DNA from: a virus
Lineage: Duplodnaviria > Heunggongvirae > Uroviricota > Caudoviricetes
Strand: one strand, 5' to 3'
IMG/VR virus record: IMGVR_UViG_3300017650_000009
Length of the DNA: 64,000 nucleotides
Shown here: piece by piece, positions 1 to 64,000 of the stretch
Numbering within the stretch: the first letter of the stretch is position 1
Layout: each line of letters opens with the position of its first letter
Notes under the pieces: generated by a model
Seen by the model: the letters and a program-made list of their open reading frames with translations, nothing else
Told to the model about the DNA's origin: nothing
The model's database searches: none
Program-made: the position numbers and the translations under genes

Positions 1-153
1 TTGCCAGAATGGTTCAAAAAGTTGCCTTTTGATGTCGAGTTGATGGAAGAAACCATTATTGACAAAAAGGTACGAAACCTTATAGGTGTATTGAATTGGG
101 ACCTCAAGAAAACTCGTGAGGATACCACATTTAACGATTTGTTTACTTTCTAA
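1..153 (+). CDS. C-terminal end of probable family B DNA polymerase (5' partial)
   Basis: Open frame from base 1 LPEWFKKLPFDVELMEETIIDKKVRNLIGVLNWDL...TFNDLFTF*; ending resembles T4 gp43-type clamp-binding tail; clamp gene just downstream. Confidence 0.6.
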   Translation: MPEWFKKLPFDVELMEETIIDKKVRNLIGVLNWDLKKTREDTTFNDLFTF

Positions 154-162
154 GGACCAACT

Positions 163-447
163 ATGCTATTGCGAATCATCATGACCAATACGACTCATGT
201 GCCGACTCGCGAGGAAATTCAGACTGTTGACCGAGAAATTGGTCAACAGTACCTGGAGGACTTTGGAGTGGAATGGGCCGGATATATCGTCCTCGAGGAC
301 ACACTGAAACTGTCTGCTCAGTGGCTTCTCGAAACTTTCACCCGTGATGAAATCGTTGAGCATGTGCTGGCTCATCAGATTCCCGGGTATAACTTCTCGG
401 TTTACGAAGTTGACGAAGAAGCAGAATCTGAAATAAAACTGGTTTAA
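163..447 (+). CDS. hypothetical protein
   Basis: 94-aa ORF with AGGA upstream. Confidence 0.6.
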   Translation: MLLRIIMTNTTHVPTREEIQTVDREIGQQYLEDFGVEWAGYIVLEDTLKLSAQWLLETFTRDEIVEHVLAHQIPGYNFSVYEVDEEAESEIKLV

Positions 448-452
448 AAATA

Positions 453-479
453 TTGACGTAACTGTTTGTTTCGTATAAT
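453..479 (+). promoter_or_regulatory. sigma70-like promoter
   Basis: TTGACG-N15-TATAAT (short spacer) upstream of clamp gene. Confidence 0.45.
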
Positions 480-519
480 ATTCAAACATAATAAAAATAA
501 GAAAAAGGAACATACGCTG

Positions 520-1260
520 ATGCGTGAGAAGCTACTCGACATTATCAAGCATACTGGTGGTCTTGGTTTTGTGGAAGTCGTACGTGTAACTGGTACCGAC
601 GAGTCCACCGTTTTTGAAGCAACCGACAACGACCGCACAATCATCATTCGTGCAGAACTTAAGGAAGTAGAACCATCGCTTAAGGGCGAATTTGGTATGC
701 GCAACCTTAACATCTTGCAGGGACTTTTGAATCACGCTCCATATAAGGCAGACGGCGCAAAGCTCGATGTTAAGCGTGAACTTAAGGACGGAGCGGAAAC
801 TCCAGTTGAACTGACGTTCAAGACCGAAGATGGCAAGAACCCTGCGTTTTTCCGCTTTATGGCTGCAAACTTGGTTCCACCACAACCACAGCTCAAGCAC
901 AAGTCCTGGGATATTGATGTTACCCCAACTGATTCCAAGATCCTGGAGTTCTCTAACATTGCAAGCCTATATTCGAGCATTGAAAACTATTTCAGTGTTG
1001 TTACAAAGGACGGCGATTTGGAGTTCCACATTGGTGACGAAAAGGGTTCGAACCATAGTGCAAGTCTAGTATTTGCAAGTGGTGTTGAAGGCGAAATTAA
1101 GACAACCCTATATTGGCCATTCCAGCAGGTTCTTAACGTGTTGAAGATTGGTAAGGGCGAAAAGCCTAAGCTCCAGATTATGAATCTCGGCGCACTCCAG
1201 ATCACACTGGAATCCGAATATGCCAATTACAGCATGATTCTTCCTGCACGTAAGAAGTAA
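520..1260 (+). CDS. DNA polymerase sliding clamp (gp45/PCNA-like)
   Basis: 246 aa from ATG 520 with AAGGA SD; EFGMRNL and C-terminal YSMILPA pattern typical of phage clamps; next to polymerase. Confidence 0.65.
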   Translation: MREKLLDIIKHTGGLGFVEVVRVTGTDESTVFEATDNDRTIIIRAELKEVEPSLKGEFGMRNLNILQGLLNHAPYKADGAKLDVKRELKDGAETPVELTFKTEDGKNPAFFRFMAANLVPPQPQLKHKSWDIDVTPTDSKILEFSNIASLYSSIENYFSVVTKDGDLEFHIGDEKGSNHSASLVFASGVEGEIKTTLYWPFQQVLNVLKIGKGEKPKLQIMNLGALQITLESEYANYSMILPARKK

Positions 1261-1266
1261 AATTTA

Positions 1267-1337
1267 GGGCCCGCAACCGCTCCAAGGGAGGTGATTATAA
1301 ATCACTGCAAACGCGAGTTTGCAAAACCATTGGGCCC
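1267..1337 (+). ncRNA. candidate four-way-junction structured RNA
   Basis: GGGCCC/GGGCCC closing stem enclosing three abutting hairpins (CTCC/GGAG, GTGATT/AATCAC, TGCAAAC-GCGA-GTTTGCA). Confidence 0.4.
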
Positions 1338-1339
1338 AC

Positions 1340-1367
1340 AGGGGTACCACATCGGTACCCCTTTTTT
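1340..1367 (+). terminator. rho-independent terminator
   Basis: AGGGGTACC-acatc-GGTACCCCT followed by T run. Confidence 0.8.
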
Positions 1368-1380
1368 ATCTGGAGAAGCT

Positions 1381-1929
1381 ATGGCTATTTTAGATTTATC
1401 ACAAATTGGTCCGCCCCGTCAGGATTTATTAACTGTGTGTCTAGAACATGCCCTAGTGCGTGCTGCATTTGAACATTATCGAGCTAGTGGGTCACCCGCG
1501 GAATATGAAGATCTAATTACAAATTTGGGTATTAATCCAGAAGCATATTCGCCATTTTCGTTATTTCGGGTTCATGGCGTGTTCTCTCCCCAAGTACAAG
1601 TTCCATTGCGGGCTACCAAGCTGGGGTTCTATGATGGCTTCAATACATTTTGTGTCATGTCAACCTTACATGGACTTGATAAACACATTGACCTAATAAC
1701 TCCGGAAATGATCGAAATACTCAAGTACGGTTCGCCTTCGTTGGCTAGGAAATTCTATTTGGCTACTCGTCCACATGATGATTCCCTAGCGCAACAGCTT
1801 GTGATTTTGGATCGTTTTAAGAAAGATGAATTACGCGGTGCAGGGTATTATGTACCGAGGATTCTTGATCGACATAATTATCGTATTGTCGAACTCATGT
1901 ATTTGGATTATTTGCAAAATAACACCTAA
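1381..1929 (+). CDS. hypothetical protein
   Basis: ATG 1381 with GGAG SD. Confidence 0.6.
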   Translation: MAILDLSQIGPPRQDLLTVCLEHALVRAAFEHYRASGSPAEYEDLITNLGINPEAYSPFSLFRVHGVFSPQVQVPLRATKLGFYDGFNTFCVMSTLHGLDKHIDLITPEMIEILKYGSPSLARKFYLATRPHDDSLAQQLVILDRFKKDELRGAGYYVPRILDRHNYRIVELMYLDYLQNNT

Positions 1930-1988
1930 AATATTGAGTCATATATGGGAATCATGTAGACTTTCCATATCTAGAGGAGATCACAATA

Positions 1989-2366
1989 ATGAAAAAAGAA
2001 ACTATGATCTGGGTTAATTTTAAGAAGGAAGGCATTCACAAGTATCCGGCCGCTCTTACTGACCCGAACCTCGCCACAGGAGACGAATACGACGTCAGCT
2101 TCCTGGGCTATCCACACCGTCATCAGTTTGGATTCAAGGTTGCAATTAGCGTAACCCACAACGACCGAGATATCGAATTCATACAATTTAAGCGTTGGCT
2201 TGAATCGCTATATCGTGACAATGTGTTGGAACTCGATTATAAGAGTTGTGAAATGATGTCTGAGGAACTTTACGAGCAAATCATCGCTCGCTATCCGAAT
2301 CGTACGGTTGAGATAACAGTCGATGAAGATGGTGAAAATGGTGCAACGACTCGTTGGAGCGTCTAA
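1989..2366 (+). CDS. queD: QueD-like 6-carboxytetrahydropterin synthase (T-fold)
   Basis: EGIH...HRH metal-binding His pattern, DIEFI, SCEM, VDEDG; co-located with folE and queE. Confidence 0.65.
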   Translation: MKKETMIWVNFKKEGIHKYPAALTDPNLATGDEYDVSFLGYPHRHQFGFKVAISVTHNDRDIEFIQFKRWLESLYRDNVLELDYKSCEMMSEELYEQIIARYPNRTVEITVDEDGENGATTRWSV

Positions 2367-3430
2367 TGAATATTTTCATCATGGCATTGGAGCCACTTGA
2401 GACTCGTTATACGGGTCAGTGGTTCAAACATATTCCGCAGCTTCTACAAGACGCAGCGAAGGCCAATGGCAGCGATGTAACCGTCTATAACGTAGCAGGG
2501 GAGCAAACAAGCTCCACTGTTACTGCGGGCGCGTTCTTGAATTTTACCGCTACTAATATTTGGAAGAACACTCAAATCAACAAGCTTGCAAGTTGGTTTG
2601 CAGATGGAACAGTTCGTCCTGGCGATAAAGTTCTGTTCACCGATGCATGGCATACAGGGATTATCCAGACCCGCTATATGAGCGAACTAACTGATATTCC
2701 AGTTGAAATCCATAGTATGTGGCATGCGGGATCGTATGATCCACAAGATTTCCTAGGTCGTAAAGTAAAGGACAAAACCTGGTCATTTAGTGTTGAACGT
2801 GCAATGTATGAGGCATCGGATGTCAATTATTTTGCTACCAGTTTCCATCACAGATTGTTCAGGGAAACCCTTTACGGTGATAGTCACTTCACTGCTAGGG
2901 ATTGTATTTCGGGCCAGCCACACGGCGAGTTGATTGCCAAGCTCAAACCGTTCAAGGGACTTGAAAAGCGTGATCTAGTTTTGTTTCCGCATCGTGTAGC
3001 ACCGGAAAAGCAAGTAGACATCTTTAGGGATCTAGCCAAGCATCTTCCAGATGTGGAATTTATTGTGTGCCAGGAACAAAAGCTATCGAAGGATGAATAT
3101 CACCGCTTACTTGGTGAAGCAAAGGTTATATTCAGCGCAAACCTTCAAGAAACCCTAGGTATATCGGCAATGGAAGGAATTCTAGTCGATACACTACCAA
3201 TGCTTCCGGATAGACTAAGTTATTCGGAAATGTATGAGGACGTCTATAAGTACCCAAGTGAATGGACTGAATCATGGGAAGCCTACGATAAGCACCGTGT
3301 TGAAGTAATTGCATTCCTCCGTTACTTGCTAACAGCCGAAACACCTACCAATACTATCGAGATCCAACGTGAGCGTTTGCTTCGTGATTATCTCAGTGCT
3401 GGTCCAATGGTGGAACGTCTGCTTGCTTGA
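2366..3430 (+). CDS. GT-B glycosyltransferase
   Basis: FPHRVAPEKQ and QETLGISAMEG (ExFGxxxxE-like) motifs; TAATG overlap with queD-like gene. Confidence 0.75.
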   Translation: MNIFIMALEPLETRYTGQWFKHIPQLLQDAAKANGSDVTVYNVAGEQTSSTVTAGAFLNFTATNIWKNTQINKLASWFADGTVRPGDKVLFTDAWHTGIIQTRYMSELTDIPVEIHSMWHAGSYDPQDFLGRKVKDKTWSFSVERAMYEASDVNYFATSFHHRLFRETLYGDSHFTARDCISGQPHGELIAKLKPFKGLEKRDLVLFPHRVAPEKQVDIFRDLAKHLPDVEFIVCQEQKLSKDEYHRLLGEAKVIFSANLQETLGISAMEGILVDTLPMLPDRLSYSEMYEDVYKYPSEWTESWEAYDKHRVEVIAFLRYLLTAETPTNTIEIQRERLLRDYLSAGPMVERLLA

Positions 3431-3437
3431 GGTAAAA

Positions 3438-3473
3438 TCCCTACTCGCATAACTACGGGTAGGGAATTTACTT
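3438..3473 (+). terminator. probable terminator hairpin
   Basis: TCCCTACTCG...CGGGTAGGGA then T-rich tail. Confidence 0.55.
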
Positions 3474-3485
3474 TACGAGGAACAA

Positions 3486-3869
3486 ATGAATTTAGACTAC
3501 ACTATCACCAATGCGGTTCGGAGCACATTTATTCCGGAACGCTTTCTACTTACATCGGGACCCATTCTCGATATGTTTAATAATCAAATATGTATGAGTG
3601 TTCAACTTGAGGGAGGATCATCTAGTGATTTTGCCTATATTGAGGAACCCCTAACATATAAGATATTGGATGAAGTTTTTATTTGGGGCGATACATATGG
3701 AGCTAAAGGTTCCTGGTCAATTATACCCCATACAAAATCTCGTGATCCGGGTGATTCCATCCTTAAGGATCGTTTCTTCAATTTTACTTTCGGTTTTGTT
3801 TTCGAGAATAAAGAAGATTCTGATTTGTTTATGAGTACATTTGTTATCCTAAATAAGCTTTCTGCGTAA
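3486..3869 (+). CDS. hypothetical protein, F-x4-DA-x2-FKL-like paralogue family
   Basis: GAGG SD; FVFENKEDSDLF near C-terminus. Confidence 0.6.
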   Translation: MNLDYTITNAVRSTFIPERFLLTSGPILDMFNNQICMSVQLEGGSSSDFAYIEEPLTYKILDEVFIWGDTYGAKGSWSIIPHTKSRDPGDSILKDRFFNFTFGFVFENKEDSDLFMSTFVILNKLSA

Positions 3870-3878
3870 TCAAAATTA

Positions 3879-3907
3879 TTGACATTCCGAGTGGATTCCC
3901 ATATAGT
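3879..3907 (+). promoter_or_regulatory. sigma70-like promoter for folE
   Basis: TTGACA-N17-TATAGT. Confidence 0.75.
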
Positions 3908-3965
3908 AGGTATATTGCAAATATTCCTATACAATAATAAAAACAATAATTTAGGAGAAATTTTA

Positions 3966-4697
3966 ATGAGCAAAGAAGTCAAACTTACCGTTAATAGCGG
4001 GCAAGAGACGAAGCCGATCAGTGAAGTCATTAAAGATAGAATCGTGGCCGCAAATGGCAACTTCTTCAGTAACGACAACATCAGCGAGTACATAGGTGAG
4101 GGTGAAGAAACCAAGCTTATTGACGAGCTAACTGAAAAGTTTGAGGGTGTCCTCAAGAGCCTGGTCATCGATATTGACAATGATCCGAATAGCGCGGATA
4201 CTGGACGTCGTCTTGCAAAGATGTATGTGAATGAGCTATTCGAGGGACGTTATTCCAAGCAGCCAAAGGCAACAGCTTTCCCAAATGAAGGTGATGCCAA
4301 ATATGATGGTATGCTAGTGGTTCGTTCCGAATTGAAATCGGTGTGCTCTCACCATCACCAGCCAGTTACTGGCACCGCTTATATCGGAATTATTCCGGGC
4401 AAGAAGGTGATTGGATTGTCCAAATATACTCGTATTGCGCAATGGCATGCCCGTCGCGGTACACTACAAGAGGAACTCTGCCAGCGTATTCAGAAGAGTA
4501 TCTCGCAGATTACCGAAACTCCTAACGTCGCTGTCTACATTGTAGCATCACATGGTTGTTGCGAAAATCGCGGAATCATGGCGAAGAACTCCAAGACCCA
4601 AACCACTGTATTGGGCGGTGATTTTAAGCGTTCTGACTTGAAGCAGGAATTCTTCGATAACATCAAGCTGCAGAGCGGCGGATTCTCCTGCGACTAA
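3966..4697 (+). CDS. folE: GTP cyclohydrolase I
   Basis: SVCSHHHQP, GLSKYTR, LQEEL, HGCCENRG motifs; AGGAG SD. Confidence 0.95.
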   Translation: MSKEVKLTVNSGQETKPISEVIKDRIVAANGNFFSNDNISEYIGEGEETKLIDELTEKFEGVLKSLVIDIDNDPNSADTGRRLAKMYVNELFEGRYSKQPKATAFPNEGDAKYDGMLVVRSELKSVCSHHHQPVTGTAYIGIIPGKKVIGLSKYTRIAQWHARRGTLQEELCQRIQKSISQITETPNVAVYIVASHGCCENRGIMAKNSKTQTTVLGGDFKRSDLKQEFFDNIKLQSGGFSCD

Positions 4698-4709
4698 TGG
4701 GTTTGGCCA

Positions 4710-5066
4710 ATGATGGATTTTGTCATTCCATATCAGGCGTTTCAACTTGAGTTAGCTCATCTCGAAAATCAAATGATTTTTATTCTCCAATACAAACACG
4801 TTTGTATGCGTGAGGATATATTTGAGATAATGACATCATTGGCCCAAACACAAACGGACGAAGAACTCATCACAAGGCTCAAACAACTTATGGTACTAGT
4901 ACGATTAATAGCACCACAACTGTTTGAGCTTTATGTGATCCAAAACCGCATAATTACGGCGAGGGGTTTTTACGGAGATGATTATTTCTTACATTTGCCA
5001 TTATATGAGTTGAATGTACGAAAACATGAGCTTGAAACAGAGGTATCAAATCTTGACTCCCTTTGA
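4710..5066 (+). CDS. hypothetical protein
   Basis: 118-aa ORF tiling after folE. Confidence 0.5.
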   Translation: MMDFVIPYQAFQLELAHLENQMIFILQYKHVCMREDIFEIMTSLAQTQTDEELITRLKQLMVLVRLIAPQLFELYVIQNRIITARGFYGDDYFLHLPLYELNVRKHELETEVSNLDSL

Positions 5067-5448
5067 TTATGAAACACCACAAACAATTCACAAAGTACCA
5101 TTCGCACCATTTACGGATCAACATGTTCCGGACTTTGATGAATCCATGCTTGCACTTGCGATTCGTAATACGGAATTTCGTAGAATTGATATTGCAGGCA
5201 ATGTTGTGGAAACACATACTTTGCCTTTGGACCCAAATAGTTTGTCGTTCAAAGCATTAGAGGGTGATTACATATATTTGATGACTTGGTACTACAATGA
5301 GCATCGTAAATCCAATACTCGTCATGGTCATTACATCATGTTGTATTTGATCGGCGACACATATCATTGGAAACTTAATGATGCATTTGTGGATAAGATT
5401 CTCAAGTGGTTCACATGTGGTTTCGATGATCTCTTCGACTTAAAATAA
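5014..5448 (+). CDS. hypothetical protein
   Basis: ORF in gene-dense run; start uncertain. Confidence 0.5.
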   Translation: MYENMSLKQRYQILTPFDYETPQTIHKVPFAPFTDQHVPDFDESMLALAIRNTEFRRIDIAGNVVETHTLPLDPNSLSFKALEGDYIYLMTWYYNEHRKSNTRHGHYIMLYLIGDTYHWKLNDAFVDKILKWFTCGFDDLFDLK

Positions 5449-5512
5449 TATTGCGAATATATTGATGATGTTGTTATGTTGGATAATAAAATCAACTAAC
5501 GGATTAAAGATT

Positions 5513-6454
5513 ATGAATAATATTTTTGCCATTGATCAAGAATCTACAAATAAAGCCAATAGGGCTTATGCAAAATATAATGCAAAAATTAAAAATGAAT
5601 CCAAACTCAGTGTAATGCTAGGAAGCAATATTGGATTGGAAGATCAAAAAGCAGTTGTTTATCCAAATAAGACTGCAGGAACCAAATTCAATATTACTAA
5701 TTCTCAATTTAATGTTTATCTTGCATATGGGTTTAATTATCCCAAATTTATGTATGATCCATATAAATCCAATTTTGTAATGATATTGTCGAAATTCAAG
5801 CCCCACGACCATGTTAAGATGTCAGCAAAGCAAAAAGGTAATACCGGTGGTGTTGATATTACATTCAAACAAAAGCATAAGACGATGACTGATGCTTTTG
5901 GATGGAATGATGGATATACCGTATTTCTTCATCTTAGAAATACCGCTAATGTAAATCTTAAAGATGATATGCAAATTGAATTTGATATGCTTGAGCAAGA
6001 TTCGCAAGCGTTAAACGTTAACGGTTATCGAATGGCATTCAATATTCCAAATGTTGATCGTAACATCAAATACAGACTAGAGGCATTCAAAACCAACATC
6101 AGCGCGTCTGCTTACGAACGTTATCGGAAAGAAGTAGATATGTTAACTGACCAATCAATTAAGATTGATGTAGATTTGATTAAAGATTCAAATTTACGCA
6201 ATAATCCAGGTATGTCAGTGGATCATATTTTTTCAGTACACGATGGGTTCAAATATAATTTACCTACAGAATTAATTGCGCATCATGTAAACTTGCAATA
6301 TTTGCCATTAGCTGGATATAATGGAAATTGTTCTAAAAATAAAAACAGTTGGCAATCGATTCAAGATCTTATAATTGCGTATAAGAACGCAACTGGTATG
6401 GTACCACTTGGCATTAATAACATCAAGTTTGGTGATTATTTTGAAGATGCTTGA
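5513..6454 (+). mobile_element. free-standing HNH homing endonuclease-like gene
   Basis: SVDHIFS...NLQYLP...GNCSKNK HNH core at C-terminus; visibly more AT-rich than flanks. Confidence 0.65.
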
Positions 6455-6529
6455 ATAGGCAATGACCATAAAATAATATTGCATTTTGCTGGAAGCCCAA
6501 GCTATTCTGGCAGAATAAGGAGTTTTTAT

Positions 6530-7417
6530 ATGTTTGGACGTAACGAATTAGTCGGAAAAAAGTATTTCAAAGACGCCGACGCACAACAGCTTTTCGTAAC
6601 CTCAATGTTCATGACATTGCAGGGTGAAGGACCATTCCGAGGCATGCCGGCGTTCTTCATTCGTCTGGCAAAATGCAACCTTCAATGCAGTTTCTGCGAT
6701 ACATTCTTCGACGATGGTGACTGGCTCACTTTCGATCAGATTGAGCAGCGCGTTGAGGAAACAATCGAGGACTTCTATAAGTCAATCGATATGGAACGTC
6801 CCGACTGGACCCAGCATGGCGTTCAAAAGAAGCGTATGGTTCTTGTGATGACTGGTGGTGAACCAATGCTCCAGGATAACATCGGACCATTCCTCGAGCG
6901 TATGAGCGGCATCTTCCAGGATACGCAGATTGAGTCCAATGGCACTCAGAACACTGTGATTCCAGAATCTACTACTCTCGTTATTAGTCCGAAGTGTTTG
7001 GAGAAGCGTGATGCGGTTACGGGCGAAATGCGAGCTACTCGTTATTTGACTCCGAGACCTGAGGTTCTAGAACGTGCAACTTGCTTGAAGTTTGTCATGG
7101 AAGCTGATCCAGAATCCCCATATAGCGTGGTTCCTGATTGGGCTCATGAATGGGCTCGTGTTTATGGTCGTCCGATTTTTGTAAGTCCGATGAACAATTA
7201 CAATGATATCCCAGCGATGTCGAAGAAGCAACGCGCACTGAACAATGGTATCTCTCTTGAAGAACGTTCGACGGTGGACGAAGTTATCAGCTTCTGGGAA
7301 CCCGGTTTGCTTAACATGGAAGAGAATCAAAAGAATCATGAATATGCAGCTCGCTATTGTGTTACACATGGTTGCATTTTGAATTTGCAGATTCATCTTT
7401 ACGCAAGTCTTGCTTAA
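6530..7417 (+). CDS. queE: 7-carboxy-7-deazaguanine synthase (radical SAM)
   Basis: TLQGEG, FIRLAKCNLQCSFCDT, TGGEP, IESNG, ISPK, LQIH; AAGGAG SD. Confidence 0.93.
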   Translation: MFGRNELVGKKYFKDADAQQLFVTSMFMTLQGEGPFRGMPAFFIRLAKCNLQCSFCDTFFDDGDWLTFDQIEQRVEETIEDFYKSIDMERPDWTQHGVQKKRMVLVMTGGEPMLQDNIGPFLERMSGIFQDTQIESNGTQNTVIPESTTLVISPKCLEKRDAVTGEMRATRYLTPRPEVLERATCLKFVMEADPESPYSVVPDWAHEWARVYGRPIFVSPMNNYNDIPAMSKKQRALNNGISLEERSTVDEVISFWEPGLLNMEENQKNHEYAARYCVTHGCILNLQIHLYASLA

Positions 7418-7427
7418 GAGCAAAACA

Positions 7428-7643
7428 ATGAATAATGAAGTGCTAGTATTGCGTTCATCATATGGAAATACTCTGGGGGTCATACGTAAGGATATGGTCG
7501 CCGGAGTAATTATTGCAACCGATGACGAATATACATTCACAGTCATTCTGAATAATGGAAAGACTTTTAGTTATTGGTTTGGTTCAAACTCATTGATGGA
7601 CGACGAACTAGCACGTATTGTTTCGGATATGGGATGGGAATGA
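7428..7643 (+). CDS. small hypothetical protein
   Basis: 71 aa, ends DMGWE; similar to next ORF. Confidence 0.55.
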   Translation: MNNEVLVLRSSYGNTLGVIRKDMVAGVIIATDDEYTFTVILNNGKTFSYWFGSNSLMDDELARIVSDMGWE

Positions 7644-7861
7644 ACTACGAGTTCACTGATATTAATGGCACCATTGTTGCCAAACACATACACGCGAAAT
7701 TACCCAGCTTTATTATTCGCCGTGAAAGCATTTTGGGAATAACAACTGTGGGTAGTTCCGATGACTATTTTATCGTGCATGTGTTAACTCCTGCGGAGCT
7801 CATTAAATTCACAGCAAAAGAAGATGACATTTTATCGCTCATTGCCATAATGGGATGGTAA
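7640..7861 (+). CDS. small hypothetical protein
   Basis: ATGA overlap with previous ORF; ends IMGW. Confidence 0.55.
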   Translation: MNYEFTDINGTIVAKHIHAKLPSFIIRRESILGITTVGSSDDYFIVHVLTPAELIKFTAKEDDILSLIAIMGW

Positions 7862-7903
7862 AATATTGAAATAACCTAGCATACCGTTTATATTGGAATA
7901 GAT

Positions 7904-8149
7904 ATGGAACTTTATCGTTTTAGTCCTTTCATGGCATATGATCACGAACAGGGAATGTTTGTTTTTGATATTATTGAAGGTGGCTCAAAGCAGCTTCCCC
8001 AGCATTTTATTACTGAAGTAAAAGCCGAGGACAATGCTGTTCGTATTATTTGCGACACGAAGTACCGCAAAGAAACATTTTTAGTTGAGAGTAAGGATCC
8101 GGAACATGATGTGGAAGAGCTTCTTTGGCTGTTGGATGAATTCGAGTGA
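7904..8149 (+). CDS. small hypothetical protein
   Basis: 81-aa acidic ORF. Confidence 0.55.
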   Translation: MELYRFSPFMAYDHEQGMFVFDIIEGGSKQLPQHFITEVKAEDNAVRIICDTKYRKETFLVESKDPEHDVEELLWLLDEFE

Positions 8150-8350
8150 AGAGGTTTCAAAACCCACACGATTAAGGGTTAGTAAGCATCCACAAGTACG
8201 TACCACATATACCTTGGACCGAAATCGTCCTCTCACACTTTCGGAGATTGAGTTTCTACTATTGGCTCATATGAATCAGTTCGTCGTAAGCGAGGAACTA
8301 TATTTGAATATGACGCCGGAACTCCAATCACAGTTTAAGGTGACAAAATA

Positions 8351-9088
8351 ATGGCAAAACTTCCTTTCTGGGCAAACCCATCACACTGGGGACTTAAGGG
8401 TAAGGAACTGGAAATAGCTCGTGCACATCACGAGCTTTCTGGTTATGAGCTTTCAAAGCGATTGTTGGAGATCGAATACTCTGGCACGATCACACCCGCA
8501 CAAGAACTCGAATATAAAGAGAAACTGTATCTGTTGGATCACAACAGGGGAAAGTACACTCGTAAAGAAGTTACTGAATTGATAACTGAACTTCGCCATC
8601 CTCGCAAATCGGTTGAATTTAAAATTGCGATGGTCGATTATGCAATTGAAGAAGAAGGTCTAGACGAGTTCGAGGGTGAGCATAAGAAACTCGATATTCG
8701 CTTTCGTAAAAAAGATGATCCAGAATATCTGCTCGCCAAAGCAAATTTAGAACGCAAGTTTGATATGATCTCTGAACGTGAATATGCAAAGAATGTTGCA
8801 ACCGCACGTAATGAACCTTGGGTGGAAATTGTAGATTCAAAAATCGCATATGGTGGTTCCAATGGTAATCAAATGAGTTTCGAGTTAGATTGGAACCAGC
8901 CATTTGTTGATGATTTACGTCGTAATGGATGGACTGGTCAGCACGATGCAGATGTGGTAGATCAATGGTTCACAAACCTTTGTATGGATATGATGAGTCC
9001 GTTTGCTGATACTTTGCCAGATGACGGGCAACCTACACAAATAACCAAACGTAATGATTTGGGCAACGATAAGTCGGAGTATTCGTAA
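8351..9088 (+). CDS. hypothetical phage protein
   Basis: 245 aa, AAGG SD, FELDWN...VDQWF motif, TAATG-coupled to next gene. Confidence 0.75.
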   Translation: MAKLPFWANPSHWGLKGKELEIARAHHELSGYELSKRLLEIEYSGTITPAQELEYKEKLYLLDHNRGKYTRKEVTELITELRHPRKSVEFKIAMVDYAIEEEGLDEFEGEHKKLDIRFRKKDDPEYLLAKANLERKFDMISEREYAKNVATARNEPWVEIVDSKIAYGGSNGNQMSFELDWNQPFVDDLRRNGWTGQHDADVVDQWFTNLCMDMMSPFADTLPDDGQPTQITKRNDLGNDKSEYS

Positions 9089-9603
9089 TGCGCGTAATTA
9101 ATCTCTTTGGTGGACCAGGCGCAGGTAAATCCACTACCGCGGCCAGTGTGTTTGTGGAACTCAAATGCCGTGGCTTAAATGTCGAGCTCGTAACCGAATA
9201 TGCCAAGGATCTAACTTGGGAAGCACGACATAATGTGCTTTCGGATCAGGTTTATATTCTGGCTAAACAGCATAGACGTATTGCACGTCTAGAGGGTAAA
9301 GTCGATTGGGTAGTAACGGATGCTCCGTTTATCCTAGGTCTCGTTTATACACCTGAGGATTATTTGCGTAATTTCGAACCACTATTGATGGAACTTTGGA
9401 ACCAATACGAAAACAATTGTTTTCTATTGGAACGCGGAGATATTAAGTTCCACCAGGCCGGTCGTAATCAAAATCTAGAGCAAGCTAAGGAAATTGATGC
9501 TACCTTGCGTAATCTACTTGAAACTCGAGGTGTTGATTTCACGGAAATTCGTACCGGAGACACCGCAGCAAAAGACATCCTTAAGAAATTGAATATTGAC
9601 TGA
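9088..9603 (+). CDS. P-loop nucleotide kinase (NadR/AAA_28-like)
   Basis: INLFGGPGAGKST Walker A, ELVTEYAK, VVTD, GRNQ. Confidence 0.8.
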   Translation: MRVINLFGGPGAGKSTTAASVFVELKCRGLNVELVTEYAKDLTWEARHNVLSDQVYILAKQHRRIARLEGKVDWVVTDAPFILGLVYTPEDYLRNFEPLLMELWNQYENNCFLLERGDIKFHQAGRNQNLEQAKEIDATLRNLLETRGVDFTEIRTGDTAAKDILKKLNID

Positions 9604-9647
9604 TAGGGCTAACCTATTGCAATATATGAGAAATTAAGGAATTTTTT

Positions 9648-10709
9648 ATGTCTACGTATTTGATTATCGATTTGAACAACATGGCTCACCGCTGTTTACA
9701 TGCGGGACAGGGCTCCATTGATATTAAAACGGGTATGGCTCTCCACATCACACTTAATGCGATTCGTCAGTGCTGGAAGAAATTCAAAGCTGATCATGTC
9801 GTATTTTGCCTAGAGGGCCGTTCTTGGCGTCATGATCATTATAGCGGTTACAAAGCACATCGCCGTGTTCAACAAAGTATTATGACGAAAAAGGAGCGTG
9901 AGGATAACGCATTGTTCTTCGGAGCATTCGATATCTTTATGGACTTTATCCGTGAGAAAACCAACGCAACCGTGTTGCAATGTGAATCTGCCGAAGCCGA
10001 TGATATGATTGCTCGTTGGATTCAGCTACATCCAGAAGATGACCATGTTATCGTTAGCTCGGACCGAGATTTCTTCCAATTGCTTTCGGACAGGGTTAAG
10101 CAGTATGACGGCATCCGTGGATGGACAATCTCAACCGATGGTTACTTTGATGATAAAGATCAACCTGTGGTTATTAAAAAGAACATAACAAAGGTTGATA
10201 AGGCTAGCGGAAAGAAAGTTAAGACTTCTACGACAGTTGCTCTCGAAGCTCCCGATCCAGAATATGAGCTTTTCATGAAGATTGTTCGTGGTGATTCCTC
10301 GGATAATATTATGAGTGCATATCCAGGTGTTCGTGAAAATGGGTCAGCAAAGAAGCCTGGCATTCGTGAGGCCTTTGAGGATCGTAAAGCACGGGGCTTC
10401 AATTGGAACAATTTTATGCTACAAGAGTGGGATAAACTTGTTGGTTCAGATGAAGATGGCAATGCTATTACTGAGCGTGTTCGAGTAATCGACCAATTCA
10501 ATGCCAATACTTTGCTTATTGATTTGACCAAACAACCTGATGATGTTAAGCATAAGATGGATCTTGCTATTGCAGATGCTGTCAGTAAACCAAAAGCTAC
10601 TATGGTTGGTATTTGGTTCCTTCGATTTACGGAGGAAATGAGTCTATTTAATATCGGAAAGAATCCGACTGATTACGCAAATATGCTTGCCGCGCCTTAT
10701 GCGCGGTGA
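9648..10709 (+). CDS. rnh: T4-type RNase H / 5'-3' flap exonuclease
   Basis: LIID, YKAHR, EADD, SSDRDF, RGDSSDNI motifs. Confidence 0.88.
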   Translation: MSTYLIIDLNNMAHRCLHAGQGSIDIKTGMALHITLNAIRQCWKKFKADHVVFCLEGRSWRHDHYSGYKAHRRVQQSIMTKKEREDNALFFGAFDIFMDFIREKTNATVLQCESAEADDMIARWIQLHPEDDHVIVSSDRDFFQLLSDRVKQYDGIRGWTISTDGYFDDKDQPVVIKKNITKVDKASGKKVKTSTTVALEAPDPEYELFMKIVRGDSSDNIMSAYPGVRENGSAKKPGIREAFEDRKARGFNWNNFMLQEWDKLVGSDEDGNAITERVRVIDQFNANTLLIDLTKQPDDVKHKMDLAIADAVSKPKATMVGIWFLRFTEEMSLFNIGKNPTDYANMLAAPYAR

Positions 10710-10754
10710 GTAGAACTTTTCCTGTTGACTAGCTACTAATTTATGTTAACACGG

Positions 10755-10852
10755 ACATAGTGCAACCACTAACGAGCGAGGGGCAATGCGTAGCTTGGGC
10801 GACAAACTACTCACTCTTTAAGTTTAAACCACTATGTGCAACAAAAGAGTGA
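10755..10852 (+). ncRNA. candidate structured 5' leader with SD-sequestering pairing
   Basis: ACATAGTG/CACTATGT 8 bp and TCACTCTTT/AAAGAGTGA 9 bp complementarities; TTGACT at 10725. Confidence 0.4.
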
Positions 10853-10858
10853 TCGAAA

Positions 10859-11302
10859 ATGAATTATCCAAAACCGAAATTTATCCGTTATCATTACGAA
10901 ATTGGATTCCCCACTCAAATCGGGGAAATGTGTTTGGAATTCTTTATGAATTTCAAGGAAGTCAATACAACGTTCCATAGCGCGAATCAGTTGATTGACG
11001 AGAAGAAGGGAGCAATTCCCTTACCGTGTAAGGAGGATGTTATGCATCCCTCGAATACACTGGTTGAAATTTATGAGCAGGTTGATGAAGCAGATCAACC
11101 CACACGAATCATCCAAAAGGTTCTCGTTCGCGTTCATCACCTTAGTGATCGACACGATTACACTTATGTCATTGCGCGTGATGGGTACATCATCAGCGCT
11201 TGGGCAAATGCTAAATCCGACATTCATCGGCTCAAGTCGAAGAGTGTTTATTTTTCAAACTTTCATAAGGAAGACATCGAGTATCCTGATGTTCTTCGGT
11301 AG
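10859..11302 (+). CDS. hypothetical protein
   Basis: 147-aa ORF, TAG stop. Confidence 0.65.
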   Translation: MNYPKPKFIRYHYEIGFPTQIGEMCLEFFMNFKEVNTTFHSANQLIDEKKGAIPLPCKEDVMHPSNTLVEIYEQVDEADQPTRIIQKVLVRVHHLSDRHDYTYVIARDGYIISAWANAKSDIHRLKSKSVYFSNFHKEDIEYPDVLR

Positions 11303-11308
11303 AATAAA

Positions 11309-11779
11309 ATGGCCAAAATACTTCAGCTAACGGAAAATTCTTGGATCTTTCGTGCAGGCGATGCAAATAGTGGGATACTGTTCAAGACTCTGGACGGTTA
11401 TATGTTCTTGGGTCCAAAGACCGTATCCAATTATGCCAGCTTGGATGATTTGAAGAAGAAATTCGGAAACATTAAGCTTGTCGAACGTGCACAAGAAATA
11501 AGCACCAACAACACGCTCAATGGTTATCCAGTCAAGCATAACGGCGATATCGAACAAGTCGAACACGACAAGTTTCCCGTTTACGTTAAAGCTGGTACAA
11601 AAACCGAATTCGTTGCTGGGTATTGGGGTCTACTGTTCCAGCAAGGCTGGACACAAGCATATTGCCCAAAGAAACAAACCATTGAATCCTACGAGAGTGT
11701 GGGTCCATTCAAGAATCGCTTGGAGATGATTAATCACCTAAGCACGTTAAACACTAACGCGAATCTGAATAAACTATGA
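11309..11779 (+). CDS. hypothetical phage protein
   Basis: 156-aa ORF, tight tiling. Confidence 0.7.
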   Translation: MAKILQLTENSWIFRAGDANSGILFKTLDGYMFLGPKTVSNYASLDDLKKKFGNIKLVERAQEISTNNTLNGYPVKHNGDIEQVEHDKFPVYVKAGTKTEFVAGYWGLLFQQGWTQAYCPKKQTIESYESVGPFKNRLEMINHLSTLNTNANLNKL

Positions 11780-12012
11780 GCGCTGACAGTCCAATTACAA
11801 AATTTGCCCAACGTGTCCGAGCCGCTAGCAATCGCGGCTCTAAGGATGTTGTACTGACCCTAGCAGAGGCAATCGAGCTATCGACTTCGCTAGTTGCGTT
11901 ACAGGCAAAGGAAAATAAGCTGCTCGAGGATATTGTAGAGCTTCAGCGTCGTGCTCTTGATGGACCCACACAGATTGAAATGGATGGAGGATCATTTGGT
12001 CCTAAGGATTGA
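11776..12012 (+). CDS. hypothetical coiled-coil protein
   Basis: ATGA overlap; heptad-like segment. Confidence 0.65.
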   Translation: MSADSPITKFAQRVRAASNRGSKDVVLTLAEAIELSTSLVALQAKENKLLEDIVELQRRALDGPTQIEMDGGSFGPKD

Positions 12013-12937
12013 TATTTGCAGTGATCTACATGTGGACCGCAATAATCAGAAAACATCTTTGCTTGTTCAGCCAGGAACCGGGCCAACACATTGGCCAGCA
12101 GGGCAAGTAGGCAATCGTGATGCCTTTTTTGCTTTTGATTTTGAATGGTATCGTAATCCGGGATCATCCATTTGTATTATTGCCGGTGATGTTTCCGATT
12201 CACTAAACGAAACCATTGATGTAATTGAACATGCTGCAAAGTTCTACGAACATGTGGTATTCGTCGACGGTAATCATGAGCATTACAATGCCGATTATCG
12301 ATTAAATATGATTCTGTTTCCAGATGATTTTCATGACAAACTAAATGTTTTGGATACAATGTATGAGCTACGGGCGCATTTCGCCAATAGCCCAAATATT
12401 CACTATTTAGATGGTCTAACTGATGTATCGTGGCGGCACGGCGACACTTTGTTCATCGGAGCAAATTGTTGGTATGATTGGCTCGCACATGAGCCGCGCG
12501 GAATAGCAAAGCAAACGGCATTCTGGGAATGGCATATATCCTCGCATGATCGTACTTTGGATTTTGATGAATTTGGACTTCCCGATGCATTGGGTTTAGT
12601 TCAGCTCACTAATATGCATTCGGCGTTTGAGGAAGCAAATAATAATCCAGCAATCAAGCATGTGGTTGTTGTTACTCATACCGCACCTTCTCAACAATTT
12701 ACAAAATGGGAAGGTAATCAGTCAAGATGGGACAAATTGACTCCATCATATGTGAATACTGGTGCGCAAAGCATTATTAATGCAAATACCAAAGATAAGT
12801 TGAAACTTTGGGCGTTTGGTCATACACATAATAGAGTGCGTGTGGATTATGATGGCACGATATATGTGAATAACGGCTATGGTATTCCACATAATAGTTT
12901 GGGCACTTTTCAAATGGAAACGGTGGAGATAAAATGA
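11984..12937 (+). CDS. calcineurin-like metallophosphoesterase
   Basis: SDLH, AGD, GNHE, THTAP, GHTH motifs; start ATG 11984 or TTG 11996. Confidence 0.88.
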   Translation: MEDHLVLRIDICSDLHVDRNNQKTSLLVQPGTGPTHWPAGQVGNRDAFFAFDFEWYRNPGSSICIIAGDVSDSLNETIDVIEHAAKFYEHVVFVDGNHEHYNADYRLNMILFPDDFHDKLNVLDTMYELRAHFANSPNIHYLDGLTDVSWRHGDTLFIGANCWYDWLAHEPRGIAKQTAFWEWHISSHDRTLDFDEFGLPDALGLVQLTNMHSAFEEANNNPAIKHVVVVTHTAPSQQFTKWEGNQSRWDKLTPSYVNTGAQSIINANTKDKLKLWAFGHTHNRVRVDYDGTIYVNNGYGIPHNSLGTFQMETVEIK

Positions 12938-13000
12938 TTTCTTTTATTCCGATCATGTAAAGCCCTGGCACGGTGCTGGGCCCAACATGTGGAGGTTAAC

Positions 13001-13312
13001 ATGCAAAGAGATAAAGTATACCGACGTTATCAACGCGAACGTAAAATCAACAATGTTCGCAAATGGATGGAAGCTCATTGGCATTATGGTTTCGCACATT
13101 ATGAACCAGAAGCCAGACGTGCACATTTACATGAACAAGCGTTAAGACGTCATGCTGCACCGAAGATGTGTAGCCGGTGGTGCTGTGGCAATCCACGTAA
13201 ACATTTCGGTTCCGAAACAATACAAGAGTACCGCAATAAAATTGCGTGTAACGAAGTTTTTGATGAAGAAAATATAAGATCTAAAATTCATATTCGTAAA
13301 AGGAGATACTAA
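13001..13312 (+). CDS. basic hypothetical protein with CSxWCCGNPR motif
   Basis: GGAGG SD; CSRWCCGNPRK...TIQE. Confidence 0.65.
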   Translation: MQRDKVYRRYQRERKINNVRKWMEAHWHYGFAHYEPEARRAHLHEQALRRHAAPKMCSRWCCGNPRKHFGSETIQEYRNKIACNEVFDEENIRSKIHIRKRRY

Positions 13313-13569
13313 TGAGTGAAGTTGAAGTATTCGTACGTCCTGGATGCCCTTGGTGTGATAAGGCTGTGAATTGGTTCACCCAGTATAAGGTCGAACACAA
13401 GTTGGTTCGTTTTACCAACATCGAAGATAAGATGGCATTCTATCAGAAACATGCGGCTGACGGTGTTCGCACTTTACCACAGATTTTCATCGATGGTGTT
13501 CGTATCGGTGGTTGGTCGGATTTTGTAACAACTCAGTACAAGGCCGATATCGAAAAGGCTGCGGAATGA
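13312..13569 (+). CDS. glutaredoxin
   Basis: CPWC, TLPQIFIDG, IGG. Confidence 0.92.
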   Translation: MSEVEVFVRPGCPWCDKAVNWFTQYKVEHKLVRFTNIEDKMAFYQKHAADGVRTLPQIFIDGVRIGGWSDFVTTQYKADIEKAAE

Positions 13570-13793
13570 AGAATCGCGAGCTAATTGAGCATTTGCAGAA
13601 GCTTGATCCAGAAATGGTCGTATATACGGCAATCGATGCCGAGGGCAACGGTTACAACGAGGTTTATTTTGAACCCACTGTAATGGTCGCAGTTAAGACC
13701 AATCATGGCGTTGAAATCATGAATGACGATGAAGATGAACTCGATGATTCGGGTTACGATGAAAGTGATTTTCAACGTGTAATTGTTATCTAA
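13566..13793 (+). CDS. hypothetical acidic protein
   Basis: ATGA overlap; DAEGNGY motif. Confidence 0.65.
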   Translation: MKNRELIEHLQKLDPEMVVYTAIDAEGNGYNEVYFEPTVMVAVKTNHGVEIMNDDEDELDDSGYDESDFQRVIVI

Positions 13794-13895
13794 TAGTGAG
13801 AAGCGCGGCTCCCATGCTGCGCTCTTACCATGAGTAAAACGCGCTTACATAATAAATAATGATAATGCAATATTTTAAATTTGTGAGTGCAAATC

Positions 13896-14186
13896 ATGTC
13901 TCGTCCCAAGCCTACAGTCCTTTTGGACTATACAGACCCAAAGACCTATAAGAGCGAGCAAGTTCTTGCCGCTGATGCAATCTATGCTGTCTTTTATGAT
14001 GGCAAGCCAATCAACCTGCGCTCCCTAAATAGTTTGATTAATTATCCTGGCCCAAAGTACAAGAAATGTTCTTTTGGCAATAAGGGTCATGCTTTCAACT
14101 TGGCTGAAAAGCTTAACAAGCTTTTCAAAACAGACAAGTTCAAGGTTTTCAAACTAACACAGGGAATTGAAATCTCTGAAAAATAA
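13896..14186 (+). CDS. hypothetical phage protein
   Basis: MSRPKPTVLL...PKYKK; preceded by TAAATA 13853-13858. Confidence 0.75.
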   Translation: MSRPKPTVLLDYTDPKTYKSEQVLAADAIYAVFYDGKPINLRSLNSLINYPGPKYKKCSFGNKGHAFNLAEKLNKLFKTDKFKVFKLTQGIEISEK

Positions 14187-14572
14187 TGAGTACACATCTT
14201 CGAATAATTCAAGCTCTTAAACAGGCATATAAAAGGGAACCTAACCCAATATGCTCGGAGCTTGAAATCGACGAAGATGAAACTCTGATTCGCCGCTTCT
14301 TCCTAAATTATCGTGGCGGAGACCCCGAGCACTCCCGTGGCCTTCGACTTACCGATATTGGTCTCCTTAATATGCAATGCTATTTCAAAGCGCATAAAGT
14401 TGAGCTACCTGGTGACTATAAAGCAAAAACCCAACACATCCTCTACTTGGATCGTAAGTGCCGCATGCCGTGGCACCTACGTGGGAATTTTATTGTGTTC
14501 TTCGAAGCAGAGTTAGCATTTCGCTGTAAGCTAGTTGGAGACATAGAACTTCTGGTACATTCCTTCCCTTGA
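14186..14572 (+). CDS. hypothetical protein
   Basis: TAATG overlap; GLRLT motif. Confidence 0.65.
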   Translation: MSTHLRIIQALKQAYKREPNPICSELEIDEDETLIRRFFLNYRGGDPEHSRGLRLTDIGLLNMQCYFKAHKVELPGDYKAKTQHILYLDRKCRMPWHLRGNFIVFFEAELAFRCKLVGDIELLVHSFP

Positions 14573-14619
14573 GTATCCCACTTTATTAAATTTTTATTCC
14601 ACAAAAGTGATTTTTCTTG

Positions 14620-14790
14620 TTGACTAGTCTGCGTGTTTATAGCATATGTGGTGCAGCTTTAGCAGAACAAGTTGTTTTGTTAACACACAAATTAGCGCTA
14701 GTGAAAAAAGTTCAACAATTCGGTTGACACAAAAATTACTGGTGCTAGTAAGAGGCACAAGTTGGTAGCGCAAGGGCGTTGCTAGTTTGT
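14620..14790 (+). promoter_or_regulatory. tandem promoters, each followed by a GU-rich leader hairpin
   Basis: TTGACT 14620 and TTGACA 14724; stems 14659-14683 and 14757-14790. Confidence 0.5.
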
Positions 14791-14825
14791 AATAGACGTT
14801 AGGCATTCAAAGGAGAAAGACATCT

Positions 14826-16040
14826 ATGTCTAAGGGTAAGAACACGACTTCCAAGATGGACACGACGAAGCTGAAGCCATCGGAAGCTTCGGTTGCTATT
14901 AAGCACATGATTCAGGTCAACATCGAAAATGCCAAGGCCGGCAAAGACCGTCGCGGTCTCTTCCTCTGGGGTCCTCCAGGTATTGCAAAGTCGTCGATCA
15001 TTCGACAGATTGCAAAGTCTCTTAACTACAAGCTCATCGACATTCGTCTCACGCAGATGGAACCGACTGACCTTCGCGGCATTCCCGTGCCGATCAAGCA
15101 GGAAGACGGCGAAGTGGTCGTTAACTGGGCTATCCCTGCAATGCTTCCACGCCGTGATCCAGGTCTCAAGACCGGCACAATCCTCAAGGATGTTCGTGAA
15201 CGTCGCGACGAAAACGATCTGCATTATGATGGTGCAATCATCCTTCTGGACGAACTTCCAAACGCTGCTCCTTCGGTTCAGGCCGGTTCTTACCAGCTCG
15301 TCCTCGACGGCGCCCTCGGTGAATATGTTGCACCGTCCAACGTTGTGATCATGGCTGCGGGTAACCGCGAGACGGACAAGGGCTCGACCTTCAAGATGCC
15401 GACTCCGCTTATGAATCGCTTCACGCATATTGAAGTTGAGCCAAACTTCGAAGATTGGCAGACGTATGCGCTTACGGCGAACTTCAACAAGGACGTCATC
15501 GGCTACCTCACTGCATTCAAGCACGAACTGTTCGACTTCGATCCTGCAAGCGCATCGCGTGGCTTTGCTACTCCGCGTTCCTGGGAAGCTGTTTCGGATA
15601 TCATCCGTGATGGTGCACAGTTGCCGGAAATGGTCAAGATGTCGCTCATCGGCGGCGCAATCGGCGACGGCATTGCGGTCAAGTTCCTGAGCTATCAGAA
15701 GCTTGCAAGCCAGCTGCCAAATCCATCGGATATTCTCGATGGCAAGGTAACCACGCTTAACAGCAAGGATATCTCGCTTATGTACGCTCTGACCACGGCA
15801 ATGTGCTATGAGCTGCGCGACCGCTTCGATGAAACGAAGCAGGACAAGACCAAGAAGAAGGCTTTCGATTCGTCCTTCGATAACTTCCTGGGCTTTATGA
15901 TGGATCAGTTCCAGCCGGAAATCGTGATCATGGGAGCACGTACGGCACTTTCGGTCTTCAAGCTCAAGCTGGACCCATCGTCCATGAAGAACTTTGAAAA
16001 GTTCGCTGATACATATCAGGATCTCATCCTCGGTGCCTAA
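14826..16040 (+). CDS. MoxR-family AAA+ ATPase
   Basis: GPPGIAKS Walker A, DLRGIP, IILLDE Walker B, AAGN, NRF, TPRSW; AAGGAG SD. Confidence 0.9.
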   Translation: MSKGKNTTSKMDTTKLKPSEASVAIKHMIQVNIENAKAGKDRRGLFLWGPPGIAKSSIIRQIAKSLNYKLIDIRLTQMEPTDLRGIPVPIKQEDGEVVVNWAIPAMLPRRDPGLKTGTILKDVRERRDENDLHYDGAIILLDELPNAAPSVQAGSYQLVLDGALGEYVAPSNVVIMAAGNRETDKGSTFKMPTPLMNRFTHIEVEPNFEDWQTYALTANFNKDVIGYLTAFKHELFDFDPASASRGFATPRSWEAVSDIIRDGAQLPEMVKMSLIGGAIGDGIAVKFLSYQKLASQLPNPSDILDGKVTTLNSKDISLMYALTTAMCYELRDRFDETKQDKTKKKAFDSSFDNFLGFMMDQFQPEIVIMGARTALSVFKLKLDPSSMKNFEKFADTYQDLILGA

Positions 16041-16060
16041 CGTCGGAATGAGGTAATGCG

Positions 16061-16090
16061 AAGGGCGGAGTAAAATCCGCCCTTTTTTCT
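16061..16090 (+). terminator. rho-independent terminator
   Basis: AAGGGCGGA-gtaaaa-TCCGCCCTT plus T run. Confidence 0.85.
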
Positions 16091-16122
16091 TAAAGTTGGG
16101 CACAAAAATTCCGCTTTACTAG

Positions 16123-16150
16123 TTGACACTGGACAGTCCATTGCTATACT
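16123..16150 (+). promoter_or_regulatory. sigma70-like promoter
   Basis: TTGACA-N16-TATACT. Confidence 0.7.
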
Positions 16151-16196
16151 AGTGAGTATCCGTCCAACAAGGATCGGACACGTTAAGGAGAAGTTA

Positions 16197-17462
16197 ATGG
16201 TTAGTATCAATGATCCGATTGTAAAGGCAATCACGACCGCTCGCGTCGGCTTGCTATTCAATTCGCCGTTTTTCGGCAATCTCGCAACGCGAATGCAGCT
16301 GGTCGATGCCAGCAAGTGGTGCAAAACGGCCGCAACGGATGGCCGGCATTTCTACTACAATCGCGAATTCATCAAGTCGCTTACGCAGAACGAACTGACA
16401 TTCTTGCTCGGTCATGAAGTCCTGCATTGCGTTTATGACCATCTTGGTCGTAAGGGTGGCCGCGATAAGAAGCTTTGGAACATGGCGAACGACTATATCG
16501 TCAACTATACGCTGGTCAAGGAAAAGCTCGGCGACATGCCGAAGGGTGGCTTGTTCGATGAAAAGTACAACGACTCGATGACGTCGGAAGAAATTTATCG
16601 TATGCTGGAACAGAACAGCACCAAGATCCAGATGACGCTGGACGAACACCTGGACCTCGACGGTTCGGATGGTAACGGCGATAGCGACGGCAACGGTTCA
16701 GGCAAGACCGTAACGGTTACTGTTATGGGTGACGAAAACGGTCCTCCGCAGCTTACTGAAGAAGATAAGCAGCAGATTCGCAACGAACTGAAGGCAGCGG
16801 TTATCTCCGCGGCACAGGCTTCTCCAGCAGGCAAGGTCCCGGCTGGTGTGCGTCGAATGATTGACGAGTTCACAACTCCGATCATGGATTGGCGCGCAAT
16901 GCTCGAAGCACATATTCAGTCCAGCATCAAGGACGACTTCACGTTCAATCGTCCATCGCGTCGTAGCTGGTCGCCAGATGGTGAAACCCTCGCAAGCGTT
17001 ATTATGCCGGGTCAGAACTTCAAGGACACGGTTTCGGTTGCAATTTCCATCGATACGTCTGGCTCGATGACTGACGAAATGCTGCGCGACTTCCTGTCGG
17101 AAGTTAAGGGCATTATGGATACGTTCGATGATTTCGAGCTGTGGCTGTGGACGTTCGATACGCGGGTTTATAACCCGAAGAAGTTTACGCCAAACAACTT
17201 GGACGAGATTTACTCGTATGATCCAAAGGGCGGCGGCGGCACCCTGTTCGAGTGCAACTGGGAGTTCATGCGTGAACCACTTAGTGTGGATCCGGAAATC
17301 GAAGTTGATGAGCTTATCCCGAACAAGTTCGTTATGTTTACGGACGGTTATCCTGGCGGTAGCTGGGGTGAAGAAGAATGGTGCGACACGTTGTTCATCA
17401 TTCACGGTAACACTGAAATCGTGTCTCCGTTCGGTATGACTGCATATTACCAGAAGTCCTAA
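16197..17462 (+). CDS. metallopeptidase (HExxH) plus vWA domain protein, DUF2201-like MoxR partner
   Basis: TAATDG, GHEVLH, WNMANDY, SIDTSGSM MIDAS, GGGGT, FTDG. Confidence 0.88.
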   Translation: MVSINDPIVKAITTARVGLLFNSPFFGNLATRMQLVDASKWCKTAATDGRHFYYNREFIKSLTQNELTFLLGHEVLHCVYDHLGRKGGRDKKLWNMANDYIVNYTLVKEKLGDMPKGGLFDEKYNDSMTSEEIYRMLEQNSTKIQMTLDEHLDLDGSDGNGDSDGNGSGKTVTVTVMGDENGPPQLTEEDKQQIRNELKAAVISAAQASPAGKVPAGVRRMIDEFTTPIMDWRAMLEAHIQSSIKDDFTFNRPSRRSWSPDGETLASVIMPGQNFKDTVSVAISIDTSGSMTDEMLRDFLSEVKGIMDTFDDFELWLWTFDTRVYNPKKFTPNNLDEIYSYDPKGGGGTLFECNWEFMREPLSVDPEIEVDELIPNKFVMFTDGYPGGSWGEEEWCDTLFIIHGNTEIVSPFGMTAYYQKS

Positions 17463-17484
17463 CTTCTCCGCTGGTAATATACAA

Positions 17485-17514
17485 ACTGGCCGCCTAGTGC
17501 GGCCAGTTCCATTT
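17485..17514 (+). terminator. terminator hairpin
   Basis: ACTGGCCGC-ctagt-GCGGCCAGT. Confidence 0.65.
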
Positions 17515-17615
17515 GTCCTCACGTAAGGACGATATGTCTTTGGTCCCCCATGATAGTGTTATTTTAAATTGACACCCAGTTACCCACGAAGCTAGATTGG
17601 GGTTAGAGGTGTTTA

Positions 17616-17930
17616 ATGCTTAATAAAGAAATCAAATTTACGGGTCTTCCAGCTATGAGTGTAAGCAAGCTTGGTACTGCAAACGCAGGAATCACACAAA
17701 CAATTACACCGGAATGGGCACGGTTGGAATTCCAAGTGGACACAAGCCGAACAACTTTGGATAAAGTAAACGCTTGGCTCCGTCAGGAAACCACAAAGAT
17801 GTGGTCCATATATAAGTATCATGATCCTGCCAATCACAGCAAATACAATGTCGTAATTCGTTTTGAAGAGAAAAACGACGCTGTTCTATTCAAGCTATCC
17901 GGCGTGTATGATACACCAAATGACAATTAA
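17616..17930 (+). CDS. hypothetical protein, F-x4-DA-x2-FKL family
   Basis: IRFEEKNDAVLFKL; promoter TTGACA-N18-TAGATT 17569-17598; GAGGT SD. Confidence 0.7.
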   Translation: MLNKEIKFTGLPAMSVSKLGTANAGITQTITPEWARLEFQVDTSRTTLDKVNAWLRQETTKMWSIYKYHDPANHSKYNVVIRFEEKNDAVLFKLSGVYDTPNDN

Positions 17931-18393
17931 GTATCGAATTTCATCCAGTCTCGTCGACTGCTACCGAGCGTTAAGCCTAACACGTGGCATTGATCAATAT
18001 TATCCAGATTTCGAGGAATGGTATTGGAACAAGGTAGTACCTAATGTAAGCCTCGGAGAATCAGCACTTATTCTTGCTGAGTATCAAGATGAGCTAGTGG
18101 GCGTCTCGATGGTCAAATCGGGCGACGAACCAAAGATTCGTTGTTTGCGTGTTCATCAAACCTATGCAGGTCGAGGCATCGGAATACATTTGATTGATCA
18201 GAGTCTTCAATATCTAGATCATGATTCTCCAGCAGTTACGGTACCCGAGGAAAAGATTCATGATCTTTCTCGTATCCTCGTTAACCGATTTGATTTCAAC
18301 TTGTCCTATGTCGATCGTGGGGTTTATCGCCCCGGAAAGCTAGAATATCAATTCAACACACAAGCCGATATGCGTTTAAAAACAACATACTAG
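17920..18393 (+). CDS. GNAT-family acetyltransferase
   Basis: LRVHQTYAGRGIG acetyl-CoA motif A. Confidence 0.8.
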   Translation: MTIKYRISSSLVDCYRALSLTRGIDQYYPDFEEWYWNKVVPNVSLGESALILAEYQDELVGVSMVKSGDEPKIRCLRVHQTYAGRGIGIHLIDQSLQYLDHDSPAVTVPEEKIHDLSRILVNRFDFNLSYVDRGVYRPGKLEYQFNTQADMRLKTTY

Positions 18394-18483
18394 CTTCACA
18401 TAAATAGTTGACAATGTAACGGATTCGCGTATGCTTGTTATGTGCTAGGCATTCCGTTAACCCCATGTAGATGGAGGTCAACT

Positions 18484-18756
18484 ATGGAAGCCATTGAACT
18501 CGCCAGACCAACCCCAAATAGGGAGGGTTTTAGAGTCGACCTTGACACAGGGACTGAGAATCCAAACAGGTTAAATCTGTTTGAATCTTGGATAACATTA
18601 TGGTGTCAAAGAAACTGCTCCGGTGAATGGAGCGTCGAGCAGATCGAAGATCGCACAAAGAAGTATCAATTTGTTTTGTGCTTTTCTGACTCGAAGGAGG
18701 CAGTCCATTTTAAACTGGTAGCACCTCGACTTCACGTAAAAGAAGCAACTCACTAA
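18484..18756 (+). CDS. hypothetical protein, F-x4-DA-x2-FKL family
   Basis: WCQRNCSGEW...FSDSKEAVHFKL; GGAGG SD. Confidence 0.7.
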   Translation: MEAIELARPTPNREGFRVDLDTGTENPNRLNLFESWITLWCQRNCSGEWSVEQIEDRTKKYQFVLCFSDSKEAVHFKLVAPRLHVKEATH

Positions 18757-18759
18757 CAA

Positions 18760-18806
18760 AAAAGCTGGAGTTACTAGTTGACTCCAGCTTTCCTATCTGT
18801 TATGGT
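18760..18806 (+). promoter_or_regulatory. inverted repeat overlapping a sigma70-like promoter
   Basis: AAAGCTGGAGT...ACTCCAGCTTT; TTGACT-N17-TATGGT 18778-18806. Confidence 0.65.
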
Positions 18807-18838
18807 TCGACAAAGGATCGAACATAAGGTAGGAAAAA

Positions 18839-20059
18839 ATGACATTTCATTTCCCAAAGCTTGCAACAGTTGAACCATTGCTTGCAGCTATCATTGATAT
18901 GCCAGAGATCAACGTAAACGAGGATCATGAGAACGGTCTCGGCGTTGTCATGTATAACGTGGCATTTGAGGAAACCTTCCTTAATCCATTTGCGACGGAT
19001 GATCCTGCAGAACGTGCACGACGTATTCTTCTACGTGAAGCGCGTGGCATCAAGTTTGATCTCAAGACTAAGCGCATTGTTTCTCGTCCATATCACAAGT
19101 TCTTTAATGTGAATGAACGCGATGAAACTCAAGCGCATGTAATTGATTGGACTCAGCCACATATCATCTTGGAGAAACTGGATGGTTCCATGCTTACGCC
19201 ATATGTAAGTCCATCTGGTGAAATCAAGTGGATGACTAAGCGTGGTGTAACAGAAGTTGCAAACAATGCATTGGACTTCTTCCACAAGCACCCACACTAC
19301 GAGGATTTCTGCCGTCGTATGTTCAACAAGAATTTGACGCCGATCTTCGAATGGTGTACTCGCCGCCAGCGGATCATCGTCGATTATGGTCCAACTGACC
19401 GTATGGTTCTTACTGCGATTCGCGACAACGTTTCCGGCGATTATTTCCGCTACGATGATATGGTTGGCATCGCACGAGACAACAATCTGGATTATGTTCG
19501 GAAGTTGGACTTCACTGTAACCAACGTAAACGAATTTCTTCAGCAGACTCGAGAAATCGAAGGTGAAGAAGGTTACATCGTTCGGTTCGATACCGGTCAC
19601 ATGTATAAGGTTAAGGGCGAGTGGTATTGCCGCTTGCATAAGACTTTTGACGCGCTCCGTTTCGAGAAGGACATTATCCGTTTGATTCTCGAGGGTCAGC
19701 TGGATGACTTGCGTCCGTTTTTGATTCCAACGATGTTGTCGGCAGTTGATCTGTTCGCACATGACATTCGCGTTGGGTTGCGTTCAAATGCACTAGCTAT
19801 CGTCGATTACGCAAATAAGTATCGAGGAAACACTACGAAGTTTGATTTCGTCAAGCTAGTACAAGCCGATGCACAGATGCAGCCGTTCAACACCCATGTG
19901 TTCCGTGCGTTTGATCGCGATTTGAATGTGGATGAAGTTTTTGAACAGCTTGTGTTTAATGTGTTGAAGAAGTCTCATACGCAGACACAAGTTGACGAAA
20001 TTCGATTCTTGTTCGGCGGAAAGAATTGGTATGACTACACTAGTATGCCAACAGAATAA
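18839..20059 (+). CDS. RNA ligase 1 (T4 Rnl1 family)
   Basis: REARG, KFFNVNE, EKLDGS (motif I), FEW, EGYIV, KVKG.WY. Confidence 0.92.
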   Translation: MTFHFPKLATVEPLLAAIIDMPEINVNEDHENGLGVVMYNVAFEETFLNPFATDDPAERARRILLREARGIKFDLKTKRIVSRPYHKFFNVNERDETQAHVIDWTQPHIILEKLDGSMLTPYVSPSGEIKWMTKRGVTEVANNALDFFHKHPHYEDFCRRMFNKNLTPIFEWCTRRQRIIVDYGPTDRMVLTAIRDNVSGDYFRYDDMVGIARDNNLDYVRKLDFTVTNVNEFLQQTREIEGEEGYIVRFDTGHMYKVKGEWYCRLHKTFDALRFEKDIIRLILEGQLDDLRPFLIPTMLSAVDLFAHDIRVGLRSNALAIVDYANKYRGNTTKFDFVKLVQADAQMQPFNTHVFRAFDRDLNVDEVFEQLVFNVLKKSHTQTQVDEIRFLFGGKNWYDYTSMPTE

Positions 20060-20885
20060 ACCATTATGGATATTGGAGCGGGCTAAGAAGTCCACTCCAA
20101 TTCCATTCCGTGATTCATTAGTATCACTGGAACAAGCTCTAGTAAATGCAGGCATACCTTATGAGTTCGCCCATCGTCCATTAATGGAACAATACACTGT
20201 GATTTCCGATCATGCACGGTCGTATGAGGGACCAGTCATAGTTTATGGTTCTCTTCATTTTATCCGAGACATAAAGGGTGTTGCCTTTTATCCGGGAGCA
20301 TTTGGATACATGGGTACTGATTATTTTAATGTCATTTCCCATGTACCACGCGAGTGGCTCGTCAATAGTGATTTCAATATCACGACTTTCGGAGAGTTTA
20401 AGCGGAATTTTGAATATTGGTTCAGAATATTAGGCACTGAAGAATTGTTTGTTCGCCCAGTATCGGATAAGAAAATATTCTCCGGTGATACAATTGATCT
20501 TGATTCAGTACGCAATAATGAATCACTATTTCATTACAATGAGGTAGCTCCCGAAACACCCATTATCGTCGCTCGATATCAAATGATTGAAAACGAATAT
20601 AGATATGTAATATGCGATCGTAAAGTGGTTGCCCGATCAAACAGCATTTACCTGTTCAAGCTAAACGAAAATGAAATAGAAGAATGCGATGCATTCGCCG
20701 AAAAGGTAGCAGCTCTTGACTGGCAACCGGATACTTGCTATGTCGTAGATATCGGCTATACTTTAAATGGCGCGGCTATTGTTGAGTATAATTCATTTTG
20801 TTCAGCAGGACTATATGGGGCAAATGCAGAAAAAATCGTTGAAGCACTATCTAATAAAGCGATTCAGCTTTATTACGAAGTCTGA
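20031..20885 (+). CDS. ATP-grasp domain protein (DUF4343-like)
   Basis: FVRPVSDKKIFSG, EYR, YVVDIG, IVEYNSFCSAGLY. Confidence 0.75.
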   Translation: MTTLVCQQNKPLWILERAKKSTPIPFRDSLVSLEQALVNAGIPYEFAHRPLMEQYTVISDHARSYEGPVIVYGSLHFIRDIKGVAFYPGAFGYMGTDYFNVISHVPREWLVNSDFNITTFGEFKRNFEYWFRILGTEELFVRPVSDKKIFSGDTIDLDSVRNNESLFHYNEVAPETPIIVARYQMIENEYRYVICDRKVVARSNSIYLFKLNENEIEECDAFAEKVAALDWQPDTCYVVDIGYTLNGAAIVEYNSFCSAGLYGANAEKIVEALSNKAIQLYYEV

Positions 20886-21273
20886 TGGGCTGTGGCTAAG
20901 ATACTGGGAACGCAACTCATTGGGTCCGTTGCGACTCCGCAATGGCGAGTTAATCGGCCAAACCCTTCAATGCGATGATTTCCATTTGCGTGTCTCAAAA
21001 AGTTTCTGGGGTTTATTTCGTAAACCCACATATCCGGTTCGTTTACCCGATGATATGAAATTCCTTATCGATCATGAGAAATCCGATCTGTTCAAACGAG
21101 GATGGTCATTTCGCGAATACACGAAAAACCTCAAAGACGTTGTGCAACTTGACGCCCACCTCTATACGAACGAGATGATAATCATGTATGATGATTTTGC
21201 TGATTATAAAGATGAATTCATACTAACATTCGGTAATAGTCATGATGCGGTGCAAGCAAAGCTAACCATATGA
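20767..21273 (+). CDS. hypothetical protein, F-x4-DA-x2-KL family (start uncertain)
   Basis: C-terminal LTFGNSHDAVQAKL. Confidence 0.55.
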   Translation: MARLLLSIIHFVQQDYMGQMQKKSLKHYLIKRFSFITKSDGLWLRYWERNSLGPLRLRNGELIGQTLQCDDFHLRVSKSFWGLFRKPTYPVRLPDDMKFLIDHEKSDLFKRGWSFREYTKNLKDVVQLDAHLYTNEMIIMYDDFADYKDEFILTFGNSHDAVQAKLTI

Positions 21274-21743
21274 TAAAATTCATCAAATCGTTCCGTGAAA
21301 GACGCAGGTCCCCATATATTCATTACCGTTTTGATATGGAACACGTGAATATCGAGTTGATCGAACGACAAGGATATTTCTATGATTGGGTTTCTGATTT
21401 GGAAATACAGATCGATGATCTCAATTTCATTGAGTGGCTCAACAATAATATAAAGGGCAAATACAGCATTCAATTCAATGGTTACCATGGCAGTCAGTTC
21501 ATAAGAATGATGAGTGCACTTTGGGGTAATGGAAAGTTGGCCCCGGATGATCGAAATATGGTAATATCATTTGGCATGGAACAAGATGCAATACTTTTTC
21601 GTTTGACATTCAACAATGCAAGGTCAGTTAACTATCCAACTGGTCTTGATTCGGACTTGGTTGACACGATTAAGAAAAAGCAATATATGCTAGGACAGAA
21701 GGATTCTATCCGAGCAAAAAGGAGAAATAAATGGAAATTCTAG
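21270..21743 (+). CDS. hypothetical protein, F-x4-DA-x2-FRL family
   Basis: WLNNNIKGKY...ISFGMEQDAILFRLTF. Confidence 0.65.
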   Translation: MIKFIKSFRERRRSPYIHYRFDMEHVNIELIERQGYFYDWVSDLEIQIDDLNFIEWLNNNIKGKYSIQFNGYHGSQFIRMMSALWGNGKLAPDDRNMVISFGMEQDAILFRLTFNNARSVNYPTGLDSDLVDTIKKKQYMLGQKDSIRAKRRNKWKF

Positions 21744-22315
21744 CAGGTCTTAGCGTGGCAACGCTGGGTATTATTGGAGCGATTGTTGTTGCTCTTCTCA
21801 TTACGTTTTTCATCGGACGGTCCTACGCTGGTTTCATTGTTGTATCGGCGATTGCGCTAATCCTGAGCCAGTGGACCACAGTGCCGATTATCACTATTCT
21901 CTATGAGAATTTGTTTACAACGATCAAATATGGCGTCGGCTATATATTGCTGGGCATTCTCTGGACCCTAGTTGCGTGGTACATTCTCGTGCACAAACAT
22001 GCCGCTCGGTATGCTGATATTCGAGCAAAGCTTTTGCCAGAATTTCTCAATGCGGTTCATGCGCAGTCATTGACCCCAGATTTGTTCGAGGCGTTCCGAC
22101 AGTACGTCTATAAGAACGGTCATATTTCGGCAAAGTATCAAAGTCCTTCAACGGGGCTGATGGTCAGCAACATTTTGTTCTGGCCGTTCGCGATCATTGA
22201 GTTTGTTCTCGGTGATGCTCTCATGGCGCTTGCCCGTGCGATTCGAGGACTGTTCGGCAATGTGTACCAGCGTATTCATCGCCATGCATTTCGAAAGTTT
22301 GATGAAATCGCATGA
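21731..22315 (+). CDS. membrane protein
   Basis: several hydrophobic segments; AAGGAG SD; TTGACA at 21661. Confidence 0.75.
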   Translation: MEILAGLSVATLGIIGAIVVALLITFFIGRSYAGFIVVSAIALILSQWTTVPIITILYENLFTTIKYGVGYILLGILWTLVAWYILVHKHAARYADIRAKLLPEFLNAVHAQSLTPDLFEAFRQYVYKNGHISAKYQSPSTGLMVSNILFWPFAIIEFVLGDALMALARAIRGLFGNVYQRIHRHAFRKFDEIA

Positions 22316-22743
22316 AAGAGCCCAACTGTGTAGTTTATTGCTCATATGCAAGGGGAGTCACCTACGAGGGTGACTTTCCTTCGTTTAATGAGAAACTTTA
22401 TGATAAATTCAAGTTGTTGGGGGTTCAGTTCTATTCAGAAAACAATCTTGATGTCGTACGTACGGCTGAAGGACGTATAGTCCCTTATATCGTAGAAATC
22501 CATCCGTATTCGAATGTGGTGTCGTTAGTTGGTACAGAAAGTAACTTACCAAGTTCATATCATACCGAGTTTTCATCATTTGGAAGGCCTCACTTGGTGG
22601 CAATATCCGAATGTATTAGCGGTGGTACAATCATATTCGGTATTGATCATCCATCATACTCGACTGAATATTGGATTGTTCGTCCAAATAGCATCGAACC
22701 CGTAAACATTATTGATGCCATCATAACGGCCAAAAACCTATAA
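22312..22743 (+). CDS. hypothetical protein
   Basis: ATGA overlap. Confidence 0.55.
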   Translation: MKEPNCVVYCSYARGVTYEGDFPSFNEKLYDKFKLLGVQFYSENNLDVVRTAEGRIVPYIVEIHPYSNVVSLVGTESNLPSSYHTEFSSFGRPHLVAISECISGGTIIFGIDHPSYSTEYWIVRPNSIEPVNIIDAIITAKNL

Positions 22744-22800
22744 TATTGACTTTTGGGGTCCTCTAGTTGTATCTTAAAAAGAAAAGACTAGAGGACTATC

Positions 22801-23256
22801 ATGCCTGCAACCTTTATCCCACAAGTCGGCAAACAATACGAATTAACGGCCGAATGGACAACAGATCTTTCGTGGGCCAAGCGCAATCTCGTACTCCTAC
22901 GGAATCTCAAATATACTGGAAAGAAAGCCCAACTAGTGGGCAAATATTATGTCTATAATAAGACAACTGGTCAAATTGATTATGACGAAAATGGTAAAGC
23001 AATAGTTGAAGAACGCTTTATTAATAAAACGGTACCCAACCCATTGTTCAAAGATGATGAAGGAAATATGGTTCCTGTTAGTGTGAGTTTCCCTAAGAAC
23101 TCAGTTATAGAGTTGACAAAATACCACACATCATATAACGGTTATATAAGTTTTGTTTGGCTCAAAGTCATCACATGCAGTGATAGCAGATTTACAGGTC
23201 GTTGCATTGAAGTGAATTTAGAGCAATTCAATGGAGTGGAGCTTAAGGAAATATGA
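22801..23256 (+). CDS. hypothetical protein
   Basis: GAGGA SD; promoter TTGACT-N18-TATCTT 22746-22775. Confidence 0.7.
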   Translation: MPATFIPQVGKQYELTAEWTTDLSWAKRNLVLLRNLKYTGKKAQLVGKYYVYNKTTGQIDYDENGKAIVEERFINKTVPNPLFKDDEGNMVPVSVSFPKNSVIELTKYHTSYNGYISFVWLKVITCSDSRFTGRCIEVNLEQFNGVELKEI

Positions 23257-23672
23257 AATTCAGGGTTGAAAGTCGAGGCACCATAAAGGGTATCACACCC
23301 CGTGAGAAACATGTCATCATTAGCATTAGCGATGATGTGGATATGCAACTCAATGATGTGGGCTCGGACACAACCCAAGATGTTCTTTTCCTTCATTTTC
23401 ATGATACAAACGATTACAAACCGGGCTTCACTACCTTTAATGTAGATCATGCTGATAAGATATTGGATTTTTACCAGCGATACGTGGGTGAAACTGAAAT
23501 GTTCATTGCCCATTGTTATGCAGGAATGTGTCGGAGTCCAGCTGTTATTGCAGCTTTACAGAAGATCAACATGGGCAATGATGATGTTTGGTTTAAAACC
23601 AAGCGTCCAAATAGTTTGGTTTATAACATTCTACTTATGCGCGCATATGAGCGTGGGATATATAAGATCTAA
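23253..23672 (+). CDS. protein-tyrosine/dual-specificity phosphatase-like protein
   Basis: HCYAGMCRS (HCx5R), FHD, PN. Confidence 0.85.
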   Translation: MKFRVESRGTIKGITPREKHVIISISDDVDMQLNDVGSDTTQDVLFLHFHDTNDYKPGFTTFNVDHADKILDFYQRYVGETEMFIAHCYAGMCRSPAVIAALQKINMGNDDVWFKTKRPNSLVYNILLMRAYERGIYKI

Positions 23673-23989
23673 TGGCCAGCATTCGAAACCGCATATATAA
23701 GACACTGCCATATTCATTCCGGGTTTGTCGCCGTGGCAAAAAGTCTGATTTTATCAATGTATTCAATCCGTATATTCAGTTTGATAATGTGATGACCAAT
23801 TTATTTGGTACTCCATTTATCGTGCAATGTGCTTCACGGCTACGAGATGCAGAAATTTGGAATAGACGCTATCCCGACGCTGTATGGGTTCGTGTAGGTA
23901 ATGAATATTTCTTCAGAACAGAAGAATTGATGAACATAGCCAAGGCAACATTAATCCCGCCGTTTATTCTGACTAAAAGAAAATATTGA
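23672..23989 (+). CDS. hypothetical protein
   Basis: TAATG overlap. Confidence 0.55.
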   Translation: MASIRNRIYKTLPYSFRVCRRGKKSDFINVFNPYIQFDNVMTNLFGTPFIVQCASRLRDAEIWNRRYPDAVWVRVGNEYFFRTEELMNIAKATLIPPFILTKRKY

Positions 23990-24020
23990 TTTTCTTTGTT
24001 TAAAAGTGTTAAATAGAAAC

Positions 24021-24107
24021 ATGAACACACATTATTAGCACCACCCAAGTCAAGCGCGTGATCCTCCTTTCGACTCACTCTATGAGATCGAAACAAAGGA
24101 GAAACAA
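24021..24107 (+). promoter_or_regulatory. leader minigene MNTHY(UAG) with in-frame QARDPP extension and anti-SD hairpin
   Basis: ATG 24021, TAG 24036-24038, frame stays open into ATG 24108; CTCCTTT 24064-24070 pairs with SD AAAGGAG 24095-24101. Confidence 0.5.
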
Positions 24108-24410
24108 ATGAACACGATTATACTTGACACTGAAGACGATGACGACGATGATGATTTCCTTCTTGGAGATGATTATTGGGAAGATCTCGCTTTCCCCGAA
24201 AAAATCAAACAACAATATGAAGGTTGGTATCTTTTAAAGATTGCAAACTTTACGCCCTCCATGCTAAAAGAAATTAGACAGTGGATGGTCGACAACTGTA
24301 CTCGCGGACAAGCCAAGGATGTCGGTTGGTATTCTGGTTGTGCATATAGCGTTGGTGTTGTTATTGAAAATCCAAAAGATGCAATGCTATTTCGGTTAAG
24401 GTGGAATTAA
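24108..24410 (+). CDS. acidic hypothetical protein, DA-x2-FRL family
   Basis: poly-Asp N-terminus; WMVDNC...IENPKDAMLFRLRW. Confidence 0.7.
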   Translation: MNTIILDTEDDDDDDDFLLGDDYWEDLAFPEKIKQQYEGWYLLKIANFTPSMLKEIRQWMVDNCTRGQAKDVGWYSGCAYSVGVVIENPKDAMLFRLRWN

Positions 24411-24781
24411 TGACAGATTATCTTGCAACTGCAATTCTCCCAAATGAGACACGGGTTACTCTCATTGAGAGTCAAGATAATGTGATTAATTCAAAAATCA
24501 TTGCAGAAATCCATTTACATTTACCCTATCGGATACCACGCAAGGATCTAGAAATATCTAATATTGCAGCTCTTGAAGGGTTGTCAAAATTACAAGCAAT
24601 ATCTGAGCGTCAAGCACAAATTGAAGAATTTCTCAACTCGACTGGACCTTGTAGATTTTCAGATTCCACAAAGTCGGGTTTTGCGAATTTCAATAGCAAA
24701 GGTGTATGGGCTTATTTCATGGGCAACATATATACAAGGGATTTGAAAATAATTACCGGACTTAAATTGGTTTTCGGTTGA
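24410..24781 (+). CDS. hypothetical protein
   Basis: TAATG overlap; ends LKLVFG. Confidence 0.55.
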   Translation: MTDYLATAILPNETRVTLIESQDNVINSKIIAEIHLHLPYRIPRKDLEISNIAALEGLSKLQAISERQAQIEEFLNSTGPCRFSDSTKSGFANFNSKGVWAYFMGNIYTRDLKIITGLKLVFG

Positions 24782-24834
24782 CTAATAAACGGTCCCATAA
24801 TAACGTATGGAAACATTAACAAAGGAGATACAAA

Positions 24835-25320
24835 ATGTCGTATTAGCAAGCACTAGCAACCCGAGCTCATAACGGGACAAATGAAGTTACCCTCCAGGGC
24901 ATTCCTGCCCAATTTGAAGATCTTGCAGCGTTCGAAGCAGCAAGTGATACTCTTCGCATTTACAGCATTATTCGTGGTGATCTAGAAATGACACCAGGAA
25001 AGATGGCAAGTCAGGCTTGTCATGCTGCGAAGAACTGTGCTATCCTGGCCCAACAGTATGCGCCAGACCTACTCCAGACTTATCAGGGTTTGGATTTCAT
25101 TGGCACTCAAATCATCCTCAAAGCAAAAAACGAACAAGCCATTCTCCGTGCATATGAAGAAGCAAAGTCTGCTGGTCTGATCTGTTCACTTATCGTTGAT
25201 AGCGGTCATGTCATGCTTCCGTATTTCACTGGCGCGCCTATTATCACTGGTCTTGGTATTGGTCCTTGCACTAGAGAGCAAGCTCATTCAATCACCAAAC
25301 GTTTTGGAGTAGTAGGATGA
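24835..25320 (+). CDS. pth2: peptidyl-tRNA hydrolase type 2 with in-frame TAG at codon 4
   Basis: AAGGAG SD then ATG TCG TAT TAG CAA; same frame gives IYSIIRGDLEMTPGKMASQACHA...IVDSG...TGLGIGP Pth2 signature; promoter TTGACT 24778. Confidence 0.8.
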
Positions 25321-25631
25321 GTAGACTGTCTCGCGCACTTGAAGCATATAAAGCAATCCTTATGGAACCACTCCAGCCGGGTGAAGTAAAATTCACCCCT
25401 TCCCCGAGTGAACACCTTAAGGATAAGAAGTGGAGCAAAGAGCTTCGTTTAATGTGGCCGGATTATCGTCGAGTTGTTATCACAGATACTCGATTTTACA
25501 TGGAAAAGAAAAAGTGGTGCGAAGAATTTGCAAACTTTTACTGGGTCGCAGGCAATCAAACACATTGGCATTTTTCAGATCATAAGAGTGCTGTAGCTTT
25601 TAAATTATCCTTTGGAGGGAACATCGAATGA
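25317..25631 (+). CDS. hypothetical protein, F-x4-xA-x2-FKL family
   Basis: KWCEE...WHFSDHKSAVAFKLSFG. Confidence 0.7.
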   Translation: MSRLSRALEAYKAILMEPLQPGEVKFTPSPSEHLKDKKWSKELRLMWPDYRRVVITDTRFYMEKKKWCEEFANFYWVAGNQTHWHFSDHKSAVAFKLSFGGNIE

Positions 25632-26164
25632 GCGCTTACAACATGAAACCAACTTTTCGCACTCAGACTGAATACAGCGCGTGGCTCCGTAATTGGAGTG
25701 AGCTTTACCGTGAGGTAACCCAGCGTATTCAGAAACTCAAACTTGAGGTTAAGACACTTCAGCGTTCAGATCATACATCAGCTGCAGAAGCTCAGAAACG
25801 GTTACGTCAGGAACGTGCAATGGGTGCAAAGGCTATGACTCTACTTGAGGAAGCAAAGATTCGTTGGCAGAACATTACTTCTATGCATGAGGGAATTGCG
25901 GAGCAATTTGCAAGTTTTCCGCTTGTACTGGAGGATTGTCGCAATATCGATTTTCACTTCAACAAGAAGCATTTGGAATTTCCGGATATCGTCCCGATGT
26001 GGATTATAAAGGCCAAAGGGAAATCGTATTACGTGAGTCATGTTGATTGTGAAACTGCATGGACCACTCGAGAACAGCCAAACAACCCAAGCACTAAGGG
26101 TGCAATCCGTATCAAGCGTGGTAACATCCATATTGATGCTGAAGGTGCTGCTCGAATTTACTGA
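25628..26164 (+). CDS. hypothetical protein with N-terminal coiled coil
   Basis: GGAGG SD, ATGA overlap. Confidence 0.7.
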   Translation: MSAYNMKPTFRTQTEYSAWLRNWSELYREVTQRIQKLKLEVKTLQRSDHTSAAEAQKRLRQERAMGAKAMTLLEEAKIRWQNITSMHEGIAEQFASFPLVLEDCRNIDFHFNKKHLEFPDIVPMWIIKAKGKSYYVSHVDCETAWTTREQPNNPSTKGAIRIKRGNIHIDAEGAARIY

Positions 26165-26171
26165 GAACTGG

Positions 26172-26211
26172 TTGACACGCTCGTCTGCCTATGTTAGATT
26201 GAGCGTGTTAA
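26172..26211 (+). promoter_or_regulatory. sigma70-like promoter embedded in an inverted repeat
   Basis: TTGACA-N17-TAGATT; TTGACACGCTC...GAGCGTGTTAA arms. Confidence 0.65.
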
Positions 26212-26231
26212 TTTAGAAGAGCGGAGTAACT

Positions 26232-27497
26232 ATGAAGAAGATACCCTTACATAGTCTGGTACTAATGGTCGGCCCATCGGGCGCTGGCAAGAGCACCATT
26301 GTTGAAGAGCATTTCACTGACTACGAAGTCATTAGCTCTGATGCAATCCGCCACGAACTGGTTGGTGAATTCCAACGTCAGGACGTTAATCAAACAGTGT
26401 TCCAGGAACTCTTCCGTCGTACACGTTTGAAGCTGGAATTGGGTGAACGAGTGATTGTGGATGCAACAAATTTGCGTCGACAGGATCGCATGGCAATTGT
26501 AGAGATCGGGACAGAAATCAATGTTCCAATCTTTTACGTTGTTGTGAACCGTCCACTCGAGGAAAAGCTCAAGACTGCTGGATGGCGTGAAGATGTTCCT
26601 GGTCTTATTGAGCGTCACGATAAGTTATTTTTGGATAACGAACGTGACATCCTAAGGGGTGATGGTTTTGCAACTGTCATCGACACTCGAAAGGAAGAGT
26701 TCCGTACTATCGGAAAGCTTCCATTAGGAGACATTGGACCACATGTTTTGGATCTTGGATTCAAGGGTGTGATGGCACTCGGAGATGTGCATGGTATGCG
26801 CGAATCACTTCGTAGTGCGATGGAATGGGCAACTGCTCGCAACTTGTTCATGGTCTTCCTCGGTGACATCATCGATTATGGTCCAAACTCTTTGGAATGT
26901 GTGGACCTCGTGCATGATGTTATCATCCGTGGTCGCGGTGCAATGACACTCGGTAATCATGAGAAGAAAATCGAACGTTGGTTGGGCCAGGACCGCAAAG
27001 GAGAAGTTAAGCTGAAGTTGAGCGATGGAAATCGGGCAACCACTCGGCTAGTGCAGGCACTGGGTTCTCTTGAACGTACTCGGTTCGAAAATAAGTTCTA
27101 CTCGCTGTTGAACTTGTCCAAGAACCACATTTTGCTCGGCGATATCATGTTCACGCATGGTGGTGCAGAGCCCGAAATGTTCAAGACCACAGTGTCAAGA
27201 CTTCACGGCCGACTCGAAAGTATTGCTCTTTATGGGGAAGTTGATCCCGTTAACAAGTTCAATGCTGATGGCTACCCAAATCGTATCTACGAATGGGTTA
27301 ACCGCATTCCACAAGGAAAGCAAGTCATTGTGGGTCATGATATCCGTAGCACGGTAAAGCCACTTGTGGTTTCCGGCGCTAAGGGAGGTGAAGCAATTTT
27401 CTTGGACACCGGTTCAGGAAAGGGCGGACAGCTTTCGACCGCACATATCATCCACTCGGATGGTCGTTGGAAGGTTGAAGCATTTTCGACTCACTAG
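26232..27497 (+). CDS. polynucleotide kinase-phosphatase (P-loop kinase plus metallophosphoesterase)
   Basis: GPSGAGKST, SSDAIR, VDATN; GDVHG, GDIIDYGP, GNHE, THGG, GHD, LDTG. Confidence 0.9.
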   Translation: MKKIPLHSLVLMVGPSGAGKSTIVEEHFTDYEVISSDAIRHELVGEFQRQDVNQTVFQELFRRTRLKLELGERVIVDATNLRRQDRMAIVEIGTEINVPIFYVVVNRPLEEKLKTAGWREDVPGLIERHDKLFLDNERDILRGDGFATVIDTRKEEFRTIGKLPLGDIGPHVLDLGFKGVMALGDVHGMRESLRSAMEWATARNLFMVFLGDIIDYGPNSLECVDLVHDVIIRGRGAMTLGNHEKKIERWLGQDRKGEVKLKLSDGNRATTRLVQALGSLERTRFENKFYSLLNLSKNHILLGDIMFTHGGAEPEMFKTTVSRLHGRLESIALYGEVDPVNKFNADGYPNRIYEWVNRIPQGKQVIVGHDIRSTVKPLVVSGAKGGEAIFLDTGSGKGGQLSTAHIIHSDGRWKVEAFSTH

Positions 27498-27532
27498 GCA
27501 AGGGTGAGCCGTAAAAAACGGTTGCCCTTGCC
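27498..27532 (+). terminator. hairpin after PNKP
   Basis: GCAAGGG...CCGT-aaaaa-ACGG...CCCTTGC. Confidence 0.5.
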
Positions 27533-27603
27533 GCAGTAATAACTATGGATAACATACTTCAACTAAATATGAGGTAAGAAGTCCTAAAACTTTGGTGAGT
27601 AAA

Positions 27604-28161
27604 ATGGCTGACACACTTATACTAAACGCAGATGCACAACCAATGGGATTCGTCCCACTCAGCACCCTTAACTGGGAAGATTCCGTAAAACTGATGTTTT
27701 TGGATCGCGTTGAGATTGTGGCTGAATATGCGGAATGGGAAGTTTCCAGTCCAAGTATTACGCTTAAGGTTCCAAGCGTTCTAATGAATCACGACTTTAT
27801 CAACATGGCACGTGGCGTCAAGTTGTCGAGCAAGAACATCAAGCTCCGTGATTCCTATAAGTGTCAGTATTGTGGCGTTGACTGCAAGCACGATCATTCT
27901 CTACTAACGATGGACCACGTTGTTCCTCGTGCAAGAGGTGGCAAGTCCAACTGGACCAACCTTGTTGCAGCTTGTACTCCTTGTAACTTGAAGAAGGCGC
28001 ACTACGACAAGATGAAGCCGGTTCGTGCTCCAATAAAGCCGACTTATTACCAGCTTGTTGATAAAGCGCGTCAGTACCCAATTCAAATCCCTCATGAAAG
28101 TTGGATAGATTTCATGGGGTGGGATAGGTCACTAGTCACAGTGTCCGGAAAATACAAATAA
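27604..28161 (+). CDS. HNH endonuclease (McrA-like)
   Basis: LILNAD, RD.YKCQYCG, TMDHVVPRARGG, WTNLVAACTPCN. Confidence 0.9.
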   Translation: MADTLILNADAQPMGFVPLSTLNWEDSVKLMFLDRVEIVAEYAEWEVSSPSITLKVPSVLMNHDFINMARGVKLSSKNIKLRDSYKCQYCGVDCKHDHSLLTMDHVVPRARGGKSNWTNLVAACTPCNLKKAHYDKMKPVRAPIKPTYYQLVDKARQYPIQIPHESWIDFMGWDRSLVTVSGKYK

Positions 28162-28189
28162 AAAGGGGGTCAATTGACCCCCTTTTCTT
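28161..28189. terminator. bidirectional rho-independent terminator
   Basis: AAAAGGGGGTCAATTGACCCCCTTTT perfect palindrome. Confidence 0.8.
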
Positions 28190-28408
28190 ACAGCTAAAAC
28201 ACCGTATCATTAACCATATGATTTTAGAATCACCTAAATCCTTGCAGTAAATCCTAAACACATATCTTCAGGGTAGGATTTTGTTTGCTATCTTGAATAC
28301 CTCCTCCCAAAATTTACATATTTGATATTCAAATAGAAATGGTGTTATATTATCCAATATACAATTCATGGTAATGCATTGTTTTTATTAGATTATTTAG
28401 GAATAAAA

Positions 28409-28437
28409 TTGACATTCTGGTGATTAACCACTAGAAT
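28409..28437 (+). promoter_or_regulatory. sigma70-like promoter
   Basis: TTGACA-N17-TAGAAT. Confidence 0.75.
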
Positions 28438-28467
28438 ACAGATATATTTCATACTAAGGAGAATATA

Positions 28468-28683
28468 ATGACTGACCAGGTCAACCCATCCATTAGCATT
28501 TCAGATCTCGAAAATATTTTGAAGATCATCGACGCCGCTAGTGAACGCGGGTCGTTTAAAGGTTCTGAACTGTCAGCTGTTGGTTCAGTACGTGACAAAA
28601 TTGCAGGTTTTCTAAGCCATGTTACCGAACAACGTGCCCAGGCAGAAGCGGCAAATCCAGCAACCGAAGCACCAAAGGAGTAA
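28468..28683 (+). CDS. small phage protein
   Basis: AAGGAG SD; IIDAASERGSFKGSEL pattern recalled from T4-like phages. Confidence 0.75.
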   Translation: MTDQVNPSISISDLENILKIIDAASERGSFKGSELSAVGSVRDKIAGFLSHVTEQRAQAEAANPATEAPKE

Positions 28684-28686
28684 TCA

Positions 28687-29352
28687 ATGGCTGATATCGT
28701 TAGACACGTCGGTAAAACAGTTAACACGGATCGCCGTGTTGTAGTCGTTTATATGCAGATTCCTGGACGAGAAGATCACGCACTCGTAGTTGATACTGAT
28801 AGCTTACCATCAAAGTACCATGATGATCTAATGCAGGTCATTCAGGGCGAAGCTCAAAAGGAGCCAGTACTGGCTAATATTTTGACTCGCCGTATTATGC
28901 CATCGACCGGTATTGATATGCTAACAAGTTTGCATCAGGCCGGGCAGCTACAGCCAGTACCTGTGGATAAGATTATTATGCTTCCACAGCCAAACCGTCC
29001 AGTGCCGCTTCCAAAGCTTATCGAGTATATGGCGCAAGCTGAAGACAGAGCGCCTGTTTCTGCAAAGGAAAATACCGAATTTCGCGATAATCGCATCGTA
29101 GAGAACCAGGCAATCGAAAAGGACAGCGCAGTATATAATATTGCAAAGAACCTTATCATTGAAGCTGATATGCTCCAGAGCGAAGCAAATCGTAAACGCC
29201 AACAAGCATATGATATGTATCCGGCATTGGCTCCCAAGTCGACCAACGTGGATACTGCTGATATCCCAGCAGTAAAGGTTGACGAGATGATTGAAGCGAC
29301 AAAGAAGTCAGTAGCAAAGCGTAAAACTACAAAGACACCAAAGGCTGATTAA
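28687..29352 (+). CDS. hypothetical phage protein
   Basis: AAGGAG SD; 221 aa. Confidence 0.75.
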   Translation: MADIVRHVGKTVNTDRRVVVVYMQIPGREDHALVVDTDSLPSKYHDDLMQVIQGEAQKEPVLANILTRRIMPSTGIDMLTSLHQAGQLQPVPVDKIIMLPQPNRPVPLPKLIEYMAQAEDRAPVSAKENTEFRDNRIVENQAIEKDSAVYNIAKNLIIEADMLQSEANRKRQQAYDMYPALAPKSTNVDTADIPAVKVDEMIEATKKSVAKRKTTKTPKAD

Positions 29353-29684
29353 TGGATTTTCCAAAGCTAGACGCCGATGCTGCATCAGCACTCGATGAGA
29401 TTTTTAATAACATCGAGTCTGATCGCAAAATCCAAAATATCCTAAGTCAAATTCACGCAGAACGTCAACGCCAATTCGATTTACCTGGTTCTGAATGGGA
29501 TGCGCGTAATACACCGGGAGACTGGGTTGCTCTTATCGGACACTATGCGAATGGCGAAGTTCGTCGTAATGGTCAAGCTCCATATGCTGATGACTTTGAG
29601 GAATCACTAATAAAAGCTGCCGCTGTTATTATTGCAGCACTAGATCATATAGAAGATATGAAGTCTAGGGGTCAGCTTTTATAA
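29352..29684 (+). CDS. possible MazG-like all-alpha NTP pyrophosphatase
   Basis: IHAERQRQ...W...EESLIKAAAVIIAAL pattern. Confidence 0.45.
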   Translation: MDFPKLDADAASALDEIFNNIESDRKIQNILSQIHAERQRQFDLPGSEWDARNTPGDWVALIGHYANGEVRRNGQAPYADDFEESLIKAAAVIIAALDHIEDMKSRGQLL

Positions 29685-29745
29685 ATTGACGTTTTAATCC
29701 CCAATATGTTTTAATACCCGGAGTTATTAAATTCCGGGTATTTTT

Positions 29746-30276
29746 ATGTCAAACAATAATTCACATACAAGTTCTACCTTTTACAGCTATGGTACCAAAA
29801 CTATTGGTCAACAGCCTGTAACCAAAACACCCAATAATGGTCTATATGCGTCGAAAGCTTCTAGTTCTCGTTACTACTCCAATAATGGTACGAGAGAACG
29901 TCTTCGCAATGTGGGCGAATTGGGATCCAATAATACATTCTTAACGCCGGATCGTGTCGACCAAGTTTTCGATTTTAATTTGTTTGGTGAAAATTATTAT
30001 GGCGAATGTGTTGGTGACGAAAAGCAAGAGGACGAATGCGATGCACCATTGCATGAGTTTTCCGAAGTTCAGCTTTCACTTAACATGGAAACAATTGATG
30101 AAGTTGAAGCCAAGCTCGTAAAACAGATCAACAAATATCGTCGTGCCACCGAAGCTATGGCAGGTTGTGCGCTATTGTGGTGGGACTTGATGACTGATTT
30201 GAATAAGAATCCTCACCTGGCGGAGGAATTCAAAAAGTTCCAAATGCTACGTAAGTTATCAGGCGGAACCCTATGA
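29746..30276 (+). CDS. hypothetical protein (tandem paralogue 1)
   Basis: ends LNKNPHLAEEFKKFQMLRKL. Confidence 0.6.
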   Translation: MSNNNSHTSSTFYSYGTKTIGQQPVTKTPNNGLYASKASSSRYYSNNGTRERLRNVGELGSNNTFLTPDRVDQVFDFNLFGENYYGECVGDEKQEDECDAPLHEFSEVQLSLNMETIDEVEAKLVKQINKYRRATEAMAGCALLWWDLMTDLNKNPHLAEEFKKFQMLRKLSGGTL

Positions 30277-30524
30277 GTAGTGCAAAACGATTTGAGTGTG
30301 AAGAATATGCACGTGAGCATTGGGGCTACAAAGTCACCAAGTTAAACGAAGATGTCAGAAAACTTCAAGCACAAATTGAACGGCTCGAAAAAGAAAACGC
30401 ACACTTAAAACGTTTCGAATCAGAAATAAAAGGTTTTCGAAAACTTATGTTTGCGATCAAAGAGAATGAAATGGCTCATTCTTATTGGAAGAAGGTCATG
30501 GTATGCCTGAGATTAACAGAATAA
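30273..30524 (+). CDS. coiled-coil protein (tandem paralogue 2)
   Basis: ends AIKENEMAHSYWKKVMVCLRL. Confidence 0.65.
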   Translation: MSSAKRFECEEYAREHWGYKVTKLNEDVRKLQAQIERLEKENAHLKRFESEIKGFRKLMFAIKENEMAHSYWKKVMVCLRLTE

Positions 30525-30856
30525 CAGCTATAGACTCCGAAATACTAGATCGTATTCTTGAAATTGAGAATGAACGCGATATTGCAATCGGGCATGTCGA
30601 AACACTTCAAAAAGAAATAGAACGTCTGAAAGAGCGAGATACTTTGTCTCGCCAAATGCTTTCTGAATTTGGAAAACATGGTTTCATGTTTGGTCCAAAT
30701 ACAACTGATGAACAATTTATGGATATTATTGAATCAGTAGTTCGACTTTGTGATAAAGGTCGACATATGGAAATTTTTGAAAAAGCAATTAAGGAGAATG
30801 ACCTTGCAAAACACGCATGGGACCGTTTCATGCTCTGCCTCCGTATCGCCGAATAA
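30485..30856 (+). CDS. coiled-coil protein (tandem paralogue 3; start uncertain)
   Basis: ends AIKENDLAKHAWDRFMLCLRI. Confidence 0.65.
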   Translation: MEEGHGMPEINRITAIDSEILDRILEIENERDIAIGHVETLQKEIERLKERDTLSRQMLSEFGKHGFMFGPNTTDEQFMDIIESVVRLCDKGRHMEIFEKAIKENDLAKHAWDRFMLCLRIAE

Positions 30857-31136
30857 CCCAAATAGCATCGATGCTATACAGATAACAAATATTGGCGTGT
30901 TGTCCCAACAGATGATTCATACGCATAATATTACCACAATACATGGGGCACATAGTCATAACATTACTGGGGGTTATGTATTCTATAATAAGGATCATAA
31001 GCCATTTAACGTGAGTTATCAAGAAATTTGCGATCTACTTGAGAATGAACAAGAACAACGCGATTTGATTAATGAATTTCCAGCAGTTAAACAAGCATAT
31101 GAGAAATTCCTAACAGTATTGAAGCTTCATAAGTGA
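30750..31136 (+). CDS. hypothetical protein (tandem paralogue 4; start uncertain)
   Basis: ends LINEFPAVKQAYEKFLTVLKL. Confidence 0.5.
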   Translation: MIKVDIWKFLKKQLRRMTLQNTHGTVSCSASVSPNNPNSIDAIQITNIGVLSQQMIHTHNITTIHGAHSHNITGGYVFYNKDHKPFNVSYQEICDLLENEQEQRDLINEFPAVKQAYEKFLTVLKLHK

Positions 31137-31204
31137 AACCAAATACTGTAAATACTCTGTAGGAAGAAAACCTGCATCGTCTTTACAGTATAGGAGACAC
31201 TATC

Positions 31205-31483
31205 ATGGGCAAGAAAAACCGTTACGAGGACATTGATAAATTCCTTGAAGAGGTTGAGATTAATGTTATCCCTGAGGAATTCATTACGGCTGCATGTGTT
31301 ACGAATCTCGACGGCGATGAATATCTTGTTTCGTTCGACGAAGCTGCCGAGATTTTTGAAAACGGTTCACTAGAGGACCAAGGCATTTTAGCTGTTCGTG
31401 CTATCATTAATATGCGTGAAGTACGTGAAACAGTTTACCAGTTGTCCAAGCAATGTATGCGAGCAACTAAATCTAAAAAGTAA
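31205..31483 (+). CDS. hypothetical protein
   Basis: AGGAG SD; TAAATA 31149-31154 upstream. Confidence 0.7.
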   Translation: MGKKNRYEDIDKFLEEVEINVIPEEFITAACVTNLDGDEYLVSFDEAAEIFENGSLEDQGILAVRAIINMREVRETVYQLSKQCMRATKSKK

Positions 31484-31490
31484 GGTTTCG

Positions 31491-32171
31491 ATGCCATCTA
31501 TAGCTCAACGTTTTAATCCACTCCTAGATCCGCTTCTTGTAGAATTTCAAATTGACAGTTGGGGTTTAGAGGAAAAAGGTTTCAGAGTTGAGAAAACTAA
31601 TCCCCACTATTTGCTATTGAGGGAACAACTTCTCTCAATAGTTCCTCATGCTGTTGATGATCTCGAAATGAATCATGAGATCATCAGTATTCATCCCAGA
31701 GACTCCCTATGTTATTTGAATGAAACTATCGTTGTCGTGTATAACGATGTTATACCGGATCAAATAAAAACCAAATATAGTTTTCCCAATTCTAAATTAT
31801 GTCCGGATCAAGTAGCGATCAAGTACGATACTATCACGGGCGAAGCATTTGCCAAAGTTTATGATTTGGATTTTACTAAGTATTGGTGCCCCGAACTACC
31901 TACTGGTACACTTGTGGGTTGTGATCATGGTGTTGGAATTCATTTGACATCGGATAGTCGTTCGCGCTATTCTGATTTTTATCTAGCGCATACTTGCCGA
32001 CAAACTATGAGAGACTTCCTCGGGAAGCTTTATCCGGAATATCATGAGGATTTTGATCCCAAATTCCGTGGGTATTGTTTGACGGTGGATCAGGAAAGCC
32101 ATTCAATAGTGAAGGCTAAGCGCTATGTCTACTGGAAAGACAAAACCCTAGAGGATCCTTATACGATATGA
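31491..32171 (+). CDS. hypothetical protein (paralogue of next gene)
   Basis: AAGG SD; ISIHPRDSLCYLNETIVV shared block. Confidence 0.7.
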   Translation: MPSIAQRFNPLLDPLLVEFQIDSWGLEEKGFRVEKTNPHYLLLREQLLSIVPHAVDDLEMNHEIISIHPRDSLCYLNETIVVVYNDVIPDQIKTKYSFPNSKLCPDQVAIKYDTITGEAFAKVYDLDFTKYWCPELPTGTLVGCDHGVGIHLTSDSRSRYSDFYLAHTCRQTMRDFLGKLYPEYHEDFDPKFRGYCLTVDQESHSIVKAKRYVYWKDKTLEDPYTI

Positions 32172-32878
32172 TTACTCCTCATTTAATTGACGACTTATTG
32201 GAGTTGTCACCAGAATCTCGAACTATGCTTGATTCAAATTTAGCGTCAATGCAAATTGACAAAGCTGGTATTACCGAGCTATCCTTTTTTATGGACTTTA
32301 GTCAGCCATCATTAAAATTGCTTTGGAATCTATTGCTTAATACGTTCCCAAATGCTCAAATCCCAGGTCTCACTCCATCGAATATTTCAGTACATCCGAA
32401 GGATGGTGTATCATATTTGGGAGATTCAATTGTTGTTGATTATTCGGATTCCGATATACCTGGTAGTATTATTCGTGAATTTGATGTTCCAGATTCTGTA
32501 CGTCCAAACAGCGCGTTCAAGCTCAAATATAACTTGGATACAAAAGAAGTTATGCTAAAGCTATATGATACTGCGGTTTCAAAATATCCTCGCCCCAATA
32601 CGCCAGAAGGTACAATTTGGGGGTCGTTTATTGGTGTTGGTCGACAGTTTTCAAAAAGCAAACAAACTAATAATATTTTGGATTTCTACTATTTGAGTCG
32701 AGATCGCGAAGCAATGCGCGAATGGCTTGGTGATGATTATCCAAACTATGATGAAACATTTGTAACAGAAGCACGTGGTTACGCTGTTAGTACCGACTGG
32801 GAAACCGGACGTATTGTAAATGTCAAACGACATATCTACGCAAGAGATCCCGCATTACTCAACGTTGCCGGGGTCTGA
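32168..32878 (+). CDS. hypothetical protein (paralogue of previous gene)
   Basis: ISVHPKDGVSYLGDSIVV; ATGA overlap. Confidence 0.7.
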   Translation: MITPHLIDDLLELSPESRTMLDSNLASMQIDKAGITELSFFMDFSQPSLKLLWNLLLNTFPNAQIPGLTPSNISVHPKDGVSYLGDSIVVDYSDSDIPGSIIREFDVPDSVRPNSAFKLKYNLDTKEVMLKLYDTAVSKYPRPNTPEGTIWGSFIGVGRQFSKSKQTNNILDFYYLSRDREAMREWLGDDYPNYDETFVTEARGYAVSTDWETGRIVNVKRHIYARDPALLNVAGV

Positions 32879-33289
32879 TTCTATTTGAAATTCCTCTAGG
32901 AAATAATCCTGCACATCAGGGATCTCACTAGCAGACATATCAAAATCAAGCCCAATACGCTCAAGGACTGCATCATAGACATGTTTGTGGTCCGAGTAGC
33001 GTTTGAAGTATGGATCGTTTCCGTAAAGCAAATTAGCTGAATCCAAAGCAACATAAAAATCTTCTTTGAAGAAATGACTTAGAAGTCTAGCGTAGACTAT
33101 TGCTACGAGGTAACTCTTTGCCGGATATACAACCTTCGACGGAGCAACAGCAAAATACTCAACGATACGTTCAACTAGTGCATCGTCTGACCAATCGCTC
33201 ATATATTCAACACGTTCGTCTGTAACTTGATCCGGATGGAATCGATTAAGACGATGGAATACTTGCTGTCTTACTTCCCAATCTTTCAT
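32855..33289 (-). CDS. hypothetical protein, last gene of radical SAM operon
   Basis: 144 aa; ATGA overlap with upstream gene. Confidence 0.7.
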   Translation of the reverse strand: MKDWEVRQQVFHRLNRFHPDQVTDERVEYMSDWSDDALVERIVEYFAVAPSKVVYPAKSYLVAIVYARLLSHFFKEDFYVALDSANLLYGNDPYFKRYSDHKHVYDAVLERIGLDFDMSASEIPDVQDYFLEEFQIESDPGNVE

Positions 33290-33651
33290 CGTAGCTTCTT
33301 CATAAAGTTGTAGGGGTTATCATAATCGGAACTATCTGTGATTACAAATGATTCATAATGACTCGGATGTTCAATTGCAATCTCCGTGCATTTTGGATTG
33401 CGCATCATAAGCATGATGATTTGTTCTCTTGCTCGACGCAAATATTCTGGCTTCCCTGAATAACATGCAAATTGATTTGATTCTATGTGAATCCTAACCC
33501 AACCATTATCTGTGATTTCACGGAGCAAAGACAAGCCCTTCAACTTGGACTCAATATTCTGTTCACACCAACGCATATGCTCTTGACCATACAGATTTAT
33601 AATCTCTAGCTCCGGATTAATAAAATATGTGAACGAATTATCTAGCATCAT
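33286..33651 (-). CDS. hypothetical protein
   Basis: ORF tiles between rSAM-4 and last gene; start chosen at ATG 33651. Confidence 0.55.
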   Translation of the reverse strand: MMLDNSFTYFINPELEIINLYGQEHMRWCEQNIESKLKGLSLLREITDNGWVRIHIESNQFACYSGKPEYLRRAREQIIMLMMRNPKCTEIAIEHPSHYESFVITDSSDYDNPYNFMKKLR

Positions 33652-34549
33652 ACCAATCCAATAACCCCTTGAAACCATTGCACGATTTCGTAAGGTCTTT
33701 AACTTCGCGTAAGTGTTCACTCAAACATTTTCCGAAATATTTACAACTTGAACAAGTACCATTTGCACCAACACGAGCACGTTCTCGAATGGTCCATTCT
33801 TTGTATTCATGCATTGTGTCGATCTCTTGAAAAAACTCGTTATCGTGTTCATCAAATTCCAACACCCCAAATTTACCATTCGGTGTAATGTAGATGTGGT
33901 CATCGCTGAAACTGTTGGCGAACCCCTCAAGTGAGTCTTGAATCAAAAATTCATTAATGAATTCAAATCGTTTATTAACTGGTGATTCAATCCAACGCTT
34001 AATGAACTCTTCGTAATCTCGAAAGCTCACATCATCTGCATTTGCTTGATTCGTGCTATAGGGTTTGATTTCAACTGATTTCAAATTTCCAATCAAATTC
34101 AACTCATGAATCATATCATCCACTGATTTACCAATAAGATCCTTCCCTGCAAGCATTAGGATGCTGAAGTCCTTGGGCAAAGCAAGCATGTTATTTCGGA
34201 CGCTTTGATGTGCTTGCCGAGCATCGAAATCGTAGCTCACCGACAAATCGATATCATCCTCAAGGAATCCAGGATGGACTCTGGACAAATTTGTAATTAC
34301 ATTAATAGGGCCATCATAGTGGGTACGAATAACACGTTTCATAGTGTTCCAGTCGTGTTCTTTCATTAGTCCGACTTCGCCACCATAAAGATCCAAATGT
34401 TCGATCGGTGCATATTTAGCAACCTCACGTAATCGTGAATCCAAAACATCCATATTGATAGTTTTGGGATCACCTAATTGGTCAAGAGTCAAATAACAAA
34501 ATGAACAACGAAAGTTACAAAAATATGTTGGGTTCAACGAGATTTTCAT
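33638..34549 (-). CDS. radical SAM protein (rSAM-4) with C-terminal Cys cluster
   Basis: CNFRCSFC, YGGE, TNL; CSSCKYFGKC...C. Confidence 0.9.
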   Translation of the reverse strand: MKISLNPTYFCNFRCSFCYLTLDQLGDPKTINMDVLDSRLREVAKYAPIEHLDLYGGEVGLMKEHDWNTMKRVIRTHYDGPINVITNLSRVHPGFLEDDIDLSVSYDFDARQAHQSVRNNMLALPKDFSILMLAGKDLIGKSVDDMIHELNLIGNLKSVEIKPYSTNQANADDVSFRDYEEFIKRWIESPVNKRFEFINEFLIQDSLEGFANSFSDDHIYITPNGKFGVLEFDEHDNEFFQEIDTMHEYKEWTIRERARVGANGTCSSCKYFGKCLSEHLREVKDLTKSCNGFKGLLDWYDAR

Positions 34550-35628
34550 AGACCGTTAATCTCCATAATATCACCTGCTAGTGTTTTCATTGTGCTGCAA
34601 TGCGACTCGACCAGACCAGCTTGCTTTAAGTCTTTAACTGTTTTACGACAACCATTACAAATAGCGAACAACGGACAAGTATAACAATCGGATTTCATAC
34701 TTTGTAATTCGGGATCACTCTGCAAGGGCTTGAAGAATTGCCCTCCATAAACTTCAGCTTCGAAGTCAATTGGCTTGTCTCTATCATCACCGAATGCCCC
34801 GCAACTGTAATAGTCGCCACCGGGTTGAATAGTTCGTATACCTTCATCACAATTACGATTTTGCGGACAAATAGTTGCTGCGCCTTTAAGGCGTTTGGTC
34901 ATTTGTTTCGTGTTGAATTCCCAAGGTGTAAGTCCGGCTTTGTGAATTTCCACATAAAGCTTATAGACCTTAGCAAGCAAATACGGATTATCCGCTTGAC
35001 CCATTTTATGCCCGGTGCGCGGATCGATCTTGATATCCCCGCTAGCCATCGCATAATTCAATTTACATTCAACACCAACTTTTGTACCATCCGGTTTTAT
35101 CTCAGCTGGTTGATCCTCAGACATTCTCTTTGCAAGCTCTACATTTTTGATTGCCAAGTGTTCGTTCTCATCAGTAACCACACTAATGAAATCTGGACGA
35201 TATCCAACGTGTTCAAGCATTGCGTTGGATACTTCCCAGAGATCTTCCTCCGTGAACAATGTGAGATCGCCCTTAACCCGTCCGGGACCATAGTTGAAAC
35301 TAGTAGCAACTCCCATACGTTCATGTTGAAATAGTTTAGTCCACTTCTTTGGATTCTTTAAAAATGGCCACAAATTACTTGTGAAACTTATACTCGCTTG
35401 TAGCTCATGTTTATCCAAATGATCGATGAGTTGCCAATAATATTGGGGCGGAACCATTAGAGGATCACCACCGTTTACGATGATCGTTTGCGTATTGGGG
35501 AAACGTTTGAGGAACGCATAAACCCGTTCAAGATCAAGTGTTTGCGCGGAATGCGCAGAAATCTTGGTGCTCGAGCAGAACGTGCATTTGAAGTTGCACA
35601 ATTCAGTGGGTTTAATGATAAGATCCAA
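34546..35628 (-). CDS. radical SAM/SPASM protein (rSAM-3)
   Basis: IIKPTELCNFKCTFC, GGDP; CPQNRNC, YSCG, CYTCPLFAICNGC...C; TTG start. Confidence 0.9.
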   Translation of the reverse strand: MDLIIKPTELCNFKCTFCSSTKISAHSAQTLDLERVYAFLKRFPNTQTIIVNGGDPLMVPPQYYWQLIDHLDKHELQASISFTSNLWPFLKNPKKWTKLFQHERMGVATSFNYGPGRVKGDLTLFTEEDLWEVSNAMLEHVGYRPDFISVVTDENEHLAIKNVELAKRMSEDQPAEIKPDGTKVGVECKLNYAMASGDIKIDPRTGHKMGQADNPYLLAKVYKLYVEIHKAGLTPWEFNTKQMTKRLKGAATICPQNRNCDEGIRTIQPGGDYYSCGAFGDDRDKPIDFEAEVYGGQFFKPLQSDPELQSMKSDCYTCPLFAICNGCRKTVKDLKQAGLVESHCSTMKTLAGDIMEINGL

Positions 35629-35629
35629 T

Positions 35630-36538
35630 TTAGTCCTCTAAAATTTCCACTTTAAAAACTTTTGATGTTCTAGCGAGTTCCGTATACCCGGGATACCCAC
35701 GCTCACCTATTGATGTTCGAAGACTAGCAATGGGTATTCTACCACAACATGACCAAGCATACACTGGATCAAAATCCGGATCAATATGCTTGATTGCTGC
35801 TCGATTGTGATGCATGAAACTTAAAACATCAGTTGCAATACCACCGAGATCCTGAGAGAATGGAATAATATGTCCACTACCCATATGTGCAGGTGGACCA
35901 AAACGCTTTTCCTTAAATGCAGAATATGCATTACGCATCTCACCAAAACGTAGGATATCATGCCATGCGAGATCCACATAATCAAGTTCAGCATAAAGTG
36001 TTCCCGGAACAATATCCATTGTTAGGTATTCAAGCCATTCCGATTTAAACTCAATTGCAAAATGGGGATCGGGATAATGTCGAATCTCACCAAATGCTGA
36101 TTCACTATTTGATGTTCCCTTTAACGGTTCACGCACACGAGTTACATAGAACAATAAATGTTTGGTTTTATCGATTAACCCATTGATATGCATGGTTTTT
36201 TTAATTTCACCAAGTCTACCAGTTTCGACTAGGTCCATTAGGAAACGAATAGTATTATCGCAAACTGTTTCAGTAAGCTTCACAAATGGTACTTTGCCTA
36301 AAGGTGATCTAAATTTACTCAATTCAATGCGTAGTTCATCCCATATTACTCTGGCTTCATCCGAAGTATTACAAAAATAATTCTCAGTAAGAGCCAAAGG
36401 TGGATCATTAGGATTGAGCATGGTATACTCAAGCATATTTCTCCAAGACTTTGCCGGAGGTGTATCTAGGAATTCCCATTCCAAAGTAAGCTTGGAATTG
36501 TCACCAGCATTATACATAATACTCAAATATTCGCTCAT
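35630..36538 (-). CDS. hypothetical protein in radical SAM operon
   Basis: 302 aa, tightly coupled. Confidence 0.7.
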   Translation of the reverse strand: MSEYLSIMYNAGDNSKLTLEWEFLDTPPAKSWRNMLEYTMLNPNDPPLALTENYFCNTSDEARVIWDELRIELSKFRSPLGKVPFVKLTETVCDNTIRFLMDLVETGRLGEIKKTMHINGLIDKTKHLLFYVTRVREPLKGTSNSESAFGEIRHYPDPHFAIEFKSEWLEYLTMDIVPGTLYAELDYVDLAWHDILRFGEMRNAYSAFKEKRFGPPAHMGSGHIIPFSQDLGGIATDVLSFMHHNRAAIKHIDPDFDPVYAWSCCGRIPIASLRTSIGERGYPGYTELARTSKVFKVEILED

Positions 36539-36885
36539 TAGATTCGATCCTTTAGTATCTTTTCGAGTTGTTCTTCGAAGTTATCATGACCAGATACATC
36601 TGCAACTTGAAAATCCTTAAACAACTCAGGCTGCTCAAGCAATAGGGGTATGAGCTTTCCTTGCTTCTCTAGGCTAAAATAATCTAGATTGCCCGGCTCA
36701 CAAACATATACGTAAATTTGATAGAATGGAATATTTTGTAATTTTCGAATAACACCAACCGTATGTGCATCAGAGTTTTTCATTACTGCTAGAATGCTAT
36801 GAGTTGATGGGTGAAATACTTGGATTCCAAATGCTCTTATCTTTCTAGCACATGCATCCAAATAACTAGTATCGTCATCGAACAC
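36538..36885 (-). CDS. hypothetical protein in radical SAM operon
   Basis: 115 aa, AAGGT SD, TAATG overlap. Confidence 0.6.
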   Translation of the reverse strand: MFDDDTSYLDACARKIRAFGIQVFHPSTHSILAVMKNSDAHTVGVIRKLQNIPFYQIYVYVCEPGNLDYFSLEKQGKLIPLLLEQPELFKDFQVADVSGHDNFEEQLEKILKDRI

Positions 36886-37972
36886 CTTTCACCTCGTCTA
36901 CTTTCTTGTGAACATCCTTCATCCAACAATAATTCATTGAGCGAGCTGGCCCATTAAAATTCTGTTGAACATAGCACCCAAGACCGCAACGAGTGAAATA
37001 TTCACAACTCATACAATCACGCGCATCTAGAAAATCAAATTCTAGTTCGCCTGCTGTTTTAGGCATTCGATCTTTGTGCCAACTATTTAAGAATACCGTA
37101 CAACGACCTGCCTTACCATCAGGTAAGATTGTATAGGTATTCTGGCAACTCATACTATTGGAATCATTTTCCCGATATGTTTTGACCGGATGTGTATTTG
37201 GGTAATGTTCAACCAAATAAACTAGGAGATCACGCATTTCGGCGTCCTTGGGAAACATAGTTTCCCAGTTATCCTCTAACGTGTAATAGTCAAAATAGAT
37301 ATCGAAATTCTCATATAGGAAATCGAAATGTGGTATATTCCCGGATAGAAACTTACGAATACTCGGTGCAGTCATAACAACATTTACCACACTTAGATAT
37401 TCCAAATATATCTCAGCGTTACGACGAAACACTAGTAGATTCGATGCATTGAAACGAGCCGCGGGGTCATAAGACGTACCTAGATCAACATCAACGCCAT
37501 CCGCACGTAATCCATCTATTAGCCGTTTGACACGAGCTGTATTAAAGTGAACAAGATTGGTCACGAATGTATAAGAAATCTCGATCCCACGTTGCACGGC
37601 ATAAGCGTGGATATCCAAAACAAGTCCGCGATAATCTTCAAAAACTTCATCACTAATTGAGTCCATGAAGAGTTCACCACCCATCAGGTTGATACTGAAA
37701 TGGTCCTTGCGCATTTTCTGTAATAGTTCGATCGCTTTGATAACATCTTTGAGTTTATTACGTATTGCATTCATGCCGAAATCAGTTGCATGATCTTGAT
37801 TACAAAATTTACATGTAAGATTGCATAGCTCGAAGAGGGTGACAATTATCTCTCCATGTGAAGAACGCTTTTTACCAATAAGTGCCTCGGCGGTATCCAC
37901 AATTGGTCGAACTGAAGGATCGATATCCTTCAGCTCTACAAGACCATCCCCATCATAGACAACTTCAGCCAT
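36875..37972 (-). CDS. radical SAM/SPASM-like protein (rSAM-2)
   Basis: CNLTCKFC, MGGE, VTNL; CMSCEYFTRCGLGC...C; ATG 37972 with GAGGA SD. Confidence 0.9.
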   Translation of the reverse strand: MAEVVYDGDGLVELKDIDPSVRPIVDTAEALIGKKRSSHGEIIVTLFELCNLTCKFCNQDHATDFGMNAIRNKLKDVIKAIELLQKMRKDHFSINLMGGELFMDSISDEVFEDYRGLVLDIHAYAVQRGIEISYTFVTNLVHFNTARVKRLIDGLRADGVDVDLGTSYDPAARFNASNLLVFRRNAEIYLEYLSVVNVVMTAPSIRKFLSGNIPHFDFLYENFDIYFDYYTLEDNWETMFPKDAEMRDLLVYLVEHYPNTHPVKTYRENDSNSMSCQNTYTILPDGKAGRCTVFLNSWHKDRMPKTAGELEFDFLDARDCMSCEYFTRCGLGCYVQQNFNGPARSMNYCWMKDVHKKVDEVKGVR

Positions 37973-38753
37973 TGTCTTCCTCAAATAGAGTTTTTTCAGC
38001 CAACAAAATACCATTTAGGAATTCATTGGTATTATATTCAACAGTTCCCATAGTTTCGAGAATCGCAGGTAATGGGTTACCCGGACGCATAAACCAATAA
38101 TAGAGATTCTTGCCCTCAAACATATAATCTTCAAATTGCTTGGTAAAATAATGACATTCTTCGCCTAGCACTGAATAGTAGCATTCCAAGAAGAATGGCA
38201 AACTAAACAGGTTAACAAAGTTATTGCCTATGGCTTTATCATCATCAATTTGATGGAACTGATCTTTTGGATCACCGAATGCTTCTCGATACTTAGTGTT
38301 AATGCTTAACGTGTATATGATCATGGAATCCATAACCACACGCCACTGATTCACAAGCAATTTGTTTTCTTCAATGAACTCAATAATCTCATCTTTATTC
38401 AAGACAGGATTACCAATGACATCGTAGAAATCACCAATATTTTTAATAGCAGTAAGAATTGTTCCCACCGTGAGGGCCAAGCTCGGACACTTCACAAGGT
38501 TGCGTAGTTTCATATATTCGAGAATTAGTTCTTTGCGTTCGGCCGTTGTCGTTTCAGGGCCAAACTTGATGTCACAAGGAACATCCAAGTTGCTCAAATA
38601 TGTAAGGATTTGTTTTCCACGCATTACGCTCTTATCGTAATCGATTAGGAAAACAATATCCGGATTTGTAAATCCCTCTTTGAGATCATCCATACCAATC
38701 GGTGCAGTAGTTGAACGAATGAGAGATTCGTCTTTATCAAAAATGTCGTACAT
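37965..38753 (-). CDS. hypothetical protein in radical SAM operon
   Basis: 262 aa, AAGGA SD. Confidence 0.75.
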   Translation of the reverse strand: MYDIFDKDESLIRSTTAPIGMDDLKEGFTNPDIVFLIDYDKSVMRGKQILTYLSNLDVPCDIKFGPETTTAERKELILEYMKLRNLVKCPSLALTVGTILTAIKNIGDFYDVIGNPVLNKDEIIEFIEENKLLVNQWRVVMDSMIIYTLSINTKYREAFGDPKDQFHQIDDDKAIGNNFVNLFSLPFFLECYYSVLGEECHYFTKQFEDYMFEGKNLYYWFMRPGNPLPAILETMGTVEYNTNEFLNGILLAEKTLFEEDNG

Positions 38754-38762
38754 TTGGTTTCC

Positions 38763-39695
38763 TTATCGACGACTACGAGAGCTATGGCACGAAGCATGGC
38801 ATGAACTATGACAATAATCAATTGTTACACCAGCATCATAATCCTTTGCTGCTTCCCAAATACCATCCATACGTTGGAATACTTCAATTAGACCTGCTGC
38901 GGTAACTACAACACCCTTAGGATCCGGACCACCACCTTGGCCCGAAGCATCCACACGCGGTCCACGCATAACATCGGAATAAACAGTGTTACCAAAAACA
39001 ACACCATTTGGTGCGCCACGGAAAGGGTCGGCCATATGAGTCATACCGGATTTTGAACCCTGTTGAGCAAAACCATATAGATCTTCATAACGTTTAAGAG
39101 TATCACCTTTGAAATCAGCAACATAATTCTTACCATTCTGTGTGAAGGTGTGAGGATATGTTTTCGATTGCCATTTCACTTTGGTTGTCGCCATTCGTGT
39201 AATCATGTTACATCTGCGGACTCGGGTCAACGCATAGGTGTGTTGCATGATTTCAGTGGCGACAGAGCCTACTCGAGTTGCATTTGCCGCAGCATCATTG
39301 GGATCAATACCTTGACCACCATTTACGTCCCAGAACGAAACCTGTCCCTTAACATCATCACCCATATTCTGAGATACTTGCCCATCGTTTGGTAGGTCCA
39401 AAGTTGGACCACCAAATGCATCAGCAAGTGTTAGATTCGCACCGTTCTTTTTCCACCAACGTTGGTCATGGAAATCTGTGAATGCTGACAAACGGCCCAT
39501 CTGAGTAGAAAGTGCATCGGATACGCCAACTCGATAAAATTCAAAAGATGGATCCGCAGCATTGTCTCGGTGATAAACAATGGCATTTTGTACTTTACGA
39601 ACAAGACCAGCACGGAACTGACCCAGGATATCATCACTTACTGTAGGGCCGGTTTCTCGTGCACGAATAATCTGGCCTGGTGTTGGATTAGCCAT
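38763..39695 (-). CDS. putative modification target with C-terminal (CHxS)3-RSRR tail
   Basis: 310 aa ending IDYCHSSCHASCHSSRSRR; AGGAG SD; TAATG-coupled to rSAM-1. Confidence 0.7.
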   Translation of the reverse strand: MANPTPGQIIRARETGPTVSDDILGQFRAGLVRKVQNAIVYHRDNAADPSFEFYRVGVSDALSTQMGRLSAFTDFHDQRWWKKNGANLTLADAFGGPTLDLPNDGQVSQNMGDDVKGQVSFWDVNGGQGIDPNDAAANATRVGSVATEIMQHTYALTRVRRCNMITRMATTKVKWQSKTYPHTFTQNGKNYVADFKGDTLKRYEDLYGFAQQGSKSGMTHMADPFRGAPNGVVFGNTVYSDVMRGPRVDASGQGGGPDPKGVVVTAAGLIEVFQRMDGIWEAAKDYDAGVTIDYCHSSCHASCHSSRSRR

Positions 39696-40756
39696 TAATC
39701 TTTCTCCTGTAAAAACTTATCAAACAACTCATAGTCATCAACTGTTTTGAGATGCTTGATGAGACTTTTAGGACTTGCACAAACATTTCCCTGCCATTGT
39801 ACCTGTTGGCAATCGCCATTACAAATATCAAATACTGGGCAACTAAAGCAAGCTGGATTCCTATGTGTCTCACATGCGATCTTCTTCATACGACCTGGGT
39901 TCCAGAACAAATCCTTAATGTCCATATCCAGTGTACCGTAGTTATTTACTGGGGCGTCGTTCGGACAACCACCAATTGAACCATCCGGATTTAGCGTGAA
40001 CATCTTTTGTTCACAATTGCGACAGAAGACACCACCAGTAAAACCTCGATTGATACGTTCAAGTAGTCCATTCAAAAATATGTTTTGGGGTGCCCATTCC
40101 CATGCCTTATGTTCGACCATTTGATGCCACATACGGAGGAACCAAGCATCAAGCTCAATATTATCTGGAAATATCTTATTGTTGCCCACTGCATTGCCAT
40201 GCGGCGTGAGACGCTCGAGACTCAAATAACGAACACCAAGATCAGCGGCCATACGAAGTAATTCAATTGGTTCCTTGGAAATCGTATTACGACTCAAGCT
40301 TACCATAAGGGTTACATCGAACCCTTCTTCAACTAGCTTTCGCGTATTCTGTTCCCAAAGCGATGACTGTTTGGTATTTTCAAAACGAATGCCATCATCC
40401 CAAGAGGTTGCTATTGTGTTAGAGAATGCTTCCTTCATGAACTCCAGACGCTCTTCCGTGAGGTTAAACGTCAAGTTAGTACATGCGGACCAACGCATGT
40501 TTGGAAACAAATCCTTACATGCGAGCCAAGTCCTGCGCATGTGTTCGACAGGAGCCAGGAATGGTTCACCGCCGTGAAATTCAACAGTTACATGTTGAAG
40601 TAATGGCTGGGCTGCTTTTAATCTATGAAACCAGTCGATCGTTTTATCTGGGTCGAAATAAATCTTCCGACCCAAGCGACCACTTGTAAAACAATGTGCG
40701 CAATTAAGCTGACATGTTTCTGTGGTCTTCAAATAAATATGAAGCTGTTTGAGCAT
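39695..40756 (-). CDS. radical SAM/SPASM maturase (rSAM-1)
   Basis: CQLNCAHC, FHGGEP; CRNC, GGCP, CFSCPVFDICNGDC...C. Confidence 0.92.
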   Translation of the reverse strand: MLKQLHIYLKTTETCQLNCAHCFTSGRLGRKIYFDPDKTIDWFHRLKAAQPLLQHVTVEFHGGEPFLAPVEHMRRTWLACKDLFPNMRWSACTNLTFNLTEERLEFMKEAFSNTIATSWDDGIRFENTKQSSLWEQNTRKLVEEGFDVTLMVSLSRNTISKEPIELLRMAADLGVRYLSLERLTPHGNAVGNNKIFPDNIELDAWFLRMWHQMVEHKAWEWAPQNIFLNGLLERINRGFTGGVFCRNCEQKMFTLNPDGSIGGCPNDAPVNNYGTLDMDIKDLFWNPGRMKKIACETHRNPACFSCPVFDICNGDCQQVQWQGNVCASPKSLIKHLKTVDDYELFDKFLQEKD

Positions 40757-40759
40757 TTG

Positions 40760-41374
40760 TTATCCAATCAATGAGCCAGCTTGGGCCCACAAGTCGAGTT
40801 CCTTAACACGTGGCTTAATAGATCCAGTACCGAAACTAATCATCACAGAATCTTCAATATTGGTTGCGCAATGCGCAAGCCCCTCAGGCATAAACAGCCA
40901 ATCACCTTCTTCGAGAATATGAACTCCAGTTTCAGTTTCCATCTGTTTTACTCCGCTAATCATGTAGCAGAATACATGGCCTTCATCCTTGTGCCATCCA
41001 AATGAACCTTTATTCTCAAAACCAATAAACAAATGTCCATTTACGGTTGTTTCGAGTTCTTCCTCAAGACCATCAACGAGCTGGCGTACCTCTGCATTGT
41101 AGTTTTCCATGTCTTCTACCTTTATAGGCCAGCCATGATATTGGGCTTGATTTAGCATTTCGAGTTTGTTTTTGATGCCATGAAACTCATCAATACAATC
41201 AGTTTGCCAAAATGTTCCATCCGAATGAAGCTTTATTACATACGTTTCGCCGGATTCCAGCGTTGCCATGTTAGCCGCAATCGCTAGTGGATTCTCAGGC
41301 AGTTTCAAGTCAAATGGCTTGTTCCATTTTACACTCTTGAAATCATTGAGAATTTCCGGATCGAATAAAAGCAT
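40760..41374 (-). CDS. cupin/JmjC-like Fe(II)/2OG oxygenase
   Basis: SFGWHKD (HxD), GVKQ, GDWLFMPEGLAH. Confidence 0.8.
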   Translation of the reverse strand: MLLFDPEILNDFKSVKWNKPFDLKLPENPLAIAANMATLESGETYVIKLHSDGTFWQTDCIDEFHGIKNKLEMLNQAQYHGWPIKVEDMENYNAEVRQLVDGLEEELETTVNGHLFIGFENKGSFGWHKDEGHVFCYMISGVKQMETETGVHILEEGDWLFMPEGLAHCATNIEDSVMISFGTGSIKPRVKELDLWAQAGSLIG

Positions 41375-41446
41375 TTTGGTTTCCTCTATCAGTTAACATT
41401 CCACTAATAGTTATTACGTATGGGGAAATCAATATTCTTAGAAGCA

Positions 41447-41469
41447 AATGGGGCCGAACTGGCCCCATT
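41447..41469 (-). terminator. terminator hairpin after tail fibre gene
   Basis: AATGGGGCC-N5-GGCCCCATT. Confidence 0.65.
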
Positions 41470-41488
41470 ACACGGATTCGTGAATCAT

Positions 41489-43369
41489 TTATTTCGTTTG
41501 AACGACTGCTAGTACGAGCCCTTCAGCATCATCAGTTTTGTCCTCAAGGGCACGGCCGACAACGTGGAACTCATTAATCGAAAGCAAATCACCACCATAT
41601 GCTTGTGCAACACCTGGAGTCTCAGAAAGAATCAAACGCTGACCCTTACGTACTTCACCGATAACTCTAACTGGAACACGACCAGTAAGTGCAACGGGAG
41701 GATGTGTTTCATTTTCGCCGGCATCCGCGTTCATAAGATGACCCGGATTAGTAGAGATAACACCAAAGAAATTATAATCCCAAAGACCCGAAGTCTTTGT
41801 AATTTCGTGCGTTCCACCGATGCTTACAAGTGTTCCCGGAGCATATACAGCATCTGCCGCATATCGCTCGGCCAAGTCAGCATACTTGGTGCTTGTGGAC
41901 ATACCATCGAACAAGTTTGCATAAATTGTACCCCACTTTGCACCTGGGCTACCCAAGTCGTGCTGACCCGTAGGTACAGAACTCTTGTCCAATGGAACAA
42001 AGCTACCACTCGGCATTGTACTGATTGCATCATCTACAACTTCCTGTGCAACTTCCTTAACCGAATCCTTACCCTTTTGTGTAAGCATTGCTGTACCGAT
42101 GAAATCATTATCAGCGGTTGCAAAGAGATTTTCAAATACAATTTCAACATCACTATCGGCGGTTTCAGTCTTCAATGACTTTGCTTCCACAAACATTTCG
42201 GACTTCTCTGCGTAGTCAGTCTTTTCCGCATACAAAGCTTTACCGAAAATGTTTACTTCTTCTGTATCATACTCTTCAGTATCTCCATTAGAAGTACCAG
42301 CGTAAATCTCCTTACCATAGATACGACGCCAATGCTGATCGGGTTTACCCAAGTCATAAACAATATCTGTGGTAATTGGATAAGTTGTTTCATCTGAACG
42401 CAAGAACTGAGAAGCGTTTAGACCGTTTAGACGTTCAGCATCTGCAGCCTGACCATTAACTAGCTGGTTCGCAGCATGGTTCATATTGAGACCTGAGTTC
42501 AACGTTTTATCAGATTCGCCCGGATTGGTATAATCGAACCATGCACCAAACGGCAATCCATCAATTTCATTTTCGATAAGACGAACAACTTCGTTTGTAT
42601 AAACAGCAACAAGAACACCATTTACGATGATCTTGAACATAGGAACTTCTTTTTCTTCACCGGTGACGGGGTCAATAACCTTAATGATTGTTACTTCAGT
42701 ATATGAGCCACCATCTGGATCGTTAGGATCTCTTGCGCCATCTGGACCAATTAGAACCCAACCATTGGGAACTGCCGAACCATCAACACGTTTCTGATTA
42801 GGAGGGAATGTTCCTTTTGAAGCCAAAGAAGAATCATATGCGAAAAGCTTACGCTCGGGAAGCATCCACCACAATTCGCCTTCATCTGGATCATCTGGAC
42901 CAGGAACCGGAATAGTAGGATCAATTGTACTTGGATCTTTATCTGGATCCAAACCTGTACTTGGGCCACCAACCTTTTTCCAGCGATAACCATCCCAGTA
43001 ATAGATTGCGTTGGTTTCCATGTTATACCATAGATCACCAGGCTCTGGGGTGTCAGGCGGATTTACACTTGATGTTGCTCCACCGACGTTAACCCAGTTT
43101 GTTCCGTCAAAAAGCTTTAGCTTATTAACGGTTGTAATCGGCGGGCCCGGATCAAAAGTATGAAACCAAACTTGCCCTTGTAGTGGATTTGCAGGAGGGA
43201 TTGGTGCAGCAAAACTCTCAAGCATATGAACAAAGTTCTCTGCGACAGCTTCACCGTAGTCAACGGAACCACGACCCAAAAGTGTTAGACTCGTAGATTC
43301 CGTATCCCTTGTGTAATCCTGGATTGTGGTTAACAAAGAACCATCAGTACGATTAATTGGATATGGCAT
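41489..43369 (-). CDS. tail fibre protein with C-terminal autocleaving chaperone-like domain
   Basis: N-terminal LLGRG...YGE...ENFVHMLESFA; GDLWY repeats; YADLAE...GVISTNP...VALTGRVPV (peptidase G2/IMC-like); GAGGAG SD. Confidence 0.75.
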   Translation of the reverse strand: MPYPINRTDGSLLTTIQDYTRDTESTSLTLLGRGSVDYGEAVAENFVHMLESFAAPIPPANPLQGQVWFHTFDPGPPITTVNKLKLFDGTNWVNVGGATSSVNPPDTPEPGDLWYNMETNAIYYWDGYRWKKVGGPSTGLDPDKDPSTIDPTIPVPGPDDPDEGELWWMLPERKLFAYDSSLASKGTFPPNQKRVDGSAVPNGWVLIGPDGARDPNDPDGGSYTEVTIIKVIDPVTGEEKEVPMFKIIVNGVLVAVYTNEVVRLIENEIDGLPFGAWFDYTNPGESDKTLNSGLNMNHAANQLVNGQAADAERLNGLNASQFLRSDETTYPITTDIVYDLGKPDQHWRRIYGKEIYAGTSNGDTEEYDTEEVNIFGKALYAEKTDYAEKSEMFVEAKSLKTETADSDVEIVFENLFATADNDFIGTAMLTQKGKDSVKEVAQEVVDDAISTMPSGSFVPLDKSSVPTGQHDLGSPGAKWGTIYANLFDGMSTSTKYADLAERYAADAVYAPGTLVSIGGTHEITKTSGLWDYNFFGVISTNPGHLMNADAGENETHPPVALTGRVPVRVIGEVRKGQRLILSETPGVAQAYGGDLLSINEFHVVGRALEDKTDDAEGLVLAVVQTK

Positions 43370-43398
43370 TGAATGCACTCCTCAGCTTTATTTGCTGA

Positions 43399-43404
43399 TA
43401 TTTA
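43399..43404 (-). promoter_or_regulatory. T4-like late promoter core TAAATA
   Basis: TAAATA ~30 nt upstream of tail fibre; same core upstream of other structural genes. Confidence 0.55.
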
Positions 43405-43428
43405 TTGTTCTATTAAAACTTAACTTAA

Positions 43429-44028
43429 TTACGCCATGGTTACGCGAATTGTATAAACCACTTCAATCAACCGATTCAAAGACTTCTGAATCGGATTGAA
43501 GATAACGTGAGTCAAAAGCTGACCATTGCCGGGTCCGGATGGATCATACGTCTTTAGTCCAAGCTCATCAAATACGAATGGAGCTTCAATATCAGTTGAA
43601 TCATCGAAAGCTTCCTGACCCGATGGCTCTGAATAATCCAAAGTGCATGTGATCACGATATCAGAATAGACTGAACCAACAACGTGACGAACCTCAATGA
43701 AGTTCTTACTAGGATCAGTGTTTAGGGAACTCTGGTCATTAACAACTTTAAAATACGTAGGGTTGTAAAGGTCGGCATTTGCACCGGTAACGTTTGGTGG
43801 GTAATACGTAATAGCGCCAGTGCCCGAAACCGCGGAACCGCCAGAACCGAAATGCATCTCGTGAATGTTGCCATTAGGGCGACCCGCGAGACCGCGAGCC
43901 ACCGCAACTGACATATTCTCGAAATGTATGGCGTTAGATTTATCCAAAAGGACTTCACCGGTATTTGCGTCACGAATAAGAACGTGACCTTTAAACTTTG
44001 GTCCAATTTGATCGTTTAGTGAATCCAT
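43429..44028 (-). CDS. virion/baseplate protein
   Basis: GHVLIRD...NAIH, FDELGL, LLTHVIFNPIQKS; GAGGAG SD; TAAATA at 44052-44057. Confidence 0.7.
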   Translation of the reverse strand: MDSLNDQIGPKFKGHVLIRDANTGEVLLDKSNAIHFENMSVAVARGLAGRPNGNIHEMHFGSGGSAVSGTGAITYYPPNVTGANADLYNPTYFKVVNDQSSLNTDPSKNFIEVRHVVGSVYSDIVITCTLDYSEPSGQEAFDDSTDIEAPFVFDELGLKTYDPSGPGNGQLLTHVIFNPIQKSLNRLIEVVYTIRVTMA

Positions 44029-44057
44029 TTTGATCTCCTCAATTAACCGTGTATTTA

Positions 44058-47000
44058 TTAAGCCGAGGGTCCCGGCTTAACATTAGAGTCATTTGAAGCT
44101 TTCCACCAAGCCTTCCAGTTTTTCGAGTAATCCTGTACGGAATGTACTCGGAAATCTGTTGTGTTCCAGCTTTGCAATGCATTCAATGTAGAACCATCAA
44201 ACACGTCCATATTCAATTGTGTTTCTTCATTACGCGAAGAACCACCAGTGCCACGAGCCAATCCTGTCAATGTGTAGGAACCACCACCATTATCCGTAAT
44301 TCCGGAATATGTTATGCGTTCTGCACCAAGCCAAACAACACCAGTGATGTTGTTCATCAATACAAGTGTCAAACGATCTTCAATTATCGTGTTAACAATT
44401 GTTGCATCAGGAAGTGCTTTGATTTCATCTGCAAGACCAATAAGTCCGAAAATTGGATTCTTCTTGGCTTGTTTTGCAGTGATGTTCTTGCTCAAATCCA
44501 CATCAATCGACAAAGCAATTTTCTCACGAATAGAAGCGATATATGCGGGATCATTATTTGCTGGATCAAATAGCGGAAGTGTTCCTGCTACTGTGATTTG
44601 CATTTCACGATCAGTTGGAGCAAGAACCTGTGCGAGCTTGATTCCGTGATCCTGCAGGAATACACCTTCCCAATTATTAAGGGAATCCTTGAAGAAACGA
44701 TATGCTGTTGGTCTTGTACTGATCATATCACCCTGTGATGTTGGCTTACGATAAACAGTAATCATCATTGGGTTACGAACACGCAAACGAACTAGTTCAT
44801 CAGGATGCCCACCTTCGAACCATGGTTGAACGAGTTCACCACCCTCAAGGCGAATATCATCAGTTGCTTCAGTCAAATATGGTGCACTATCGCTAACCTG
44901 CCATTGACTTTGAGCCGGATTAATATCCGTATCACGTCCAACATAAGCTTCAAACTCGCCATCCCATTCGGCCATATCCCAAGCAAACATATCCCAGATA
45001 CCCTGCTCGAAAGTACGACCATCAACAACTGTGCCACGGAAATCACAACCACGAATCAAAGTAGTTAGTTCCTTACGACGCATAGTTGCAGATGGTTCGT
45101 AGAACTGATCAATGCGATCTGCTAGACCACCAGCCCAATTAAGATCCCAGAACACATTGTAGAACTGTTCCCATTTTGCTCCGGTCCACATGAATGTTGT
45201 GCGTTCGCTCTTGACGATTGCAATATCACCCGTACGAAGTGTTGGTGGGTTACCCAAGTTAACTTGTGTTTGCGAGTCACGAGCAATTTGATCACGGAGC
45301 ACAACAGTTTCAACCAAATGCTGTTTGTATTCCTGATTTGGAATACGATATTGGTCTGAAAGTGCTGCAAACGTACGAGTATAGTTATTTCCAACCCAAC
45401 GTTCTTCATTGCCATCCCATGGCATCTCAGGCTGTGACCAACCCGCTAGTGGTTCACAACTTACACGATCAAACAACATTGTGATCTTCGGACGACGAAC
45501 TGGATTCCAATTAGCATCCCAATTTTCCAAACTGTAGTTGGTCTTCTTGTAATTTTCATACCACCACTTGAGCTGTGGATCATTCTTCATGATTAGTTGA
45601 TCATTAGCGTTTTCTGGATCAAGCTTTCTCCATGCTCCTTCACCATTGTTTGCTAGTTCGTCGTAATACATAGGCTTATCAAAGTCTGTGATTACTAGAT
45701 TTAGGTTTTCAATCGGCGGAGTCAAACGACGAACAAAGTCACGCACCTTAACATGGTATGGCTTGATATCTTCGATGTAACTCATAATGTTATCGACTTG
45801 ATCCTTAAACACGATTGGACTCTGAGTTAGCTGTTCATTGTAACCGGCCAAATACAAGAACGATGTCTTGAAAATCCAATCCGTATAAGGATGCTGGCTA
45901 ACAGCTACCTTAACCATACTAAAGAACAACTCATTACGTTCAAGACCAGTCAGGAGCTTTGTTCTCAAGCTGTTGATGATCCATTGTAGTTCCCACGAAC
46001 CATCACGCTTCTTAGAGCTACCAACCTTGTAATCATCAAAGCCGTATACCATCATACCCGGCGCATAGAAGTTATCAGCAAGACGGATGGTTGCTTTTTC
46101 CTTAGCAACTTCCAACCAACCATCTTCTGTACGCAAGTACCAAGACCAACGTGTATCTGTCTCACTCTGAGTATCAACTTGAACTAGTGTTCCACCTGGG
46201 CTGATTACCAATGTGGTGTCAGCATCACGTGCCTGACGATTAGCATAATGCTTGATTGGATAATCGTTTGTTGACCATCCATCAGCATACCAATCAACCG
46301 CAGTCCAAAGTTCACCCTCACGTAGTCTCCAACGTTCAGCTTTCCATAAAACAAAACCACTAGCATTTGCAGCTGGATTGCCCGGAGAGTAGAGCCATAG
46401 AGTCCACAACCCGTTTGTATCAGGAGTACCATGCATGAGTACCATCTGACCTGGTTCAACAACACCTGTTTCACCTAGTTGTGATAATTCAAATTCGTCA
46501 AAAACTTCACGAACATATTCAATTGAACTAGGTTCCGGATCATGACTCTCAAATATTTCTCTCCATTCATAACGAGTATCCAACACCGGTTCTCTTGCAA
46601 AGATCTGATTCAGTGTGTCAACAAATGTCTGGCGAGCATCACGGCCCGGAATTAGGAAACCAAAACCATCTGTATCAACTTTGAACCAAGTCTGCGATGG
46701 GCGAATTAATGATCCATAACGTTCATGTTCGTTGAGCCACTGATTAGGAACCTTACGACTTGTTTGAATTTCACGAGTCTGTGTTACCTTCGTTCCAGTC
46801 GCGTATCGTAGAGAACCCAATCCGGAAATACCAAAGAATGTGTTGTTGAACAGATACTTGTACTGAACCCAATAATCACCAACTCTAACTTCACCCGATG
46901 GAAGGAAACCACTAGCATCAGCAACGCTGAAGTGATCAACATTCGGATCAATCATTGTGGTTGCAATTGCGGTGAATGTCTTACGTTCAGCACTTGCATC

Positions 47001-50000
47001 CCAACCAACGAGTGAATCACGCATTTTGTTCCAAATACGTTCGTCGATATTGTTGCGTTCATCACCTTCGTTAATGAGCTTCCATTCCTTATGATCAGCT
47101 CCCTCATTCTTTGAGGTTTTCCACTTGATCTTCAAGCTAGTTGAATAATCATTTACGTATTGTTTTGCACCACCAACGATAATCTTGTTCGTATCGATAA
47201 CAGCGAACCAAGGAACATCACTTGCATTAGGATCCTGAATGATTGCTGCAATCTGACGAGCTGTTAGACTACGATCTTCACGATGCGGCACAGTAGAACT
47301 ATGTTTGACCCAGAAGTAATAGACTGTTTCGTTTCGGTTCAATTCCTTATTGAACTCAACTAGTTCTACCCAACTTGGATTGCCAAGAATACCCTTAACT
47401 GTTCCTGTAGGCTTTGTACCGGAAGTATCATTACGCTTCTTTTCAACTTCGTTAGCCCACATATTCGGAGCAACAGTTGAGCGTGTCCATTCGTAAATGT
47501 TTACCTGGATTCCAGGGCAAAGTTTACCCCAGTTTCTCCACTTGTATTCGGTTTCTCCAATTTCATAATCCAAATAACGAGTCGTACTAATGTCCCACCA
47601 AATTTCACCAACTTGGTTTGCTCCCCAAAGCTTTTCATTCGAGTTACTTGAGCGAGTCAATGGACCATTGGAGTAAATCGCAGGATCATATTCCAACATG
47701 TATGCGATTTCTTTCTTTGCTGCCGACGGAATATAACCCTTATATGGATCATAAAGTTGAAGCGTCTGAAGTGTTTCGCTTGTGTTGGTATCATAGATTA
47801 CAGCAGAATCAATCATACTTGAATCAATTTTCGGAGTTTCACGACGGATTTCATCCCAATGAATTTCACCATTTAGTTCGGATGCCTCATGAACACCCCA
47901 ACCCGAAACTGCTTCATTTGCTGGTTCCCATTCAGCACGTACGAATGTACCTACAGTTGGCCCAACTTCGGTAAAACTAATAGTTGCAGTTGTATAGCCG
48001 GAACCTCTGTTATCCATCTGGATAGCTTTGATTCTTGCTGGCTTCATAACGCATTCTAGTTCAACTGGAACACTTGCAGAATCATTCTCGATTTTTACAA
48101 TCGGAGCAGAGTCATAACCCCAACCCGGAGCAATAACTGTGATTTCCTTAATTGAACCCGCTACTATACTTGTGATACGTGCTTCTGCGCCACGACCACT
48201 TGTATATCGAGGAGTAATCGTAATACGTTCATCACCGGTATAACCGTAGTTTGTATCTGGATTGTTTACCTTAATACGATATACACTTGTTGGTCCTAAC
48301 AATGCATGAGCTGCGCCATCTTGACCATCGCCTGTAATAGTTACGATTGGCTCACGAGTATAGAGTGTTCCGTAATTCGTAATCTTCGGACGATCCAATG
48401 ATTTCTGATCGTTATCTTGAATTGGCATATCAGCTACCAGACCACGACCGCCTTGGATACTACGATAAACGTTACCATCATAGGACACCAAATCGTGATA
48501 CTCATATTCATCAGTAGTTGTCCATACCTTTGCACGTTCTGCATCGTTACGACCATCATCAAGCAATACTAGATCGCCAGTTTTCCAACCATCAACTGGA
48601 AGATTTTCCGGAAGCATAGGCTCGGTATTATTTGCGAAGTGTACGGAATTCCAAGCTAAAATATCACCACCAGCTCCTGTGATTCCAGTGGTCACTGCAT
48701 TGTCATTCAGGTCGTACAATTCAAAACCGCTAGTGTAGTGGTAATCGATAACAAGAGTCAAAAGACCTTCACTTACGCCATCACTATTGTAGAATGCCAC
48801 CATCTTGTTATCGTCGTTAATACGATCGTTTAAGTAGAATGATGGAACTGTACCAGCAACTTTCAAGTCAATATCGCGTGAACCAGCAATCGTGTTGTGC
48901 ACGGTAAGGAGACCCTTATTCGTTGCACTTACTGTACCGTTTGTTACGTTTGGTGTACTTGTAGGAGCACCGGTTGCAGCGTCGATGACGAACTCAGGAA
49001 TTTCAATTTCAATCGAAGTACGTTCTTCAACTTCTGGAACATCAAGTTCAATAGTCTGTACCCAATAATCCGGATTGTTATTGCCATCAGGTGCAGGGAA
49101 TACAACTGGGTCACTAACATAGGTCCACTCGTTTAAATTCGGAGCATCAGAAGGTTCAATCAATCGATAACGCCATTGAGCAATCTCAGTATCCTCTAGA
49201 ACTGCCGGTGTTGCAATAAGTTCTGCTTGAGCCGGAGCACCACCATTTGGTGTTTCAACCGTTACTGAACCATTTTGCCCAGTCCAAGAGCACTTACCCC
49301 AATCATCAATTGTGATACTTGTTACGCGCCACAACATAATTGGTTCAACCTGTGCACCAGAACCACCACCACCGCTCACTACAACACGTGGCGCAAACTT
49401 ATAACCAGCACCGGTAGTTGGGTGGAACTTAACCGTTGGAACGCCAGCATATGCTTCACCGCCGAAGTCAACATCAATACCAGTAATTGCACCACCACTC
49501 ATAGTTGCTGTAACCGCAGCATGTGCACTTGGGTTACCACCCTCAAGAGTTACAATTGGTGTCATTTCCCAACCAGAACCACCAGTTGTTATTGAAATGG
49601 AATCTACTTTGTTACCCTGTAGTGTTGCACTCGCAGTGGTTCCAGTTCCCGCACCAGGTACAGTAACATCAGTTAGTTTGTCACCAGTAAGAACTGCGAT
49701 ACCTTTAGCACCAGTACCACCACCACCAATAACAGTAATTGTAGGCGCACTTGTGTAACCGGTTCCGCCATTGGTCACAGCATAACCAACAATAGTTCCT
49801 TCAATATGAGCAGTTGCCTTAACACCCACTGGACCCAATACAGTTACCTTAGGGAAGCTATTCTCAGCATACCCCCAACCTGGATTGGTCACTTTGATAT
49901 TGCTTGGTGTTGCAAAAATGTTACCGTTACGAATCAAGCGGAACTTTGCCTTCTCATCCTGTTCACTAAGGGTCATAGACGTATCGTAGACGCTTACTGT

Positions 50001-53000
50001 GATTGGATCAGCATACGAGAAGCTTGGGCGGCTAGGTTCGCGCATAACATAGCGATACGCGTCTGGGCTATTAACTGCACCAGTGAAACGTGTACGATCA
50101 GTTAGTGTACCAATGGTAATCGTTGGATTATTACCAGCGGGGTAACCGAATGGACGAACCACACTTGCAGTAATTTTATTAATTACGATTCCCGAATCAG
50201 CCCAAAGATCCATAATCGGAATCTGAACCAATGACTTACCGTTTGTACGGATCATAGCACCAGCATCAACGAAAATCTTTACCGAATTCTGGAACTTTGC
50301 CTTATACGTACCCATAAGCATATTTGTGGTATTGTTATCCGGAAGGATACCATCCAAAATTGTTAGCTTCATACGTTCTTCAGCATTATCAATATCAGTT
50401 TGGAACGTAGGGTTCAAATCAATTTGACTTGGTTTTGGTTCCTGGAAGTTATGCTCGATACCCAAAGCATCAAACATGTTACGACTTGTGCTGATCACTG
50501 TACCTTGTGTTTCAAAGCTTTGTGGACGAGTCTTTAGTACGTTTGCAGTGGTATCACCCAAACGGAATACGTCCCAATCACCGAAGCCAGTGTTATAAGT
50601 CCAAACACGATCACCTGGCATTGCAATATCGCCGATCAGCTCAATGTTTGCTGTTACAGTGAGTTTACCAGGACTTACCTGCAATCCACTCTTTTGGCTC
50701 ACAAATACATAAATCGCATTCTCATCATTTTGCTTGGATTCCAAATACTCATATACTTGGTGTGTATAATTCTGAATACGATCGGTTTGTACTGCGGTTA
50801 CCGGCATGAACTTTTCTGGTTCCGATACAGTACCAATGCTGATCATAACCTCTTCATCCCCAGCTGAAGTAACAGGGAATGCATCAAGAACATCGACAAC
50901 GAAATTCTTTACTCGATATGTTCCCTTGGATAGGTTTGGAACCAAATTCACACGGCGAGTTGCAGTTTCACCATCTTTATAAGTGATTGTAACTTCATTC
51001 ACAATTGGTGTAAATGGATTGTTATTTTGTAGATTACGATACAAGTTCAAGAATGCATTCATATTGGTTGCAGTCCACTTAACATCATCAAGATGGACAT
51101 AACCAGCTGAAGGCAAGTTACCCTTGTCTTTTTCGTTGACCTGAATTAATGGCCAGTCAGGATTTTTAGTCTGATGACGCCATACCCAACGATCATTTTT
51201 ATACATGAATTCGCCAGTATCATTGTTGAACAAGTCGTAAACTTTTACTGCATTGTCATCTTCTTCAACTGTGAACAAAGCGTTATAATAATTCGGTGTG
51301 TACTCGAATGTGAATAGGATATCGACATTACCTGAAGCCTGTGCATTTTCGATAAATGCTTGTACTTCCAGACTTTCATTTGTGACCTGTTGGCCATCAT
51401 CGAGAACAATAGTACGTGAACTACGATCTGCAAGATTGATCTCACTGACATATCGTGCAGGGCTTGCAGCATCACCAATGGTTAGTATTGGTTGAACTCC
51501 GTTGAATTCATTCGTTACATTAATCGTAAAGCTCTTTAGTATAATCCCATGTGTTGCCTTGAACTTTGCAAGGGTAACAACATTGGACTCATTTGCACCA
51601 CGGACTACACCAATTGCAGTAGCTGGAACCGAAGGTGTTCCTCCACCCTCAAACACAATCTCAGGAGAGCTTGTAAACCCAGAACCACCATTGAGAACCT
51701 GTACGCCACTGATGTCACCACCAGTAACATTGATTTGCAACTGTGCATTCTTACCATTATTGGTAAAACGAGGAGAAACTGTTGGTTCGTAACCCTTACC
51801 CGGATATACGATTTCAACCGCCATTAGACGTCCACCGGTAACACTGATGCTTAGACGTCCGTTAGCGCTGATGTTACCCGGAGGAAAACTAAAACCAATT
51901 GGAGTTTCAGAATAACCAGCACCTGCACTTGTAACCGTGAGTTCTAGGATTGCTCCAGTTTCACTAACCTTGCTAATTGTTGCACGACCATTGCCATTAC
52001 CACCTACAACGCCGATAACCTGACCAACGGAGTAACCAGTACCGGCACCAACAACACCTGGAACTGGAGTTACGAAAACGCTCTTCAAACGGCTCTGTTG
52101 GTAATCAACTTGCTTAACAAAAAGTCCAGCACCCGAACCAGTGCCTTCTAGTTCAATTTGATCACCTACAACAAATCCTTCACCGCCACGAATAATTTGT
52201 ACTTCCTTGATTCCACTATTCGTCCAATCCAAAATTGGGCTGAATTGTGTACCAGTTGCATCATCAGGAATATACGCACGAGGAACCTCGGTATATCCGA
52301 TACCTCTATTGGTCATTTGAACTTTTAGAAGGCCATTGATGTTGTATGAGGTCTTAACTGTTTCAATATCCTTTAGATAATCCCAGTGATCATCATCCCA
52401 AGCTAGTCGTAGATCCCAACCACCTTGGCCAGTTCCATTGAATTGGAACAACTGAGGTGAAGCTTTGAAATCGCCCTGGCGGATCAAGAAATCCATACTT
52501 GGATTGATTTCCTGCGCACCAAACATTCCCAAACGGAAGCCCCATTCCTCAAGAACATTGAAGCCGTCATTGTGACGAATAAAGTTACTACGGAACAACT
52601 TCTGCAATGCAGCAATCGTACCCTTCTGCTGAATAGCACCCTGATAGAATTCAAACTGGTTGGTCGGGGTCATCAACAAATTGTTTAGGTATTCTTTTTC
52701 CTGGTACCCAATATTTGCTCGAGCACGATCCTTTAGCTTGCTATCCTCAATCGATTCAATATCAAAGAGTCTACGGAAGTCATCAGCAGCCTTTTCAAAG
52801 TTAACAGTAAGTTTGTTGCCATTTACAATGAAACCAGGTGCATCAACACGACCCTGCCAATTCTTTGTTTTGAATCCCTGCAAACGCAAACGCGGCTGAC
52901 GAATGTTGAATAACGGAGAGTAAACAATATCACCAAAGATTGTCTGGTTATTGATTACGATTGTATGTTCAATTTCACTAACATGCAAACGTACTGAATA

Positions 53001-56000
53001 CATTTGCTGATTGCTAACGGTTTGAATTGTTACAGTTCCACCATCACGCACGATATTTGTGTTATAGGAACGAATTGGGTTACCGACCTTATCCAAGATC
53101 GAATATACACCATTAACAATCTGTTCAATAGGTTCAACATTACCATGCTGAGTCTGGAAACGAATCTCAGTGTTATTCGGAATCAACGAAATAATATCGC
53201 CGTCCTTGGTATTTTCATCCTGTGCCCAGTTTAGGAAATCCTTAAGTGAGAGCTGCCAATTATGAACAGTAGTCTCATCAAGTGCAATTGTATCAAAGAG
53301 CCAACCACGTGAAACCAAATAACGCTCGTATGCACTGATTAGGTTGGACATTTCCTGAGGGCTCTTGATTGTGGATCCATAAGGAACACGTTCAACAACA
53401 CGCTCATCTTTAGGGCTTGTATAGTAGGCAACAGCCGCTGCATCCGCATATGCTGGACGAGCAACAGTAAGCCAATATTGTGGTTCGAAATTACGGCTAC
53501 TAGTATGTGACTTAATTGCACGGTAATAGCTATCGATATAACGAACTGTGGTATTTGTTCCGTAATAGGTGTTTGCTTTCCAAGTAGGAATTGTTGGACG
53601 AGAACCCTTACCCACACTCACACTATTTGATGGACCATTAGGATCACTGGTAATGATTTTGAATACGGGATCCAAGATATCGTATCCGAATACCTTCCAG
53701 CCATTTTCAATTTTCTGTACGATGATGCCGCTAAGACTTTCCTCACGGATGCTTGGGCTCTTATAGAGCTCAACTGCAACATCTTCTGGTGGGATACGAT
53801 CAATGTTATCGGATACCACAAATAGTGATTCCTGTTGTGTAAAACCACCAACCTTATATGCGAGTTTCACGCCGAGACCACGAATCAAATCGCCTAGGTT
53901 TTCCTTAACGTCTTTGTTCTTGCTGATCAAGTAATCGACAACCCACTGTTGCGTTCCATGCTTATATGCGATGGAACCATCAAACTGCATTTCACCGTGT
54001 ACGATTTCATCTGCATACGGGTAACCATAACCCATATTTGCATTGATATCTTGGTTACGTGTGATGTCCCAAGTTGTTTCAATAAAGCTTGGTGGGCGCA
54101 TCAAATAGCAAGCTTGCGCCATAGCAAATGGATACCAGAAACTTGATTTCCAAGCAGCTTCTGCAGGTGCGCCATCACCCCACTTCCATTCGTCCGCAGC
54201 CTTCATACTACGTGGGCTTGTATTGGTTATTTTTGCTTGCAATGGATCCAACAGGTTACCCTGCTGATCTACTGGTAGGAATTTATTGAGACCCGGACGA
54301 GCAAAACGTTCATCAATACCCATACGTGGACCATCAACAATACGACCCGCTTCTATATCTCTCCAAAGGATAACATTTCCAGAACCATATGGTGCCGGGC
54401 CATAATGTGGTGTCCACCAATCAGGCTGATATTCAAAACCAAGCATTTCCCAAGGATGAGTATGTGGGCGATCAGTACCGTAATAGAAATTATAAATGCC
54501 TCTCCAATGGCCAGCAAGCTGACGACCATCCTTATCCGAGCAAGAAGACCAATTCCAAGTGAATGGATCATTTGCATCGAATGAATCATTGATTCTATAA
54601 TCAACACCGTTGTTAACAGCCCATTTCTCGAACATTGGACGCAAGATTACGTCGAGTTCTGATTTTGAGTATGGAGATTCAAAGAATGCAGTGGATACCA
54701 ATCCCTTGAAATCAAAGAAACCTTCAGCGCGCTCACGAATAAAATCTGGTGCACTTTCATAGATACGTTGTTCAAGTTCAAGAGTTACGGCGTCACGAAT
54801 ATCTCCGTAGAATGGAAAGCTCGAACCATCGTGACCGATAATGAAACGACGACCAGTAACTGGTTCAACGTAGACTGTAGGTTCCTGGATCGGAAACACG
54901 CCAAGGAAGCTAGGGGTCGGCGGAATAAACGTGTGGCCGTTTCTACTAGCGGCTTGCGCCATACGCGAACTATAGAATGGGAAATCGTTAGTGAACCCCT
55001 TTGAAATTTCATTGATTGCGTTATCAACCCAATCCGTCGGTGTAGCATTTGTACCAAGACGGTTGGAGATCATGAATTCTTGAATCTTCTGGTCAAACTT
55101 GCCACGGAAACGTGCATACTCATCCTGTGCATACGATGCAGCCTTGATGAAATCGATATCTTTAATCGAGCTCATAAGCATTGTACGAAGCAACGGTGCA
55201 CTATTACTGACAATGTGTCGACCTGCACTCAAATCATGCGCAATGTCCTTATAGTTGTTAGTTGAATATTCAATACCAACAAAACCCTTCTGAGATTTGA
55301 TGATCTGGATAAACTGTTCAAAAAGATCACCACGGGTAGCAAGCGTAATCTGTTCCCAAGCTGGGTTAGCTTCGAGGTTCAAAGGAATCTCATATTGACC
55401 CGGAGTATTCATAGGCTTGTTAGCTGGGTTGAATGTTCTTACTTCAACATCATCACCATCTTCAACTTCAACGAGAAGAACTTGGTTGAAACGACGGATA
55501 TAATCAACACCCTGATCCAGAGTCTTACCATTACGTGAAACAATTAAGTTGTCTGCGTATGGCTCAATAGGTTCCTGGCTAGCGGTGAACAAATGTTCAC
55601 CATTTTCAGCCTTGAACTTATCAATGACCATTTGACGACTATTACCGGTAACTTCATGCCAGTCATTGACCAGACGCTCACCATTGGAGTCGATGATCTT
55701 ATAGAAACACTTATTAGGGAGATCAAAGAAATCAACACCAATTTTGTACTGACCTTTAAAAGTAGCCAAATAGTTTTCAAAGATGAACTCACCCTTTGTA
55801 TCACGTTGTGGACGAATTCCCAATACGGTATCCTGCGGTACACTCATAGTTTCGTCGACTGCATAACCGAATACACGGGAACCAGCAAAATCGCTATTTG
55901 GATATGTTTCAGCATCGTCGAAAGCAACGCCATTGCCATCATACAAGTAGAACAACGGGAACTGGTTTGCGCCAAATTTCTTTTGGCTTGTCTTCCAAAC

Positions 56001-57428
56001 CATTCCATCCCAATGAACATTCATCGAACCCATTGATGTGCCGAAACGGACATCCATTGCTTCACCAAATACTGGTGCACCAGAGATATCCAAACCATCA
56101 GCACTCAAAGTAACACGCATCTTACCATCGGCAGCCGCAGTTACACGGTACACTCGATTGGTAATACGTGGATCCAAATCGTTTACTACGAGAACTCTAA
56201 TAGCTCCGTTTGTTCCATTAGCGTCAATCCAAGCCTTATCCAACGATACCCCATCAACACGGCGTGTAGAGACTGTCTGGCCATTCACAGCCGCAAGGAA
56301 ATGATCAATGCTATGTGAGACTAGATCAACAGCTTCGCGCTTATGTGAACCAAAATTGAACAACTGAATGTTACGAGCAAATTCAATAATAGGACGCTTT
56401 GCCTGTGCAGACTTTAGATTTACCTTAGTAAAGTCACCAAGTAACGAACGATGGAACCAACGATTGCCAGTTGACCAAGGGTTACCATCGGAACTACCAC
56501 GAGCAATAACAAAGAAATCCTTCTTGAGAGTCAAATCAGGATTGTTATCCTGAATAAGAACAATTTGTTCACCAACACCTTCAACGATGAAAATCTTACC
56601 CTTAGTGGATAATTCTTTATCGTTCTTAATTACAACTCGCATATTTGATTCGAGCTTTGTGCCGTTGATAAATTCAAACGTCTGCTTACCTTCAACTTCT
56701 GCAATAAAATCGATTGCAGTATAAACGTGAACAACCGAATCACGAGCCGGTGGAGGCAAAATAGAAACCTGATCAGAACCAGCCATGTTAAACGGAACTT
56801 CAGTTCCATCAACTGTAACACTTACTTGAGCAGCAACTACCGGCAACGGATACGCATTGGTTAGTGCGAATGTGTTGGTATTACCATCACCGATATAACG
56901 AGCAGAATGACCACGAATTTCAATCGGGGTAGGACCTTCCGGTACCCAGTAATATTCAGAGAAGTTCAAAAACTTATCCAAGTCAATGCTTGGGCACCAG
57001 CTAAAATAAGCCTGCTCAAACAAACGTTGGTGATTGTTTACAAGACCACCCTGAAAACGCAGATTGTTAATCAAATCATCATAAAACAAGAGAGCCTTTG
57101 TGTCGCCGTTCTGATCCAAACTAACCATCGAAGGTTCTAGCTGGTATGCTTGGCGCTCTAACGTTGGCTCATCCAAGTAAAATGTTGCATCATCACCACG
57201 ATAGCTTACTGAACGACCAATGTAGCCGTTCAAAGGCTTTGATGAACCTGGTTCAAAAAGATGGTCTGCAGAAGCTGCAAAGAACTTCTGCAAAGTTTCT
57301 GTTTGATGGACGCCGGGTAGCAAATTAATGATTCGACGCTTATCGAAGTTCACCTTATCGATGTTGTCTCCGCTAAAACGATATGAAGCGTTAAGTTGCT
57401 TACGATTCTTGGGCAGCTTGTCTACCAT
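44058..57428 (-). CDS. giant virion structural protein (baseplate wedge/fibre-like), 4456 aa
   Basis: uninterrupted 13.4-kb ORF coupled to gp6-like gene; GxGY...AP.V...GGGG.GA repeats. Confidence 0.8.
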   Translation of the reverse strand: MVDKLPKNRKQLNASYRFSGDNIDKVNFDKRRIINLLPGVHQTETLQKFFAASADHLFEPGSSKPLNGYIGRSVSYRGDDATFYLDEPTLERQAYQLEPSMVSLDQNGDTKALLFYDDLINNLRFQGGLVNNHQRLFEQAYFSWCPSIDLDKFLNFSEYYWVPEGPTPIEIRGHSARYIGDGNTNTFALTNAYPLPVVAAQVSVTVDGTEVPFNMAGSDQVSILPPPARDSVVHVYTAIDFIAEVEGKQTFEFINGTKLESNMRVVIKNDKELSTKGKIFIVEGVGEQIVLIQDNNPDLTLKKDFFVIARGSSDGNPWSTGNRWFHRSLLGDFTKVNLKSAQAKRPIIEFARNIQLFNFGSHKREAVDLVSHSIDHFLAAVNGQTVSTRRVDGVSLDKAWIDANGTNGAIRVLVVNDLDPRITNRVYRVTAAADGKMRVTLSADGLDISGAPVFGEAMDVRFGTSMGSMNVHWDGMVWKTSQKKFGANQFPLFYLYDGNGVAFDDAETYPNSDFAGSRVFGYAVDETMSVPQDTVLGIRPQRDTKGEFIFENYLATFKGQYKIGVDFFDLPNKCFYKIIDSNGERLVNDWHEVTGNSRQMVIDKFKAENGEHLFTASQEPIEPYADNLIVSRNGKTLDQGVDYIRRFNQVLLVEVEDGDDVEVRTFNPANKPMNTPGQYEIPLNLEANPAWEQITLATRGDLFEQFIQIIKSQKGFVGIEYSTNNYKDIAHDLSAGRHIVSNSAPLLRTMLMSSIKDIDFIKAASYAQDEYARFRGKFDQKIQEFMISNRLGTNATPTDWVDNAINEISKGFTNDFPFYSSRMAQAASRNGHTFIPPTPSFLGVFPIQEPTVYVEPVTGRRFIIGHDGSSFPFYGDIRDAVTLELEQRIYESAPDFIRERAEGFFDFKGLVSTAFFESPYSKSELDVILRPMFEKWAVNNGVDYRINDSFDANDPFTWNWSSCSDKDGRQLAGHWRGIYNFYYGTDRPHTHPWEMLGFEYQPDWWTPHYGPAPYGSGNVILWRDIEAGRIVDGPRMGIDERFARPGLNKFLPVDQQGNLLDPLQAKITNTSPRSMKAADEWKWGDGAPAEAAWKSSFWYPFAMAQACYLMRPPSFIETTWDITRNQDINANMGYGYPYADEIVHGEMQFDGSIAYKHGTQQWVVDYLISKNKDVKENLGDLIRGLGVKLAYKVGGFTQQESLFVVSDNIDRIPPEDVAVELYKSPSIREESLSGIIVQKIENGWKVFGYDILDPVFKIITSDPNGPSNSVSVGKGSRPTIPTWKANTYYGTNTTVRYIDSYYRAIKSHTSSRNFEPQYWLTVARPAYADAAAVAYYTSPKDERVVERVPYGSTIKSPQEMSNLISAYERYLVSRGWLFDTIALDETTVHNWQLSLKDFLNWAQDENTKDGDIISLIPNNTEIRFQTQHGNVEPIEQIVNGVYSILDKVGNPIRSYNTNIVRDGGTVTIQTVSNQQMYSVRLHVSEIEHTIVINNQTIFGDIVYSPLFNIRQPRLRLQGFKTKNWQGRVDAPGFIVNGNKLTVNFEKAADDFRRLFDIESIEDSKLKDRARANIGYQEKEYLNNLLMTPTNQFEFYQGAIQQKGTIAALQKLFRSNFIRHNDGFNVLEEWGFRLGMFGAQEINPSMDFLIRQGDFKASPQLFQFNGTGQGGWDLRLAWDDDHWDYLKDIETVKTSYNINGLLKVQMTNRGIGYTEVPRAYIPDDATGTQFSPILDWTNSGIKEVQIIRGGEGFVVGDQIELEGTGSGAGLFVKQVDYQQSRLKSVFVTPVPGVVGAGTGYSVGQVIGVVGGNGNGRATISKVSETGAILELTVTSAGAGYSETPIGFSFPPGNISANGRLSISVTGGRLMAVEIVYPGKGYEPTVSPRFTNNGKNAQLQINVTGGDISGVQVLNGGSGFTSSPEIVFEGGGTPSVPATAIGVVRGANESNVVTLAKFKATHGIILKSFTINVTNEFNGVQPILTIGDAASPARYVSEINLADRSSRTIVLDDGQQVTNESLEVQAFIENAQASGNVDILFTFEYTPNYYNALFTVEEDDNAVKVYDLFNNDTGEFMYKNDRWVWRHQTKNPDWPLIQVNEKDKGNLPSAGYVHLDDVKWTATNMNAFLNLYRNLQNNNPFTPIVNEVTITYKDGETATRRVNLVPNLSKGTYRVKNFVVDVLDAFPVTSAGDEEVMISIGTVSEPEKFMPVTAVQTDRIQNYTHQVYEYLESKQNDENAIYVFVSQKSGLQVSPGKLTVTANIELIGDIAMPGDRVWTYNTGFGDWDVFRLGDTTANVLKTRPQSFETQGTVISTSRNMFDALGIEHNFQEPKPSQIDLNPTFQTDIDNAEERMKLTILDGILPDNNTTNMLMGTYKAKFQNSVKIFVDAGAMIRTNGKSLVQIPIMDLWADSGIVINKITASVVRPFGYPAGNNPTITIGTLTDRTRFTGAVNSPDAYRYVMREPSRPSFSYADPITVSVYDTSMTLSEQDEKAKFRLIRNGNIFATPSNIKVTNPGWGYAENSFPKVTVLGPVGVKATAHIEGTIVGYAVTNGGTGYTSAPTITVIGGGGTGAKGIAVLTGDKLTDVTVPGAGTGTTASATLQGNKVDSISITTGGSGWEMTPIVTLEGGNPSAHAAVTATMSGGAITGIDVDFGGEAYAGVPTVKFHPTTGAGYKFAPRVVVSGGGGSGAQVEPIMLWRVTSITIDDWGKCSWTGQNGSVTVETPNGGAPAQAELIATPAVLEDTEIAQWRYRLIEPSDAPNLNEWTYVSDPVVFPAPDGNNNPDYWVQTIELDVPEVEERTSIEIEIPEFVIDAATGAPTSTPNVTNGTVSATNKGLLTVHNTIAGSRDIDLKVAGTVPSFYLNDRINDDNKMVAFYNSDGVSEGLLTLVIDYHYTSGFELYDLNDNAVTTGITGAGGDILAWNSVHFANNTEPMLPENLPVDGWKTGDLVLLDDGRNDAERAKVWTTTDEYEYHDLVSYDGNVYRSIQGGRGLVADMPIQDNDQKSLDRPKITNYGTLYTREPIVTITGDGQDGAAHALLGPTSVYRIKVNNPDTNYGYTGDERITITPRYTSGRGAEARITSIVAGSIKEITVIAPGWGYDSAPIVKIENDSASVPVELECVMKPARIKAIQMDNRGSGYTTATISFTEVGPTVGTFVRAEWEPANEAVSGWGVHEASELNGEIHWDEIRRETPKIDSSMIDSAVIYDTNTSETLQTLQLYDPYKGYIPSAAKKEIAYMLEYDPAIYSNGPLTRSSNSNEKLWGANQVGEIWWDISTTRYLDYEIGETEYKWRNWGKLCPGIQVNIYEWTRSTVAPNMWANEVEKKRNDTSGTKPTGTVKGILGNPSWVELVEFNKELNRNETVYYFWVKHSSTVPHREDRSLTARQIAAIIQDPNASDVPWFAVIDTNKIIVGGAKQYVNDYSTSLKIKWKTSKNEGADHKEWKLINEGDERNNIDERIWNKMRDSLVGWDASAERKTFTAIATTMIDPNVDHFSVADASGFLPSGEVRVGDYWVQYKYLFNNTFFGISGLGSLRYATGTKVTQTREIQTSRKVPNQWLNEHERYGSLIRPSQTWFKVDTDGFGFLIPGRDARQTFVDTLNQIFAREPVLDTRYEWREIFESHDPEPSSIEYVREVFDEFELSQLGETGVVEPGQMVLMHGTPDTNGLWTLWLYSPGNPAANASGFVLWKAERWRLREGELWTAVDWYADGWSTNDYPIKHYANRQARDADTTLVISPGGTLVQVDTQSETDTRWSWYLRTEDGWLEVAKEKATIRLADNFYAPGMMVYGFDDYKVGSSKKRDGSWELQWIINSLRTKLLTGLERNELFFSMVKVAVSQHPYTDWIFKTSFLYLAGYNEQLTQSPIVFKDQVDNIMSYIEDIKPYHVKVRDFVRRLTPPIENLNLVITDFDKPMYYDELANNGEGAWRKLDPENANDQLIMKNDPQLKWWYENYKKTNYSLENWDANWNPVRRPKITMLFDRVSCEPLAGWSQPEMPWDGNEERWVGNNYTRTFAALSDQYRIPNQEYKQHLVETVVLRDQIARDSQTQVNLGNPPTLRTGDIAIVKSERTTFMWTGAKWEQFYNVFWDLNWAGGLADRIDQFYEPSATMRRKELTTLIRGCDFRGTVVDGRTFEQGIWDMFAWDMAEWDGEFEAYVGRDTDINPAQSQWQVSDSAPYLTEATDDIRLEGGELVQPWFEGGHPDELVRLRVRNPMMITVYRKPTSQGDMISTRPTAYRFFKDSLNNWEGVFLQDHGIKLAQVLAPTDREMQITVAGTLPLFDPANNDPAYIASIREKIALSIDVDLSKNITAKQAKKNPIFGLIGLADEIKALPDATIVNTIIEDRLTLVLMNNITGVVWLGAERITYSGITDNGGGSYTLTGLARGTGGSSRNEETQLNMDVFDGSTLNALQSWNTTDFRVHSVQDYSKNWKAWWKASNDSNVKPGPSA

Positions 57429-60400
57429 TATTTGATCCTCAAACTTGTAGGAGTATTCACTGGAATAATTTCTACGTCATTTACATTTGCGGTCGGGAAA
57501 AACAATTCATCAGGGTTACAACGAACCTCAAATAGCTCACCGAAACTCTGTGATTCCTTAAGCGGCACAATGACCACACTCGAAATCTCATTAACCAATT
57601 GCTTATGAATATAAGCAGCGAGTTCAGTAAAATAGAACGTTTCTCCAAATTCCCAGTTATTTACATCAAAGAACTTTTGCACTGCCGTGATCAACTTACT
57701 TTTGATTTCACCATCGCTGATGATAGCACTTGGCTGTTTAATCACTTTGAATTTTGCCTGTAACTCACTGGCTGCGGTTTTTCCGAATAACAATTTGTAC
57801 TTTACTGGTCTCCAGGAAATCTGGTCCGAGAACATCTTGTACTCTTCTAGAGTCGCATATGTATTTCTCAATTGTAATTCACTTGTTGGTTTAGGAAGCA
57901 AATTAATATTGCTACCATTCTTATACCAAGTTTTCATAAGTGAATCATACTCGCGTGTTAGAATAAAGATATCAATGATGTTACTAATTGCAGGATCAAT
58001 ACGATGATCAGCAGTTGCATAATGACGCCATTGGAACTTTAGATTTCTACGGCCTTTATTTGCGGTGTATTCGGTTTGATCATCCAAAGGAGAAATTTCA
58101 CGATTACGACCAAATACTGGAACTGCATTTACCGACATCAACATACGATAGAAAGTACCAGAACGTTCGCCTTCATTATAAACGTAAATCACTTCGCCCG
58201 GGGTCAACACTGGTAGCGGATCACCCAATTGGATTGCCTTGATACCTTCAGTTAACGCATAACTATTGTACCCATATATATCCTTTACGCGCTTATGGAA
58301 AATCCATTCACCTGAGCCAATAATATCATTGAACGCTTCGGGATTATCGGGCTGGCCATCTAGATCTTCGTCTGCAAATGTAATTTTGACTCTACGTGGT
58401 TCCTGATATCCATCATCATATGTATATGTGGATTCCAAGTCCCATGAAATATCTCTAATTAGACCAGGGCTTGCTGGACGCCAATACTCAACTAGGACCG
58501 CACGAGGTGGTTCAACCGAATTATCAATTGCTGCGACAGTGGCTGCAAATGTTGGTCCGCTGGTGTGGTCCAATAGGCATTCATAATACGTAGTAATTTG
58601 CGCACCATTGTAGGTATCATTGATCTCAATAATATCACCAACCACATATTTCTTAGATTGTGTCCAAGGCTTTGCGTTGATTACCGCAGGGCTTGTATTG
58701 GATTCAAGAACCGTAATGTGATCGGTTCCAACCTTACCAGTATTTGGATCGATGCTTTTGAATTTCGATACAAAGAAGAACTTCACATCGTGCTTGGACT
58801 CAAACACATAACGAAGACCACGACTTGTAATTCTCCAATTGAGTGGGCTGTACTCACACTTTACGAGCCAGCTCGAATCACTTGTGCTTCCTTTGGTTTC
58901 ATAATCAAATGCACCAGCTAGATTCATACGAGCAGCATCGATGAAATACCAATTACGGCTTTCAAAATCCCAACCAATACCGAATGTACGCTTACCCGAA
59001 ATAAGCTGACCCAACTGTTCATATTCAGCAACCGTTAGTTCGCGACGAACTGATGGCATAACACGAAGCGCAGTATCACCAGTCTCGACTGATTCATTCA
59101 AACGTACTGGACCTTCATTGGAATTAAGGAATACCGCACCAGTGCCCTCGACGGAATCAACCGTAACCCAACCCGCTTTTTTAAACTTAACGAGTGCACC
59201 TTGTGAGATAAACTTTTCCACACTTGTTTCGGGTGCATGGACTCCCAATACAATAGCTTTCTCGTCCCATTCCTCAGGTGTTACTGGAGTGGTTGATGTG
59301 CGAACAAAACGACCAGTCGAGCTATAAATGCTGTTTGAGCTTTGTTGCCAAATAGTAGGTGTGCCACTGAACGTGAAATTGTATGCTCCACTACTGGACT
59401 TTTCCAGCCAATCCTGATACAAGAAATCTCGCATTTCTACACTTTGAAGTGCAGGTACGATATACGTGTAGATCATATCCTGAATAGAAAAGTTAGTACT
59501 CAATGGTAGCTCATCATATTTGTAAGCTTCTTCACGATACAAACAACCATCATCGGAAAATACATTTGCACTCTGATACGTACTTGTAGGATCATTCAAA
59601 TCAATAAAGCGAGACTGACCCGAATATACACGTTCAATCGATTTGACTTTTAGTGCGGTATTATTGGATGCTGGGAAGTTATTGTAATCCTCACCACTAA
59701 CCATACGACCTTGAGTCGCATACATTCCAGGTGCACGACGACGAATTTCTTCATCCGTTTCAGATGGTGCACTATTGATTACGTTCTCCATAAGAGAGAA
59801 ACTTAGTACCGCTGTTTGACGTGTCTGGTTCGACGCCAAGTAAGGCAAACTGATTGCAATATTACGCATATCATCGGGTCGGATATTCATAGTCGTACCA
59901 GCTGATTGGCGATACCACAAACGAATATTTCCAGTCGGGATCGTTCCAAAACGACCATCACCGAAACGCAAACTAATATTGTCGTTGTCTCGTGTTATGA
60001 CTTGATAGATATCACGTACTTCATTGCTCATACTATTGTAGGTAATATTCTCACCTGGCATTACGATCTTTGTAATATCATCCGATGGAACAAATCCAAC
60101 ACGCGACCATTCTGTTTCAACATCACCATCATCGCGTACGGTTTGTAGCCATACGTCAATATCGTTAATATTATTGATATCAACATCGATAAGACGGTTT
60201 TCGATTGGTTCCGCAATCTGAATATCACGACGCTGAAGTGTTCCCTGTTTGAAATACAAGAAGAACCCAGTGTCTTTTGAATTGTTACCATTTCCATCAT
60301 TGCGATAGATCACATGGAAGCTATTTTGTGGGTTTGGTGCACGTTCAAAGAATCCACGTTGGGTTGTAAAGTCGACATTGACCACATCGAAATTGTATGA

Positions 60401-61024
60401 GATACCACCAATGTTTGTGCTGAATGGAATGTTACCCGCAGTGAATGGAATGTTTTCCATGCGATACAACTGGGTATTAATACCGCCAATGCTTGCATTC
60501 TTAAGAGGTGTACCAAACGGATTAGTTTGAATCAAACATGCATTCATAACCAAGATGAATTGTTCAAACCAGTTTGGATTATTAGGATCATCCCAAAGAA
60601 TGACCACGTTGTTCAGATTTTTACCAGCAGAGTCAACCACATCTTGTGTTGCACGAATTTCAGTTAGTTTGACAAGGCCACGCGCCGGATAGTTACGACG
60701 TGGACTATAGCTGAGAAAACGACCCAAACGCAAAATGGATTCACGTGCACGGGCCACATCCATGAGGTTTTCACGAGCATTGATGTCCATACGGAACGCA
60801 AGGGATTGTCCCAAATACGCCATTAGATCCAAAAGCGCAACAAATTCAGAAGATTCAATCCAATCGTTGAAATCCTCCGGATAGTTTCGCTGGATATATT
60901 CCTTCATGGACTCACGAATTGTATCGAAGTCAAAAGCGTTAAAGTTAACTTCTGTGAAACTTTTGTAAATTGCAGTCCAATCCTGTCCTGCAAATAATTC
61001 ACTCATACGATAATTCGCTGCCAT
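57428..61024 (-). CDS. baseplate wedge subunit (T4 gp6-like)
   Basis: DFDTIRESMKEY...LLDLMAY, FGDG.FG, ETDEEIRRRAP...QGRMVSGEDY. Confidence 0.85.
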   Translation of the reverse strand: MAANYRMSELFAGQDWTAIYKSFTEVNFNAFDFDTIRESMKEYIQRNYPEDFNDWIESSEFVALLDLMAYLGQSLAFRMDINARENLMDVARARESILRLGRFLSYSPRRNYPARGLVKLTEIRATQDVVDSAGKNLNNVVILWDDPNNPNWFEQFILVMNACLIQTNPFGTPLKNASIGGINTQLYRMENIPFTAGNIPFSTNIGGISYNFDVVNVDFTTQRGFFERAPNPQNSFHVIYRNDGNGNNSKDTGFFLYFKQGTLQRRDIQIAEPIENRLIDVDINNINDIDVWLQTVRDDGDVETEWSRVGFVPSDDITKIVMPGENITYNSMSNEVRDIYQVITRDNDNISLRFGDGRFGTIPTGNIRLWYRQSAGTTMNIRPDDMRNIAISLPYLASNQTRQTAVLSFSLMENVINSAPSETDEEIRRRAPGMYATQGRMVSGEDYNNFPASNNTALKVKSIERVYSGQSRFIDLNDPTSTYQSANVFSDDGCLYREEAYKYDELPLSTNFSIQDMIYTYIVPALQSVEMRDFLYQDWLEKSSSGAYNFTFSGTPTIWQQSSNSIYSSTGRFVRTSTTPVTPEEWDEKAIVLGVHAPETSVEKFISQGALVKFKKAGWVTVDSVEGTGAVFLNSNEGPVRLNESVETGDTALRVMPSVRRELTVAEYEQLGQLISGKRTFGIGWDFESRNWYFIDAARMNLAGAFDYETKGSTSDSSWLVKCEYSPLNWRITSRGLRYVFESKHDVKFFFVSKFKSIDPNTGKVGTDHITVLESNTSPAVINAKPWTQSKKYVVGDIIEINDTYNGAQITTYYECLLDHTSGPTFAATVAAIDNSVEPPRAVLVEYWRPASPGLIRDISWDLESTYTYDDGYQEPRRVKITFADEDLDGQPDNPEAFNDIIGSGEWIFHKRVKDIYGYNSYALTEGIKAIQLGDPLPVLTPGEVIYVYNEGERSGTFYRMLMSVNAVPVFGRNREISPLDDQTEYTANKGRRNLKFQWRHYATADHRIDPAISNIIDIFILTREYDSLMKTWYKNGSNINLLPKPTSELQLRNTYATLEEYKMFSDQISWRPVKYKLLFGKTAASELQAKFKVIKQPSAIISDGEIKSKLITAVQKFFDVNNWEFGETFYFTELAAYIHKQLVNEISSVVIVPLKESQSFGELFEVRCNPDELFFPTANVNDVEIIPVNTPTSLRIK

Positions 61025-61416
61025 TACTGTGTCCCTTCGCGAGTTCGCTTATCAAACTCAACACTAAAATTCTCAACCACACCCCATGGTTCAAAGTTGA
61101 GAACAAAATTAATAATTATGCCCTGGGTTACTTCTTTGATCTTCATACTATCCAGTTTAACTCTACTATCCGAGTTTACAACACGACGAGCTTCGTCAGC
61201 GATCAATTCAATGTTTCCCTCATTTAGAGGTTCAAAAAGTAAATCCCAAATTCGGCATCCGTAATCGGGCATCATAGCGCGTTCGCCTCTACTTGTATGA
61301 AAATGGTTCAGCAAGTCACGCTTAACTAGATCCAAGTCATATAGAGTCCAGTTACGATTGCGAACGTTATCCGCATCAGGATAAGTGCTAAAACCTTTAA
61401 ATAGATGGCGGGCCAT
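61024..61416 (-). CDS. baseplate wedge subunit (T4 gp25-like)
   Basis: LLNHFHTSRGERAMMPDYGCRIWDLLFEP...DSRV; TAAATA at 61439-61444. Confidence 0.9.
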   Translation of the reverse strand: MARHLFKGFSTYPDADNVRNRNWTLYDLDLVKRDLLNHFHTSRGERAMMPDYGCRIWDLLFEPLNEGNIELIADEARRVVNSDSRVKLDSMKIKEVTQGIIINFVLNFEPWGVVENFSVEFDKRTREGTQ

Positions 61417-61481
61417 AATAAGTATCTCCTATTTTACATATTTATTTGGCTTTAAAATACTAAGTTAATTCAGAGGTTAAA

Positions 61482-61685
61482 ATGAGAAAAGATCGAGTAT
61501 TAGAGCAATTTACTTCAAAACGTAAAGCAAAAACAGAAGAAAAACGCGACACCCGCACCCTAGCGGATATTAAGATCTCGGACCAAACCCCAGCATTGGA
61601 TGTTAAGGAACCTAGTGATTTCGAACCAACAATTATTCGTCCAGCAGATGACGAGAATTGGAAAGAGTTAAAAGATAAAAATTGA
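61482..61685 (+). CDS. small hypothetical protein
   Basis: GAGGT SD; 67 aa. Confidence 0.55.
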   Translation: MRKDRVLEQFTSKRKAKTEEKRDTRTLADIKISDQTPALDVKEPSDFEPTIIRPADDENWKELKDKN

Positions 61686-61710
61686 CTACACGAGTGTACC
61701 AGCGTATCAT
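61682..61710 (+). promoter_or_regulatory. sigma70-like promoter, probably giving a leaderless mRNA
   Basis: TTGACT-N17-TATCAT, ATG 6 nt downstream, no SD. Confidence 0.6.
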
Positions 61711-61716
61711 TGTGGT

Positions 61717-62322
61717 ATGAAAATCAAAAAACAAGAAATTTACATTAGCACGGATATCGAAGCGGATGGTAGGGTTCCAGGACTTTCCTCAATGCTTAGT
61801 TTCGCCAGTGCTGCATTTGATGTTGACAAGAATCTTCTTGGAACATTTGAACGCAATTTGGAACTTTTGCCAGACGGTAAACCTCATCCAGAGACAACTT
61901 TGTTCTGGAATGATAACAAAGAGGCATACGATATTACTCGTACAAATCTAGTGGATCCAGCAAAAGCATGTGAGGATTATGCTAGTTGGTTGAAATCGTT
62001 ACCCGGTATTCCAATTTTTGTTGGGTATCCTGCTGTTTTCGATTTCAAATGGATTGACTATTACATGATTCGATTCACCGGTGATAATCCATTTGGTTTC
62101 TCTCGTTGTATCGATGTCAAGTCATACGCAATGCCAATGATGCGTAAAGCTAACCTAACTCATTGCGCAAAACGAAACATGCCCAAGTCTTGGTTTGATG
62201 ATCTGCCTCACACACATGTGGCGCTAGATGATGCAATTGAGCAAGGTGCAATGTTCGTCAATATGCACCGAGAAATGCTTGGACTAACCAGGCTTCCGGA
62301 TTTCAAACGTGAGGATACATGA
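61717..62322 (+). CDS. DEDDh 3'-5' exo(ribo)nuclease
   Basis: STDIEADG, FD, HVALDDA. Confidence 0.85.
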   Translation: MKIKKQEIYISTDIEADGRVPGLSSMLSFASAAFDVDKNLLGTFERNLELLPDGKPHPETTLFWNDNKEAYDITRTNLVDPAKACEDYASWLKSLPGIPIFVGYPAVFDFKWIDYYMIRFTGDNPFGFSRCIDVKSYAMPMMRKANLTHCAKRNMPKSWFDDLPHTHVALDDAIEQGAMFVNMHREMLGLTRLPDFKREDT

Positions 62323-62462
62323 GTAACAAATCGTTCAAAGAATTATATGATCTCGGTTACACTGCGGCCGCTAATGGCGAAAATAGAATGTGGTGTGCGC
62401 AATATGGCTTGGAGTGTTTATTGGGTTACGATGCATATTGGGAGCGATACGGAATGCAATAA
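62319..62462 (+). CDS. small hypothetical protein (47 aa, below ORF-track cutoff)
   Basis: GAGGA SD, ATGA overlap; MSNKSFKELYDLGY...YWERYGMQ. Confidence 0.5.
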   Translation: MSNKSFKELYDLGYTAAANGENRMWCAQYGLECLLGYDAYWERYGMQ

Positions 62463-62485
62463 AATGGGGCCATAATGGCCCCATT
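62463..62485. terminator. hairpin between convergent genes
   Basis: AATGGGGCC-N5-GGCCCCATT. Confidence 0.7.
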
Positions 62486-62488
62486 CTG

Positions 62489-62698
62489 TTATCCGAAATA
62501 TCCACCAGTGACACGATCTTCCTCATTCACTTTAGGAAAGTATCTTCGCTCATCGCGGAAAAAAACCCCACTAACAAGTTCACCAGGTTTTACAACATAT
62601 ACTCCAGCTTTGCCCATTTCGTGGGCAAAGCTATCGATTGAGTGACCTTCAGCAAGTAAAGTTTCTGCTAGGATCTGTTTTGGCGTTTTCATATTCAC
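62489..62698 (-). CDS. small hypothetical protein
   Basis: GAGG SD, 69 aa. Confidence 0.55.
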   Translation of the reverse strand: MNMKTPKQILAETLLAEGHSIDSFAHEMGKAGVYVVKPGELVSGVFFRDERRYFPKVNEEDRVTGGYFG

Positions 62699-62701
62699 CT
62701 C

Positions 62702-64000
62702 TTAAACTGGAACATAACGTGCGGTTGAAGTTCCAGGAACCATAGCCGCATTTAAGCCGATAAGTTTACCAGACGAGTTAAGCACTGGGCCACCCGCCAT
62801 ACCTGGTTTCAAACCATTTACGTCATTCGTTCTCATGACATTCAAGCCATAAACGATTAGACCATTAGGCCCAGTTCCAGGCCCCACATACTTCACAGTA
62901 CGGTTTGTTTCACCAGTTGGTGTTGCTGGCATATAAATGAGTTTGTCACCAAACGCATAACCATATGCACGAAGAGGACCATCAGTGGAATCCATCTTAC
63001 CAGCCATTGCAATCGGTGCCAAGTCCTTGTTATCTTTACGGATTCGAATATGCGCAATATCCTTAGATGGGTTCATTTGCACTAGTTCTGCAGGTCGGAT
63101 TCTATCTCCGATTTCCACATAAACTATCATACCGATTCTCGCATTTTCAATTCCAATAACCTGTGCGTTGGTCATAAGAGTACCAGAGTAATCCACTACT
63201 ACGCCTGTACCGATATTTGCACCACTAATAACTTTACCGATACTTAGTGGTCCATCATCGCCAACTTCAATAATTGTTCCGTTATCAATACCTTCTTCAT
63301 ATTCCGAAGGCTTGTTCGGATACTTGATTCCCTTGAGAATTTCTTTGAGTTTTTCCAAACTAATACCTGGTTTCTCACCCTTAGCTGTTTGCCCATTTGG
63401 TGTAGGCAAAGTTGGCCATTTACTAGCAAGGCACTCAATTAGTTCATCCTCAGTCTTTTTACCCTTTCTCCACTCATCTATACCACACTCTTTAAGTAGG
63501 AATTCCATAATGCTTTCCTGTAACGGTGCAGTAAATTTTTCATTCCCATTCAAAGGCTTTCCACCTTTGGCGTCGGTTAGGTTAGGCTGATCGATATTAT
63601 ATCGACCTACACCCGTAGGCTTGCCGGCTTGTTTTAGCTCTTCCTGTTTTTCCTGTACCTCTGCAACACTTTTATTTGCGAGATTTTCAGGCCCATCAGC
63701 AGTTGCGCTATAACCGCCATTAGGATCGGTATCCTCGGATTCTGCGATTGCGTCTTTAAGAGGGTTGTTCTTGTTAGGGTTGTCGCTACTTGATGAACCA
63801 CTTCCCGCACCAGAGCCGCCGCCTCCGCCGCCTCCGCCGCCTCCGCCGCCGCCTCCGCCGCCTCCGCCGCCTCCGCCGCCTCCGCCGCCTCCGCCGCCTC
63901 CGCCGCCTCCGCCGCCTCCGCCGCCTCCGCCGCCTCCGCCGCCTCCGCCGCCTCCGCCGCCGCCTCCGCCGCCTCCGCCGCCTCCGCCGCCGCCTCCGCC
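62702..64000 (-). CDS. 5'-partial protein: poly-Gly tract, linker and degenerate trypsin-like domain (possible baseplate hub/gp5-like C-terminus)
   Basis: frame open from window end through (Gly)62-SGAGSGSSSSD... into the 62702..63553 ORF; GTGVVV, TNAQVI, DIAHI, PGMAGGPVLN. Confidence 0.7.
   Translation of the reverse strand, partial: GGGGGGGGGGGGGGGGGGGGGGGGGGGGGGGGGGGGGGGGGGGGGGGGGGGGGGGGGGGGGGSGAGSGSSSSDNPNKNNPLKDAIAESEDTDPNGGYSATADGPENLANKSVAEVQEKQEELKQAGKPTGVGRYNIDQPNLTDAKGGKPLNGNEKFTAPLQESIMEFLLKECGIDEWRKGKKTEDELIECLASKWPTLPTPNGQTAKGEKPGISLEKLKEILKGIKYPNKPSEYEEGIDNGTIIEVGDDGPLSIGKVISGANIGTGVVVDYSGTLMTNAQVIGIENARIGMIVYVEIGDRIRPAELVQMNPSKDIAHIRIRKDNKDLAPIAMAGKMDSTDGPLRAYGYAFGDKLIYMPATPTGETNRTVKYVGPGTGPNGLIVYGLNVMRTNDVNGLKPGMAGGPVLNSSGKLIGLNAAMVPGTSTARYVPV
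63815..64000 (-). repeat. (GGC GGC GGA)n tandem repeat encoding poly-glycine
   Basis: 186 nt of GCCGCCTCC units with occasional extra GCC, continuing to window edge. Confidence 0.95.

Follow-up and report, generated by a model that had tools for sequence, protein, structure and literature searches.

Introduction

Recoded phages using genetic codes 15 or 4 have been proposed to switch on stop-bearing genes with a suppressor tRNA in a standard-code host (Borges et al., bioRxiv 10.1101/2021.08.26.457843). Orphan suppressor tRNAs are also carried by standard-code jumbo phages, with a UCA anticodon reported in Atu_ph07 (PMC6102473) and CUA in XacN1 (PMC5852040) and AP-J-162 (PMC11242549), and the passages of these papers that describe them name no target. 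An early internal stop is present in prfB, encoding release factor RF2 (PMC12421855), and enlarged anticodon loops complementary to a four-base word characterise SufD/SufJ-type and engineered quadruplet tRNAs, natural quadruplet use being expected to be very rare (PMC9094753).

We analysed a 64,000-nucleotide stretch of phage DNA (IMG/VR IMGVR_UViG_3300017650_000009; hereafter ‘the window’) carrying a peptidyl-tRNA hydrolase gene (pth2) with an in-frame stop near its start, together with homologues of this gene. The idea that a phage suppressor tRNA unlocks in-frame stops is the one outlined in the preprint on recoded phages; here, however, the standard code is kept, gating was detected in a single gene, searches returned no release factor, the gate codon swaps between TAG, TGA, TAA and four-base words along with the tRNA, and the module also occurs on megaplasmids. 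The orphan tRNAs of jumbo phages are of the same kind, and one of their carriers, Atu_ph07, is directly related to the window. Like prfB as described in the cited text, pth2 encodes a translation factor and is interrupted early by a stop, and some members need a +1 shift at a stop followed by C; its product, however, belongs to the Pth2 family rather than to the release factors, the majority of members (that of the window included) require in-frame read-through, and bypass tracks a dedicated tRNA, not a fixed slippery codon. Whereas SufD, SufJ and quadruplet tRNAs, in the account cited, arise by suppressor mutation or engineering, those linked to pth2 are wild-type and conserved, have 9-nt loops and occur together with a gene needing the shift, their +1 activity being predicted. 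Neither stop-gated Pth2 nor natural quadruplet keys were found in the literature searched, mostly main texts of open-access papers, although supplementary tables could mention them.

The pth2 locus and its product

The window derives from a jumbo phage of the Atu_ph07/Phosso kind, in which TAG still serves as a stop; Phosso and Atu_ph07 are the best named matches (about 71% identity, syntenic). The read-through frame of pth2 runs on the + strand from ATG at 24,835 to TGA at 25,318–25,320, the true gene end, which overlaps the ATG of the next gene. It opens with ATG TCG TAT TAG CAA: a three-codon leader, Met-Ser-Tyr (24,835–24,843), preceded by a Shine-Dalgarno sequence (AAGGAG, 24,822–24,827; 7 nt 5′ of the ATG), then TAG at codon 4 (24,844–24,846; the gate). 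Behind this lie an open N-terminal spacer (24,847–24,951), variable and kept only in Phosso and phage G001, the first Pth2 beta strand (LRIYSIIR; 24,952–24,975) and the PF01981 domain (24,958–25,305). The SD, the ATG, the TAG and the open frame with its first strand had been noticed in a sequence-only reading of the window, and each of these is present. The same reading proposed that the gene has its own promoter, of which a clear −35-like hexamer stands (TTGACT, 24,778–24,783, + strand, overlapping the TGA of the upstream gene; TTGAC recurs at about the same position in several relatives); no clear −10 follows at 16–18 nt and a promoter scan called nothing at 24,778.

The read-through product has 161 residues and matches PF01981 at residues 42–157 (E 2e-20; 73.4 bits against a cut-off of 23). 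All seven PDB sequences that it matched are Pth2 or Pth2-like, and it shares sequence family and secondary structure with solved Pth2 enzymes (e.g. 1q7s, 2zv3, 1rlk, 1xty). The AlphaFold model (mean pLDDT 88) has four strands and four helices, with L40–R47 as the first strand, in which Y43 and R47 do not vary among the 29 homologues aligned; K56, Q60, H63, D122 and T138 are invariant across the clade. Where solved Pth2s carry the Thr of DAGxT the window has Val126, and nearly all clade sequences Val or Ile, within a segment (HVxPPHFxG) that replaces DAGxTQ. Lys, Asp and Thr of Pth2 are presumably the catalytic residues, and of these the clade retains the Lys and the Asp without exception. Pth2 activity is predicted for the gated clade, and the Thr replacement and the HVxPPHF segment suggest that its substrate may be other than peptidyl-tRNA. 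Archaeal Pth2 is able to cleave fMet-tRNA.

Neighbouring genes of the window at 18,839–20,059, 23,253–23,672, 26,232–27,497 and 27,592–28,161 are syntenic with Phosso/Atu_ph07 genes annotated as RNA ligase, tyrosine phosphatase, metallophosphatase and HNH nuclease, and by this synteny the surroundings of pth2 appear tRNA-repair-like. Elsewhere in Atu_ph07, the region 211,880–214,846, matching a 1012-residue Phosso protein, has TAA and TGA 15 nt apart in mid-alignment, indicating a split gene or an insertion.

Conservation of the block among homologues

Homologues were gathered from viral, metagenome and genome contigs, the metagenome set being the best 80 from 44 of 64 parts. Fragments were set aside, as were further hits to a contig already represented and copies that were identical or nearly so, leaving 101 (related) clade sequences that were labelled by hand. 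Ninety are blocked near the start, by TAG (69), TGA (2), TAA (1), a +1 site (17) or a block of unclear type (L140), and the remaining 11 are uninterrupted. The first stop lies at codons 3–16 (mode 3) and 10–68 codons before the domain, and some genes have two in-frame stops of one type. The expectation that related phages would keep a stop here was borne out: in Phosso and in all seven of the viral relatives first compared, an SD and an ATG are followed by an in-frame TAG at codons 4–10, and the stop of Atu_ph07 is TGA, at codon 7. The eight distant phage Pth2 genes compared are all uninterrupted. The second of two TAGs is CAG in L137 and L138, while their close relatives L136, L139, L142, L144 and L145 keep TAG.

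In a quick tree (113 sequences, 122 columns; two clade sequences omitted as too short after parsing), 99 sequences form one distinct clade (SH-aLRT 83). The TGA, TAA and +1 forms are scattered among TAG sequences in different subclades; L340 (TGA) is on a long branch, and a tree of this kind does not fix the number of independent gate switches. Ten of the 11 uninterrupted genes form a single nested group (support 100). This group (L116, L117, L124, L129, L179, L180, L362, L363, L368 and L370), found in genomes and plasmids of Proteobacteria, no longer has the gate or the tRNA.

Suppressor tRNAs matched to in-frame stops

The conserved block covaries with a matching tRNA encoded by the same element. 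For TAG, a CUA tRNA was identified in 53 of 69 cases (47 in the flank, two at a relaxed threshold, three elsewhere in the record and one CUA-like sequence adjoining pth2), including 10 of the 11 records that are at least 90% complete. The 16 cases without one comprise 12 with only 1–3.5 kb of flank (the window among them), three incomplete records (L317 being represented by L349, which is identical to it) and the complete 543-kb genome G013 (TAG at codon 3), in which no CUA tRNA was found in the regions with Rfam tRNA hits. Two tRNAs of G013 (L080, L316) have a long hairpin in the anticodon arm (G013:C1:79179-79289 and 80141-80252). No tRNA gene was found within the 64 kb of the window, and the CUA tRNA of G001 gave only partial matches, to other tRNAs, in the contigs of four sequencing runs.

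Where the stop differs, so does the anticodon. Both TGA genes are accompanied by a UCA tRNA, which in Atu_ph07 has a short arm, the whole genome being without a CUA tRNA, and in L340 lies 2.8 kb upstream on the same strand. The gene with two TAAs (L343) has a UUA tRNA 224 nt upstream on the same strand, and no CUA tRNA was found in its record (89% complete). No mismatched suppressor tRNA was found in any of the 101 flanks, nor any suppressor tRNA beside the 11 uninterrupted genes. Outside the clade, L091 and XacN1 have CUA tRNAs together with an uninterrupted Pth2, that of L091 (G018:C1:27434-27508) lying immediately 3′ of the gene.

The bodies of these tRNAs differ widely among elements. Insertion of selenocysteine or pyrrolysine was considered and rejected, since the bodies are ordinary cloverleaves, the Pyl and SeC labels given by ARAGORN follow the anticodon only, and no hairpin is conserved behind the gate (z-scores −1.7 to +1.5 in all 22 sequences folded, without a consensus fold). 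In L328, L335 and L341 the CUA tRNA gene itself lies in frame within the pth2 leader, between two in-frame TAGs, such that translation of the leader would compete with excision of the tRNA. Just 3′ of the gated pth2 in L314 (1944-2020), L335 (4908-4986) and L347 (10402-10480) are tRNA-like genes with a short hairpin, capped by a GNRA tetraloop (GGAA, GCAA), in place of the anticodon loop; these are probably non-decoding mimics.

Four-base sites and tRNAs with 9-nt anticodon loops

In the +1 class, found on megaplasmids and in some phages, a leader with SD and ATG runs into a stop, and the Pth2 frame resumes one base further on. It comprises 26 loci: 17 of the labelled sequences, the fragment L155 and eight plasmid loci, obtained from nine of 15 plasmid records (the Variovorax one is uninterrupted). 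For 14 of the 26, covering five words, we found a tRNA with a 9-nt anticodon loop whose central four bases are complementary to the word at the site: GCUA for TAGC (seven loci), GUCA for TGAC (one), CCUA for TAGG (one), AUUA for TAAC (one) and AAUG or GAUG for CATT (four), with wobble required for AUUA–TAAC and GAUG–CATT. Frameshift-suppressor tRNAs of the SufD/SufJ type have 8-nt loops. Enlarged loops with a four-base match occur in these relatives and not in the window.

A covariance model built from two such tRNAs returned the tRNA expected for the site as its top hit in Mesorhizobium SP-1A and as its second in Sphingomonas 3-13AW; both had been predicted beforehand, and both lie on the contig carrying pth2, 100–200 kb away. 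A lengthened arm was uncommon in background tRNAs, being seen in 14 of the 281 that could be measured (210 could not), most of these by eye mis-registered D arms. The 12 loci without a matching tRNA comprise nine with ≤3.4 kb of flank, one with a GCUA-containing tRNA-like stretch that ARAGORN does not call, and the +1 genes of Pararhizobium BT-229 and pRlX5, for which no matching tRNA was among the top hits. BT-229 does carry an extended-arm tRNA (G025:C3:201988-202065; L443:189-266) with AUG(C) in its loop, a mismatch to its TAGC-gated pth2, and this may key another gene. On the Bosea plasmid pANAM02, serS (L438:1-226) precedes the gated pth2 and its AAUG tRNA by ~2.7 kb, and the serS product might charge this key.

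In pBASL58, reading TGAC as one step gives a single 183-residue frame, although a frame that is open under a chosen code is no proof of its use. Nucleotides 3′ of the +1 word (CTCTTGCG...CGG...GACCGC) are kept across distant elements (L110, L119, L122, L127, L134, L361, L365–L367, L436, L439–L441, L459 and L460), without a common fold.

Because block and anticodon change together on the same element, the enzyme is likely made only by read-through with a private tRNA. We therefore consider it very probable that full-length Pth2 is translated only when the phage’s own suppressor tRNA reads the stop at codon 4 of the window gene. Natural quadruplet decoding within the module is, from the site words and loops, probable.

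Alternative explanations of the early stop

The sequence-only reading had held that UAG must be passed for the full enzyme to be made, by a suppressor tRNA or through limitation of RF1, in a weak UAG-C context; the suppressor option is strongly backed by the covariation described above, and the remainder fared less well. In its most general form the other option is a sensor of release-factor scarcity without a dedicated tRNA, in which near-cognate host tRNAs, or a +1 slip as in prfB, pass the block when RF1 or RF2 is short. A stop codon does lie within or abutting every gate, G013 has TAG with no CUA tRNA found, and one site, CAT TGA C, resembles that of prfB (CTT TGA C). Such a sensor does not account, however, for an anticodon that changes with the gate across eight forms. 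The base after the stop in the 73 in-frame genes is G in 45, A in 24 and C in only four, so that a weak UAG-C context is not a general feature. The codons before +1 sites vary (TCG, ATG, TTG, TTA, ACG, CAG, CAC, AGC, AGA), arguing against P-site slippage, and a phage release factor, a further suggestion, is lacking (PF00472 in none of five genomes of relatives). As TGA, TAA or a four-base word can take the place of TAG, in one form the sense word CATT, and a matching tRNA accompanies each change, RF1 limitation does not appear to be the main switch, and we regard a sensor without its own tRNA as unlikely. Competition with the release factor must nevertheless set the level of read-through by the suppressor tRNA, through which termination stress may still act.

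A start 3′ of the stop, at a non-canonical codon or by re-initiation, would make the short ORF merely a coupling leader. Databases annotate M52 or codons further downstream (pth2 of both Phosso and Atu_ph07 is annotated from a downstream ATG), and in three genes (L126, L135, L331) an ATG between stop and first strand permits bypass. Against this, the other 70 of the 73 in-frame genes have no such ATG, and in the window a scan found no ATG, GTG or TTG from the TAG to 24,988, as had been claimed. The product started at ATG 24,988 (M52) is truncated, as the sequence-only reading also held: it loses strand L40–R47, which precedes M52 in the AlphaFold model and contains the invariant Y43 and R47. 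Furthermore, leader and Pth2 share one frame in every in-frame gene, and in the others the shift between them is exactly +1 and is paired with a matching tRNA, making a downstream start quite improbable.

The phage might instead be recoded, with TAG a sense codon (code 15) and pth2 one of many recoded genes, and relatives do carry CUA tRNAs, as recoded phages are described to do. However, TAG terminates six of 77 segments of the window and 84 of 639 of Phosso, and in 726 alignments between the window, Phosso and Atu_ph07 the 19 stops listed were by eye antisense, at edges or not TAG. A single-genome screen for gates flagged pth2 alone among the 77 window segments; it missed pth2 in both Atu_ph07 and Phosso, so its sensitivity is limited and pth2 is not proven to be the sole target. 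In a screen for similarity across stops, swamped by antisense frames, only pth2 resembled by eye a sense-strand case. Within their limited sensitivity, these screens of the window and its relatives turned up no further gene with a genuine internal TAG, and neither many gated genes nor depletion of TAG was seen; recoding is very improbable. A sequencing error or decaying pseudogene, which a stop at codon 4 would normally signal, is refuted for practical purposes, as the TAG is unchanged in assembled contigs (not raw reads) of all four runs examined, from four studies (none flagged as a possible source of the window, and one with 13 other differences over 901 bases), and is kept in viral relatives and labelled homologues, with the domain intact behind it over about 40–80% protein identity and the block persisting while its position shifts.

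Discussion

Under the preferred explanation, decoding of the block by the element’s own tRNA, ribosomes in the window phage would start at ATG 24,835 and mostly release Met-Ser-Tyr at UAG, the 161-residue enzyme being made in proportion to the charged suppressor tRNA competing with RF1. More generally, the tRNA would decode the block in competition with a release factor, or with tRNA-His at CATT, and enzyme output would follow the amount of charged key. By homology with G001, the CUA tRNA of the window phage would lie outside these 64 kb. The diversity of tRNA bodies and the position of the gate in a variable leader suggest that the identity of the inserted residue is unimportant.

A key reading amber would affect other host genes than one reading opal, ochre or a four-base word, so a shared target outside the module is unlikely, and the module looks self-contained. 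Short minigenes cause peptidyl-tRNA drop-off. We tentatively favour a feedback circuit as its purpose, in which a hydrolase made in step with a miscoding tRNA keeps that tRNA in check, either by stripping it of its charge or by recycling peptidyl forms of it that have dropped off. Alternatively, the gate may serve purely to limit the dose, or to set the timing, of a harmful enzyme, an option to which we give somewhat less credence. A bolder reading sees a mobile lock-and-key module of megaplasmids and phages, in which a Pth2-like gene is locked by a codon of its own and opened by a tRNA encoded on the same element. Lock and key would have been re-cut many times, the hydrolase would act back on its tRNA, and natural 9-nt-loop tRNAs would read UAGC, UGAC, UAAC, UAGG and CAUU in normal expression; on balance we think this picture probably correct.

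The amber form alone extends the set of suppressor-gated phage genes, while a swappable single-gene key with four-base forms is unmatched in the literature searched. Orphan suppressor tRNAs of standard-code jumbo phages, including the cultured Atu_ph07 and Phosso, gain a concrete target: the in-frame TGA at codon 7 of Atu_ph07 pth2 is a concrete candidate for its UCA tRNA, whereas the CUA tRNAs of XacN1, whose Pth2 is uninterrupted, are not accounted for by this gene. Current annotations truncate gated pth2 genes and call their tRNAs Pyl, Sec, Ser, Ile or Asp. The +1 class suggests that wild-type tRNAs decode four-base words in a programmed way, and offers a source of evolved quadruplet and suppressor tRNAs, with a new loop design, for expansion of the genetic code. 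As a logic of gene control, the module would let a single gene be read under a genetic code of its own, possibly an intermediate on the way to recoding of a whole genome.

Follow-up and report, generated by a model that had tools for sequence, protein, structure and literature searches.

We analysed a 64,000-nt stretch of a jumbo phage genome (IMGVR_UViG_3300017650_000009; the window), in which ORF calling gives 11 minus-strand genes running from 41374 to 32855, abutting or overlapping, as an earlier sequence-only reading had described. That reading placed the system at 32855..41374; the genes hold but the left edge does not, as two convergent plus-strand genes (31398-32878) also belong. Most of the stretch is also covered by contigs from four runs in four studies, for which no indels are listed, indicating that it is not an assembly artefact. 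The features are as follows (rSAM, radical SAM enzyme).

31398..32171, plus: paralogue of the next gene, same family, 36% identical by sequence comparison
32168..32878, plus: convergent accessory gene of an unnamed family travelling with the cassette, judged from neighbour homologues
32855..33289, minus: conserved 144-aa helper closing the operon (phrog_20737, E 3e-40)
33286..33720, minus: 144-aa orphan insert, cassette membership uncertain
33638..34549, minus: rSAM4, with a single C-terminal Cys cluster (C266, C269, C275, C290, H279; phrog_1802)
34546..35628, minus: rSAM3, the most conserved enzyme, 8 auxiliary Cys (phrog_1802)
35630..36538, minus: 302-aa accessory protein, Phosso/Atu_ph07 group only among loci compared
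36538..36885, minus: 115-aa accessory protein, Phosso/Atu_ph07 group only among loci compared
36875..38014, minus: rSAM2, 7 auxiliary Cys (phrog_1802)
37965..38753, minus: conserved helper, usually directly 3' of T (phrog_20767, E 2.5e-70)
38763..39695, minus: T, the proposed substrate, 310 aa, folded, orthologue in particles
38766..38813, minus: (Cys-His-x-Ser)3-Arg-x-Arg-Arg tail of T at its free C-terminus, modification site predicted from conservation
39695..40756, minus: rSAM1, SPASM-type domain, 8 auxiliary Cys, usually directly before T (phrog_1802)
40760..41374, minus: JmjC-like cupin that passes the Cupin_2 and JmjC_2 cut-offs; predicted Fe(II)/2-oxoglutarate oxygenase
41447..41469, minus: 9-bp GC-rich, terminator-like hairpin 3' of the fibre gene (sequence and fold)
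41489..43378, minus: fibre-like virion protein, 629 aa (phrog_19602 tail fibre, E 9e-13)

Five of the 11 operon ORFs had no Pfam match at E 0.01, the same number as had been called unknown, and none of the 11 matched a protease or transporter among the Pfam and NCBIfam profiles, in line with the earlier remark that neither is recognisable in the operon. Homologues of 32168-32878, which has no Pfam match even at E 1, lie next to the cassette at 12 phage and 9 cellular loci. Among the loci compared, phmmer matched the 115-aa protein only in L001, L002, L005, L006 and L042, and profile comparison linked the 302-aa protein to none of clusters 9, 20 and 31 from other lineages. The orphan insert had no homologue among these loci and is missing at the equivalent place in Phosso; its annotated start is probably over-extended, since it overlaps its neighbour by 83 nt. 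The start of rSAM2 is probably over-extended as well, because 36875-38014 aligns with homologues only from residue 15 onward, and the true start probably lies at 37972.

The operon had been placed directly downstream of a tail fibre gene. The position is right, but the fibre identity comes only from PHROGs, where 41489-43378 matches a family of unknown function more strongly than phrog_19602, and the hairpin intervenes. Given this hairpin, the cassette may be transcribed separately from the fibre-like gene. The terminator scan did not list it; similar hairpins were seen by eye 5' of the cupin gene in L001 and L005.

The enzymes and their proposed substrate

All four rSAMs match phrog_1802 (E 6e-70 to 1e-37), and four ORFs match Pfam Radical_SAM, two above and two below the cut-off. 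The CxxxCxxC motif of the N-terminal rSAM domain, reported earlier for four enzymes, is kept in at least 90% of homologues of each. Of the C-terminal Cys noted alongside it, rSAM1 keeps 8 at the same threshold, rSAM2 7 and rSAM3 8, but rSAM4 only 4 together with His279. In a search against SPASM subfamilies, rSAM1 passes TIGR04085 (29.1 bits, cut-off 27), while rSAM2 and rSAM3 fall below it (17 and 20 bits) despite their 7-8 conserved Cys, and the named maturase families all score far below their cut-offs. The proposed HxD...H triad of the cupin is conserved, with H128, D130, H168 and K143 kept in at least 90% of 68 sequences.

T is the single gene with the (CHxS)3 tail noticed earlier and ends in CHSSCHASCHSSRSRR. 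For the pattern CHxxCHxxCH, the six frames of the window give an expectation of 1.5e-4 and a single occurrence. Across 19 full-length homologues, 12 of the last 16 residues of T are invariant, compared with 21 of the first 294. The third residue of the three His-x-x units, a position left free by our tail search pattern, is Ser, Asn or Ala in 182, 184 and 187 of 188 tails. Some tails vary. That of G151 can be read as four His-x-Ser/Asn units, which favours modification of the tail; variant tails lose the Cys spacing. The G146 tail retains just one Cys-His-x-Asn unit, a point against the favoured reading.

The body of T folds confidently in two independent models. The predicted structure has three long helices and a beta-hairpin (AlphaFold pLDDT 78, pTM 0.75), with pLDDT below 50 for residues 301-310. 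T is homologous to a 190-aa family over 176 columns (probability 99.7), and its identity to the Phosso protein is 51%, compared with 85% for rSAM1 (44% to RSL2) and 84% for rSAM3. Foldseek returned no solved structure at E 0.001 for either model, the best VIA-align Z was 4.1, and no search gave a match to gp38.

The cassette travels as one unit among phages and Bdellovibrionota

We used rSAM3, with median identities of 63% for viral homologues and 58% for cellular ones, as the marker for the genome survey, the tree and the reverse linkage search. The cassette is conserved across T4-like and phiKZ-like jumbo phages. A cassette rSAM is present at every one of the 77 viral tail loci and at 25 of the 27 loci from Bdellovibrionota. 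In the reverse direction, the tail gene is present in 38 of the 51 viral loci that were found through rSAM3 and have 9.5 kb upstream; 11 of the other 13 have a split layout, and one split-layout contig carries two tail genes just outside the searched stretch. The predicted synteny with a CHxxCHxxCH-tailed ORF in other large phages therefore holds both ways. Among 50 well-flanked viral loci, rSAM1 was found in 41, rSAM2 in 44, rSAM3 in 40, rSAM4 in 32 and the cupin gene in 34. The phrog_20767 helper is present in 37/50 viral and 23/27 Bdellovibrionota loci, and the phrog_20737 helper in 18/50 (a window-limited count) and 14/27. T, rSAM1-4, both helpers and the cupin thus form one travelling unit in unrelated phages and Bdellovibrionota. 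This two-way linkage supports the phage-encoded multi-enzyme maturation pathway proposed from the sequence, in which modification of the tail is the predicted step. Literature searches found no description of the cassette. Some lineages add B12-dependent rSAMs and further oxygenases to it, and in RSL2 and S13 dihydrofolate reductase genes lie inside it.

The cassette is chromosomal in 18 of 401 Bdellovibrionota genomes, where it forms one clade (SH-aLRT 97, quick tree). The tail pattern occurs in 12 of these 18, and two more have variant tails at the T position. Fusions of a type IV pilin to an S74 fibre domain were found in 13/18 rSAM3-positive genomes, 10 of them within 10 kb of rSAM3, compared with 9/383 negative ones (Fisher, p 4e-15, ignoring kinship among genomes). 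When six genomes that belong to the query alignment or lie close to it are dropped, the counts are 7/12 and 9/383 (p 3e-8, with the same disregard of kinship). The association is incomplete: in nine genomes the fusion occurs although both rSAM3 and the tail pattern are missing, five rSAM3-positive genomes lack a full-length fusion, and 560 kb separate the two in G005.

The linked cellular fibre gene has a C-terminal S74 domain (PF13884) above cut-off, and the S, D and K of its SDxxxK motif are invariant in 14/14 aligned proteins. The Bdellovibrio MAT fibres, which recognise Gram-negative cells, are likewise trimeric with a self-cleaving S74 chaperone (SDxxxK), but are about 1,000 aa long with a signal peptide and a beta-rich N-domain (PMC10769870). 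The cassette-linked proteins, in contrast, begin like a type IV pilin, with a pilin-type motif in 13 of the 16 whose start is intact, and the 14 aligned are 330-410 aa long. Neither 'pilin' nor 'radical SAM' occurs in the MAT paper (PMC10769870). By eye, no signal peptide that would account for export was seen in the Bdellovibrionota T proteins, a point against the favoured reading.

The T orthologue in virus particles and a proposed fibre link

In Atu_ph07, gp170, the T orthologue (39% identical), is in the particle proteome with 8 peptides and 35% coverage, whereas gp164-169, 171 and 172 are absent from the table and no cassette enzyme is listed. The enzymes' absence carries little weight, since gp180, annotated as virion structural, is likewise missing. 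The sample was PEG-purified, and the table includes some non-structural proteins and is silent on whether the tail peptide was seen. At 32 kDa, gp170 peaks in the top gel band (band 1), one of only two among 39 multi-peptide proteins of 25-40 kDa to do so. Because the loading buffer as written contained no reductant, disulfides or SDS-resistant oligomers account for this position equally well, and several Atu_ph07 fibre proteins also run high. The earlier choice between a virion protein and a released peptide thus tilts towards the former, with gp170 but not the enzymes in particles and the T body folded.

The C-terminal domain of the fibre-like protein begins at A500-D-L-A-E, and ADLAE is invariant in 25/25 aligned sequences. 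The domain is probably a self-cleaving trimer chaperone; the last 143 aa give weak matches to Peptidase_G2 (E 0.0015, 18.4 bits for a cut-off of 25) and, competing with it, to Phage_cement (E 0.0011, 19.5 bits), neither of which reaches its cut-off. Its Atu_ph07 orthologue gp176 (53.5% identical, 66 kDa) is in particles and peaks in band 4 among 50-56 kDa proteins. This position is consistent with self-cleavage at ADLAE, which predicts 52.5 kDa. A band of monomer size also speaks against a covalent bond between T and the majority of fibre chains. An ADLAE-domain fibre gene was found in 35/50 well-flanked viral loci; the upstream genes of RSL2 and DT01 come from another family without this domain, which counts against the fibre link.

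We favour, with modest confidence, a reading in which the enzymes modify the tail of T and the finished protein sits at the tip of a trimeric fibre, predicted to serve cell attachment. Its general part, that the tail is modified, is likely; the placement at the fibre tip falls a little short of an even chance. In the infected cell, the enzymes would recognise the tail by its RxRR end at the free C-terminus and introduce crosslinks into it. The favoured chemistry would be triceptide-like, with three-residue rings from the His ring to the C-beta of Ser/Asn/Ala (-2 Da each); the tail Cys could become thioethers, metal ligands or inter-chain links, and the cupin could add a hydroxyl. The phrog_20767 helper, for which the Atlas feature search gave no match, may present the substrate. 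The particle step is seen in Atu_ph07 only: T in the preparation, enzymes unlisted and most T far above monomer mass. In T-even phages, gp38 caps gp37; a separate monomer can cap a trimeric fibre. T, although it has no gp38 match, may dock in this fashion on the fibre-like protein, at the end exposed once the C-terminal chaperone self-cleaves. In the predatory bacteria, T would cap the pilin-S74 fibre on a type IV pilus.

An unlikely alternative keeps the modification but makes T a capsid or whisker component or an ejected protein, whose modified basic tail binds DNA or imitates the His-x-Ser repeats of HxsA, a defence effector of the host. The T orthologue is in particles, and Atu_ph07 bears capsid-associated whiskers; in the Atlas feature search T lay nearest capsid-protein clusters (0.93-0.94), with a low 135-145 of 256 features shared; and HxsA, in the part of the literature covered, has rSAM-matured basic His-x-Ser repeats and binds DNA. 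However, the capsid-less Bdellovibrionota keep the cassette as one clade beside pilin-S74 genes, and neither Foldseek nor VIA-align found a capsid fold for T.

Known maturation systems and other readings

The His-Xaa-Ser, ranthipeptide and triceptide families named by the sequence-only reading resemble the cassette, but all scores are far below the membership cut-offs. One close parallel is HXS (TIGR03976-03979; PMC13128918). It likewise combines several rSAMs, a non-enzymatic helper and a folded substrate with basic His-x-Ser repeats, and its product acts at the cell envelope in the phage-host contest; T shares the repeat feature, with three His-x-Ser units spaced by Cys. HXS is a bacterial defence built on rSAMs HxsB and HxsC and helper HxsD; it has five HxS repeats as well as a domain that binds peptidoglycan, and involves both N-terminal processing and export (PMC13128918). 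It also has a +8 Da modification and periplasmic antiphage activity. The cassette, in contrast, has at least four rSAMs of another family plus an oxygenase, is carried by the attacker (phage or predator), and its T has a four-residue Cys-His-x-Ser period at a free C-terminus and a body without Pfam match. HxsB and HxsC (TIGR03978, TIGR03977) reach at best 32.4 of 370 and 27.8 of 267.9 bits, no NCBIfam match to HxsA or HxsD appeared at E 0.01 for T or the helpers, and the HxsD-B-C-A order differs.

The triceptide rSAMs HaaB, HtkB and YhhB, which are cyclophane synthases, join His-C2 to the C-beta of the third His-x-x residue, as far as PMC11499958 was covered. The third-position Ser/Asn/Ala of T agrees with these motifs (PMC11499958, in part) and with the modified SHRSS of HxsA (PMC13128918, in part), and T has three His-x-Ser/Asn/Ala motifs of the aromatic-x-x core type. 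Triceptides, however, are short leader-core peptides with one maturase, whereas the cassette substrate is a folded protein of 125-430 aa, and the YhhB, XyeB, FxsB, GrrM and AmcB profiles give 18-30 bits against cut-offs of 310-450. Ranthipeptide and sactipeptide maturases (PapB, CcpM, StsB, RumMC) fit no better, the best being PapB at 40.9 of 340 bits. QhpD, which with QhpC matures the gamma-subunit of quinohaemoprotein amine dehydrogenase, is another rSAM/SPASM case, making several Cys-based crosslinks (Cys-to-Asp/Glu thioethers) in a subunit that stays in a larger complex; it is a single enzyme whose product is an enzyme subunit, and TIGR03906 scores 18 of 453 bits.

It is improbable that the tail is instead a metal, Fe-S or tetrapyrrole site for which the enzymes build or attach a cofactor rather than crosslinks. 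Three invariant Cys and three His would suit such a site, the tail holds two overlapping Cxxx-CH motifs that we take to resemble variant haem-c sites, B12-dependent rSAMs and extra oxygenases accompany some cassettes, and rSAM3 weakly matches the haem-pathway SPASM enzymes AhbD and NirJ in NCBIfam (E 2e-4 to 1e-3). Those matches reach about 20 bits against cut-offs of at least 500, weaker than the peptide-maturase matches; a cofactor site would leave the Ser/Asn/Ala third position and the invariant RxRR end unaccounted for, and variant tails lose the Cys spacing.

Still less probable is the reading of T as a RiPP precursor whose leader is oversized and whose modified 16-residue tail a host or phage protease sets free. 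Although invariance is confined to the tail, the best NCBIfam matches are peptide maturases (PapB, DarE and DynA, about 40 bits) and the proteome table is silent on the tail peptide, T is not a short leader-core precursor: its body folds confidently in both models and it is found in particles. No operon gene matches a protease or transporter, and neither recurs among the 45 largest neighbour clusters, judged by sequence and, for part, Pfam. We give very little credence to auxiliary metabolic or nucleotide-modifying enzymes with T as a mere neighbour: despite weak viperin matches of all four rSAMs (26-34 bits), the dihydrofolate reductase genes and, in the portion of PMC5332604 covered, a reading of rSAM-rich marine phages as Fe-S metabolism, the prokaryotic viperin scores (24-31 bits, cut-off 180) span only some 120 N-terminal residues of the shared rSAM core, and the linkage with T is two-way across phages and bacteria.

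Returning to the modified, fibre-borne T, we raise tentatively, as a possibility we hold more doubtful than the fibre-tip placement, that phages and Bdellovibrionota share an undescribed attachment device. This device would be a crosslinked, RiPP-like receptor-binding knot on a fibre-tip protein of unmatched fold, its tail built by at least four rSAMs and borne on phage fibres or on a type IV pilin-S74 fusion. If so, maturation of a particle protein by a radical SAM pathway that a virus encodes would be seen here for the first time, and the cassette would be, on the attacker's side, the counterpart to HXS defence.

Organization and conservation of the cassette

The radical SAM cassette is a real and widespread system, apparently undescribed so far. 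The window comes from a jumbo phage of the T4-like type, in which genes for the baseplate and for giant structural proteins (PHROGs) lie upstream of the cassette, and the T protein, the proposed substrate, is on record in a 434,884-nt contig. Its nearest cultured relatives are Sinorhizobium phage Phosso (host Sinorhizobium meliloti) and Agrobacterium phage Atu_ph07, both carriers of the cassette. The sequence-only reading had claimed a compact, co-oriented operon with a cupin triad, and both are borne out by 11 tightly packed minus-strand ORFs (41374 to 32855) and a conserved H-x-D...H, accompanied by a conserved Lys of the kind typical of JmjC enzymes. None of the four radical SAM proteins attains an NCBIfam maturase family cut-off, and the SPASM domain model is passed by rSAM1 alone. 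All four fall in one PHROG family, phrog_1802, and are only about 20-28% identical to one another's orthologues, yet every one of them is conserved between lineages; median identity to viral homologues is 47% for rSAM1, 31% for rSAM2, 63% for rSAM3 and 51% for rSAM4. The phrog_20767 helper had no usable Atlas match, and profile comparison of neighbour clusters covered nine selected pairs. Two further features of the window are relevant.

31398-32878 (+), gene pair; two paralogues of a family that travels with the cassette in phages and Bdellovibrionota
44058-57428 (-), virion structural protein of 4,456 aa; phrog_10938, Atu_ph07 counterpart gp180

In the cassette neighbourhoods searched, members of this gene pair's family adjoin the cassette in a further 12 phage loci and in 9 cellular ones. 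Neither gene has a Pfam match at E 1, and three of ten members scanned gave weak, unrelated matches.

The common gene order is cupin, rSAM1, T, phrog_20767 helper, rSAM2, rSAM3, rSAM4 and phrog_20737 helper, and it was found in Phosso, in Atu_ph07 and in the unrelated phiKZ-like phages RSL2, S13 and DT01; 15 of 50,697 cultured phage records carry both rSAM1 and rSAM3. T ends in CHSSCHASCHSSRSRR, for which the chance expectation in the window is 1.5e-4. A scan with the tail pattern returned 123 viral stretches (about 300 estimated), and 80 with flanks, less 3 duplicates, formed the linkage set. The proposed synteny with a Cys/His-tailed ORF held in both directions. A cassette radical SAM gene accompanied the tail in 77 of 77 viral loci, and a tail gene was present in 38 of the 51 rSAM3 loci that had 9.5 kb upstream, from a sample of 80 of 360. 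Eleven of the 13 misses have a split, head-to-head layout; of the remaining two, one begins with the helper gene and the other is assigned to neither class. For one split-layout miss the tail pattern scan located two tail genes just outside, and we infer that those of the others likewise lie just outside. An alignment of 19 full-length homologues of T, identified by sequence, shows 12 invariant positions in the final 16 residues but 21 in the first 294. At the third position of the three His-x-x units, which the pattern left free, Ser, Asn or Ala occurs in 182, 184 and 187 of 188 distinct tails. T belongs to a large family: of 8,000 candidates scored, at least 1,681 protein clusters are T-like. 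A tblastn search of cultured phages with a 190-aa T as query found nothing, though RSL2 and DT01 have such genes; because these known genes were missed, the search is insensitive.

Several lineages carry variants of the cassette. In one (L012, L037, L045, L046, L050, L086, L089, L091 and similar loci), two tandem T genes of 125-140 aa directly follow a long fibre gene, at least five radical SAM proteins belong to a fifth family (cluster 0), and the remaining cassette lies head-to-head more than 10 kb away. Many lineages include B12-binding radical SAM proteins (cluster 15, e.g. L063:818-2578 and L171:5138-6865) and extra 2OG-Fe(II) oxygenases as accessory members, which suggests methylation and further oxidation. 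In RSL2 (L003:18030-19179) and S13 (L188:18394-19571), a gene annotated as dihydrofolate reductase separates rSAM2 from rSAM3. Another radical SAM gene, about 4 kb downstream of the Phosso cassette, adjoins an HNH endonuclease (L001:23609-24526). A 4.3-kb contig from a Dysosmobacter segnis assembly encodes a T fragment with eight Cys-His-x-Ser units (L163:3907-4266, minus strand) alongside cassette radical SAM proteins, of which rSAM3 groups with phiKZ-like phages. Phage S13, a carrier, is described as flagellum-dependent (PMC11898562), a single case that we do not count as evidence.

A promoter scan of the window did no better than chance, with 34 matches against an expectation of 32. The motif AATAAATA, close to the T4 late promoter consensus, lies upstream of three structural genes (61445, 44058 and 43405, minus strand), and a one-mismatch copy of AATAAATA precedes the cupin. 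As the motif was not seen 5' of the cupin in Phosso or in loci L002 and L005, we do not claim a late promoter for the cassette.

T in phage particles

The published particle table of Atu_ph07 (Table S5 of Attai et al. 2018, PMC6102473) lists gp170, an orthologue 39% identical to T, with 8 peptides and 35% coverage; the other cassette products (gp164-169, 171 and 172) do not appear in that table. Although gp170 has a mass of 31.9 kDa, the table places it as most abundant in band 1, alongside proteins of 127-139 kDa. Of the 39 multi-peptide proteins with masses of 25-40 kDa, only 2 peak there, gp170 among them. This position fits a covalent or SDS-resistant assembly. Some caveats apply, as according to the same source the sample was PEG-purified, the buffer as written contained no reductant, other Atu_ph07 fibres also run high, and gp180 is likewise missing from the table. 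A second small protein peaking in band 1 is gp321 (36 kDa, 2 peptides). gp176 (66 kDa), the orthologue of the fibre-like gene upstream of the cassette, peaks in the table among proteins of 50-56 kDa, matching the 52.5 kDa calculated without its C-terminal ADLAE domain; this domain weakly matches the self-cleaving Peptidase_G2 chaperone, and a rival match is equally weak. No second particle proteome was found in the open-access literature.

AlphaFold models of the window's T (pLDDT 78) and of a 190-aa relative (pLDDT 88) both combine a confident body with an uncertain tail, and the 310-aa and 190-aa forms are homologous along the body. Comparison with solved structures gave no Foldseek PDB match at E 0.001, a best VIA-align Z of 4.1 and a best sequence match to the PDB of E 0.44; a missing structural match is no proof of a new fold. 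The matches in BFVD were homologues and, at E 0.005 and 0.25, two uncharacterised Myoviridae proteins of greater length.

The cassette and pilin-S74 fusions in predatory bacteria

Scanning 185,579 species genomes with the tail pattern gave 47 stretches. Eight of them did not coincide with the end of an in-frame ORF and were set aside; 27 of the remaining 39 are titled Bdellovibrionota. Gene order and tree position suggest that several of the other 12 are binned phage contigs. The genes around the Bdellovibrionota copies are cellular, such as those for signal peptidase II, LolA and ABC transporters; two copies are on contigs of 2.4-2.8 Mb. In a quick rSAM3 tree, from which we do not read the direction of transfer, 18 Bdellovibrionota proteins and one from a Flavobacteriaceae MAG form one group (SH-aLRT 97), and one further Bdellovibrionota protein lies outside on a long branch. 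The MAG cassette (L173) matches the Halobacteriovoraceae locus L155 in gene order and clusters with it in the tree, through either mis-binning or transfer. With five candidates scored per genome, rSAM3 occurs in 18 of 401 sampled Bdellovibrionota genomes, most of them incomplete; genome G151 has two copies. Two variant tails stand at the T position in Bdellovibrionota genomes (L273:9562-10170 and L274 near 15294-15620): one, CHSNHCSHSNHGSRGRR, can be read as four His-x-Ser/Asn units, and the other, on an ORF of about 108 aa, keeps a single Cys-His-Ser-Asn unit.

An S74-chaperone gene lies within 8 kb in 10 of the 27 Bdellovibrionota loci. The cassette-linked S74 proteins are 330-410 aa long, begin like a type IV pilin, contain two invariant Cys and carry an SDxxxK chaperone. 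The following Bdellovibrionota stretches encode type IV pilin-like proteins fused to a phage-type S74 self-cleaving chaperone.

L139:13854-15041
L145:9904-13646
L155:169-1410
L165:4263-5300
L190:15467-16585
L191:6448-10116
L192:8250-9347

Of 11 S74 matches in five genomes, 8 are no more than 30 kb from rSAM3. Among the 401 genomes, again with five candidates scored for each and uncorrected for kinship, the full-length fusion occurs in 22 and co-occurs with rSAM3 in 13, the pair being at most 10 kb apart in 10. As counter-evidence to a link, the cassette is missing from nine genomes that have the fusion, and five have rSAM3 without a full-length fusion. The fusions sometimes occur as three tandem paralogues. 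The main text of the MAT-fibre paper (PMC10769870) mentions neither 'radical SAM' nor 'pilin' nor such fusions.

Proposed function and implications

We infer that the radical SAM enzymes post-translationally modify the tail of T. For a folded protein of the particle whose free tail is invariant and which is tied to four conserved, peptide-maturase-like enzymes, such modification would be the most economical explanation. Its His-x-Ser/Asn/Ala units fit the ring motif of HaaB, HtkB and YhhB, which are described as making His-C2 to C-beta rings (PMC11499958), and His-x-Ser also fits the SHRSS of HxsA, reported to undergo a radical SAM-dependent +8 Da change (PMC13128918). In its workings the cassette would resemble HXS, or a RiPP pathway in which several enzymes act on a protein; it is a member of neither, differing in enzymes, substrate and gene order.

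The gp38 protein caps the fibre tip on gp37. By analogy, we propose that T may cap the fibre tip in phages and predators alike, because a chaperone-ended fibre is the neighbour common to both. This step fits the RSL2/DT01 lineage less cleanly and does not account for how T is exported in bacteria.

The open-access literature searched yielded no account of the cassette. The genome papers of FLC6 (PMC8066314) and S13 (PMC11898562), as far as consulted, merely list its genes, and a marine study took radical SAM-rich phages, which may or may not carry this cassette, as a sign of Fe-S metabolism (PMC5332604). The cassette would represent a new form of radical SAM protein maturation, acting on a virion protein. 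It offers four conserved enzyme families and an obvious 16-residue substrate, and new crosslinking chemistry is therefore directly testable by co-expression. The pilin-S74 link suggests a prey-recognition module common to predatory bacteria and phages, and touches on prey recognition by such predators, an open question. If our reading is true, natural-product-style radical chemistry serves phages in completing their own particles, for which we found no precedent in the open-access literature, and many phage radical SAM genes now taken as metabolic extras would be reassigned.
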